Part shown: piece after piece, positions 1 to 64,000 of the stretch
Layout of the letters: every line of letters starts with the position of its first letter
Numbering within the stretch: position 1 is the stretch's first letter
NCBI RefSeq assembly: GCF_032191835.1
Contig: NC_083230.1
Location: 92,256,001 to 92,320,000, forward strand
Direction of reading: 5' to 3'
DNA length: 64,000 bases
Source: Heteronotia binoei
Taxonomy: Eukaryota
Made by a program: the position numbers and the translations under genes
Notes under the pieces: generated by a model
The model's database searches: none
What the model was told of the DNA's origin: nothing
The model's input: only the letters and a program-made list of their open reading frames with translations

Positions 1-507
1 AGAGCTATTTGCTTGCCAGATCACTGCCATAATCTCTTGGAAGTCATTAAAAATACACTGCACTGTAACAGTTGCCTTAGAAGTTACACTGTAAAAAACA
101 AAATATGTTAAAATACTATTAATACAATATCTCCATGGCGTAATCTGGAGTTTTCCTCATAAGCATTTTATGGAGTGTGTCATAAAATCAGAAATGCCTC
201 ATGCTATAAATGTCCTTCAAAAACAAATTGAAACTCCTGCAATGTTAGCAGAAATGGTACAAATAAATGAAACAAGATTTAAATATGGCTGGGATAGCTA
301 GCCCTGGCATTGGGCGGGGGGCATTGAGCTGTTTGTCCCAGCATTTTTCCTATCAGCTCACACTGAATTTTGTTTCCACACTTCCTTTGGTTTTTGAAAA
401 GCACAGAGGCGCAAAGCCAGAGCTTCTGGCCATGCAAAGACTTCCTTCCATGTGCAACAGGAGCAAGAAGGTGCTCTGAACTCCTCCAGGGATCTTGAGC
501 TCAAAAG

Positions 508-689
508 CAGGGCTTTTTTGTGGCAGGAACTCCTTTGCATATTACGCTACACCCCCCCTGATGTAGCCAATCCTCCAAGAGCTTACAGGGCTCTTCTTAA
601 AAGGCCTACTGTGAGCTCCAGGAGGATTGGCTACATCAGGGGTGTGTGGCCTAATATGCAAAGGAGTTCCTTCTACAAAAAAAGCCCTG
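508..689. mobile_element. Palindromic hAT MITE (CAGGGCTTTTTT termini)
   Basis: Long internal inverted symmetry; 8-bp TSD ctcaaaag/ctcagaag; half copies at ~56780-56865 and ~57720-57810. Confidence 0.85.
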
Positions 690-3054
690 CTCAGAAGCAA
701 CCCTTTTAAGCAAAGAGGAAGGCAGCTGAAGCTGCAGCTGCCTTTTGTTCACCTGTTTCATGCTCACTAAAAAAGTTATGCTGTGCCTACTGGGAGCAGC
801 CGAGAACACCAGATTTCAGTGTCTGGAGGGGAATTTAGTATACCTGAACTGACTGCAAGTCATAATGACAGGACATCCCCAAAAAACCATATCTGTCAAT
901 TAGCAAAACTATTTAGCATTTGAAAACAAGCAAAATTCTCTCAACCACTGACCCAGCACATGGCTGCTCACTGTGGTCAGCATTCATGTGTTAAGGTTGT
1001 CTTTGTCTACAATCAATCACATGATAAGACAGCTGAATAAGACCTCTGCCAACAACTGTTAGTAGGAAGCTGAAGTGACGTGGTTGAGTTTCCCTTCCTA
1101 GGTTGATGGATGCTCTAGATTACCTGCAGATTACAATGTGGTTACCTGCAAACCTCTGTAAGCAACCCAAAATGTTTTAAAAACCATGCATAACTAACAT
1201 ATTTAGGTACGATAGTGTATTACATAATATATTATTCACTGTTAAAATATTCACCTTTACCAAAGCTGTTGGGTATAACTACCAATAGAAGATGGTTATA
1301 ACCAAACAGCATTAGCAAGGGCCATATACATGATCTGAAGGTATGAGATGCTGCAGCATTACTGAAGTTATGACCTGATCAGTTCCTTGAATACAGGGCG
1401 TTCAGCATAAAAGCTAGATAAGACATGTATGAAAAAGTGACATGCAATGTACAATTCTGCCACTGATCTTAACAATGAAAACATTTATGTTGCGTTAGGG
1501 AGCTCAGATGCTAGATTTCCATTATGTTAATGAAGTTTATAAGGCATCCATTAATCCTCGGCATTTTAAATAAGAGCTCTAGACAGATGGTTGAGCCAGC
1601 ACTCAGTGGGGAGATCAAGATCCTGCCCTGACACTTCCTGGACTTCTGTGACACCCATACACTGGATACTGTGTATGTATAACCCATGTATTACAGTGTT
1701 TGCATAGCTCATGTACTGATTGTTACTGCACTCTATAATCTATCATCTCCTCCTACAGAATGCTCATGGTGGTATATATGTTCTCCCAATCTCCATTTAT
1801 TCCCTCACAACAACCTAGGTTAGGCTGAGAGAAAGGGACTGGTCCAAAGTCACCAAAGTAATTACACAGTAGTGCATATTTAAAGTCAGCTCTCCCTGTT
1901 TCCCCAGTACCACACCATACTAGCATAGGTCTCTATGCAAATGTGACCTATAAAGCATGGTTTCAGAAGGGTAGCTGTGATGGTCTGCAGCAGAAGAACT
2001 AGATACAGTTCATTAGCACCTCAACTGTAGCTCATATTAATACACAGATGGGTACTAGAAGAGACAGTGTTGCAGACCCGCAGCCAGGATTACAAATTTG
2101 GTGGGGCCACAGGCAGGATTTTTGTTTAGGGTGGCCATGGGGCTGGACTCTCATTGTCAACTCTCAAAATATTCTGTTAATGCCCCTAAAAAAACCAAAT
2201 GTCACGTTATCCCTTCTATTATCACAAAATTATGCACAAGCTTTCATCTTTCCCTGCATTTTTTATCAGGCTGGATGGTAAGGGGGCGGGGGAAGAGAAA
2301 GAAAGGGGTTAAGGCCTCTTGAACAGAGCGGCGACAAGCAACAGGGGACTGGTTGGTGGGGCCATAAAGGGATTTGATTGGTGGGGCCTGCGTTGCCCAT
2401 AGCTACAGGCCTGCAGTGTTGGGTAGTCAAAAGGACATGGTAGAGAAGGTCAGTCCAAGTCCTGATCCTCAGTAGAACACTGCTGAAATCTATATATGAC
2501 TATGTTTGATGCTCTGTAAGTGTTTAATGGAGTACCAACAGCAATCAAAAGTACTTATCAAAGTTATTACCTACCATAAGAGACCCTTATTTCAGCTAAT
2601 AAACTGTAGCTTCTATAATATTTAATACTTAAGATGCTGGTTTTTTCTAGATATTGCATAGTATGGCAACTATGAACTCTTTTCTAACATCACCTTATAC
2701 ATTGTTTATTCAAGTACAAAACCAAAGCTCTGGAAATTACTAGATAGATTTACTTAAAAAAAAAAAAAGATTATTCAGGCCTTCCATCCAGTAACGATAA
2801 CGAAAGAAAATGAAATGTTTCCATCAAAAAACACAATACTAGAAGTTTTGAACTCTTCACCCAAATACAAAGAGTATAGCTGGGCTTTGAAAATCCCACA
2901 GCTAAGAACGTCAATCCGTAGGAGAGGTTTTCATAAGCCTAACACTACATTTCATAGAGATGGATACTGGCAGGATCTCTAGATACAGACACTAGAGTAA
3001 CAGTCTCCTACTAGGTGTACCTTTCTATAGGTGAGCTTTTAACAACAGACATAC

Positions 3055-16374
<13,320 letters not shown>

Positions 16375-16545
16375 CTTTCCCCCCCGCTACCACAATGCAC
16401 CGCGGCGGGAGGGAGCCCAGGCGGCCGCTGGAGCCAGCTTCGCCCGGGAAAGCGCCCCAGGATGGAAGCCGCCGCTGAGGGGCTTGAAAGATATATAATA
16501 AGCAATGAATAGTGCTGCCGCCGCCGCCTCGTTCGCAGTCTAGGA

Positions 16546-16813
16546 CAAGGGTGCCCAAACTGTGGCCCGGGAGCCACATATGGCTCTTTCAGACATATTG
16601 TGTGGCTCTCGAAGCCCTCACCAGCCACGTTGGCCGGCGGCTTGGAGAATGCATTTAAAGTTAAAGTTGCTTTCTTTCCACCTCTCTATCTCCCTCCTTC
16701 ATCTATTTCCTTCCTTCCTTCTCTCAAACATCTGACGTTCATGTCTTGTGGCTCTCAAATATCTGATATTTATTCTGTGTGGCTCTTACTTGAAGCAAGT
16801 TTGGCCACCCCTG
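16546..16813. mobile_element. hAT MITE in the HCFC2 proximal promoter
   Basis: TIRs caagggtgcccaaac / gtttggccacccctg; perfect 8-bp TSD gtctagga; a 5' piece of the same family occurs at ~63692. Confidence 0.9.
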
Positions 16814-18540
16814 GTCTAGGAGAACCTTGCAGATGTCACGAGCTCGCACCTTGCAGGGTTGTGTCGTCTTTAATTTTGTTCCCCCCTCACTGCTAGTCCC
16901 TTTGAGTCGAGTGCTTCTGAACCTGTGCAGTTTCCCAAGGGGGCCTTGGAATGCCCCAAAGGAGGGCAGGACCGGATCTACATGTTTCTTGAGGGGGGGG
17001 GGGGCAAAATTAAAAAAATTGCACCCCCTTATGGGCCATCCTATCTTATGCTCCCATAGAATGCAATGGGCTCCATACCCAATTTGGCGCCCCCCCCTGT
17101 TGGTGCCCACGGAAAGCACAGCACCTTTAAGGCCTTTAAATCTTAAAGGTACTACTTGACTCGTGCTTCATTCCTACACGATTTAGCATTGAGTTCTGTA
17201 AGGCTAGTATATATATAATGTGAAGAAGAACTTTCTTTGGGGGCTTCTGAATTCTAGTGTTATGGGAGGGGAGAACTGTTCACTCCCTTGCTTATCCCCC
17301 CCCCCCAAAGAAAGCCTGAACTCTGGCTTTTCCCCCTTGAAGAAGGTGCTCTAATCCCTTCATTATTTTGGTTGCCTTTTTCTTCCCCCTTTGGATGAAT
17401 ATCCTTTTTGAAAAGGAGTGACAGAAAGGCTGCTGGGAGGCATTTGGTTGCATCCAGATGCTCATGGGAACAGTTATTTACTGTCATTCCTTTAGCATAG
17501 AAGGTCATTGTAATGCTGTTGTTATGTTGTCGCTATTTTCATCAGCCACAACACTAAAATTTCATTCTCAGGCAGTCACTGCCAGTTCAAATTCTTTCTG
17601 TATATACCCATCCCAAAACTAGATTTCTTGAATCTGTGTGTCTTAATTTTGGACTTCTTTATATTTGCTGTTTAAAGAGATCCTCTTAAAGCTCTTCACA
17701 AACCATCCTGAATAATTTGGTGCTATCTGCCAACTGCAAGGAAAGGAGTCTTTAGAGTACCGAGTCTGGGATGGGGTGGATAACACTTCATTTTCTTATC
17801 CAGGTAGTGTTGGAGGAAAGCAAGGAGCTTCATAACCATGTTTTCTTTCTCTGTTCTTCCTTTGTCCCTGTTTCTGTTGCCCATCTGAGATACACACAGG
17901 CAAGGTAGGCCAGAAGCACAGTAGAAGTAATGCACAGCGCACCAGCAGAGTAGCCAACACAGACTCTGGAGCAGAGCTATTCCAAAGGTATATCTTCACT
18001 TCAGAATGGTGAGCATGAAATGCATGTTCATCAGGGTATTATTTGTTGCAGAATGTTTGCCTTGGCAACACCATGAATTTCTTCTGAGCATCCTGGCTGT
18101 CTCTTGTTTGTGATCTAGTGTAGTGTAGTTTACTTGGTTCTGTCAGTATGTGTGAAACATACCGCTGCTCATCTCAGTTAAATTTTGATTTGAGAGTTAA
18201 TCTGTTTGGAAGGGATAATTTCATCCTGTGTATGTGTTAGATAGTAATACAGGAAAATGCAAGAAGATTGAGATAGATGCACCAAGGCTGGCCCTTCCTC
18301 CACTTGATGTTACATCCCTGTTGAAAAAAGCTTAATGCAGGGATCCCCATGGGTGCCATGGCGCCTGTGGACACTTTTCCTGGTGCCTGACAAATGCTTT
18401 AGAAAGTGGGTAGGGTTAAGTGGAGCTTTTGCCCGGCAGGGCTTCTAATTGGGTGCACAGACTAAAAGGCATCCTGTTAACCAGAGCTTCTGCCTGAAAT
18501 GTTGAATTCTGCCTGAAAATGTTGAATAATTCTACTATTA

Positions 18541-18676
18541 CAGGGGTGGCCGGTAGCTCTCCAGATGTTTTTTGCCTACAACTCCCATCAGCCCGAGCCA
18601 TTGGCCATACTGGCTGGGGCTGATGGGAGTTGTAGGCAAAAAAAACCATCTAGAGAACTACTGTTGGCCACCCCTG
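18541..18676. mobile_element. 136-bp palindromic hAT MITE nested in an older hAT element (~18338-18822)
   Basis: CAGGGGTGGCC termini; perfect TSD tactatta; same family as 35270-35406. Confidence 0.9.
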
Positions 18677-19149
18677 TACTATTAGTATTATATATAACCT
18701 CATTCCCTAACATTTTGTGCTTGGCTCCATCTTCTGTCGCAGCCATTTTGTGATTGTGCCCACTCCTCCCTCCATGTAAAATTCCAAAGGTACCCACAGG
18801 CTGGAAAAGGTTGGGGACCACTTAATGTATCTAGTGTATTCATTGTTTCTTATGTACATTTATAAACATTTCTACTGTCGTTTGAGATATGTTTTCCAAA
18901 AGGGCATTTACATTTTTGTTAGTTTCCCAAACAAAGAATCCCTGGGGTTTTTATTTCATTAACAATAAGTAAATATCATGCAGTATTCATTGCCCTGTCC
19001 ATTGTTCATGTTTTAAAAATACTTGTAAACTGATAGGCCCTGCCATGTTCAAGGCAGCTAAAAACAAATATTTAAGCAAAACTGTAATCTGAGCTCAGAA
19101 CTGTTTTTGAGGTTTCTTCTGGAAGAGCTTTTTCCCCCCTCTGGAATTT

Positions 19150-19543
19150 TCTCTCGGATGAGGATCAGCTGGAGGGGGAGGAAAGTTAGCCAAATCTGGA
19201 GCTGTGTCGTTCAGCACATCTGGAAGCAGTTTTGTGTGGCTCTCTCACTCCACCAAGCAATGTCTGGATTCTGTGCAGCTCCATAGTAGCAGAAAGGAAG
19301 GAAAACCTACTCTAAGTAAACTGCAAGAGAATTTCAAAGACATTTCCCTATCAAAACATGTCTATAGGGACTACAGAGGACTTCCAAGTCTCTTCTGTGC
19401 AGGATTTCAACAGGGATCTCACAAGAGATCCAGTTTGGGCATGATTTTCTTTTTTGTCCTGGACCATCCAGCAACCAAGAGCAACTGCCTTCCAGTTATT
19501 GTTCTGGAGAAAGACATCTTGATTGCTGTACTGCATTTAACAG
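19150..19543 (+). other. GLT8D2: Probable GLT8D2 5'UTR exon 1 (start position approximate)
   Basis: Unique-looking sequence ending in a consensus donor CAG|GTAAGA at 19543/19544, upstream of the ATG exon. The TSS cannot be determined from sequence. Confidence 0.5.
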
Positions 19544-19616
19544 GTAAGACATTCTACAGGAACCCAGTCCGTTTCCTTTTTCACTCCTGTTGCTGCGCCC
19601 TTTCATTTTGTTATAG

Positions 19617-19640
19617 GACCCTTCACCGTGGCTGGATAGA
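19617..19640 (+). other. GLT8D2: Probable 24-nt GLT8D2 5'UTR micro-exon
   Basis: Long pyrimidine tract plus ttatag| acceptor (19615-19616) and a consensus |GTAAGT donor at 19641; a 73-nt intron separates it from the previous donor. Confidence 0.5.
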
Positions 19641-20081
19641 GTAAGTATTCAGTGACAAACTTCCAAGAGTTTTAGTAAATGCCTTTACAGAGTTATGAGC
19701 AGATACGATCTCATTTTTGAAAAATGAGACTCCAACCTTGATCTTACAGAATTTTCATGTATTGAACCAAAAACAAGACCTTTGTGCTGGTTTGGATTCT
19801 AGAGTTTATGATCTGGTGCAAATTACATGGGTGTGACTGTTATGAAGGAAAGCATATGGTACATTTTACATGGTAAATGTGAGACCAAGTGTGGTTTGGG
19901 GCCCTGGTGAATGGGGATAGAACGGTTTTATTTACTTGTAAAAAGATTGCTTTGAATTTCTGTGCTTTAAAATGGGAAGTACATATGGACCACGCTGGAA
20001 AAAGAGGCTTCTAAAATAGAGCCCTTTCAACAATGTAAAGATTCTTTGTGTGTGGAAAGTCTGAGAATAATATCCTTAAAG

Positions 20082-21091
20082 CAGGGGTGTCGAACTCATT
20101 TGTTATGAGGGCCAGATCTGACATAAATTAGATGTTGTTGGGCCAGGCCATGTGATGCCAAGTAGCAGAGATACAAACTTTATGCAGACAAACACAATTA
20201 AGGAGTTAAAAAAAACCACTCAAAATAAAACATGCTTAAAAGATTAGCACTCTTGCAATATTTTGTTTGTTTAACAGTCTCCGATAACTGACACCTCTTG
20301 CTCTGAATTGCATCAAAATCTGAAGACAATGTGCTGCAGCATTTTTTTTCTTTTTAAATTAAACTAGTAGTTTGTTAATAAACAGAATTCTGCATTCTAC
20401 ATTCAAATATAAAACAACCAAGCAACAATCTTATTACAGGTAATTGTCACTAACATAATATTTCATATAAAACAGTATAATATTTTAAAAAGTTCATGAC
20501 TGCAATTATGCTTTCAGCTTTATATTAGGTAAGATAGTAAATCAATATTTCTCAACTGACCCTGGGAAATATTGTGATACATTTGTGCAATAAGTAAATA
20601 AGTAAATATTTATTGGCTCCCAATAGTTACTTATCTTATTGAGCACAATATGCTTCCACTCAATTCATATTACTCTGATCTGATCTATTTTTAAATTATC
20701 TGAAAGTAGATTATAGTTGTGCTGTAGCAATCTTGAGTAGCTGCTCAGGTGTTGTTCAGGTGTATGTCTGTAAGTTGCAAACCTACTTTTCATTACTGAT
20801 ATTCATTACAGAAATCTCATGGTCAATGCTTTGAGCCTAAGATCCAGTAGAAAACATGAAATGGCTGGACAGTACAAGCTTTTGTGCTTCATGTGCTGGT
20901 CAGCCAATGGAGAAAATAGAGGCATTGCTCTGTAGCTCCTGTGCAATGGAGCAAGCTTGGCAAAGCAATCTGTGATGGAGAAGGAAGCAAGAGAAAGAGA
21001 AGGAAGCAAATGGCAGTGAGTTGCTCGCAGGTCTGATGGGAGCCCTCTGGGGGCCTGATCTGGCCCTGGGGCCACATGTTTGACACCCCTG
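20082..21091. mobile_element. hAT non-autonomous element (same family as 7557 and 58042, opposite orientation)
   Basis: TIRs caggggtgtcgaac / gtttgacacccctg; TSD ccttaaag/ctttaaat. Confidence 0.85.
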
Positions 21092-21319
21092 CTTTAAATG
21101 ATACTTTTCCAGACTGATTCAGTAAATTATGCTACAATCCTGTGGACACTTACCTGGAAGTAAGTCCCATTGAATGGTAGGACTACTACTGTGGTTTACT
21201 GGTTAATATCCCAGCTAGGAGCTGTGAGAAGTTTGCTAGGTGACCTTGGACCAGTTACAATCTCTCAGCCTAACCAGAGGGTTGTTGTAAAGACAAGGAG
21301 GGGAAGAGAAAGATGTAAG

Positions 21320-21562
21320 TAGGATTGCCAGGTCATCCCAGCTAGCAGGGGATAGGTGGAGTGGTGTTGTAAAATCCAGGTTGGGAAACTCCTAGATATT
21401 TGGGGATGGAGCCTGGAGAGGACAAGGACCTCAGTGTAGTACAGTGACAAAGAATCCACCCTCCAAAACATCCATCTTCTCCAGGGAAACTGATCCTTGT
21501 AGACTGAAGATGAACTGTAATTCCGGGGGATCCCAAGGGCTCATCTGGAGCTGGCATCCCTA
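21320..21562. mobile_element. hAT MITE with TAGG(G/A)TTGCCAG termini
   Basis: TIR pair plus perfect 8-bp TSD gatgtaag; an older relative lies at 36570-36744. Confidence 0.8.
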
Positions 21563-22157
21563 GATGTAAGTCACTTGAAGTCCCCATTGGGGAGAGAGGC
21601 AATATATAAATGAAATAAGTAAATAAATAAATCATGAGTAAACATACATAGGATCACACCATATATGTATTAATGGGGCCATTGCAATACTGATGAATCT
21701 ATTTGTTAAGAACAGAGGAGCAACTGTGGTGGATCAGACCACTTAGTCCTGCACCCTGTTTCACACAGTAGCCAACCAGTTAGTTAGTTTATTTGATTTA
21801 TATCTTGCCCTCCACACTGAAGCAGGCTCAGGACGGCTCACAAACACAACAGAATAATAATAAAAACAGTTAAATTAAACATTAAAATAAACAATTTAAA
21901 ACAGTTTAAACAACCAGATGCCCCAAGCAGAACTATGGCAGCAACACAAAGGCCAAAACCTTTCACTGTTGTTTCCATTCAGCACTAGTATGCAGTGAGT
22001 TACTAATAGAACCTCCACATTACTGTGTGGAGGCTCATGGCTAGTAACTATTAACGTATCTGTGACTTTTTTCTGACTGCCTTCTAATGCCAACTATATG
22101 CAACATATATGAGATGAGAAACCACTAGAACAGGTTCCCTTTTTTAAATATTTAGGT

Positions 22158-22500
22158 GTGCTGTTCCATCAGTCAGCCTCTTGGACCTCTCATACTGACT
22201 ATGCTAGGCGTAATCTCAAAAAAGCTGCTGTGGGGCAATTGCGATTTTATAGGAGAAGAGGTGGATGCTTGATACGTCCAGCTGTAGAAATCTACAAAAT
22301 GCAGTTATTACCCCAGCTTCTGTATGGAGCACCAGTATGGGCTTCTGGAAATCTTCATACTTTAGAAATTTCCCAAAATAAATTTACACACAGGCTTCTT
22401 GCTGTCCCACCTTCAACACCTTCTGTAATGACTAGAATAGAATTATCTTTATCTCAGATAACAACCTTAGTTCATAAAATATTTAACATCTCACTATCTT
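22158..22500 (+). mobile_element. Non-LTR retrotransposon RT C-terminal fragment (RTEX-like; clade tentative)
   Basis: IYKMQLLPQLLYGAPVW...LEISQNKFTHRLLAVPPSTP...RIEL motif pattern. Confidence 0.6.
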
Positions 22501-22555
22501 CTATGTGAATAAATTAAAAATATGATTGTAAAACTTTTCAATTCAGAATAACAAA

Positions 22556-22720
22556 CTCTTGTGAGATCCCAGTTGAAATCCTGCAGAGAAGAGACTTGGA
22601 AGTCCTCTGTAGTCCCTATAGACATGCTTTGATAGGGAAATGTCTTTTGAAATTCTCTTGCAGCTTACTTAGAGTAGGTTTTCCTTTCTTTCTGCTACTA
22701 TGGAGCTGCACAGAATCCAG
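22556..22720 (-). repeat. Inverted copy (~95% identical) of 19264-19427
   Basis: The reverse complement aligns end to end (165 vs 164 nt) with about 6 differences. Confidence 0.95.
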
Positions 22721-22789
22721 TGGTTAATCTAACTCAGAAGGCCTGGATGGGCAGCAGTACTCTTTTCTGCTTTAGGAGGAGAATATTCA

Positions 22790-23001
22790 TATGAACATAT
22801 GAAGCTGCCTTATACTGAATCAGACCCTTGGTCCATGAAAGTCAGTATTGTCTTCTCAGACTGGCAGCGGCTCTCCAGGGTCTCAAGCTGAGGTTTTCCA
22901 CACCTATTTGCCTGGACCCTTTTTTGGAGATGCCAGGGATTGAACCCGGGACCTTCTGCTTCCCAAGCAGATGCTCTACCACTGAGCCACCATCCCTCCC
23001 C
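22790..23001 (-). mobile_element. tRNA-derived SINE with a CR1-like 3' tail
   Basis: Head gtggctcagtggtagagcatctgcttgggaagcagaaggtcccgggttcaatccctggc (A and B boxes); tail ...aaggcagcttcatatgttcat; second copy at 37019-37221. Confidence 0.8.
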
Positions 23002-23084
23002 TGCAGTCTGGGAATGGCAGCTGAATAAGCCCTCTCATAGATCTCTGCCCACCTAACTTCAGCTAAGGCGGCTTCTCCTCCTCC

Positions 23085-23810
23085 TCATTATTATTGAATT
23101 GCCTCATCCCAGCCAATGTCGGGCTCTAGGCAATGTACAACAAGAAATACACATAAAACCAATAAAACCAGTTAATTAAAAAGAGTTGCAACCCAGTGGA
23201 CATTCTTTATAATGTGCTATAGTTCTGCTTTCTAGGCATTGGGAGCAGAGGGGGCTGCCAGCCTGGCAATCATCACTGTCCTCAAGCAGAAGCCTGGTGG
23301 AACACCTCTGCTTTACAGGCCCTGTGGAATTGTAAAAGATCCCGGAGGACCCTGGTGTCTTCCAGCAGAGAGTTCCACTAGGTCAGGGCCAGGTCTGAGA
23401 AAGTCCTGGCCCTCGTTGAGGACAGCTGGACCTCTTTAGGGCTGGCGATCACCAGTAGGTTTCAACTAGTGTAGCATAGTGCTCTTTCAGGGACATAGTA
23501 CTCTTCCAGGGAGGAGGCGGTCCCGTAGATACATCAGTCCCAGACTGCTCAAGGCCTTAAAGGTCATAACCAAAACCTTGAATCTAACTCAGTACTCAAC
23601 CAGAAGCCAGCATAGGTAGCTGCTGCAGCACAGGTAGAAAGTGTGCTGTCCATGATGTTCCTGTCAGGAGAGAGCACCATGCATGGATTTGACCGCTCAG
23701 GCAGGTTGATACGGATTGAAGTGGCCTCTGTGGCAGATGGGGGATAACCTTGGCTGTGCATAACTGTCAAGGGGAAGTAGGTCTGGTGGTGCTCAAAACT
23801 CCAGAGCAAG
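23085..23810 (-). mobile_element. Degraded L2 3' fragment
   Basis: Similar to the L2 C-terminal and 3'UTR sequence of the young copies (ttatgacctttaaggcc..., tggaactctct...). Confidence 0.6.
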
Positions 23811-24398
23811 TTGTATCTGGGTGTACATATATTGTTCCTGGCTCACTCAAATGAGATTAAAATAAGAACTTCTGATATAGCTCAAGTCAAGATTGAATTG
23901 AATCTGTTTCAGGTTACAAGTACATCAAGACAAAGCACTGTCACATTTCACCATCCTGATCAATAGCTATTGGTGGACCTATCCTGCATGATTTTGTTTA
24001 ATCTCTTTTTAAAGTCATCTAAGATAGTAGGTATCACTACTATATTTAATGACAGTACCACATATTCCCCCTCTTTCTTATGCCTCATGAAGGTAGATCA
24101 CTTTGGACGCTGAGAGCTGTAGCACTGTGAGGAGGAACAGGAGCAAGTGTTACATTAGAATACTTAAAAAATTTCCCTGAGGATGCTTACTGTTGGAAAT
24201 GCATTATACATTTCTAATCTCTATTAGATAGATTGGGGATGTTTCCCCTCCAAGTAAAAAGCAACATCTGATGTCAACATCTAGGTCTCTGAAACACTAA
24301 GTCCAGATAAGGTATGCCTACTTTTGATCATGTTTTAACTTTCCTCTCCCTGTCTTTCATTCTTTCAGTAACAGGTTGCAGCCCTCCAAAAGGGACAC

Positions 24399-24417
24399 AT
24401 GGCTTTACTCCGAAAAA
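24399..24417 (+). CDS. GLT8D2: GLT8D2 coding exon 1 (19 nt of CDS)
   Basis: ATG GCT TTA CTC CGA AAA A|gtaaga = MALLRK. Confidence 0.9.
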
Positions 24418-27400
24418 GTAAGAAATCTTCAAGGCTAAAATGCTAATTTAAATAATTAGTTTCTCTGTTTGCAAGTGATACCCACAGAAGGGAACAGGCA
24501 GGTAAGGCTGTGGAGTACCCGCAGTCCCAGCCATAGATGAGTTTTAGATTTTGACAAGACAGGCCACCATAGGAAATAACTCAAAAACAGAATAACTGGT
24601 AACCATTGCTCCAGCATTGATTTGAAGCCTACTCAGGGCCCCACCTCCTTGGAGATCAGCCCTCAGTTAAAGGGACAACACTGTTTCTGAGATGCATTCT
24701 CTAGTAATGTTGTTCTGTGTCCTGTTTAAAATTATAGTCCTTTATCAAAGGAAATCTGTGTGTGTGGTTGGCTCTGTGGCTACACCCCCGAATGACCCAA
24801 GTCAAGAGTGTTTCATCTTCTCAAGGGCCTTGGTGTCTTTGGATTCTTCTGATACAGAAATGCCTCTCTGCTTCCTTGACCATGACACTGGTTAACCATT
24901 TTTTCTGTATGAACAAGGGCGTGGTATTGTATTCTGTCACCATATTGTATGCAGTGGGGTAGATTCTGTCTAGGACTAGAGGAGCAGCATGACCAGAAGT
25001 GAGCATTGCCTTTCTGCTCCTGTGGAGTAGCTGCCTTCTAAAGTGCTTTGGGCTCTACAAGGGAGGAAGGTGGCTAGCAAATTTATAATATAGTGGATTT
25101 GATGCATTGAAGAGGTGGAGTAGTAATGAACATCAGCTCTTTATTAGATACAGCATTAGGTGGGCTACACTTCAAGACTGAGGAACTGGGCCAATGGGGC
25201 CAACTGTATACAACTCAGGGTTCCCGCGCCAGCATGTTATTGGGTCATTCAAACCAGCAGGGGGCTTGTGATTGGTGCAGGGCAGCAGGGATTTGGATCC
25301 TGCTGCCCATTGTTCCCAAGTCCCCAAGCTCCGTTCTTCTGGCTCCAATGAGCCAGGCAGGAACACCATATATAGTCTTCACTTTGGTCAGCATATACAA
25401 CAAAATTATTTAAAAGAACAAATAAAGGGTTGGTGGACCATCAGAAAGGTGTGTGAGTCTGCATTGGGAGGAGGAAAATCCCAGGTGTTTTTTTTTCTGC
25501 AGGCAAGATGTGTCTTCAGCTAGCTGAATCCTTAATTAGGATCTACCTCAATGCTAATTATTAACAGGCTGTCCTTTCTCTTTCAGTTAATCAGATTCTA
25601 CTGTTCCTACTTGTTTTTACCATCTGTGTCATTCTTTATAACAAAGTTCACAAGATGCCATCTACCTTGCTAAAGAATGAACCAGGTACATGCCTATTGT
25701 TAGAATCTGTTTTTACTTTGACATTACCAAGATTGACCATTCCCATTCATAATACAAGATAAATTGGAATGTAGAGTCCAGAGCAAGCTGGCTTGCTTGG
25801 TTTCTCTAGCTTCTGCCCAATGCTGTTGGCTGCATACCCTTCTCTGCTACTAGCCAGCCAACAGTATGCCTGTTCTAGCTGCCCTATTCCCTCATGACAG
25901 CTACAGTGCCTCTGCATGCAAACAAGCACATGAGCGTGGGCCCAGTTCCGTAAGGAAATATGGCAGCCAAAACCAACATGGCAGCAGCCAGTAGGTATAT
26001 GGAAAGAAAGCTCATATTGAAATAAATGCTGTTAGTCTTTAAAGTGCCTTTGGGCTTTTTGTTTTGTGTTGACCAAGCAACAGACCTAGATGGTAGACTA
26101 GGAGAGAAGCCTGACATTAATTCGCAATGCCATTGACTTTCACCAAGACTTTCCTCCCAGCCTCTTTTACAGACTTCTGTAAAGGGCCCTTCTAGTGTAG
26201 AACTACAGCATTGTGTGTAGCAAAATAAAACAGCAGTCCAGGAGTGCTTAGAGATAAACAACATTTATTCCAGCATAAGTTTTCTTGAGTCAGAGCTCAT
26301 TTCACCAGACAGATAAACTGTACATCCATCTGACAGATGAAGGCTACAAACAATAGAAACAGTAGAGTGTGGGAGGACCGTTCCTTAACTGTTGATATAT
26401 CAGCCAAGTAGGATTAACATAAAGTCAGATCTAGAAAAGTGCAAAATTGAAACATGAAAAGCAGATCCAATTAGAAAATTGTATCATCTATATATCTAAT
26501 AGTGACATGTGACTCCATCTGCAGATATCTAAACCTGCACATCTGGGCCACGCTGACACTAAACAGATTTTCCTACAAGCTTGGGGGAGCTCCTGAGTTT
26601 GCAGAAAAACCTGAATTCTGAAAAAAATACACTGGAGATTTAAACAAACCTCCCCAATAGACTATTTCTGCCCGCGCACTGAAATACTCTTATTTTGTTT
26701 CTGCAGTGGTAAGCATTAAGAGCCACACTGGGATGCTTCTCAGGCCCTGGCCATGTCATCATAGGATGCCAGGAATCACTCCAGGCCTGGGCACAGCAGC
26801 AACAGATGCTGGGAGCTGCTGCAGATTCAGAGAGGCTCCCAGATGCTGCTGTTTCTTGGCTGAGCTCAGTGGTGGGTGGTGGGGTCTGGAGCCAGGCCAA
26901 ACCCAGCAATGGAGAGGGGGAGATGGAATCCTCCCACACATACACACAGTTGTATGTTTTAATAATGAAGTCAGTCAAATCTTTTTTTAAATTTTTTTAA
27001 AATATTTTAATTAAAAGTAAGTCAGTCAGATCTGAGGATACTTAGATCCAGCGACTGGAGCACTGAATGGACAAGACAGATATTTCTATCAGCCTGAATA
27101 CTGCCCCAGATAATTTGGCCAAGGGCTTAGAGGTTGCAGTTGGTTGGTTGGTTGAAGCAAAGCCAGCTGAAATTAAATCCACAGAAGATGGAGGTCCTGT
27201 GACTGAGCTGAGGAGATCCCAGGCTGAGATGCCAATTTCCAGCTCTTGATGGTGTGTCATTAACTTCAAGGCCACTTGTGAAGAGCTTGGGTGTGCTTCT
27301 AGATGCCTCCCTTTCCTTGGAGGCTCATAGAATCATAGAGTTGGAAGGGACTCAGATCACAAATGTTGCCAGACTGGCATTATTCCATCTATACAAGATA

Positions 27401-30400
27401 AGGCAACTGGTTCCCTTCCTGTCTCACCCAGACTTAGCCATAGTGATCCATGCAATGGTCATCTCCAGGATAGACTACTGTAACTCACTCTGTGCAAGGC
27501 TACCTTTGAGACTGATCCAGAAACTCCCAGCTGGTCCAGAATGCCGTGGTGCATGTTCTTCAAGGTACACTATTGAGAGCCCACATACAACCAGTGCTCC
27601 ACCAGCTGCACTGGCTCCAAGTTGAATACTGGATCAGGTTCAAGTCTTGGTTCTAACCTTCAGAGCTCTACATGGTCTGGGACCATCTCTACTAGAACAC
27701 TGCTTTATGGACAATAACCTCCTGGCGGTCCCAATTTTTTCCACCTAGATCACTTCTGTTGGGGAGTTAATTCCTCTGATGTTTTCTAACTTACTGATTC
27801 CATGCCCTCTTTGATGTACAACGCAACCAACCCAACCCTTTCTCTCGTGCTGTTTATAGTATATAGTATATAGTGACTGACATTGCAATGGAAGCAGTGC
27901 CATGGTCAGATCACTTTGCCCTTAAGGCTCGTATGGGGGTGTCACCCAAAACCTGTTTAGGCGGAGAGCGTATTTTTGCTCACCCGCGGAGCCTGATGGA
28001 CCCGGAACGGTTCCTAACGGCCCTTCGGGACACCTGGCCCGCTGGCGACTCCCTGGATGATCTGGTAGAGTCCTGGAATGATGGGCTCTCCAGGGCCATC
28101 GAGGAGGTCGCACCCAAGCGCCCTCTGCGTCCCTGCTCGAAGCCGTCGCCCTGGTTCAACCAGGAGCTGCGGCAACAAAAGCGGGGACTCAGACGACTGG
28201 AGAGGCAATGGCGGCGTACTCGAGACGAAGTGACCCGAACATCTTATAGAGAGAGTTTGAAGGCCTATGAGATGGCAATCAAAGCTGCAAAGAAAGTGTT
28301 CTTTGCGGCTAAGATTGCGTCCGCAACTTCGCGCCCGGCACAATTGTTCGACATAATTAGAGGACTTACAACGCTGCCGCAAGGCAGACTAAATTCTACT
28401 GAATTGGAAATAGGCTGTGAGGCTTTTGCGAAATTTTTTGTGGATAAAATCGCGTCACTCCGTCCCGACCCCCCTGCCAATTTTGAGACAGTTAGCGAAA
28501 TCGAGGCCCCGAGTCTGTCTTCGGACTATATGCTGGACGGCTTTAGCCCCCTCAGCCTGGAGGAAGTTGACAGGATTCTCTTATCTGCTCGCCCAACTAC
28601 TTGTAAACTGGACCCATGCCCTTCCTGGCTTATTAAATCTTGCCAGGGTGACCTTAGATATCCTATACGGGATATCATAAATAGACCCCTGATGGAAGGG
28701 CATTTTCCAACGCCGCTCAAAGAGGCCGTGGTCCGCCCCCTCTTAAAGAAACCATCTTTAGATCCGGCCCAATTGGCACACTATCGGCCGGTCTCAAATT
28801 TGCCTTTTCTGGGCAAACTTATTGAGAGGGCAGTGGCGATGCAGCTACAGACCTTCCTGGAGGATGCTTCCATCCTTGACCCATTTCAGTCCGGCTTTCG
28901 CCCGGGACATGGGACGGAGACGGTGCTGGTCGCCCTAGTGGATGACCTTCAACGGCATCTGGATCGGGGCGGCTCGGCGGTGCTGATGTTGTTAGACCTG
29001 TCGGCTGCGTTCGACACGGTCGATCATCGGCTACTGAAGGGTCGTTTCGCTGACGCGGGGATTCAGGGGTTGGCCTTACAGTGGCTTTCCTCTTTCCTTG
29101 ACGGTCGGGGACAAAGGGTCGCAGTTGGGGGGGAGCTGTCCCGGAGGTGCACACTTGATTGTGGTGTACCACAAGGGGCGGTTCTCTCCCCGATGTTATT
29201 TAACATCTACATGCGGCCTCTTGCCCAGATTGCCCAAAGGTACGGGCTAGGGTGTCATCAGTATGCTGATGACACCCAGCTCTATCTACTGATGGACGGC
29301 CAGCCGACCTACGCCCCGGAAAATCTAGATCGGGCATTGCATGCCGTGGCTGAGTGGCTCAGACTGAGCGGGCTGAAGCTTAACCCTGCGAAGACAGAGG
29401 TCCTTTGCTTGGGTCGCCACGGCCCGGGAGGGGGAATCCCCCTACCAGCCTTTGACGGTGCGCCGCTGATAGCGGCGGACAAGGTCAGGAGCTTGGGGGT
29501 GTTATTGGAGCCATCCTTAAAGATGGAGGCTCAGATAGCAGCCGCTGCCAAGTCCGCGTTTTTTCACCTTAGGCAGGCAAGGCAGTTGGCCCCCTTCCTG
29601 GAGCGCAACGGCCTAGCAACAGTGATCCATGCTACGGTCACCTCGAGGTTGGACTACTGTAATGCCCTCTACATGGGGCTGCCCCTGTCCCGAACTCGGA
29701 AATTGCAGCTGGTGCAGAATGCCGCGGCCCGGCTGTTATTGGGCCTCCCAAAGTGGGAGCACATTCAGCCGGGTCTTCGGACTCTGCACTGGCTTCCAGT
29801 GATATACCGAGTCCGGTACAAGGTGCTGGTTATCACCTTTATTTTATTATTTTTTTTAAAAAGAAATTTTTCGTTTATTTGACATGAAAAAGTAAAAATA
29901 AACATCACAAAAAAAACCAAGTAAACAAAGCAAACAAATCAAACACAAAAATTGCAAAATACAACAACACAGAAAATACATTAAACAGAAAACCCCATAC
30001 ACCCAAGGAGTGGAAGGGATCAGGTGAATTACAATTACTCCACATCGAAACCTTTACTTTTAACCCAACTGTACATAGGGCCCCATTCCTCCTGACACTT
30101 TTCTACATTACCATCTTTCAATCTCGTGGACAATAAATCTGATTCGGCAGCATCCAGCAGTTTGGTAACAAATTCCTCTCTATTAGGTACTTTTTCAGAT
30201 TTCCAATGTTTTGCATATAATACTCTAGCTACTGTAACTATATACAACAATAATTTCAGTTTTATTTTAGGAATGTTTTGTCGGCATATATTAAGTAGAT
30301 ATGGTTCAGGTGTGTGGTTGATGTTAATTTTCAGAATCTTTTGGGACCACGTATTGACTTGTGCCCAAAACTTTTTAGCGTGATCACACTGCCACCAGAT

Positions 30401-33400
30401 ATGAATAAGGGATCCCTTTGTTTCTCGGCACTTCTAGCATTTGTTCGAGTATTTGGGGTAAATTCTAGCCAATCTGTCTGGAGTGAGGTACCATCTGTAC
30501 ACCATTTTATAAAGATTCTCTTTAAGTTCTGCAGGTTTTATTAGTTTTAAATTCTGTTTCCATAATTTTTCCCATTCGATCAAATCAATGTTAAATCCGA
30601 AATCTTTTAACCAACGAATCCAACATTCTTTAACTGTCTCTCCTTGCATCTTTAATTGAAGTAGCCAATCATAGGCCTTAGAGATAATTTTCTGTTTGGT
30701 TGAAAGTAGCAAATCTAAGTCGTTGGGTTTATTCAGAAATCCCTTTTCCTTGTCCTTTTGAAATCTAGATTTTAGTTGGCATTGTACCCACCAGTCTAAT
30801 TTGGTGAGTTCTTCCTCAATCAAGGCATTATTGTCATCCAATAAAGTTCCGTAGTTATGCTGGTCTTTCCAGGCATACAAATTAGGGTGCGTCAGCTTCT
30901 ATTGGGGATAGCCACATTGGGGTATTATGGTAATGAACCTTGATTTCTTGCCAAATTCTAAAAAGAGATCTTCTTATTTCATGTCTTAAAAATAAACTTG
31001 AGTTAGTAGGGTTGCGGTACCACATGTAGTTGTGCCAGCCTTCCCCCAGACCCGCACCTTCCAACACTAGGAGTCTTTTATTTTCCAGGGAGCACCAGTC
31101 TCTCAGCCAAGCTATACAGCAAGCTTTGTAGTATAGACTCCATTCTGGGAGGGCAAGCCCCCCTCTTAATTTACTATCATACAACACCTTGGATTTTATT
31201 CTAGGTTTCTTGCCCTGCCAGATGAAGATCTTGACCATTTCATTAAGCTGTTGAAAGAATAATTTGGGAAGAATAATTGGAATCGTTTGAAAGAGAAATA
31301 AAATTATTGGAAGAACATTCATTTTAATTGTGGCAATTCTACCTAAAAGTGAGATTTGGAGGCCTTCCCATCTGGTTAGATCGTTTCGAATTTCCTTAAG
31401 TATTTTATCATAATTATCTCTGTACAAAGTTTTTAAGTCATTTGTCAAATAAATACCTAAATATTTCAATTTCTTTTCCTGCATAAAACCCGAGAGAGTT
31501 TCTAGTTGTTCAATCTGAGATTTATTCATATTCTTCGTTAAGATCTTAATTTTGGATACGTTCAATTTAAATCCTGAAATTTCACCATATTCTTTTAATC
31601 TTTGTTTCAAGAAGGTTATGGACGAAATCGGTTGTTCCAGGATAAATATTAAATCATCCGCGAAGGCTAATGTTTTAAATTCTTCGTTCTTCATTCTAAC
31701 TCCTTGAATTTTGGAGTCGTCTCTAATCTTTTGGATCAGAGGTTCTAGTGTTAGAATAAAAAGTAAAGGTGACAGGGGACAACCCTGTCTAGTACCTTGT
31801 TCTATATTAATAGGTTTAGTCATAGTTCCATTGAAGTTGATTCTTGCAGTTTGATTCGAATAAATTGCTGCTACCAAATTACGAAAATTGTCCCCACATC
31901 CAACAGCCGCAAGTGTCTTGCAAATCATATTCCAGTTAACCTTATCGAATGCTTTCTCTGCATCAACCATGATTCCCGCAAACTGTTTGTCAGGGTGTTC
32001 CTTGTAATATTCAATGATATTCAACAATAATCTCACATTCTGACTCATAAGACGTCCCGGAACAAAACCTGTTTGATCCCCGTGGATTATGCTGGAAATT
32101 ACCTTCTTGAGCCTATTCGCAAGAATTGTGGCAAAAATCTTGTAATCACTATTTAAGAGTGAGATAGGTCTATAATTTGGCTTAAAAATAATATTGGCAA
32201 ATATTTACGCTCCCAACGAAAACCAGGAGAGTTTTTACAAAGCATTACATCTCAAACTTAGAGAATTTGACTCCGAAAATTGTTGTATAATTGGAGATTT
32301 CAATGCAATATTTGATGCCAAAATGGACAAAAAATTTGAAGACCCCCCAAAAAGAAAAACGCGAAATCTATTACCCAAGTCTTTCTTGAAAATAGCTGAA
32401 GAACTAAATTTAGTGGATGTCTGGAGAACTAAGAACCCCCTTACTAAGGACTATACATATTATTCACATGTCCATAAATCCTGGTCTAGAATAGATATGT
32501 CTTGGGCATCCTTGAATTTGACATTATCTATAAATCAAACGGACATTTTACCTCAGACATACGCAGACCATAGCCCAATCCAATTGGTCTTGCAGGGAAA
32601 ATCAAGAAACCCCCGCTGGTCTCTTAATTTACAAATTTTAAAAGAGAGCAAATTTTTGGAAATGGCCAGGAAAGAAGTTAAAGAGTTCTTTTCTAACAAC
32701 CGGGAGGAAGACACCAAGATGCCTATTATATGGGACGCTTTTAAGGCCTTTTTCAGAGGAATAGCGATTAGATATTCCGCACAGAGGAAGAGAGAACAAA
32801 TGAAGTCATATAACGAATTGGTATCCAAACTGAAGATCTGGGAAAATCAGCAAAAGACCAAAAATTCAAAAGAGACGAAGGCCAAGATTATATCCACCCA
32901 ACATCAAATTAATCTTCTTTTGACAGAGGAGATTGAGCGGAAACTGAAGTGGGCAAAACAAAATTATTTCGAGAATGCAAATAAAGTGAGTAGATGGCTG
33001 GCTTATAAATTAAAGAAGGAAAAGCAGAAAAGGATCATTAAATCCTTGAAGAATAAAGAAAACGAAGAGGTTTTTCAGAGTTCCCAAATGAGTGATATTA
33101 TCCACAATTTTTACCAAAATCTTTATAAGATATAAGTCAAAAACAAGAGGACTATATAACAAATGTTAACCTGAACAAGATTACACATGAACAACAACAA
33201 GGGTTGGACAACCCTATTACAATTCATGAAATAGTAGAGGCGACCAAAAGTCAAAAACGAAACAAGACCCCAGGACCTGACGGTCTACCAATTGAATTTT
33301 TTAGAACATTCGAAGATATTTTACTGCTACCATTTAAAAAGGTGATTGAGAACATACAAACTACGGGGGAGCCCCCAGACTCTTGGAAAGAAGCTTTAAT

Positions 33401-36400
33401 TACCCTAATCCATAAAGAAGGAACTGATTCTTCGGAGATCAAAAATTATAGACCTATGGTTATCACCTTTAAAGCCCTATATGGCTTGGGACCTGTCTAC
33501 CTGAAGGACCGTCTCTCCCCGCATGTTCCCCAGAGAGTACTGAGGTCGGGATCACAAAACTTCCTTACTGTCCCTGGGCCGAAAGAAGCCCGCTTGAAAG
33601 CCACAAGAGAAAGGGCCTTCTCTGTTATGGCCCCTACATGGTGGAATCAGCTACCGGAAGAGGTGAGGGCCCTGCGGGACCTTGTTCAGTTCCGCAGGGC
33701 CTGTAAAACAACCCTCTTCCGGTTAGCCTACACCTAGCTTGAGAATTTTAATGCAACCTGCCAGATCTCTGTATATATTGGAATATTTATTAATTTTTAT
33801 GGTTTTATCTGTTTTATCTGTTTTAAAGTTATTCCCTTACATGTTTAAATATTGTTTAATTTATGTTGGATCTAATGCTGGAAGCCGCCCTGAGCCACTT
33901 GTGGGAAGGGCGGGATATAAATTCTAAATAAAAAAATAAAAATAAAAATAGAGCTTATATCCAGGAATGACTATATCCCAGAAATTTTCCACATTCCACT
34001 ATGTTTCTGAGATGCTTACTATATCCAAATTGTCACTGAACATCAAATAGTCCAGCTCCCCCATCTTGGCTCAGAGACTTCTAGCACTGGTATATAGATG
34101 TCTATAATGTGTTTCCCTCTCTAGTAACCTTGCCTCTTTCATCCCCTTGGCTGTCAGTCACCATCCTACCCTCACTCCCAAGTTCTATTACACTCCTGTG
34201 AATATTATCCTGAGTGTTTATGCAACAGCCAGTTTGGTGTAGTGGTTAAGTGCACAGACTCTTATCTGGGAGAATTGTGTTTGATTCCCCACTCCTCCAC
34301 TTGCAGCTGCTGGAATGGACTTGGGTCAGCCATAGCTCTCATAGAAGTTGTCCTTGAAAGGGCAGCTGCTGTAATAGCTCTCTTAGTCCCATCTACCTCA
34401 CAGGATGTCTGTTGTGGGGGGAGGAAGGTAAAGGAGATTGCGACCACTCTGAGATTTGCTAGCAGCCTGGTTCCTTTTTGGTTCAAGTGAAAACCCTCTC
34501 TTTTGTACACGTTTGGCTTGTCCCAGAAGGTTCCCCAGGGCCTAATAAATCTAAACCATCCAAGCACCACTTTCTCATCCATGAACTGACATCCCTGCTC
34601 TGTACCTGCCTAGCTGGCCCTGTGTATGGAATTGGCAGCACTTCTGAGAATGATATCTTTGAGGTTCTGTTCTTTAACTTTCTGCCTAGTAACCTATGCT
34701 TTTGCTCCAGAACCACACAACTACATTTCCTAATGGCATTGGTGCCAACAAGACTACTGGCTGCTCCCCAGTGCTATCTGTTATGCTATCTAGACAGTGC
34801 ATGATGTACACAGCCTTTGCACCAGGCAGGCAAGTAACCATGTGGTCAAAATGCCTGTCACAGACCCCCCTCTCTCTATTCCTAATAACTGAATCACCCA
34901 CTACCAGAAGCCTTTCACCCAGCCCTCCATGGATATCCTTAGTATGAGAGGATATCAGTCCATTGCTCAAGCAAGGGGTCCCTTCTAAGGGATCACATCC
35001 CTCCTCCTCAGACTGATGCCTTCCACTCAAGACTCTCGCTCTTCACTACAGCAGAAGAGCTGTCAGCACAGGTGTAGGACTGTTCTGTTAAGTCTCTGAG
35101 GGTCTCTTCCCCAAACTTCTGTCTATGCCTTGGTTTCTTCAGGTTGGCAACCATAGGCTCAAGGCAATGAGCTCATTGCAGCAGGCACACACCTATGATT
35201 ACCAAATCATTGGATAACTCCTCTGCTGGCTTTCTTCATAACTGGTTAGTGGTTTAAAAGTATCTAGAGCAGGGGTGGCCAACGGTAGCGCTCCAGATGT
35301 TTTTTGCCTACAACTCCCATCAGCCCCAGCCATTGGCCATGCTAGCTGGGGCTGATGGGAGTTGTAGGCAAAAAAATATCTGGAGAGCTACCGTTGGCCA
35401 CCCTTGATCTAGAGTAATGCAGGGTCCCCAGGCGTGATCTCCAGGCTAACAGCCGTAGACCAAGAGCCCTTTGACTCTCGCCCTTTGGCTTATGCCTCTC
35501 CTTAGGAGAAGCTTTAGTACAGAGGCCCACAGCCTCTGCCTCCCAACAGCAACATCAGAGGATGGGACCTGCAAAGAGGCAAACAGATCTTGTTCAATGA
35601 GTAGTAGACCAGACAAAAGACCCAAACAGGCCCGGACAAAAACACCGGTCTCCAGCAGGGTATAAGTACCCACTCACCTCAAATTCTGTTCTCTCACAAA
35701 ACAACCTCAGTTAATGTTCCCCAGTAGTTTAGCAGTTTAGAAAAGGCAACCAATAAAAGGTATCGTCCATTACATCTGTTAATTAGTTATCTATATCTGT
35801 ATAAAATTCTGATTTGTCCTGCTTGTCCTATTGCACTCTGTGCTTTCACAGATCAGACTTTATGTTAGTTCTACTTTGCCAAGCTGTCAACTGTTGGGGC
35901 TGAACAAAGCAGGAGTCAAGTTGCACCTTTAAAACCAACCAAGTTTTATTCAGAACGTAAGCTTTCGTGTGCTCTTAAGCACACTTCATCAGACGAGCAG
36001 AGCCATACATAGCTGGTAGGCAGTGGCCCAGAATGCAAAATGGTACAGATTTAAGAACCAATGACAGTGAAGTAAAATTATCTGGTAGGCAGTCGTCACG
36101 CACTTTCTAACATCTCCCTCCCACACTGCCTTACCATTGTTTGCAACTTTTAATGTAAATTCATAGGACTTATAGATCTGATGCCTCTGATCAAGTGAGT
36201 ACTGACTCAGGGAAGCTTATCCTCTGAAGTGCCACTGGATTCCTCCTGTGTTATTTTGCTGCTACTGATATGGCTGCCCATCTAGAATTGTAGTAACATG
36301 TGACCCCATTTTTTTTTTTTTTAAATAGTTGACTTGGAGAGCCCGGAAGAAATGGAAGAAGACATTCCTGTGGTGATATGTGCTGCAGCAGGAAGAATGG

Positions 36401-39400
36401 GAGCAGCATTTGCAGCAATCAGCAGCATTTACAGCAACTCTGATTCAAACATCTTGTTCTATATCGTTGGCCTCAAGAACAGCATCCTACATATCAGGTG
36501 GAATGATTTAAAGGAGCTATTTCAGTCCATGCTTGTCTGACTATTTAGAGGAAGGCTTAGAGAAGACAAAGGGTTGCCAGTCTCCAGGTGGGACCTGGAG
36601 ATCTCCAGACTACAGAGATCAGTTCTATTTTGGAGGATGGACTCCATGCTGAGCTCTCTTCTCTCTCCCAATCCAACTTCCCCCGGCTCCCCCCCCCCCC
36701 CCCGGCAAATCTTCAAGTATTTCCCACCTAGAGCTGGCAACCCTGAACTAACACAACTTTCCTGAATGTATGGCTGCTAGCTACTGTTCTTAGTAGGGGG
36801 GCGAGGCTGCAAAAATTAACAGTTAAGGGAGGTTTTAACCTTTTCGCTGCCTGTTTGTTATTTTTGCAATGTCCCATCCCTTACCAGATGCTTTCCCCTT
36901 GCATCTGAGCTTCTTCTGGTTCAGAGGAAAAGCATGTAAAAAACCCCCAAAACCACAGAGGCATTTGCAGGGAAAACATCTATCTTTAAAATATTTATCA
37001 TATTATTCTTTATTACACATGAACATACATGAAGCTAACTTATACTGAATCAGACCCCTGGTCCATCAAGGTTAGTACTGTCTACTCAAACTGTCAGCTC
37101 TTCTCCAGGGTCTCAGACTGAGGTCTTTCCATATCACATACTGCCTGGTAATTTTCATTGGGGATTGAACTTGGGACCTTCTGCATACCAAGCAGAGGCT
37201 CTTCCACTGAGCTAAAGCTCCTGTCAGAGGAGGATCAAGCGATACCAGCTATTTCATCATCCCTGTTTACCTGGGCTGTTTGCATGATGCTTTTGTTTTA
37301 TATTGTGTTCTTTTGCTGAGTTGCCTTGAAGATCTTGTTTTTGAAAGGCAAGTATATATGAGAGTGTGTATACATACACACACACACACAGAGATAGAAC
37401 AACACACTAATTGTTTGACATGTTCTTTGTCATGCTTCTGTTTCTTTTGCATATCAGAAAATGGATTGAAAATTCCAAACTGAAAGATATAAAGTTTAAA
37501 ATTGTGGAATTTAACCCCATGGTACTAAAAGGGAAACTCCGACCAGATGCAGCCCGCCCTGAGTTACTTCAACCTGTGAGTACCTAGCCAATATGAAAAA
37601 AAAAAGTGAAAACCAGTTTTCTTTGAAAAAGATGCATGTCCTTTTGCATAGCAGGCATCTCACAACCCTTGTGTTTATCCTGGAAGAAACATGATAACCC
37701 ACCCTTATCTCTACAATAAACCTATCAAAAGCTAGAGGAGATGAGTGGACACTTATTTTGTTCAAGGAGCTGAAGAAAAGAGGCCATAAAGATAGGCTAC
37801 AGCTTTTTCTGTCCCCTCCCCCTCCTAAACCTAACAACTGCCTAGAGATTTCAGTGATCATGAGTATGTGCAAAATACTTTCCTACTACTATTGAATGTC
37901 CTCGGATATAGGAATAGGGGGAACCTGGCTTCCAGGAAAGTTTGAATCCAAGCACCTTGTTTCCATAATTGAAACTCTAATATGAAAGGCATGCAAGGTA
38001 TCTGTTTCGTTAGAAATATTTATCCCAGTCACTGCTTGATATTGAATCAGACATTCCTACAAATCATCATTTAATGTTTCTGGATGACTTCTGCTTTATA
38101 GACTTTGTTGAAATCCTTCCCTTTTTATTCAACAGCTGAACTTTGTTCGATTTTACCTTCCTCTACTTATCCACGAACATGAGAAAGTGATATATCTTGA
38201 TGATGATGTAATTGTCCAAGGTAAGGGGCTTCTCTTCCCTCCATCATCTGAAACAGTGAAGACCCTAAAATGTATAGACTACATAGTTTTAAAAAAATTA
38301 GCTAAGATGTATTTGAAATTAATCAATATTAATTAATATAGATCACTTGTTACTTATTCTCAACAAAAGAAAAATTTCTGACAATGTTAGTTGTTTGGTA
38401 CATTCTAGGTGTTCATTGCATATGATCAGGGTAGAATTGTTATAAAAGTTACAAATGTATGTATAAGGTGTCCAGTTCTGTGCCAGCAGCTGTACAATTG
38501 ATAAAACACAAGTCTTTGTTAATGTCTTATGAATAAAAGTAGGAATAATAATAATACTTTTTATTTATATCCCGCCCTCCCCGCCAGGGCAGGCTCAGGG
38601 CGGCTCACAACATAAAAATACAATATACATCAACAGTTATACTTATAAAATCATCATTAAAACAATTTACAAGTTATATTAAAATTAGCATTATGGTGCT
38701 ATAAACATTAAATCTTCAGTAAGGTTCAGTAGCTAAAAACATATCCAGCGGCACTTTCTTAGCTTGTCATTAGTTGAAGGCTATTTTGAAGAGGTAGGTC
38801 TTACAGGCCCTGCAGAATTGATCTAAACATCGTAGGGCCTGCACCTCTTTTGGGAGTTGATTCCACAGCAGTGGAGCTGCAATGGAGAAGGCCCGATCCC
38901 GGGTTGTCTTCAATCTGGCCTCCCTTGGCCCAGGGATATTCAGCTGGTTTTTTCCAGCTGACCTCAGCGCTCTCTGGGGCTCATATGGGGAGAGACGGTC
39001 CCTCAGGTAGACAGGTCCTCGGCCATATAGGGCTTTAAAGGTAATGACCAGCACTTTGTAACGAACTCGGTATACCACTGGCAGCCAGTGCAGTCCACGC
39101 AGCCCCGGCTGTATGTGCTCCCATCTTGGGAGCCCCAGCAGCAGCCTAGCTGCCGCGTTCTGCACCAGCTGCAGTCGCCGAGTTCGGCACAAGGGCAGCC
39201 CCATGTAGAGGGCGTTGCAGTAATCCAGTCTCGAGGTGACCATAGCATGGATCACCGTTGCTAGGTTCCGGCGCTCCAGGAAGGGGGCCAGCTGCTTCGC
39301 CCGTTGAAGATGAAAAAACGCAGACTTGGCAGTGGCCGCTATCTGTGCCTCCATTGATAATGAAGGCTCCAGAAGAACCCCCAAGCTCTTGACCCTATGG

Positions 39401-42400
39401 GCTGCTTTCAGCAGCACACCGTCAAAGACCGGCAAGGGGATTTCCCTTCCCAGGGCACCGCGGCCCAAGCAAAGGACCTCTGTCTTCGTTGAATTCAACT
39501 TCAGCCAGCTCAGCCTGAGCCAACCTGCCACGGCCTGCAGTGCTAGGTCCAGGTTTTCTGGGACGCAGTCAGGTCGGCCGTCCATTAGTAGATAGAGCTG
39601 GGTGTCATCTGCATATTGATGGCACCCAAGCCCAAACCTCCGAGCAATCTGGGCAAGGGGGCGCATGTAGATGTTGAACAACATCAGAGAGAGAACTGCC
39701 CCTTGTGGCACCCCACACACTAATGGGTGCCTCCGGGACAGCTCTCCCCCAATTGCCACCCTTTGTCCCCGTCCATCAAGGAAAGAGGAAAGCCACTGTA
39801 AGGCCAACCCCCTAATCCCTGCGTTGGCGATCCGGCGGGCCAGTAGCCGATGATCGACCGTGTCGAACGCAGCCGACAGGTCCAACAACATCAGCACCGC
39901 TACGCCGCCTCGATCCAGATGCCGCTGGAGGTCATCCACCAAGGCGACCAGCACTGTCTCCGTCCCATGGCCTGGACGAAAGCCGGACTGGTGGGAGTCT
40001 TAGGCAGAAGTGTCATCCAAAAAACTCTGCAACTGTAGCGCCACTGCTCTCTCAATAACCTTACCTAAAAATGGTAAGTTCGAGACCGGTCGGTAGTTCG
40101 CCAATTCAGCCGGATCTGCTGAACTCTTTTTTAAGAGAGGGCAGACCATAGCCTCTTTCAAGGATGTTGGAAATTGCCCTTCCAAGAGGGATCTATTTAT
40201 GATATCCCGTACAGGATATCTAAGCTCCCTCTGGCAAGATTTAATTAGCCAGGAGGGGCATGGGTCAAGATCGCAAGTTGTAGGGCGTACAGTTGCGAGA
40301 ATTCCGTCGACTTCCCCTAGGCTAAGCGCGTCGAAGTGATCCAAGGTAACATCAGAAGACAGGCACGGAGCCCCGGGTTCTTGTACTGCATCCAATGTGA
40401 CAGGAAGGTCCTGGCGGAGCGAGGAGATTTTATCTGCAAAAATTTTTGCAAAAGCCTCACAGCCTATTTCCAATTCTCTCATGTTTGGTCTGCCTTGAGG
40501 CAGAGTAGTCAAATTCTCAATTATCTTAAATAATTGTGCCGGGCGCAAATTTGCAGATGCAATCCTAGCCGCAAAGTAATCCTTCTTTGCGGCTTTGACT
40601 GCCATCTCATAAGACTTCATAAACGTTCTATAGGATGTTCTCGTCGCTTCATCACGAGTATGCCGCCACCGCCTTTCGAGTCGTCTGAGTCCCTGTTTCA
40701 ATTGGTGTAGCTCCAAGGTGTACCATGGAGCCAGCCTATTTCGGGGGCGCAGAGGACGCCGGGGTGCGATCTCGTTGATGGTCCTGGATAGCCTGTCATG
40801 CCAGGTCTCTACCAGGTCATCAACAAAATCGCTAGGGGGCCAGGGGTCCCGCAGAGCCCTTTGGAACCGCTCAGGGTCCATCAGACTCCGTGGGCGAGCC
40901 CAAATAGGCTTGCTGCCCATACAGGGTTGAGGCAGCGCACCCACACGAGCCTTAAGGGCTAGGTGGTCTGACCATGGCACCGCTTCTGCTGCGATACTGT
41001 CCACCAGAATCCCGGACGCAAAGATCAAGTCTAACATGTGCCCGGCCTGATGCGTGGGGGTGGTAACAAATTGGGAGAGTCCTAGTGTCGCCATGGAAGA
41101 CACTAGGTCCAGCGCCTGATTGGAGGCCATGTCATCCACATGGACGTTGAAATCGCCCAAGACCATAAGCCTTGGGAACTCCAACGCCCAGCTTGCCACG
41201 GCCTCCATCAGGGCTGGTAAGGCGCTGGCTGGTGCGTTAGGCGGACGGTACACCAGCCAAATCGCCAACCCCTCCCCCACTTCCCACGTCAGACCGGCAC
41301 ATTCCAGGCCATCGATCGTTGGGGCCGGGAGAGCCCTGAAGGAGTAACCCTCCCATATGAATAGCGCCACCCCTCCCCCCGCCCGGTTGTCCGTGATTGG
41401 TGAAAGACCGAGTAACCTGGGGGCGCCATCTGGGAGAGAGCCACCGTCTCTCCATCCCGCACCCAGGTCTCGGTCACGCAAGCCAGGTCCATATCCTGCT
41501 TAAGCAGGTATTCCCTAAGGATTGAGGTCTTATTATTTATGGACCTGGCATTACATAACACCAATGACGGAGACGGGCTTTCCCTCTTTGTTACCATTAG
41601 AAACTCATGGCATCAGAGATTGCAATTCTTGGACACAGGCTATTGGAAAGTATGGAATTGTGGTTGAAGGACTGGCAGATATTCTCTGAGAAACACGATA
41701 CATTAGTTTTTCCTCAATCAGGGCTTATATCATGACTACAGCTAGAGTTGGGAAGGCATTTTTCCTTTTGTCTGGATTCTGAGCCCCTTCCAGGAGACTT
41801 ATAACTTGACTTGCATATCTGAACCAAGTGGGTTGTTTCAGTAAGTTTCTTTCAAATGCCAGGAACTTCTTGTACAAGGCCTTGCTCTTGATATCTGCAT
41901 ATGGCACTGTCATGATCTCTGTCACCTTGTGGGGCAAGACTAGCCACTATCCTGCCCTTCCTTTTTACTGTCACTGCCATTAGCTCGGGTAAAACCCAGC
42001 CCCTTTCTCTCTATCAGGCCAGCTTCACAGGAGCGTATTACTGTAGCATGTCAAGGAATCGAAGACAGGTGGGTAAGGAATTGTGCATACTCTCTCAAAT
42101 TAAAACAACTTTAGTTCTACAAGGCATGAAGTCATGGCACTACATGGATAGATTTAGGTGCACTGAACAAAATAAACAAAAGGACAGCTACTAACTAGGT
42201 ACTTACAATTCCAGGTCTATCTGGTCTTTGTTTGTTGCAGGATGCCCCCATCCCTGGTGCATCTGCAATCCTCTTTAGTGTCATTCCCTTCTGTCATGTC
42301 AACCTTCATGACAAAACTCAGGAGAGACATCTCTCTTTGTGCACTCCAAACCTCCAGGGCACCCCGCTCAAAGGAACAGCTACCCTTTTCAGACCCGCCT

Positions 42401-45400
42401 GCGTGTGCTTCATGGCCTTCAGACTATCTGGGTGCCAGGTCCTGGGGCTCAAACCCACAAGACTTGAACTTTCCAAACAAGAGGTGTTAACACATCAAAG
42501 GACGAGCATGTTTCCCTCTTAGTTGGGAAAGCATGCTGTCTACCCAGGAAGAGCTCTTTCGTCCCTTCTTCATAGCCACAGAGACATCAAGGTCCCTTTC
42601 TATCACCCTGTCAGCCTCTCTTGCCCTGCTGCCTCTCAATACATCCCAGGGCATACTGCAGGAAAAGGATCAAATACAATTTATAAAAAGCACATTTCTA
42701 GTTCCTAAATAAGCACATAGCAGACCAGTTGTTCTCTTCAAAGAGACATCCCTTCCTGTAAGAGAGAGAAGGAGAAATACCTCTTCTACATTGGTGCTAG
42801 CTTCCAGCTTGTTTTGTAAGCACGGCAAAATCTTGTGAGTACAGCTGACATAGTGAAAAGTGCAGACCAATGAGACCCTTGAACAAGCTTCTATTTTTTA
42901 AAAGGTGACATTCAAGAACTGTATGACACCAAGCTAGCTCCTGGGCACGCTGCAGCTTTTTCAGATGACTGTGATTTGCCATCGACTCATGAAATGGTCA
43001 GAAGTGTAGGAATGCAGGTAAGAAATCTTTGCAACATAAAAATGTATTCCTAGAGTACAGTCCTGCTTAATTCTTCTGGAGTTTGGGTGTGTTTATACAC
43101 AGTATCTTTAGGGAATAAGGCAGTATTGGAACTTACATAGGTCTTCTGATGCTCATCATACGATGCAAATTGAAACAAATTAAAAGGATCTGAGCATATG
43201 CATAGTGATGCATTCAAGATTGAAAAGGGAGGGAAGCAAGTAGGCCAGGAATTGTCCCTTGGCTTGTAGAATTAATTGCTGTTATTAATTTACCCACATG
43301 GCTTTATATGATAGCAGAGGTCCAAGAGAATTTCAAGTTGTATAGCCTGTCTCCCTCTTCATTTCTTATAATGTTGAAGACAGTGTTATACAGTGGCAAA
43401 AGAGTCAGATGGCAACTATGAGATCTGGATTCCAATTTCTTCTTTGAGATAAAGCTCACTGGATGACCTTGGGCCAGTCACTCAGTACAACCTACTTCAC
43501 AGGGTTGCTGTAAGATAAAATGGGAGGGAGGAGAGGGTCATGTATGCCCCAAGAGCTCCTTGGAGGATCGATAGGATGAAAATGTAACAAATAGTGACTG
43601 GATTCTAGAAGCCAACAGTCCCTAATCTGCTTGCTCCTCCTTCTCAGCTCCCCCCACTGGTGGATTTTGAATGCATTCCTGAGCAAGCACATGTTTTTTC
43701 TTTCAGTCTAACACAAGAATGACTGTTACTAGGCCAAGTTATAAACAAACTATGAAATGGCTGGGTGTTTGTAGAGTCATTTTGCACTTCATTTGTTTCT
43801 TTTTTAAAGAACACCTATATGGGATTCCTAGACTACCGGAAACAAATAATTCGTGATCTTGGCATTAGCCCCAGCACCTGCTCCTTTAACCCTGGTGTCT
43901 TTGTCGCTAACATGACGGAATGGAAGCACCAACGAATTACAAAGCAGTTAGAGAAATGGATGCAAAAAAATGCTGAGTATGTACAAAGTGCTCTCTCTCC
44001 CCTGCAGGATTCTAAAGTTCATACAGTTGGTATTATTTGATTGAGATGCAGACTTCTAAGGAATTTATCATGGAAGAACACCAGGATAGGTAGGCATAGG
44101 TCCTTAATAATTTCTCTTGACATTTTGTTTTAACAGAATGTGGATTAAAAGAGCCAAGGAGCTATTTAACTTTTCCCACATGTCATTTCCCCTAACTGGT
44201 TATGCCTAACTGGGAAAAATCTGTGGGATACAAGCAGTTTCATAAAAGGAACTTGGGACAGCAATTTCCAGCCCAAAAAAACATGAAGGAAAAATAATGA
44301 AATCTCTGCTACTGTCCTTCCTTTGAATTAGTTCCTGCAGTTGTGCTGTTAAAACAAAAAAAGGTTTGGGAAAATAATTGTAGACCTACCTTGACATGAA
44401 ATTCTACACTCAGATTATTTTTGGCATACTTCCTTTGGCACTTTAGATTCCTTTGCTGTACTTGCAGAGTCTCCACTACTTAAATACCAGACAAGCATAT
44501 ACAACATAAATGCTGTTTGGGGAGACTTTCTTGTGTGTTAGCTCATCATCATACCCTACTGGGCATTTGAACAAAGAAATTGAGTGCATACAGCGGATGT
44601 CAGTCATCTTGTAGATTTCAGCCCTAGTAGTGTTATAGCACCCTAACCTCATCAGATCTTGACTGCTAAGCAGGGTTAGCCCTGGTTAGTACTTGGATGG
44701 GAGATTGCCAGGGTAGTCCATGGTTGCTATGTAGAGGCAGGTGATGGCAAACCACTTCTGATCCTGTTTTGCCTTGAAAACCCTATGGGGTTGGCATAAG
44801 TTGGCTGTGACTTGACTGCACTTTCCAATGCCACTCATGTTGCTGTTCAATTTTTTTGAGTGCTACTCTGATCCTTTCTGCCTGCCCCCCTCGTTTACAT
44901 GAGTGGAAATGTGCTATGCTTTCTGGGTTACCATACAGTTAAGTAATAGACAATTTTTCCCTCCTAAAAACAACAAAACAGAATTTTCTTTTTAAAATCT
45001 TTTCAGAGAAAACCTTTACAGCAGCACTCTTGCAGGAGGTGTGGCCACTCCCCCAATGCTCATTGTATTCCATGGAAAATATTCACCCATTACTCCTCTG
45101 TGGCATATTCGCCATCTAGGTAAGTGTTTGACTACAAAAAAAAAGAGATCCTCAGCCTCAGGATGACCTTATTATACTGAAGGTTTCCTGCATACAAGAA
45201 ATAGCACATACTTCCAAGTTACATGCTGAATCAGAAGTTTCCAACCTTGGTGAATTAAACTAATGTTTAATAGCTATGTACACATGCAACATTTGAGAGG
45301 TGAGAAAGCATATATACTTTTTTTTGTTAGGGTTTGTAAAATCTTTCGGGCTCAAGTGCCGTGTTCTACTGGAGAAAGTTTTTCTTCCAGACGTTTCGTT

Positions 45401-47136
45401 CTCCACAGCCGAGAACGAAATGTCTGGAAGAAAAACTTTCTCCAGTAGAACACGGCGCTTGAGCCCGAAAGATTCTACAAACCATAATGATGTTACCAGC
45501 CGTGAAAACCTGAAATCTTTGATACTTTTTTTTACTTTGTATTCTACAATTTAGTCATTTTATATCAGAACATTGTTTCACTTATCGACCTCCCTCCCTC
45601 ATTCCATCCCAGCTCTACAAGATCTGCTGGACCTGGACAATAGGTCACATATGTGAGGCAAAATCTGCCATCTTAGTCTGTCTAATTTTAGATTTTATAT
45701 TTTAAACTGGTCTTTTACTGTTTTTACTGTTGACTTTTTATGATGTAACCTGCCCCGAGCCTGTTTTTCAGGAAGGGCAGGCTAAAAATAAAATAAACAT
45801 GGACTGCTACAAAATTTGTATCTGAATTTAGCAGTTAAAAGTTGAGCTCCTTTGATAACACAAAGATAGATGTTCAGTGTCACAAAAGTTCTCCCTCTTC
45901 AGGCCACAGTAAATCTCTCAAACATGTGAGCCCCAGCGAAAGTCATGATTAAATCCCACTGACCTCACAGTCACATTAGTTTCTATACGATTTTGGATTC
46001 TCAACAGATTTTCCAAAAAACCTCCATCTATTTTGTGTGAAAGCAGCATTTACTTTTCAGAAATGCATTTAATAAGCTAATTCGTTTTTCATGATAGGTG
46101 ATAGAAATGAAAATTGCAAGTTTTTTAACATTAGTTGAAAAAAATATGGGGTATAATACAGCCATAGGGATTTAAGGCTTTACATCTGTCACTGAAGGAA
46201 GGGCTGGTTGACATGTGCAGGAGCATCAGATGGGAATGAGATGGTAGAATGGATAATGCACAGTCAGTCTGCATTTAGAAGACTTGTTTTGAATGCTTCA
46301 CCACATTAAGAATACCCAGCAAATATAAAATTAACATAACAGAGGGAAGGACTTAAGCCCAGCTTCTTGTCCACTATGCTATAAAAGGTAAAGGTAGTCC
46401 CCTGTGCAAGCACTAGTCGTTTTCCAACTCTGGGGTTACATCGCATCACATTTTCATGGCAGTTTTTTTAATGAGGTGGTTTGCCATTGCCTTCCCCAGT
46501 CATCTACACTTTACCTTCAGCAAGTACCGACCTCAGAAGGATGGAAGGCTGAGTCAATCTTGAGCCAGCTACCTGAACCCAGCCTCCACCGGTATCAGTC
46601 AGGTCATGAGCAGAGCTTGCACTACAGTACTGCAGCTTATCACTCTGTGCCATGGGGCTCATCTGCTATGCTCTCTCTCTCTATATATATATACTTACAC
46701 ATTTACAATTTAATTTAAGCATTTGATGACAATGAAAAATGTCATCATCCAAGTGAAGTGGACCCCATTCTATTAAATGCATGTGTACATCAGACCTAAG
46801 TTTCACAAAGGCTAAGGAATATTTCTGAAAAAAAATCAGAGTTGCATTCCTTGGTTTGAGAAATAAGCAAGTATTTAAGATGGCTAGATCGTGCCTATGC
46901 TGACTTTTTTTTGAGGTTTATCAGTAAGAGGTGTAATAAAACTTTTATTTTTGACACACCCAGGCTGGAGTCCTGATGCCAGGTACTCAGAACAGTTTCT
47001 TCATGAAGCCAAGTTACTTCACTGGAATGGAAGATACAAGCCTTGGGACTACCCCAGTATTCACACTGACCTTTGGGAAAAGTGGTTTGTCCCTGATCCT
47101 TCAGGGACATTTAAACTGATTCGTCCTAACAGCTGA
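24399..47136 (+). CDS. GLT8D2: Glycosyltransferase 8 domain-containing protein 2, complete CDS, 1056 nt / 351 aa (type II membrane GT8)
   Basis: join(24399-24417, 25587-25685, 36329-36497, 37458-37575, 38136-38220, 42905-43017, 43810-43976, 45007-45119, 46964-47136). Phases are continuous and the length is divisible by 3. [24 protein letters not shown] signal-anchor, [13 protein letters not shown] motif, LLHWNG motif. Confidence 0.96.
25587..25685 (+). CDS. GLT8D2: GLT8D2 coding exon 2 (99 nt)
   Basis: [33 protein letters not shown]; tttcag| and |gtacat. Confidence 0.93.
27254..27690 (+). mobile_element. Degraded L2 RT C-terminal fragment
   Basis: [16 protein letters not shown]...[15 protein letters not shown]. 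Confidence 0.75.
27873..33950 (+). mobile_element. Young 5'-truncated L2 LINE (ORF2 endonuclease tail plus RT), split by an L1
   Basis: ORF 27873-29840 ([37 protein letters not shown]) resumes in frame at 33471-33737; 3' tail gcgggatataaattct(aaata)n; CpG-rich; 4-bp ATAG duplication at the ends. Confidence 0.95.
29841..33456 (-). mobile_element. L1/Tx1-clade LINE with 5' inversion (non-inverted part 29841-32178 on minus; inverted part 32179-33456 on plus)
   Basis: RT and CCHC on minus, EN (NIYAPN, GDFN, SRID, DH) on plus; A-rich tail with AATAAA; 14-bp TSD tggttatcaccttt at 29827-29840 and 33457-33470; TTT/AA target site. Confidence 0.95.
34226..34456 (+). mobile_element. tRNA-derived SINE inserted in the CR1
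   Basis: agccagtttggtgtagtggttaag A-box head, degenerate B box ttgattccc, MIR-like core acctcacagg. Confidence 0.7.
35270..35406. mobile_element. Palindromic hAT MITE inserted in the CR1 5' region
   Basis: Perfect TSD atctagag; same family as 18541-18676. Confidence 0.9.
35956..35995 (-). ncRNA. Minimal type-I hammerhead ribozyme motif in a Penelope-like pLTR remnant (35890-35997)
   Basis: Minus strand: cgt CTGATGA a gtgtgct-taag-agcacac GAAA GC TT acg. Intact core, 7-bp stem II, palindromic AGCU stem III, 3-bp stem I. Confidence 0.7.
36329..36497 (+). CDS. GLT8D2: GLT8D2 coding exon 3 (169 nt)
   Basis: [24 protein letters not shown]...NSILHIR; poly-T acceptor; weak donor |gtggaa. Confidence 0.92.
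37458..37575 (+). CDS. GLT8D2: GLT8D2 coding exon 4 (118 nt)
   Basis: [39 protein letters not shown]; atcag| and |gtgagt. Confidence 0.95.
38136..38220 (+). CDS. GLT8D2: GLT8D2 coding exon 5 (85 nt, DXD motif)
   Basis: [29 protein letters not shown]; aacag| and |gtaagg. Confidence 0.95.
38544..41597 (-). mobile_element. Young L2 LINE, near-complete ORF2 (EN plus RT), two frameshifts
   Basis: ORFs 41289-41597, 40000-41481 and 38770-39954 ([26 protein letters not shown]); (att)n 3' tail; CpG-rich. Confidence 0.95.
42905..43017 (+). CDS. GLT8D2: GLT8D2 coding exon 6 (113 nt)
   Basis: [37 protein letters not shown]; |gtaaga. Confidence 0.95.
43390..43580 (+). mobile_element. Old MIR-like/CORE SINE (similar remnants at ~1770-1900, ~21200-21310, ~60370-61110)
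   Basis: gatgaccttgggccagtcactc...ctacttcacagggttgctgtaagataaaa core. Confidence 0.55.
43810..43976 (+). CDS. GLT8D2: GLT8D2 coding exon 7 (167 nt)
   Basis: [55 protein letters not shown]; |gtatgt. Confidence 0.95.
44638..44826 (+). mobile_element. 5S rRNA-derived SINE (SINE3 type) with an RTE-like tail
   Basis: gctaagcagggttagccctggttagtacttggatgggagattgcc matches the 5S internal control region; tail ataagttggctgtgacttgactgcac. Confidence 0.75.
45007..45119 (+). CDS. GLT8D2: GLT8D2 coding exon 8 (113 nt)
   Basis: [37 protein letters not shown]; tttcag| and |gtaagt. Confidence 0.95.
45331..45523. mobile_element. Penelope-like (Poseidon-type) pLTR fold-back: 73-bp inverted repeat
   Basis: Arms 45331-45403 and 45411-45483 with a 7-nt loop and 3 mismatches; the right arm continues into a pLTR end (...ccagccgtgaaaacctgaaatctttgata). 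Confidence 0.8.
46383..46658 (-). mobile_element. Sauria SINE
   Basis: Homologous to 10811-11107. Confidence 0.85.
46964..47136 (+). CDS. GLT8D2: GLT8D2 last coding exon (173 nt to TGA)
   Basis: [56 protein letters not shown]. Confidence 0.96.
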
Positions 47137-47482
47137 TGCCATTATTTACATTTATGACATCTGAGTTGTTATTTCCAGCCCACACAAGGGACATAAGTCT
47201 ACATAGTACAAGATGATGTGATTTACCTCCTTCATTGTACAGTTGTATGAGACTGCAGTTGACTTATGCAGTCACCATGAGTGATGTTGAAGCAGTGTCT
47301 CAAAATGAAACTAAGTGTGCAGTGGAACTATTTTGAAGTGTGCACAGAAGCTCCAGTATCATCATGCTATTGAGATTTCAACTCCTACGGAAATGGCTTT
47401 TATGAAATCAGGAACTCCTTTCCAGCATTAAATTATATCCTGTAAATATTAGATTTCTTGCTAACCACCTGTAACACTTCTG

Positions 47483-47488
47483 AATAAA
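47483..47488 (+). terminator. GLT8D2 polyadenylation signal AATAAA
   Basis: First canonical hexamer seen, ~350 nt after the stop codon, followed by T-rich sequence. Confidence 0.65.
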
Positions 47489-47552
47489 AACGCTTGTTAT
47501 ATAGCCTTTCTGTAGTCAATATTAAACTAGAATTAAAATTAAACATCAGTTT

Positions 47553-47558
47553 TTTATT
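47553..47558 (-). terminator. Probable TDG distal polyadenylation signal AATAAA
   Basis: tttatt on the + strand; the only canonical minus-strand hexamer I found between the TDG stop and the GLT8D2 3' end; implies a ~3.4-kb 3'UTR. Confidence 0.55.
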
Positions 47559-48056
47559 TCAATTAATTTATCACTGCTTCTTTTCAACACAAAGCAATTA
47601 AGACTTTTTAAAAATGCCATAATTAAGCACCAGAAGATACCATAATACATTGCATTTTTGTTTGCAAGGAATTGGCAGATCAGAAGTGTTTTAATTCTAT
47701 TTAAAGCACCATGTTTGAGAATTTATGCATTCACATTTGACCTGTTATTTCGTAATTATTCCAGAGTGATAGAATAGATGCTTCTTTCAAAACAAAATAT
47801 TTTCTTTCATTTTCATGATAGTTATTGAGCTATCCATCAGCAATGTTTAACAGTATTGTTAAATATAAAATTGTTCCAGATCCCTGATGCAAGGAACTTT
47901 GAGCACTTGCAAGAAAGAGTCCTTGTAAACAATGATACATATAAAATAAGTGAATAATTTTTGTAGATTGTTGACTGTACAATGAACAATTTTCACACAG
48001 AATAACCAACATGATCAGAACCAGAATATACACCTCAGTCTTAATTTAAAACAATG

Positions 48057-48638
48057 GGTTGGATCCAAAGAGGCCCTTCCCCCTAGGTTTAAAGAGCATA
48101 TTTCCATTAGTAGACGGGTGTTACCATCAAAAGCAGTGTAGTTCTTCCACCAGTGAAACACATAATTTGCCCAGTATTAGAGCAAAAGGCAGAAGTAGCC
48201 ACCTCAAACCCAGTGACACTCAACTGAGATGAAACCTCCAACCAAGATCCCATGGAAGCCTTATCTGTCTAGCTGGGTGGTCTGGCAAGGCTGAGCTGCC
48301 TCTACTTCCAAGCCTCAGCAAACAAGAGCAAGAAGTTAATAAGCAGCCATAGAAAAGACACAGAAAGCACAAGCACATTTTCAGTTCTTATTACTACTGC
48401 AGCCTTCTCCCATGTCTAGCACGATGGCTGCTCCCCCATTCTGCCTGGGTAGTGAGCAGATGCCCACTTGAGGGGGAAGCAGGCAAGAGTTGCCAGCATG
48501 ACCTGCCAGCTCCCCCTGAACCTACCTCCATTATACTGGCTGCAACAAGGCACTCTGCTAAAGACAGGGAGTCCAACTTCAGCTTGTATCTGTTGTTAAA
48601 TGATTCTGTCTACTGCTAATAGTACTTTGGATCCAACC
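48057..48638. mobile_element. Putative MITE in the TDG 3'UTR region
   Basis: 13-bp perfect inverted termini ggttggatccaaa / tttggatccaacc; no clear TSD. Confidence 0.45.
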
Positions 48639-50911
48639 TGTTTTCTAGGATTTTAAGCCACATGATTGCAAGGGTGGGGGAGACCATAAACATGCTTATC
48701 TCCTAAAAAGCACATGAGAACACATTTTGAAAAGGTTTAAGCTGCTACGAGGCTATGGATTTACTTTAAATTGATTCATTCAAGCCATAATTGCTAATAC
48801 ACACAAGTACTTAAAGGAAACATCCAGCAGTCTACGGTGCAGTTAAATAATTCAGATCTCTATGTACACATGATGGAGAGACAATTTCTTGTGCATAATT
48901 CAAGTATCCAAAGCACTTAATTATAAGATTATCAAAACTACTATTTGATCCTCTTATTGCTTTTACTTCAAGTCATCTCTTCCCTGCTATGACAAAGAAA
49001 GAAAGAAGTGGAAAAAGAAGCAAATTACTAATTCAGGCACAGGCTGAACAGCTTTAAAATTTTAGGAAAGACAGGGCACGGTCCATATGTTGTGCAGACA
49101 GAATGCCTGCTTGCAACAGAATGTAGCAGGGTTAATGGAGCTCTTTTTCTCTCCACCTGCCAAGCCCAAACAATTTAATGGGATAACTGAGGGAATGTGT
49201 GCAGGCCCTTGTCCCTATCAAGCCTTCCCTCATCATGCCTTTTGAGTAAGTCAAAGAGAAAGAGGACTAGATGGGAATATGAGAGATGCACTAAACTTCC
49301 ATTCCCCTATTGTCCTGTCCCAGATACCTACAAATATATACAGGTGAAAAAGGGGAGGAACCCCCCCCCCCAGCTTTTGAGTCCTAATATAACCCTCTCC
49401 ACTCAGGTTCTGGGCCTGCAGATCAAGAGGATTGTGCCCAAAGTATTCAAGGAAAGCTTCATTAGTAGGTAAGTAATGTCCATTCTTCGTGTTCTGCTTT
49501 GTAACTGCCTAAGACTTGAATGTCCTATCATCAATATTTTGCTCAGTAAACACTAAAAAGGAAACAATGTCTGCATTTTGGAAACCTGCAGAAAGAAGTT
49601 TGCTTCTTCTCAAGGTGGCTCTATATTCAGCCCAGACATTCCCTGAAATACCGAATCCTTCCATTCCAGGAGAAACACTGTAGGCTGCCCTTCTAATAGC
49701 TGAACTATAGTTGAACATTCAGAGAATAAGGGGAAGGGAAGGAACAGGATATGGCTGCTGTAGAGTCCCCTCCCTGTGATGAAGCAGAAATGAAAGCTGG
49801 CATTCAGAAGCACAGGTACTCTCCCCAGTCCCATGGACACTAAAGGTTTAAGAGTTCATGCATACAGGCTTATTGTCCAGTGAATGTAGTGTCAAATGAC
49901 TTGCATGTATGAAAGGCCCACTGCAGATAATACTTTTCTTACAGCTTTTTAAAGATGTCCAGAAAAAAAAAAGGGGGGGGGAGAGTAATTTGCCAAAATC
50001 AGCCTTATGGCATCGAAAGTATTTCAAGTCCTCATTTAAAAAAAAAAAACCCTCATCCATCTTATCTGAACTGAAAACACCTTCATTTTAAATCAAGCCC
50101 TTAGTTGACATCAGCAAGTAGCCGTATCTGACTGGCTACACAGCATTGCTGTTATCACATTCGACACTCAATTTCCAATTGTCTGGAACCACTTTGAGAA
50201 GGAACAGAACAGGAAAAAAGCAGCAGGGTGAAAAAGTGTTGACAAAATGTTATTTTCATCCAAGAGTGAAGCTGGAGAATGGCTGGCTCAGCTTTAGTTT
50301 TTCAGTGGAGTCAGTTTACATGTTCAGCTACCATTAATAATAATAATACGAAGGCAGGCATGAACCAGGACTGAATTAAGGTTGGGGACTTGCAAAAAAG
50401 CTACAAATACTATAAAGCAGGATTATTTCAATTTTTTAGAGAGGGCAGGCCTATTCAGCTATGACTGTGTAACAGCTTTACTGGACATTAACCTCGCTAC
50501 AGGCCTAACCATGTTATATTTATAAGGGACTTCCCACCTCCTTGGATGTACTAAACACATATGGAATATCCCAGCACATGAGAGGACAAGTTACAAATAT
50601 ATGTTCACAGACCTCTACATTACAAAATACAGATTTAAAACAAGAAATAAATTGACCTCTCATTCATGAAGACCTATTTAAATACAAAAAGCCTCTTACA
50701 AAGAAAGTCTCTTTCTCTTAAAAATTGTGGACATTTTCTTAAAATGACCTAGTTCATTGGTCTAAATCTAACACAATTGGTTTGAATGAGTGTAAGAAAA
50801 CTAAGAGGTAAAATGCTATTAAAAGCTTCAGTTGTGGAACTGAGGTACCATTCTTGACAACTGTGTACATAAAAAAACTGCAGCGCTTAGGTATGACTGA
50901 AAAGGCAGACT

Positions 50912-51048
50912 TTAAGCATTGTTTTCTTGTTCCTCTTGTGGCCTGCAGTTGTTAAATTCAGGAATCTGGTCTGTGAAGGATTGTGTCATCCACTGTCCAT
51001 TGGGGACATCTCCAAAGGAAGATCCACTGCTACATTCTGCACTGGATG
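50912..51048 (-). CDS. TDG: TDG last coding exon (137 nt to TAA)
   Basis: [45 protein letters not shown]. Confidence 0.95.
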
Positions 51049-54000
51049 CTGCATAAAACAAATCAAAATGTGTTACTAATATAGCAGACATTGTGTCAAA
51101 AAGAAAAGACATTACCAGGGCACAATTTTGGATCATTTTAAATTCATATACCTGCTGAACTACAACACAGCTTCTGGAGATGCTGTGGAGACTTATATTC
51201 CATTCTGAATTTTTCAGTCTTTATCTTTAAAGAGTAAAGTTTTAAGCTTTTTACTTGTTAAGATGGGGAAGGGGGAAAATATGAAAGCAGTATTCTGTCC
51301 AACTGCACTACACAGTAGCAAAATCTGTTCCCAGTTTTGTTGCCAATTAATACAAAGGCACTAGGATGATCAAGAAGCATCTGAAACAGTTACATTTTAT
51401 TAAACTTAGCTTTGCTACTAAATAACATTCTCAAACTGAGTTTTCCCATCTCACACTAGCTTCCAAAGCGCTCTGTCCACACACTGTAATGTCCCCTGAA
51501 CAGCCTTGCTAGTTACAATTATTTCATTTAAAAGCACAAGTTGTAATGAAGGGAAACAAAAACCTGGATCCTGCCTAAGAATTTCAAGAACAGAAGGTTG
51601 TGTATGTGTGTGAATATGGCAGCCACTCCCCACCCCCAGCTAATCCTGGGGGGGGACCACCATCTCCAGAAGCAGCATTTCTTGAGACATTCTGAGCTGC
51701 AGTGGGAGATGGGGAACTCTCAGTTCAGTTCTCAGACAGAAATTCTTCTACCTGTGGAAATTTTAGGCTGCATCCAAACTACTAACACTACTGAGAAGGC
51801 TGAATTGTACTGAGTTACATAAATCTGCACATTTTTCTCTCAGAATTCTGAGAAACTTAATTTGTAAGCTGATGCAAAAAAAAAGAAAAAGAAAAAAAAA
51901 GGACCAAGTTGAAAAGCACCTAAACTGCTTTATAATTTTGCACTGTTCTAAACATATTGCTTCAGTCGTCTAAACAAAATAAGTAATAAAATTTATTTGT
52001 ATTGCATTTCTATTTTTTTTCTAGAACAGCTAGATTTGAGTCCAGGAGCACCTTAGAGACCAACCACATTTTCAGGGCATAGGCTTTTGAAAATCAAACT
52101 CCCATTGTCAAATACCTGCTTAAGGTATCTGATGAAGGTAGCTTTGACTTTCAAATGAAACAAATGGTTTCATTTTAAAACCAGGAAAATCTTGTTCGTT
52201 TCTAAGGTGCGACTGGAGTCAAACCTAATTATTTTTTTTTAAGAAACTGAATTAATTTTTAAAGAAATCCATAATCTACCTGTTCCATTTGATGGAAAGT
52301 TGCATGTTTCACTCTCATTGGCTGGTTTCTCACTGTAAGCTCCTCCAAAAGCGGCTTCATAACCTGGATCATATTTTTCTTCTTTTACAGCCATTTTCTT
52401 AGCATCCTCTGGACAATGAAAGCCAACAAAGTTAATTCACAGGCAGTAATTCGGGTCCGTACAATTTTATGACAACTATGCCTCAAATATGCAACAACAC
52501 CCACACAGTTCATAAGTTCATGGCACATGGTTTATTTTACACATGCATTCAGCAAACTGAATTTAGTTGAACTTGCTAAGTTATACCTTGTGCAAGCTGC
52601 AAGTCAAAGGTGTATTGCACTTCTTGGACCTCTGTGTTTGACAAAATGCCTTTCAGCTGATCCCTTAGATCTTTCAGCTTTATATAATAATGAACTTTAT
52701 CTTGTGCACGAGGAAACTGAGCACATCTTGCACTGGATGATGGCATAACATAGCAAAGCTGTGCAAAACAAACAACAAAGGAGCAAGCAGCATCAGATCA
52801 AAAATCACCAAGTTGCTACAACAGTTATTAAAACACTATTATTGACTTGAATGTATTTCAAACTCTTCTCTCTTCAATCTAAGGCAGTGAAATTTTAAAA
52901 ACTGGACAAGTAATGCTGGCTTTCAATGAATATACAAGGCATTCTCAAATTAGGTATCCTAATCTTAATTAGATATCCTTCCAAAAATCAGATCTATACA
53001 TCTAAATTCACTAATCTCTGATTTTTTGCACTTGGAGAAGATTGAAGTATCAACTGATTAAGATCCTATGCCACTTTTATATTTTTAACCAAGGCAAGCA
53101 CTTACCGTTTCTGTGTCTGGAACTTTATGTGGCTGTAGTCCGAATTCCAGCTTTTTAACCTTTATTCCAAAAACCTCTTTACTAAAAATGTCATAAATAC
53201 CTACAGCAAAATTAAAGATAACCCATTGTTAGACAAAATACAAGACCAGTAGAATACAAAATTCAAGACCATACTACAGAAGCTGCTTAAGTAAAAATCT
53301 TACATTTTCCATTAAAAACTGCTATTTTAGGTTGATACTTCTGTAATTTCTGCACCAGAATTCGTCCTCCTTCCCGAAACTCTTTGCTAAAAGGAAAAAG
53401 AACTAAAAATAAAAATTGGACCACAGTTACCAGTGTTTGCTACATGATATTTTGAATTTTATCCTACCTGGAAAGATCCTTGCTACCTGGTGTTGTCCTT
53501 TCCACCATATTTGTAAATCCAATACCATATTTATGCGGTAAGGTATGATCATCCATATGGTTCAACTGTTGGTCACTAAGCCCAGACATAAACAGACACT
53601 TCCCTGTGAAGTCAGAAAATGCATGTTTCTTATGATATCAAGATCTACTTTCAACAAAGTATTTATTTCTGAACATATGATAAGCATAATGTTAAGCATG
53701 CATGCATATTAATACTATAGGCACTTTTGCATCTTGCATAGTCAGGATTTTTTTTTTTAAATCACTGATTAGATCAGTAGTCTTCAATCCATGGATGAAG
53801 AAGCCACACCAGCTAGCTTGTGAGCCCTTACAGAGCAGCCATTTTGTCTTCTGCTGCTTTTTGGAAAGACCTAATTCTAGTGCAAATGTGTGGAGAGCAA
53901 GGGTGCCATACATTCTGACTCCTTGCAGGCTAGCATAGCAGCAGGGTAGTGAGGAGAGGTCATTCAGTCACGGGGAGGATTCCCACAAGGCTCTGATCCT

Positions 54001-57000
54001 TGCCTTGTGTTTCCTGCTTCCAGCTCTGCAGACTGGTCTTGACTCTGGGTCTCTTCCTCCTGATCTGTGATTCTGATACTATGTGACTTCTTTTCATGTG
54101 CTTGCAGCTCCTTGGGCCCTGCTGCCACAGATATGGAAAGGCTGAACTGCACTGGACTACATCACTAGCATTTTAAAACCAGTTTTTTCCCTGTTCTCTC
54201 ATATCATGTGTCCAGACTGGCAAAAGGACACATAATGAGCGACTGATACTTGTGTAAGGTGGTGGCACAGCCCACACCTCATTCCAGAATCCTGTCAGTG
54301 TTGAGGATTCCATTTTATGGCCTTTGTACAAAATTCTACTACAAACTTGTCTGCAATCTTTGTTCTATCATTGCTCCTCACCTTCAGTTTTTTTTAACGC
54401 TGAACTGGCACCAACTCAGCATTTTAAATATCTTCCATTTTAAAAGTTTCTTGCAGCAGAAGCCTGGGTATATAATTAAAGAATCTCTAAGATATCACCC
54501 TCACCCCCACAGCCATAATCAGAAACATTCAATTCTGAATTAAAACAAAACCTTAAAAATTTAGCAGTTCTAAATCAGAAAGAAAAAAAAATTAGCAGAC
54601 GAGACAAGACGACTTACAAAAGTGGTTTCCAGGTCCTGGGTAATGATGCCCTTTGTAGGCTGCCATTAAGCCTGGATTTATACCAATCTAGAAAGCAAAA
54701 CATCAATGAAATAATTGTGATTTTGAACTGATGAAGAATTTTACATGCTAAATAAAATATACACAATAGCATATAACTATCCATGAATCCACTCTAAGTT
54801 GCTGGGGTAAGGGCAAGATACCGGTCTAAAACTTGAAATAAAATCTGGGAGAGGGCACTACATTTTAGCAATAACTTTATGTACAGATGGGAAGTCCACC
54901 CATAAGACAATTCATTTTAGTACGTTCTTTAAAGCAAGTCTTACTTAGATGTCAAATCCAATTAAATCCATGTGATTATTACAGGTGGTTAATGATTGAT
55001 ATGTTAGTCCTATTAAACTAGTAAGACTGAAATGCTGATGCAAAGCACAACAGCAGCACTAAAACCACACATTGACTACTATGCAGTTGCTGTAATTAAT
55101 CTCTGTTCTGCTCAGGTGCAATTTTTTTGAAGAATGGCTAAAATTAGTCTCAGAATTAGCACATACATTATGATCTAGTTAGTGCACATCAGTAAGAGTT
55201 CCTGAAGGGATACCACTGGACTGATGTCCAGGGGACTGTAAGTGTTGCTCCTAGTCAAGGGCAGAAGGTAAAAACACACTGCTCCTGGTGGATGGTAGAA
55301 GATGAGACTAGTTGGTAGGCTACCCTCAGTGACACTCTGATGGCATCACTTCCCTGGCTCCAGCAGAGATGCCAGAGGAGAGAGGCCCACACCAGAGCAG
55401 ACACTCACAGCTCTGTAGCGGTATCAGCAAACACTAAAAGATTGCTGCTCACAAGAAGCTTACTACATCATGCTATTTTCTTTCCTCATCTTCTTGGAGA
55501 AAAATCTTTCAATACGCCATTTTGTCTCTCCCAGCTGACTGCACAGAAACTGATAGACTTGCAGTTTTATAGAATGTAAACAATGACAGCATGCAGCAGC
55601 ATCAAGAAACTGCTGAGTTCCATTTGTTGCAGCACAATAATGGTTATCACTACCTGGCCCCTCTTGGGAAGGGGGCAGAAGCAGTACTGGACTTTTCTCC
55701 CTAGCTGTAGCTTCTTCTGTCCTCTCCTGTTTACTGCTATGCCTGTCTGAGAAGCATATGCATACACCTGCATGACAAGCACACCCACTCCAGTCAGTTT
55801 TAGCAAACTTCAGCTAGCATCTCTCACCTGTAAGTCAAACTCCTCCATATGCCTCACTATTTCACACTCCTATACACATACCCTGCCCCCAAGTGCACTT
55901 CCTTCAGAGTCCCACCAGCAGAGGAATTGTCCTGTTGGAGACCCTTTATGCATCTGACAAAGCAGCCATCAAAGCTTGTGCCACAATAAACCTGACAATC
56001 CATTATCAAAAGCAACAATAACTGTTGCATACTTCAGCCCAGACTGCCCTCTAGAATTTATCACCAAGATGCTACCTAAACTAGCTGGGTGAGAGAAACA
56101 AATGCTTTTAACACGTGACTTACAATTACAATGTCCAAATTGAAAGTCAGTATGTCAGGCAGTGTTTTGGTCAACAATTCAGCTTCAGATACACCATTAA
56201 AACGATCCACTTTTCTTTTGACTTTGAAAGTGTCTGTGATTTTCTCTTGCTTGCCTTTTGACTTGGCAGCTTTAGCAGCAGGCTTTTTTGGTTCAGTAGA
56301 TTTATTTTTTCTCTTCCTTCCTTTTGTAGCAGCTGAAAAAGACAGTCAAAGCTCATGATATACTTTTTAACAATTTCAGAGAGTGGCCGTGTTGGTCTGC
56401 AATTGAACACTAGATTTAAGACCAGATGCACCTCAGAGATTTTGTCAGAGCTGACTTAATCTAACTGGATTTGAATTTGGTTTTATAAGAGTGATACTGA
56501 AAATGTGAAATTTCAGCTTACAATGATATGCAACAATATATTCAAACGTGACAGACTCCTATCAGCTAAATGTTGCCTTCCAAAGAATATTCACAGTATT
56601 CTAGGCCCCAAATATTCCATCCTGTTAATGAACTTGTAAGAGGGTAGAGCCACCCACAAGCACCCTGTGGGGGGAAACAAGGTCTCTCATTGGGCTGTGT
56701 GAGAACACACATCCCTGAAATGCAGCTGATGGCACAATACGGCTGTATGTCAATATGTGGAAAGTAACCTACTGAACAGGTGACATCACTTCCAGTGACA
56801 TCAGGGTGTGTGGCCTAATATGCAAATGAGTTTCTGCTGAGTTTTTTCTACAAAAAAAGCCCTGCTTTTTACTGTATCTGAATCATAAACCTGTTAAGTT
56901 TCTTAAAGGTTTGGAAATTAGTTTCTAGCAGTCAACCCAGTTCTGATACTGCAAAAAGTACATAAAAGAAAGTAACTAGAAAAATCCACTTTATACAACT

Positions 57001-60000
57001 TCAGCTCCAAGTACTGGTTTGGTTCAGTCGTAATAGCAAACCATACTTTTTCACTTTGTGAATTACCCTTGTACACTTTTCCCATTCATTCATAGCAAGA
57101 TAATCCATTATCATGAACTATTTCCCCATAGTTCGGTTAGAATTTGAACTATGGTTTCAATTTGGCCTGTGATTTAGGATTCCAAAGTGGAAACCATCCT
57201 AGTCCAGATGAACTGGCAAACTATGCTTCACCACAAACCCAGAAGTACTGAATCTTGCCTATGTAATAAAATGGGGCATGGAATGCCACACTGAGTTCTT
57301 TGTGAAAATAGCAGCATAAATGCGTGAGGGAGTTCAAAGAGAAGAAGTGAGTGGGAAGGGGCCAATCATAGTTTGCTCTTCCATTTGATCCTAGCAATTT
57401 TTTTTGCAAAGTACATTCAACCTCTAGCCCAGGGGTGGGGAACTTCCATCCCGAGGGCCGTATGTGGCCCTTGAGGTCACTTGGTGTAGCCCTCGGGGAT
57501 TGCTGGGCTGAACCGAGCCATGTGGCAGCCTCCCTGGGGCCTGGCTGGCCAGTGAGAATCTTGGGGCTCAGCCGTGCTGTGCAGCAGCCTCCCCAGGGCC
57601 AGGCAGGGATCACAGGGCCCAGATGTACTATGTGGCAGCCTCCCTGGGGCCTGGCCAGCCGGCCAGAATTGCTGCAGGGTCTGGAAAAGTTTCTGTCACA
57701 GTTCAGTCTGCACCTGATTATCTCAGATAGTGTGGTCTAATATGCTAATATTAGGGGATGTGGTCTAATATGCTACTGAATTCCTGCTGCACTTTTTCTA
57801 CAAAAAAGCCTTGGACCTAAGCATTTGCCTAGGGCGGCAGGGCGGCCAGATTAGGCTCTCCTCACATGACTTCAAATAGAAAAACAATTATTTGCATTAA
57901 TTTTGCCAGCCAGAATCGTTCTCCCTTGGTGGAGCACTGTTTTTTAAATTGATCATTTTTATGGCCCGCGAATGATGTTATAAATATCCATATGGCCTTT
58001 GGCAGAAAAAAGGATCCCCACCCCTGCTCTAGCCACTAATCCAGGGGTGTCAAACATGCAGTTTGGGGGCTGAATCAGGCCTCCGGCGGCTCCTATCAGG
58101 CCCCCAAGCAACTGTCTGTCATCTGCTTCCTTCTCCCTATTTTTTGCTTTTTTCTGCATAACAGCTTGCTTTGCAAGGCTTGCTCAATTGCACAGGAGCT
58201 ACAGATAAACCCCCTGTTTTTTCCATTGGCTGAGACTCCTTCCATGGGGAGAAGGGGAGGGTGAGCTTGCTTTGCCAGGCTCTCTCAATCACACAGCAGA
58301 GGTGCTGAGCCAAGCCTCTCTTCCTTCTATTGGCTGAGGCTCCCCCCCAGTCCCCTGGAGAAGGAAAGAAAGAGCCAGAACTTCCTTTGCCCAGTTCCCT
58401 GAATCTCATGGAAGAAATACAAAGAAAACATCTTTAAGATCAAAGAGTGCTAATGTTTTAAGCTTTTAAAATGTTTTTTTTAAAAAAAATATTTGTGTTT
58501 GTCTGTGTTCTTTACAAAATGTATATCTCTGCTACCTAATCTTAAATAGGTATACACATGTCCCGGCCCAACATGGCTTGACCCAACCCAGCATGACCCA
58601 GCTCAACCAGGTCTTATTTATTCAGATCCAGCCCTCATAACAAATGAGTTTGACATCCCTGCACTAACCTGCAATTTACTTCAGTCCAGTCAATGTTGCT
58701 CACTGCCATAAGTGTTATCTCAGTAACTATCAAGGTATCCCTTGCTGAAAGATGGAAACAGATGTGCATGTTCAGCCATCCTTGGGAAAGCTGAACATTT
58801 TGTTGCAGGTCCCCATTTGTACAATGTTTAATCAGAAAAACATGCAAGAAAAGTACTTTAGAAAGAAAGACCACTTAGATGATCTTAAGATCAAAGCATC
58901 ATACACTGATAGCAGAATTATGGGGTAACTTAGGGGGGAAAATCCATACAGTAACTCTTGTACACCACAGAAACATATAGCATTTGAACATAATTTCCAT
59001 ATACAGTGGTGCATGATCAAACTGCATAAATTATGAAGAAAACTGCACAAACGCTATCCACAAAAGAAAGAGACTCATTACTTGCAATGGGACAATTTTA
59101 CATTAGTTACACCACCACTCTTAGAAATGTAGCCATTCTACTGTTTTCAGAAATCCTAATGGACACATTCCTACACAGAGCTAAAACTTTTCAAGGATAT
59201 GAGCAAGACAAACAACTGCTTCCACATTTCTAATCTAGTTAATTCAAATTAACTTAAGTAAAATGATAGTTTTAAGATACCTTGAACAGGTTCCTGAATG
59301 CAGTTTGGATCCAAAACTCCTTGAAGAGTTTGCTGTTCATTCATCATCTCCATGTTTGGAGATGCAGTCATCATTTCATGGAAAGGAAAAGGATAAAATG
59401 CTGGCTGGAGAGGAGTGTAATATCTAATAAAAAAGAGAAAGCTTGTTACTTGAAATTCTCTTTAGTTTACAAAATGTTTCTATAGTATGCCTATCACACA
59501 AAATGATCAGGGTTTTTTTTAAAGCACATGACTAAAGCAGTCATAGGGTTAATTCCTAAACTCTACTTTTTAAATCAGAGGACTGGTTAGCTTCATTTGC
59601 AAGACAGATTTTGCTGAATATCTGTGTGGCATATTTGGCAACACTAATTTATACTTCTTCACACACACACACACCCCTCCCCTATCTTTATTCATACACC
59701 AGTACTTCCATAAAGAAACAAGATGCCTATCACACAACATGATTAGGGGTTTTTTTAAAGCACATGACTAAAGCAGTCATAGGGTTATTTCCTAAACTCT
59801 ACTTTTTAAATCAGAGGACTGGTTATTATTCTGTATCAACTATTCTGGAGTAAAGAGACCGATTGTCAATTAATCCTTATGTATATAAAATCACACTAAT
59901 CTGATTTAGGCATTTCAAATCTTTCATCCTTTTAGATGAAGCGGGGTAGAGTAAATAAAGAACCAATTCCCAGAACCTTTGATGCAGGGAATTGGGAAAA

Positions 60001-61667
60001 GATGAGCTAACATGAACTCATAAAACTGCAGCACAGAAACATGGATATTATGATTGTATACATAGGTTTGTTCAAAACAAAACATTTAGAATGTCTAAAC
60101 AGGGACACTGCTACAAAGAAACCCTACCTCACCCTCTTCCTCCCCCATTCTAGTCTCACACACAGATTAGAATTCCCATTTCACCAAAAGTGAATAATCA
60201 AGGATTCTAGTTAGTCTTTAGCTGTGGTGTGTCAATTTTCTAAGTGCTAAGCATGTTTTACTGCATGGGTACATACCTGCTATCTGAAGCAGTCCAGAAA
60301 CCACAAAACTCAGGTTTTGAGATATTATAAACAAGATGTAATCTAACACTTAGACCAGTCTTAAAGCCATTGTATTATGCTGGTCAGATGAGGATCTGAG
60401 AGATCCATGTTTAAATCCACAACTCTACTATGAAGCTCACTAGAGCTGCTTCCACACTGAAGTTCTGCTCCAGTTTTGTGTCTAAATTGCAGAGGGCTGT
60501 GGAGCTGCTTTGGAACATCCAAAGAATAGAATCCTTTAAGTACCCGCTTTCTGCATTTACCCCACTTTGCTGCCATCTTCCAAAATGTAGTTTAGTCAGA
60601 TATTTTCAGAAAAATTCCAAAGCGCATTTTTACGCTGCAGATGCATGGGCAGGAAGGCACACATTTTTACAGATCTTGCTCACATTAACACTATGTTCCT
60701 GCCTCAGTCCCCCATGGCCACTATTTCACCCCCTCTTGAGAGAGATTTCTCAATTCCTTTTTTTTAAAAAAAATGTTATTGATACCTAATTATAGCTTGA
60801 AATTAAAAATTGCTATGTTGCAGTGTCAGTTACTGATTTTTTTTAAAAAGTTCTCCAGTGACATAGAGGAATTATGGCTGTGGGGGAACCAAGGAAGTGT
60901 GAAGATGCTCTGTGCCACTGCTGATGCCTCTGCATTTGCAACAGAAGGAACAGAAAATAATTACTGTGTGGATACAGCCTGGGTAAAATTCAGCCAATCA
61001 CACCCCATCTCTCAGCCTAACCTACCTCACAGGATGGTTATAAGGATAAAATGGAGTAGGGGAGGGTAGTGTACAACAACCCCAAGTTCCTTGAAGAAAG
61101 GCTGGGGCAAAAATACACTTTATTTTATGGCATTTATAACCCACCTTTTCCTTAAAGACTCAATGATAAATGTTTGTTCATCACTATTTTGTATATATAA
61201 CATGATCACCATGCCAACTTACTGACGGCTGTAATTACATTTTCATAACTCTTCAAAGTATCAAACCTCCTGAGACATCCTACTCAATGGAACCTACTCC
61301 CAGGAAAGTGTTCGTAGGACTCTGTTGCTCATACAGCAAAATGGACGTTTTGCATATGCTCTTCACACATAATAAAACCGGACACGCACACGACAACAAC
61401 AGCTGTAAAACAAGCGTGCCCACTACCTAACAGCGCTTGCTAAGATCCGCATCCAGACTCCAACCCCTCCAAGGTTTTCGTCGTGCTGCGGAGGCGTCTA
61501 CAACCACCCAGACGACTCAGGCCTGGGCCCTGCGCGGGAGCCTGGGAAGCTCTTTTGTGTGAGGCACCGGCTATTCCCCGGACAGACGGGCGCCTGAGCG
61601 GCCCCTCTTATGCCCTGCTCCCCCCTCCGTACCCAGCGACATACCTTCCGAGGCCGTCGGCTTCCAT
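50912..61667 (-). CDS. TDG: G/T mismatch-specific thymine DNA glycosylase, complete CDS, 1197 nt / 398 aa
   Basis: join(complement 61645-61667, 59281-59423, 56124-56332, 54618-54687, 53468-53603, 53304-53386, 53106-53200, 52587-52758, 52280-52408, 50912-51048). All introns GT-AG with continuous phase. IGINPG catalytic Asn motif, [16 protein letters not shown]-degron, VQEV SIM, VKEE SUMO site. Confidence 0.97.
52020..52227. mobile_element. Penelope-like inverted pLTR pair (imperfect hairpin) with a decayed hammerhead
   Basis: Arms roughly 75% complementary around 52120; ctgatgaaggtagctttgactttcaaa core remnant. Confidence 0.65.
52280..52408 (-). CDS. TDG: TDG exon 9 (129 nt)
   Basis: [43 protein letters not shown]; |gtagat. 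Confidence 0.95.
52587..52758 (-). CDS. TDG: TDG exon 8 (172 nt)
   Basis: [57 protein letters not shown]. Confidence 0.96.
53106..53200 (-). CDS. TDG: TDG exon 7 (95 nt)
   Basis: [32 protein letters not shown]; |gtaagt. Confidence 0.96.
53304..53386 (-). CDS. TDG: TDG exon 6 (83 nt)
   Basis: [27 protein letters not shown]; |gtaaga. Confidence 0.96.
53468..53603 (-). CDS. TDG: TDG exon 5 (136 nt)
   Basis: [45 protein letters not shown]; |gtagga. Confidence 0.96.
54618..54687 (-). CDS. TDG: TDG exon 4 (70 nt)
   Basis: [23 protein letters not shown]; |gtaagt. Confidence 0.96.
56124..56332 (-). CDS. TDG: TDG exon 3 (209 nt)
   Basis: [69 protein letters not shown]; |gtaagt. Confidence 0.96.
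57430..58026. mobile_element. hAT non-autonomous element
   Basis: caggggtgggga / tccccacccctg TIRs; perfect TSD ctctagcc. Confidence 0.9.
58042..58661. mobile_element. hAT MITE (CAGGGGTGTCAAAC family)
   Basis: TIRs; TSD cactaatc/cactaacc. Confidence 0.9.
59281..59423 (-). CDS. TDG: TDG exon 2 (143 nt)
   Basis: [47 protein letters not shown]; ttattag| and |gtatct. Confidence 0.92.
59487..59825 (+). repeat. 103-bp direct duplication (59487-59589 / 59723-59825) in TDG intron 1
   Basis: The two copies differ at only about 4-5 positions. Confidence 0.9.
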
Positions 61668-62300
61668 TCCTCAACGCCCGGCTCTCTCTCCCTCCCCCTC
61701 GCAGCGAGTCCGAGAGGGCCTAACGGACTCCGCGCGACAGCCCCGCCCAGCCCAGCCCCCGACTCCCCTCCCTCGCGCCCCTCTTCCCCCCCCCCGCCCC
61801 TACCTTTTGCCTCGCTCTCATTCACAGCCTTCCACCGCCCGGTCAGGCTGGCAGCCGCGCCAGGGACACGTGGGCCAAGACGGCCAATGAGAGTCGAGTG
61901 CTCGTCAAGACTGAGGCCACAGCGAACAGCCGATGAGCGCTGTTTCCTACGGCTGCAGCGTGGCGGTTCCTTCACTCGCTAATGTGTTGTGAGATTTTTA
62001 GAATACGTAACCTTGGAAAGCCCAAGCCAAGACTCACATTCTCACCGTGTGTTAACACTCGGTGTTTGCAACATGTACAAACAGGTTTGCATGATTGGGC
62101 AGCTAGGGGACCTTTAACGCCGCGGAGGAGGCTTTCTACGGGCCTGGCGTCGGCGAAATACGTCACAGGGCCGCCACGTGACTGCAGACATTGCACATGG
62201 GTTGAGCAAGGTCTTCTGCCCTGGCTGTTATCTGCGCGGAGAAACTCTTTTGGGAGGCGTTGTAGGATCTCGTTCTCGTCCCCTTAGTTTATAAGCGACA
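61480..62300. promoter_or_regulatory. CpG island / bidirectional TDG-UQCC6 promoter
   Basis: CpG-rich; GC boxes (ccccgccc at ~61741 and ~61792), E-boxes cacgtg (~61867, ~62176), CCAAT (~61884); divergent genes. Confidence 0.8.
61645..61667 (-). CDS. TDG: TDG coding exon 1 (23 nt of CDS)
   Basis: ATG GAA GCC GAC GGC CTC GGA AG|gtatgt = MEADGLGR. Confidence 0.9.
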
Positions 62301-62927
62301 TTAGGGTTACATCATTGGGAGCTGATACAGGCAAGTGGACATCATAGGTCGATATCAGGAGAATGTAACTAACTTCTCTGCCTTTCTGGGAGAAAGGATT
62401 TAGTTTCCCTTTTGAAGTTGCGGGAGGACGTCTTTGCCCAACGGTTGCGTGCTGTATTTTTCACTCACACTGCGTTTTCACTTACGCGACTTTCTAAACA
62501 GTCTGCAGACGCCCTCCCGTTGTCTACAGTGGGTGCAATTAATAGCTTAATAGCAAGTAGGACGTCTCAGCTGGATGCGCTGGACGAGCAAATGCCCCAC
62601 CTTTGTGACTCGCTCTTCATCGTGTTTACCCGAAAAGTGGGGGTGGAAAGTGCCCTCAAGTCGCGGCCTTGTTTTCAAGGCAAGACTCCATATTTTCAAA
62701 GCAAGAGAGGCGGTTTCTCATTGCCTCGCCTCCGTGTAGCGATCCTGGAGTACCAGCGAAATCCTAAGCAGGGTCGCCGCTGCTGAATTTTCGAAATATA
62801 AGGAGATCGGGCTGTTCTGGGGCCCTGGTTCCCCCTTTAGGTGGCCGGATTCTTTTGTATAGAAAATAATTTATTTTTTTCTCTCTTCCTTTTTTACGTG
62901 AATCCCAATTGCAGGCTCCTCTTTACC

Positions 62928-63035
62928 ATGCCCGCAGGAGTGTCTTGGCCTAGCTACCTGAAAATGTTCACTGCAAGTTTGTTGGCTATGTTTGCTGGAG
63001 CAGAAGTTGTCCATAGGTATTACAGGCCTGATCTT
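62928..63035 (+). CDS. UQCC6: UQCC6 / C12orf73 / BRAWNIN mitochondrial complex III assembly microprotein, first coding exon (the rest lies right of the window)
   Basis: MPAGVSWPSYLKMFTASLLAMFAGAEVVHRYYRPDL|gtaagt; acceptor ttgcag| just before 62915; head-to-head with TDG as in mammals. Confidence 0.93.
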
Positions 63036-64000
63036 GTAAGTAAAATTTCTATTAAAATATGTATGTTTACTTACAGTTTAGAAGCTGCTCATCTCCACTT
63101 TTTTTAAACAGGATTAGGTAGGTAGTAGATGATATGAAAGACTTTGATCTGAGAATCCCAGAGATCAGCTGCTAACCACCTGTGGGTATTGACTAAATGT
63201 ATGGAGAAAGAGGGAGTGCACGTGGGGTACTCTGCTTCCATGTTATAGCCAGCTTGTGAGCACAGCACCTAATTTTGTAGGATGTGTCTGCATGTATACT
63301 CCCTCCCCATGATTGGCAGTGCTCAGAAAAGCAATGTCCCCAGTTATGGCGAGGGAACATACTTGTGGACACCTCGGTGCACATGACCCAGCAATCTTGT
63401 GGGGGATGGGGTCAAATGTAGTCATACCTACTGTCTTTCCTTATGCATTAAGTCAGCGCATGGAAAGGTTGTGTTAAGGGGTTAGTATGATGCAGCCTCT
63501 TGTGTTCCAAGTAAGAGAAAACATAGGATTATAGTGGCACCATAGACTAGGATCCAGAACAGCATTTCTGCTGGTGGAAGGATGTCTACCCTCATTACCC
63601 CCTACCGTGGTAGCCCCAAAATTCCACACCTAAATGCAGGATTGGGGAAGATATTTGGGACTGCTTCGACAGAGAAAATCAGGCTTCAGACCAGAGGCGG
63701 CCAAACTGTGGCTCAGGAGCCACCTGCAGTTCTTTCACACATATCGTATGGCTCCCAGTGGTCAAGGAGGAGCTTAATGCAAGCTTACTCTCAAGTAAGT
63801 GCACTTTGCATTGGGACCTCAGTCCGCTGCAGAGCACAACTACTTTTGCTGTGAAGTGGGGAAGGAGGGAAAAATAGGCAGGCTTGCAAGCTCTTCACCA
63901 CCACAGAGGTCATCCGGAGACCTAGAGTGGGGAAAGAGAGCACAAGAGCCAGGAGAGCCACTGGAAGGATGGATGGAATTGAAGAGCAGCGCAGGCTTCC

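What the first reader, a model, noticed from the sequence alone, without database searches (positions are those of the whole stretch)
19264..22720. Gene-specific inverted duplication: a piece of the putative GLT8D2 5'UTR exon copied antisense into its own intron
Seen: 22556-22720 is the reverse complement of 19264-19427 (~95% identity, 165 bp). It does not resemble any TE I recognise. It lies between an RTEX-like LINE fragment and a SINE, 3.1 kb downstream. Inference: in GLT8D2 pre-mRNA the intronic copy could pair with exon 1, looping out the exon-1 donor and the 24-nt micro-exon. That would be a built-in cis-antisense element able to affect splicing, editing or nuclear retention. The origin is probably a local templated insertion during break repair.
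Basis: partly seen in the sequence, partly recalled or inferred. Interest (0 to 1): 0.7.

Follow-up and report, generated by a model that had tools for sequence, protein, structure and literature searches.

The report
Exon piece copied backwards into intron
A 164-base piece of the first, non-coding exon of the lizard gene GLT8D2 was copied backwards into the gene's own first intron 3.1 kb away, most likely as a DNA-repair patch; the gene's RNA could then fold into a long double strand, but nothing shows that this does anything.

Summary
Window 19264-19427 and the reverse complement of 22556-22720 align over 165 columns at 96.4% identity (5 substitutions, 1 indel; E 3e-74), and the window has no third copy.

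The gene is GLT8D2, on the + strand. Arm A lies inside exon 1 (5'UTR, donor at 19545). Arm B lies in intron 1 (19545-24368).

In two related species' DNA, arm A sits in place at single-copy depth. Nothing was laid on arm B in any of four relatives' runs. So arm A is the source, arm B is a younger lineage-specific copy, and the segment is not a multicopy repeat in those relatives.

Arm B has no target-site duplication, no poly(A) and no microhomology. That fits a break-repair "patch" (class-2 templated insertion). Earlier notes of this scan describe similar local inverted insertions elsewhere in this genome.

In silico the arms form a duplex of -297 kcal/mol that closes a 3.1-kb loop holding the exon-1 donor.

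Editing, splicing effects and retention are untested, because no reads of this species were available. Verdict: a real but ordinary kind of mutation in a neat position.

The parts
19158..19544 (+). GLT8D2 exon 1 (5'UTR). The 5' end is approximate (at or upstream of 19240, perhaps 19158 or earlier). It ends at the donor ACAG|GTAAGA, with GT at 19545-19546.
   Evidence: donor sequence; in probable RNA run X8 a 1746-nt contig ends at 19240, depth is confined to 19179-19572, and both neighbouring bins are zero. Lerista edwardsae model P0257 residues 1-113 are homologous to 19158-19490, followed by exon 2 and exon 3.
19264..19427 (+). Arm A: the source segment, internal to exon 1.
   Evidence: a single 1843-nt contig of relative X1 spans 18851-19553 and 19657-20081 at single-copy depth (8), so the segment is ancestral and in place.
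19545..24368 (+). Intron 1 (4.8 kb), rich in repeats that are high-copy in relatives (19967-20360, 20755-21936, 22725-23700).
   Evidence: splice sites; depth profile.
22556..22720 (-). Arm B: inverted copy of arm A. It reads as exon-1 sense on the - strand, so it is antisense within the GLT8D2 pre-mRNA.
   Evidence: depth 0 in the bin 22528-22724 in all four relatives' runs.
22721..22783 (.). 63-nt spacer of unknown origin between arm B and the SINE. It may or may not belong to the same insertion.
   Evidence: no match elsewhere in the window, and it lies outside the SINE-SINE alignment.
22784..22997 (-). Old tRNA-derived SINE (tRNA-Pro-like head at 22925-22997). It is context, not part of the event.
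   Evidence: tRNA, 55 bits; 78% identity to the copy at 37011-37212; depth 8,000-20,000 in relatives.
24369..24417 (+). Exon 2 (36-49 nt, depending on which of three tandem AG acceptors at 24368, 24374 or 24381 is used). It holds the start codon at 24399 (MALLRK). It lies downstream of arm B, outside the loop.
25586..25690 (+). Exon 3 (membrane-anchor part); bounds are approximate. Further coding exons lie near 36343-36519, 37459-37581, 38124-38222, 42895-43017, 43810-43977 and 45005-45118, and the last runs from about 46951 to the stop at 47133.
   Evidence: Pfam GT8 on four exons; tblastn of named GLT8D2 proteins.

Best explanation
A young, lineage-specific templated insertion. An internal 164-nt piece of GLT8D2 exon 1 (5'UTR) was copied in reverse orientation into intron 1, 3.1 kb downstream. 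The most likely route is a patch that filled a double-strand break during end-joining repair. The template was either the nearby DNA or a cDNA of the gene's own transcript.

Shown: the two copies, which one is the source, their exon and intron positions, single-copy status in relatives, and the lack of retrotransposition hallmarks.

Inferred: the repair mechanism. Also inferred: in the pre-mRNA the arms can pair into a 165-bp near-perfect duplex that closes a 3.1-kb loop holding the exon-1 donor. The expected consequence is some promiscuous A-to-I editing of the 5'UTR piece and of the intronic copy before intron 1 is removed, with little or no effect on splicing. The element is most likely a neutral by-product, not a selected regulator.
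For: - The pair is real and only two copies exist in the window.
- Relatives' DNA covers arm A with its flanks on one contig at single-copy depth. Arm B's bin has depth 0 in four runs, while 22134-22527 is covered at single-copy depth.
- At 19356 the relatives and arm B share G while arm A has A. So arm B keeps an ancestral state, which is what an aged true copy should show.
- Arm divergence is 3.0% against about 11-12% (X1) and about 6.5% (X8) between species, so the copy is younger than those splits.
- No direct repeat of 8 or more exact bases, and no 12-mer with up to 2 mismatches, flanks arm B. There is no poly(A) at either end and 0 bp of microhomology between donor flanks and target flanks. 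These are the features that PMC5110952 gives for class-2 templated sequence insertions.
- The neighbouring SINE is much older (78% between copies), so it is not part of the event.
- Duplex energy is -297 kcal/mol against -55 for shuffles. The minimum-energy fold of 19158-22800 pairs 160 of 164 arm A bases with arm B, a gain of 234 kcal/mol.
- Other notes of this scan report local inverted insertions elsewhere in this genome. These are leads only.
Against: - No reads of this species were available, so copy number in its own genome, assembly correctness and expression are unchecked.
- No contig across an empty site was seen in relatives. Depth 0 could partly be a hole.
- The insertion's true limits are unknown: whether 22528-22555 and the 63-nt spacer belong to it.
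- The 3.1-kb spacing is longer than that of most edited inverted repeats. In human, 78% of edited Alus have their partner within 1 kb (PMC4053975), so pairing in vivo may be inefficient.
- Similar events noted elsewhere in this genome carried target-site duplications. This one does not.
Confidence: 0.6

Rival explanations
1. One reading: a built-in, functional cis-antisense element. Pairing of the intronic copy with exon 1 regulates GLT8D2 by changing exon-1 splicing, causing editing of the 5'UTR or retaining the RNA in the nucleus, and it is kept by selection.
For: The duplex is strongly favoured thermodynamically and dominates the predicted fold of the 3.6-kb stretch. Both arms lie in the same primary transcript, and arm B is transcribed before the exon-2 acceptor. 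Exon-intron duplexes are the classical ADAR substrates and are linked to splicing (PMC1920255, PMC3479170). One upstream ATG (19358) lies inside arm A.
Against: Arm B was not found in four relatives, so there is no conservation. Arm B has taken most of the substitutions (at least 2, probably 4 of 5) and shows no compensatory pattern. No exon lies inside the loop. No RNA data of this species exist here.
Confidence: 0.1
2. Replicative template switch (fork stalling and template switching, or microhomology-mediated break-induced replication), not end-joining patch repair. A stalled or broken fork copied 164 nt from the opposite strand 3 kb away and then returned.
For: The donor is local (3.1 kb), the orientation is inverted and the donor is retained. 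Other local inverted copies were noted in this genome.
Against: No microhomology is visible at either junction when donor flanks and target flanks are compared. The mechanism cannot be told from patch repair without the empty site.
Confidence: 0.2
3. Reverse-transcriptase-mediated event tied to the neighbouring mobile elements. Examples are a LINE enzyme that switched template to GLT8D2 RNA, a chimeric SINE-plus-mRNA retrocopy, or a 3' transduction.
For: The copied piece lies wholly inside a transcribed exon. The gene's introns hold LINE copies with long open frames carrying reverse-transcriptase and endonuclease domains, so the enzyme was available. Arm B lies 63 nt from a SINE.
Against: No target-site duplication and no poly(A) or LINE tail. 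The SINE is far older than the arm pair. No LINE protein domain was found next to arm B. Nothing next to arm A resembles the sequence left of arm B, so 3' transduction does not fit.
Confidence: 0.1
4. The segment is a multicopy interspersed repeat of this genome, and two copies happen to lie in opposite orientation.
For: Intron 1 is full of repeats, and arm B sits between two of them.
Against: Depth over arm A in two relatives' DNA runs is 5-9, the same as unique flanks, against 1,000-20,000 over true repeats in the same stretch. There are only two copies in 64 kb. There are no terminal repeats, no target-site duplication, no Rfam family and no unusual fold. The skink exon 1 is homologous in place.
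Confidence: 0.06
5. Assembly artefact: arm B is a misplaced or chimeric piece.
For: No reads of this species could be laid (one search found only relatives).
Against: The arms differ at 6 positions, and arm B carries the ancestral base at 19356. The arm has sharp unique junctions on both sides. An artefact would be expected to be identical to its source or to be a foldback next to it.
Confidence: 0.04

Closest known systems
Class-2 templated sequence insertions (TSI/TSIP; Onozawa and Aplan, PMC5110952)
   Same: A short stretch copied from a unique donor that stays in place. No target-site duplication, no poly(A), and joints like end joining. Donors are often transcribed sequence, which suggests a cDNA patch.
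   Different: The described human cases are templated from distant regions. Here the donor is 3.1 kb away in the same gene and inverted. The empty site was not seen, so the end-joining signatures (microdeletion, non-templated bases) could not be scored.
Editing-site complementary sequences of ADAR substrates (GluR-B Q/R and R/G sites, PMC1920255; Gabra-3 intronic duplex, PMC3479170)
   Same: Exon sequence pairs with a complementary stretch in the downstream intron of the same pre-mRNA, so pairing must occur before splicing.
   Different: Those are short, imperfect, conserved duplexes in coding exons with site-selective editing, usually within hundreds of nucleotides. This is a 165-bp near-perfect, young, unconserved duplex in a 5'UTR with 3.1 kb between the arms. 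It would be expected to be edited promiscuously if at all. No editing has been shown.
Inverted Alu pairs in primate pre-mRNAs (hyper-editing, PMC4053975; loop-out exon skipping, PMC13019027)
   Same: Two inverted copies a few kb apart in one transcript can form a long duplex that recruits ADAR or loops out what lies between.
   Different: Alu pairs are copies of a multicopy element, and for exon skipping both lie in introns around an exon. Here the arms are a unique gene segment and its copy, one arm is exonic, and no whole exon lies between them.
Local inverted templated insertions noted elsewhere in this genome by this scan (s1-328448, s1-333642, s1-340694)
   Same: Unique segments re-inserted inverted, 1.6-33 kb away, in the same genome.
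   Different: Those notes report target-site duplications of 11-27 bp. None is present here. I did not re-examine those loci.

Membership tests
Class-2 templated sequence insertion (break-repair patch) | The insert is a copy of a unique donor that is retained elsewhere. | tested here: met
   (two copies, 96.4%). (donor in place and single-copy in relatives).
Class-2 templated sequence insertion (break-repair patch) | No target-site duplication. | tested here: met
   no exact direct repeat of 8 or more bases, and no 12-mer with up to 2 mismatches, between 22470-22575 and 22700-23060.
Class-2 templated sequence insertion (break-repair patch) | No poly(A) tract or polyadenylation signal at the insert's end. 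| tested here: met
   the flanks read TTTGTTATTC (after the sense end, on the - strand) and GTGGTTAATC.
Class-2 templated sequence insertion (break-repair patch) | End-joining marks at the joints (microdeletion, microhomology, non-templated bases) relative to an empty site. | tested here: inconclusive
   One search shows 0 bp shared between donor and target flanks.
LINE-mediated insertion (class-1 TSI, retrocopy, 3' transduction) | Target-site duplication plus a poly(A) or LINE 3' tail. | tested here: not met
   No LINE domain next to arm B. No similarity between the arm A flank and the sequence left of arm B.
ADAR exon-intron duplex (editing-site complementary sequence) | An exon stretch is complementary to a downstream intron stretch of the same pre-mRNA. 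| tested here: met
   (positions). (predicted pairing).
ADAR exon-intron duplex (editing-site complementary sequence) | A-to-I editing observed in the duplex. | not testable with these tools
   One search found no run of this species.
ADAR exon-intron duplex (editing-site complementary sequence) | The pairing is conserved across species. | tested here: not met
   nothing was laid on 22528-22724 in four relatives. This is weak evidence, since a hole proves little.
Interspersed repeat (SINE, MITE, LINE fragment) | Many copies in the genome. | tested here: not met
   single-copy depth in two relatives' DNA; two copies in the window. This species' own genome was not testable.
Small-RNA gene or its retrocopy | Match to a known RNA family, or an unusually stable fold. 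| tested here: not met
   Rfam finds only the SINE's tRNA head; fold z-score 0.05.
Loop-out exon skipping or circRNA-promoting inverted repeats | Both arms are intronic and flank one or more whole exons. | tested here: not met
   Arm A is exonic. No exon could be placed between the arms. Exon 2 lies at 24369-24417, beyond arm B.
GLT8D2 (host gene identity) | Glycosyltransferase family 8 domain with the DxD motif, and best matches named GLT8D2. | tested here: met
   Pfam PF01501 on four exons. DDDV motif; exons are 82-94% identical to proteins that NCBI/UniRef name GLT8D2.

The most novel reading that the evidence does not exclude
The patch was made from the gene's own nascent RNA. A break in intron 1 of the transcribed GLT8D2 gene was repaired with a reverse-transcribed piece of the 5'UTR still tethered at the locus. 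That would create, in a single step, an exon-complementary intronic element, which would be the birth of an ADAR substrate of the exon-intron type caught early. It would tie RNA-templated repair in cis to the origin of editing-site complementary sequences.
Probability: 0.12. Interest if true: 0.55.

Novelty: new member of a known kind. Interest (0 to 1): 0.3.

Why it matters
If the arms pair in vivo, this is a dated natural case of a gene acquiring a long complementary partner for its own 5'UTR in one mutational step. It could show how exon-intron duplexes, the substrates of A-to-I editing, first arise and what a 165-bp duplex across an exon-1 donor does to splicing. With a handful of similar events noted elsewhere in this genome, it also adds to a picture of frequent local inverted templated insertions in this lizard lineage. 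As it stands it is a tidy example of a known mutation type with no shown function.

Tried and rejected
1. Multicopy repeat: rejected for relatives by depth. Not testable in this species.
2. Small-RNA gene or snoRNA-like retrocopy (165 nt, ACA near the end, an H-box-like AGAGAA): rejected. No Rfam hit and fold z-score 0.05.
3. 3' transduction from a LINE ending at 22555: rejected. No similarity between the arm A flank and 22500-22555. The open frame 22158-22508, which looked to me like a LINE ORF2 tail, gave no Pfam hit, no significant match to the window's LINE frames and only sub-threshold atlas hits.
4. Composite SINE-plus-arm retrocopy: rejected, because the SINE is much older and no shared target-site duplication exists.
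5. Fetching orthologous GLT8D2 loci to see the empty site.
6. Neighbour gene in the GC-rich stretch 14000-18000: ten open frames gave no Pfam hit.
7. The spliced GLT8D2 model was never joined. Exons were searched one by one by reference, and the joined step was left out.
Full report
**Observation.** The inverted pair is real. The repeat finder reports 19336-19427/22556-22647 (92 nt, 97%) and 19264-19338/22646-22720 (75 nt, 97%), which are two halves of one repeat split by a 1-nt indel. blastn joins them into 165 columns at 96.4% identity, E 3e-74. At word size 7 it finds nothing else in the 64-kb window longer than chance 20-mers. A global alignment gives 5 substitutions (19297 G/A, 19320 A/G, 19356 A/G, 19397 G/C, 19412 A/T, arm A/arm B) and one 1-nt indel. 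Similarity ends abruptly at both ends.

**Host gene.** Stop-free blocks on the + strand carry glycosyltransferase-8 motifs. Four of them hit Pfam PF01501.
- One exon, searched alone against the representative library, led to full-length proteins. The word search and cluster look-up show that NCBI and UniRef name these GLT8D2.
- tblastn of those proteins places the exons near 25586-25690, 36343-36519, 37459-37581, 38124-38222, 42895-43017, 43810-43977, 45005-45118 and 46951-47133 (stop).
- The start codon (MALLRK) is at 24399 in a short exon, 24369-24417, that is preceded by three tandem AGs and followed by GTAAGA.
- I searched the spliced model exon by exon, by reference. The joined protein was never built, so that step is left out.
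- The closest named proteins are squamate (a gecko, a skink, lacertids). Earlier notes of this scan call the genome a gecko.

**Is arm A exonic?** Arm A is followed 117 nt later by a consensus donor, ACAG|GTAAGA, at 19545. Two independent lines support an exon.
- In run X8, a small contig set guessed to be RNA from a relative, a 1746-nt contig ends at 19240 and lies on 19240-19392. Depth is confined to the two bins 19179-19572, and the bins on either side are zero. Run X9 shows roughly ten times more depth in 19376-19572 than in the intron behind it.
- The Lerista edwardsae GLT8D2 model P0257 (KAJ6658877.1) has an N-terminal extension whose residues 1-113 are homologous to window 19158-19490. 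It then continues into the homologues of exon 2 and exon 3 with nothing in between. In the window that frame has stops, so here it is 5'UTR.

Arm A therefore lies inside exon 1, and arm B lies in intron 1 (19545-24368), 3.0 kb after the donor and 1.65 kb before exon 2.

**Copy number and direction of copying.** No run of this species was found. The best holders had 4-11% of the sampled words. Laying four of them at 80% likeness was still informative.
- In the two DNA runs X1 and X2 (unique depth about 5-10), arm A and its flanks (18982-19966) have depth 4-10. True repeats in the same stretch reach 1,000-20,000.
- One 1843-nt X1 contig spans 18851-19553 and 19657-20081.
- The bin 22528-22724 (arm B) has depth 0 in all four runs, although 22134-22527 is covered at unique depth.
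- So the segment is not a multicopy repeat in relatives, arm A is ancestral and in place, and arm B was not detected. This last point is weak, because a hole proves little and no contig across an empty site was listed.
- At 19356 the relatives read G, as arm B does, so arm A changed after the copy was made. At 19297 and 19320 X8 agrees with arm A, so arm B changed there.
- The arms differ by 3.0%. The window differs from X1 by about 11-12% and from X8 by about 6.5%. The copy is therefore younger than both splits, which fits its absence there.

**Junctions and origin.**
- No direct repeat flanks arm B: none of 8 or more exact bases, and no 12-mer with up to 2 mismatches.
- There is no A-rich tail at either end.
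- Donor flanks and target flanks share no bases at the joints.
- The SINE 63 nt to the right (22784-22997, tRNA-Pro-like head) is only 78% identical to the other copy in the window. It shows no target-site duplication shared with the arm, so it is older and separate.
- The frame 22158-22508 to the left looked LINE-like to my eye.
- These features match what PMC5110952 calls class-2 templated sequence insertions: no target-site duplication, no poly(A), break repair with a DNA or cDNA patch.
- A replicative template switch cannot be excluded without the empty site.
- The copied piece lies entirely within a transcribed exon, and LINE copies with long reverse-transcriptase and endonuclease frames sit in the same gene. 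A cDNA patch is therefore possible.

**What it could do.**
- The two arms as RNA form a duplex of -297 kcal/mol, against -55 +/- 6 for shuffles.
- The minimum-energy fold of 19158-22800 pairs 160 of 164 arm A bases with arm B. Forbidding this pairing costs 234 kcal/mol.
- Neither arm alone has an unusual fold, and Rfam finds nothing in them.
- The loop would hold the last 117 nt of exon 1, its donor and 3.0 kb of intron, and no exon.
- By analogy with exon-intron ADAR substrates (PMC1920255, PMC3479170) and inverted Alu pairs (PMC4053975, PMC13019027), the expected outcome is some promiscuous A-to-I editing before intron 1 is removed. Bringing the donor closer to the acceptor might also modestly affect splicing.
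- Against a strong effect: the 3.1-kb spacing exceeds that of most edited repeat pairs (78% within 1 kb in human). The copy is not conserved, and its substitutions show no compensatory pattern. All of this is inference.

**Verdict.** This is a new member of a known kind of mutation. The scan has noted similar local inverted insertions elsewhere in this genome (s1-328448, s1-333642, s1-340694). Interest is modest.

Noticed in passing
window 19158-19448: Exon 1 carries several upstream ATGs: 19158 (in frame with 19260, stop at about 19284), 19358 (inside arm A, about 29 codons, stop near 19446) and 19441. The Lerista model P0257 translates the homologous stretch as a 140-residue N-terminal extension. 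This looks like a mis-annotated 5'UTR, since the window's frame has stops.
   Followed up: partly
window 24360-24382: Three tandem AG acceptors (24368, 24374, 24381) precede the ATG exon. The exon could therefore be 49, 43 or 36 nt long. The skink model fits the shortest best.
   Followed up: partly
window 22640-22663: On the gene's sense strand arm B supplies a pyrimidine-rich tract ending in AG (tcttttgaaattctcttgcag), a possible cryptic acceptor created by the insertion. No RNA data were available to test it.
   Followed up: no
window 18330-18830: A palindromic element with nested inverted repeats (18568-18600/18611-18643 at 97%, and 18526-18551/18666-18691). It is high-copy in relatives (depth about 1,500) and looks like a MITE. 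It lies just upstream of exon 1.
   Followed up: no
window 12001-14000: A low-GC (0.31), strongly purine-skewed stretch (GC skew 0.35, AT skew 0.20) with long spurious open frames, probably a simple or low-complexity repeat.
   Followed up: no
window 27873-29879, 30885-33132, 38773-41481: LINE copies in GLT8D2 introns with long open frames carrying reverse-transcriptase (RVT_1, E 1e-36 to 1e-22) and endonuclease domains, so they are fairly young.
   Followed up: partly
window 14000-18000: A GC-rich stretch (0.49-0.52) upstream of GLT8D2 with many open frames on both strands. None hit Pfam. It may be a CpG island of a neighbouring gene.
   Followed up: partly
window 19264-22720: Two 165-bp inverted copies could mediate inversion of the 3.1 kb between them, which would cut exon 1 from its donor. 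This is worth a look in population data.
   Followed up: no

What the first reader, a model, noticed from the sequence alone, without database searches (positions are those of the whole stretch)
35956..35995. Structurally intact minimal hammerhead ribozyme in a GLT8D2 intron (antisense)
Seen: the minus strand reads cgt-CUGAUGA-A-gugugcu(uaag)agcacac-GAAA-GC-UU|acg. All catalytic-core nucleotides are present, stem II is a perfect 7 bp, stem I is 3 bp, and the predicted cleavage is after CUU (between 35959 and 35958). Established: Penelope-like retroelement pLTRs carry minimal type-I hammerheads whose stem III is replaced by a short palindrome (here AGCU) and which cleave as dimers; an extra A after A9 is a known tolerated core variant. 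Inference: this copy may still be catalytically competent, so any antisense transcript through this intron could self-cleave or act in trans with other copies.
Basis: partly seen in the sequence, partly recalled or inferred. Interest (0 to 1): 0.75.

Follow-up and report, generated by a model that had tools for sequence, protein, structure and literature searches.

The report
Penelope-type retrotransposon hammerhead ribozyme relic
The 40-base hammerhead-ribozyme motif is really there, but it is the inherited end piece of a very common lizard "jumping gene" (Penelope-like element) that landed recently in this intron, and nothing suggests that it cuts RNA here, so it is ordinary.

Summary
The minus strand 35995-35956 reads cgu-CUGAUGA-A-GUGUGCU(uaag)AGCACAC-GAAA-GC-UU|acg: a complete hammerhead core, a perfect 7-bp helix II, a 3-bp helix I and an AGCU palindrome in place of helix III.

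It is not a chance match. It lies in a 204-bp insertion (35899-36102). Contigs that look orthologous from two related species stop matching at 36103, and one joins 35898 to 36103. The insertion belongs to a repeat family with at least five further decayed copies in this window and very high summed contig depth in related species.

Its features match the published minimal hammerhead of metazoan Penelope-like elements (PLEs): unpaired base between A9 and G10.1, G10.1-C11.1, long helix II, palindromic 15.2-16.2. The family copies also show PLE insertion habits: 5' truncation, an optional ~40-nt AC-rich tail and a fold-back copy. No RT/GIY-YIG ORF is in the window, so the PLE link is indirect.

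The claim of catalytic competence is not supported. The copy is single and antisense to the host GT8-family (GLT8D2-like) gene. Helix I adds only -0.5 kcal/mol, and the catalytic dimer is not favoured. Published PLE minimal hammerheads are inactive as monomers or need the element's protein. The core looks intact because the insertion is young (3 CpGs kept).

This scan has already reported the same kind many times in this genome.

The parts
35956..35995 (-). Minimal type-I hammerhead motif: helix I 5' strand 35995-35993, CUGAUGA 35992-35986, unpaired A 35985, helix II 35984-35978/35973-35967 with loop 35977-35974, GAAA 35966-35963, palindrome AGCU 35963-35960, U17 35959, helix I 3' strand 35958-35956
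   Evidence: Read directly. It is the only descriptor hit in the window.
35899..36102 (-). 204-bp insertion of a 5'-truncated PLE-type element (or a PLE-derived non-autonomous unit). It holds the hammerhead plus about 57 nt of 3' sequence, including AAUAAA at 35947-35942, and about 105 nt of upstream element sequence. It ends before the family's optional tail.
   Evidence: In one search a contig of run X5 joins 35898 to 36103 (skips 204). The X2 and X5 contigs that look orthologous stop matching at 36103. X1 contigs cover 35901-35994/7 and 35995-36085/97 as repeated units.
35901..35994 (-). Core repeat unit shared with other family copies, running from the hammerhead to ...GCTTTGTTC
   Evidence: It is 91% identical to 5207-5298. 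Summed contig depth is 8e3-1.3e5 here against 10-33 on the neighbouring exon in three related-species runs.
5160..5301 (-). Older family copy that starts exactly at GTCTGATGA. Its hammerhead is decayed (GAAA to AAAA, helix II broken, all three CpGs lost). It carries the ~40-nt AC-rich tail that the candidate lacks.
   Evidence: (E 3e-47)
36186..36289 (+). Old, decayed, inverted copy of the same family (CUGAUcA...GgAAGCUUA, internal deletion, tail present), 84 nt from the insertion. It is also present in the related-species contig that lacks the insertion.
   Evidence: (E 0.003), alignment, inverted repeats, record 23 (36103-36264)
52031..52227 (.). Old fold-back (head-to-head) pair of family copies in an AT-rich site. 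Each arm has a decayed hammerhead, and the axis lies about 10 nt upstream of CUGAUGA.
   Evidence: 43-nt arms, 81% complementary
36329..36498 (+). Host-gene exon (glycosyltransferase family 8, GLT8D2-like). It defines the intron and shows that the motif is antisense.
   Evidence: records 16, 24 and 32 align 36329-36566 in three species

Best explanation
The motif is the minimal hammerhead carried near the 3' end of an abundant squamate Penelope-like retroelement family, or of a non-autonomous derivative of one. A 5'-truncated 204-bp copy (35899-36102, minus strand) was inserted by target-primed reverse transcription into this intron, in antisense orientation, probably after the split from at least two related species. 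It ends at the family's short 3' end, without the optional ~40-nt AC-rich tail. The core is intact because the copy is young and inherited it from its master element, not because the host keeps it. In the source element the hammerhead presumably acts, weakly or with the element's protein, on multimeric element transcripts. At this locus it is a single, unpaired copy and is almost certainly inert. Shown here: the sequence, family membership, insertion boundaries and energetics. Inferred: the PLE parentage (from hallmarks and architecture) and the inactivity (from the literature and thermodynamics).
For: Motif.

Family: there is a 91% identical copy at 5207-5298. nhmmer finds further copies at 52037-52220, 17141-17173, 1956-2021, 36186-36289 and 26006-26087. 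Summed contig depth over 35884-35971 is hundreds to thousands of times that of the adjacent exon in three related-species runs, and the only frequent alternative letter listed there is 35933 A>G.

Insertion: the 35898 to 36103 joint, and contigs that look orthologous ending at 36103.

PLE hallmarks published in PMC4209133 are all present. [quoted passage not shown]

PLE insertion habits described in PMC8557442 and PMC11167929 are seen among the window's copies. These are the hammerhead near the 3' end, heavy 5' truncation, an optional 30-40-bp tail, inverted adjacent copies and an AC-rich RT start region about 100 nt after helix II.

Youth: 3 CpGs are kept in the candidate and 0 in the 5207 copy.

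Inertness: energetics, plus the monomer inactivity and protein dependence.
Against: No RT/GIY-YIG ORF is linked to this family in the window, and I could not search the genome, so the PLE parentage rests on hallmarks, architecture and unverified earlier scan notes. The family's sequence is not alignable by eye with the published Anolis Poseidon_Ac consensus, whose hammerhead is CUGAgGA...GAAACGUC. Helix I (3 bp) is shorter than the published 4-5 bp. The empty-site contig has up to about 86 letters unaccounted for ('between: not known'). Inactivity was not measured.
Confidence: 0.82

Rival explanations
1. It is a monomer of a non-LTR 'retrozyme', a short non-autonomous PLE-derived hammerhead repeat mobilised in trans, rather than a truncated autonomous PLE.
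For: No frame stays open from helix II onward, with stops in all three frames within about 40 nt, unlike Poseidon_Ac, whose ORF begins at helix II. Units are short, and several structural breakpoints fall at the 5' edge of the hammerhead. The preprint 10.64898/2026.07.22.740005 reports reptile retrozyme consensus lengths averaging 176 bp, dispersed monomers, about 43% of copies in introns, and origin from pLTRs.
Against: No tandem array occurs here or elsewhere in the window. The optional tail, truncation and fold-back are equally expected for autonomous PLE ends. The two readings differ only in the parent element, not in what this copy is or does.
Confidence: 0.3
2. One reading: this copy is a working ribozyme that cleaves antisense transcripts of the intron, alone, as a dimer, or in trans with other copies.
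For: All core nucleotides are intact, helix II is perfect, and the NUH rule is met with U16.1-U17. Sequences of this family are abundant in one RNA library of a related organism, X1, although contigs cannot show strand or ends and DNA may be present in that library.
Against: There is no same-strand partner nearby. The nearest neighbour is inverted and decayed. Helix I contributes -0.5 kcal/mol. The catalytic dimer is at -20.1 kcal/mol against -21.2 to -23.4 for two monomers, and the non-catalytic helix II strand-swap duplex is at -30.6. PLE min-HHR monomers show no detectable cleavage and dimers only weak cleavage at non-physiological Mg2+. The Anolis PLE hammerhead is silent without its protein, and no RNA-seq ends were found at its site. 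From general knowledge, not tested here, NUU triplets are among the poorer hammerhead substrates.
Confidence: 0.06
3. It is a domesticated intronic hammerhead of the amniote HH9/HH10 kind (as in RECK, CTCL, DTNB), kept for host mRNA biogenesis.
For: It is intronic and lies close to an exon (about 335 nt).
Against: It is antisense to the gene. It appears to be absent from the orthologous site in related species. It gives no Rfam HH9, HH10 or Hammerhead_1 signal even at E<=10 on 71 nt. It belongs to a dispersed repeat family.
Confidence: 0.01
4. It is a chance match, or a C/D-box snoRNA-like element (UGAUGA ... CUGA).
For: There are weak Rfam alignments to SNORD74 (12.7 bits against a gathering score of 41) and other C/D models. 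The bare CTGATGA...GAAA pattern is no more frequent than chance (3 observed against 2.07 expected).
Against: The full descriptor is expected about 0.005 times per window, and it gave no hit with a 7-bp helix II in 400 random windows. The motif is part of a repeat family whose other copies carry decayed versions of the same motif. The snoRNA scores are far below threshold, and the spacing between the boxes is too short.
Confidence: 0.01

Closest known systems
Minimal hammerheads (min-HHR) of metazoan Penelope-like elements (Cervera & De la Pena 2014, PMC4209133)
   Same: It is type I. [quoted passage not shown] It is mostly found as single dispersed motifs from truncated elements. The kind has been reported in reptiles.
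   Different: Helix I is 3 bp rather than 4-5. The cleavage triplet is CUU. A link of this family to a PLE ORF was not shown here.
Poseidon_Ac (PAc) of Anolis carolinensis and its protein-assisted hammerhead (Frangieh et al. 2024, PMC11167929)
   Same: It comes from a squamate host. The hammerhead lies about 100 nt upstream of an AC-rich region where insertions end. A 30-40-nt tail is optional, and targets are AT-rich.
   Different: It is a different sequence family. PAc has CUGAgGA and GAAACGUC (ACGU palindrome, C17), and its ORF begins at helix II. The candidate family has stops in all frames there. The PAc type is represented in this window by the fold-back at 45331-45483, not by the candidate.
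Non-LTR retrozymes of animals (tandem type-I hammerhead repeats giving circRNAs; preprint 10.64898/2026.07.22.740005)
   Same: They are short PLE-pLTR-related units with a type-I hammerhead that needs a dimer, and monomers are dispersed, including in introns.
   Different: There is no tandem arrangement at this locus or in the window, and there is no evidence of circular RNA.
Amniote intronic hammerheads HH9/HH10 (Rfam RF02275/RF02277)
   Same: They are type-I hammerheads in vertebrate introns, thought to derive from retroelements.
   Different: Those are in sense orientation, conserved across amniotes, have loop-loop tertiary contacts, and are detected by Rfam. This one is antisense, lineage-specific, minimal and undetected by Rfam.

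Membership tests
Hammerhead ribozyme (core definition) | Conserved core C3-U4-G5-A6-N7-G8-A9, G12-A13-A14, A15.1-U16.1, and H17 at the cleavage site | tested here: met
   CUGAUGA, GAAA, A15.1 with U16.1 (35963/35960), U17 (35959).
Hammerhead ribozyme (core definition) | Self-cleavage activity at H17 | not testable with these tools
   This needs an in vitro transcription assay or end-mapping. The read tools offered only contigs of other species.
PLE minimal hammerhead (Cervera & De la Pena 2014) | Unpaired nucleotide between 9 and 10.1, G10.1-C11.1, long helix II (7-8 bp), palindromic 15.2-16.2 in place of helix III | tested here: met
   against the criteria quoted.
PLE minimal hammerhead (Cervera & De la Pena 2014) | Helix I of 4-5 bp | tested here: not met
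   Only CGU/ACG (3 bp) pairs, and the next positions are U-U and C-U mismatches. Helix I is worth -0.5 kcal/mol. Contigs of run X1 carry extra letters just upstream of the motif that this copy lacks.
Penelope-like element insertion | Hammerhead near the 3' end of 5'-truncated copies, an optional 30-40-bp tail, and inverted or fold-back adjacent copies | tested here: met
   The candidate ends 57 nt after the cut site without a tail. The copies at 5160-5301, 1956-2021 and 36186-36289 carry a ~40-nt AC-rich tail. There is a fold-back at 52031-52227.
Penelope-like element insertion | The family is joined to an ORF encoding a TERT-like RT and a GIY-YIG endonuclease | not testable with these tools
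   There is no GIY-YIG motif in any frame of the window. No eukaryotic genome collection is available, and the metagenome and viral pattern scans gave only one chance bacterial hit.
Non-LTR retrozyme | Head-to-tail tandem repeats, each unit carrying a hammerhead | tested here: not met
   The candidate is a single unit, and no direct repeat of it occurs nearby.
Rfam hammerhead families (Hammerhead_1, _3, _II, HH9, HH10) | Covariance-model score at or above the gathering threshold | tested here: not met
   There was no hammerhead hit at gathering, nor at E<=10 on 601 nt or on 71 nt. That is expected for a motif without helix III.

The most novel reading that the evidence does not exclude
The 5' edge of the hammerhead may be a preferred structural boundary for this family's cDNAs. 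One copy starts exactly at GUCUGAUGA (5298). A fold-back axis lies about 10 nt upstream of CUGAUGA (52109-52128). The candidate differs from related-species contigs by an indel at the same edge (35995-35998), and those contigs' matches also break at 35994-35997. This could mean that the folded hammerhead, or a pLTR transcription start just upstream of it, defines short 'HHR-to-RT-start' mini-insertions. That would give the motif a role in shaping insertions rather than in cleavage.
Probability: 0.12. Interest if true: 0.4.

Novelty: already known. Interest (0 to 1): 0.1.

Why it matters
It matters little in itself. Minimal hammerheads at the ends of Penelope-like elements, including in reptiles, were described in 2014, and the Anolis element was studied biochemically in 2024. 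This scan has already followed up many equivalent copies in this genome. The case is useful as a clean example of two points. An intact catalytic core in a repeat copy reflects the age of the insertion (empty site in relatives, CpGs kept) rather than selection. Rfam models miss this class of motif, so annotators need a dedicated descriptor.

Tried and rejected
Rfam scans at gathering and at E<=10 gave no hammerhead family, only C/D-box-like noise.

The bare pattern CTGATGA-N-GAAA is not enriched, so a structured descriptor was needed.

A scan of metagenome contigs and viral contigs with a 20-nt family anchor outside the hammerhead gave one unrelated contig with dense ORFs (L001), which I discarded. 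These collections cannot supply family copies.

The look-up of sequencing runs found no run holding the locus, only small shares from other organisms. Read laying therefore gave contigs only, so nothing can be said about the strand, ends or level of any RNA.

The sharp fall in depth beyond 35972 in the three runs of unrecorded library type (X2, X5, X7) is most simply an alignment-clipping effect at the indel-rich loop II, with only about 20 alignable bases left. I do not read it as evidence that most copies lack the 5' half.

A search for a GIY-YIG motif in the six frames of the window found none. Pfam on the single exon peptides gave nothing useful.

The apparent compensatory change in helix I between the two copies (CGU/ACG against UGU/ACA) is two CpG decays and is not counted as covariation.

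No clear target-site duplication was found at 35898/35899 and 36102/36103.

The findings look-up by sequence and a word search for a full-length element gave nothing. The supplement of PMC4209133 is not held.

The exon peptides were searched apart.

Full report
**Observation.** On the minus strand, 35995 to 35956 reads cgu-CUGAUGA-A-GUGUGCU-uaag-AGCACAC-GAAA-GC-UU-acg.
- Every invariant hammerhead position is present.
- Helix II is a perfect 7-bp Watson-Crick stem with G10.1-C11.1.
- One A is unpaired between A9 and G10.1.
- A15.1-G-C-U16.1 forms the palindrome AGCU in place of helix III.
- U17 is at 35959, so the predicted cut lies between 35959 and 35958.
- Helix I is CGU/ACG, 3 bp.

**Is it more than chance?** The bare pattern CTGATGA-N(8-38)-GAAA is not enriched in the window (3 found, 2.07 expected). 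A structured descriptor required helix I of at least 3 bp, CUGAUGA, 0-1 extra base, helix II of at least 4 bp, GAAA, a palindromic 15.1-16.1 segment and H17. It hits only this site in the window. It hit twice in 400 Markov-simulated 64-kb windows, and never with a helix II of 7 bp or more. On a whole vertebrate genome a few chance hits would still be expected, so the stronger argument is homology, set out next.

**The motif is part of a repeat.**
- A self-comparison shows that 35902-35994 is 91% identical to 5207-5298.
- A profile of these two copies finds further decayed copies at 52037-52089/52128-52220 (a fold-back pair), 17141-17173, 1956-2021, 36186-36289 and 26006-26087.
- All copies share a conserved block, AAGGTGCNACTGGACTC, downstream of the hammerhead.
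- Only the candidate keeps an intact hammerhead. The 5207 copy has GAAA changed to AAAA and a broken helix II. The 36186 copy has CUGAUcA and GgAA.
- Contigs of four public runs from other organisms were laid on 35400-36700 at 80% likeness. Over 35884-35971 they pile up to summed depths of 8,000-130,000, against 10-33 on the neighbouring exon. The tool warns that this is not a copy number, but it shows a very abundant family in related species.
- In that stretch the only frequent alternative letter listed is 35933 A>G. The 3' half of the hammerhead in this copy therefore equals the majority sequence.
- The 5' half is covered mainly in run X1, whose contigs run to 35994/35997.

**Extent and age of the insertion.**
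- In one search, contigs of runs X2 and X5 that look orthologous, at single-copy depth, match 36103-36209 and 36103-36264 and stop exactly at 36103.
- One X5 contig joins 35898 to 36103, skipping 204 bases.
- X1 contigs show that 35995-36085/97 is also repeated and is joined to the hammerhead unit in that organism, with extra letters at the junction.
- The element in the window is therefore a 204-bp insertion, 35899-36102, on the minus strand. It was probably acquired after the split from the organisms of X2 and X5. Up to about 86 letters of the X5 contig are unaccounted for, so the empty site is probable rather than certain.
- The candidate keeps three CpGs in the unit, and the 5207 copy has none. 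This fits a young insertion.

**What family is it?** Cervera and De la Pena 2014 (PMC4209133) define the metazoan PLE minimal hammerhead by four features that were not part of their search descriptor.
- A nucleotide lies between positions 9 and 10.1.
- The G10.1-C11.1 pair is present.
- Helix II is long (7-8 bp) and helix I is short (4-5 bp).
- Positions 15.2-16.2 are palindromic, so that two copies can build helix III together.

All are met here, except that helix I has only 3 bp. They report such motifs in reptiles, mostly as single dispersed copies from truncated elements.

Craig et al. 2021 (PMC8557442) and Frangieh et al. 2024 (PMC11167929) describe the PLE insertion habits.
- Copies are heavily 5'-truncated, and the hammerhead lies near the 3' end.
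- A 30-40-bp tail is optional. It arises from two reverse-transcription start sites in an AC-rich region about 110 nt after helix II.
- Inverted 5'-truncated copies often lie adjacent, and targets are AT-rich.

The window's copies show each of these.
- The candidate ends 57 nt after the cut site, at ...GCTTTGTTC.
- The copies at 5160-5301, 1956-2021 and 36186-36289 run on for about 40 nt through an AC-rich tail. Loose ends show the same continuation in other species.
- 52031-52227 is a fold-back in T-rich DNA.

The published Anolis Poseidon_Ac consensus has a different hammerhead (CUGAgGA...GAAACGUC). That type matches the other fold-back in this window, at 45331-45483, not the candidate. The candidate therefore belongs to another PLE lineage or to a non-autonomous derivative. 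No frame stays open from helix II onward, and no GIY-YIG motif exists in the window. I could not search the genome, and the public collections on hand gave only a chance bacterial hit. The link to a PLE ORF therefore remains inferred. Earlier notes of this scan say that the genome is a lizard or gecko with a very abundant PLE carrying such motifs. I used these only as leads.

**Does it work here?**
- The host exon (36329-36498; GT8-like) is on the + strand. The hammerhead could therefore exist only in an antisense transcript, for which I have no evidence.
- There is no second same-strand copy nearby. The neighbour at 36186-36289 is inverted and decayed.
- Nearest-neighbour energies put the monomer with helices I and II at -10.6 kcal/mol, of which helix I gives -0.5.
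- The catalytic double-hammerhead dimer (intermolecular helices I and III) is at -20.1 kcal/mol. That is no better than two monomers (-21.2 to -23.4) and far worse than a non-catalytic helix II strand-swap duplex (-30.6).
- The 60-nt fold is not more stable than shuffled sequence (z = -0.76).
- In published tests a PLE min-HHR monomer showed no detectable cleavage, and dimers were weak and needed mostly non-physiological Mg2+.
- The Anolis element's hammerhead cleaved only with its protein. Its mutants did not affect insertion in vitro, and no RNA-seq reads end at its cut site.

The inference of competence is thus unsupported, though not disproved.

**Rivals.**
- A retrozyme monomer remains possible, but it differs only in the parent element.
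- A domesticated HH9/HH10-type intronic ribozyme is excluded by orientation, apparent lineage-specific presence and the silence of Rfam.
- Chance and a C/D-box snoRNA (12.7 bits against 41) are excluded.

**Verdict.** This is a real motif, correctly read and correctly assigned to the PLE kind. It is ordinary, already described in the literature, and already reported repeatedly by this scan on other pieces of this genome. The one observation that might deserve a genome-wide look is the recurrence of structural breakpoints at the 5' edge of the hammerhead (5298; 52109-52128; 35995-35998; contig ends at 35994-35997).

Noticed in passing
window 45331-45483: A near-perfect hairpin whose arms read ...GAGAACGAAA(C/T)GTCTGGAAG...AGCCCGAAAGA...ACAAACC. 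By eye this matches the start of the published Anolis Poseidon_Ac consensus (GGGCGAAACGTCAGGAGAG...AGCCCGAAAGAC...ACAACAACCC). It is therefore a Poseidon-type PLE fold-back joined at hammerhead helix II, from a different family than the candidate.
   Followed up: partly
window 5298; 52109-52128; 35995-35998: Three independent structural breakpoints of the family fall within about 10 nt of the 5' edge of the hammerhead: a 5' truncation, a fold-back axis, and an indel relative to related-species contigs. Contig matches in run X1 also break at 35994-35997. This may be an RT stop or template switch, or a transcription start. The sample is too small to judge.
   Followed up: partly
window 35942-35947 (minus strand): An AAUAAA polyadenylation-type hexamer lies 11 nt downstream of the predicted cut site. 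It is conserved in the 5207 copy and sits in the deepest-covered bin of the family. It could explain a bias against sense-oriented intronic copies. This was not tested.
   Followed up: no
window 36570-36606: Just downstream of the exon's donor site lies a stretch (...GGTTGCCAGTCTCCAGGTGGGACCTGGAGATCTCCAGAC...) with summed contig depth of 1.6e4-1.2e5 in three related-species runs. The contigs run on with CAGAATTACAACTGATCTCCAGAC. It is another very abundant squamate repeat, not identified.
   Followed up: no
window 35263-35413: A nested inverted repeat: 43-nt arms at 91% complementarity enclosing perfect 31-nt arms. It looks like a palindromic MITE-like element, and it is moderately repeated in related species (bins 35400-35487).
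   Followed up: no
window 22925-22996 and 37159-37221 (minus strand): tRNA-like sequences pass the Rfam tRNA threshold (55.1 and 30.7 bits). They are probably heads of tRNA-derived SINEs rather than tRNA genes. The second lacks part of the T arm.
   Followed up: no
window 30882-33737 and 38770-41481: Long LINE-type reverse-transcriptase and endonuclease ORFs lie on opposite strands and flank the exon block. They are non-LTR retrotransposon copies unrelated to the hammerhead family.
   Followed up: no
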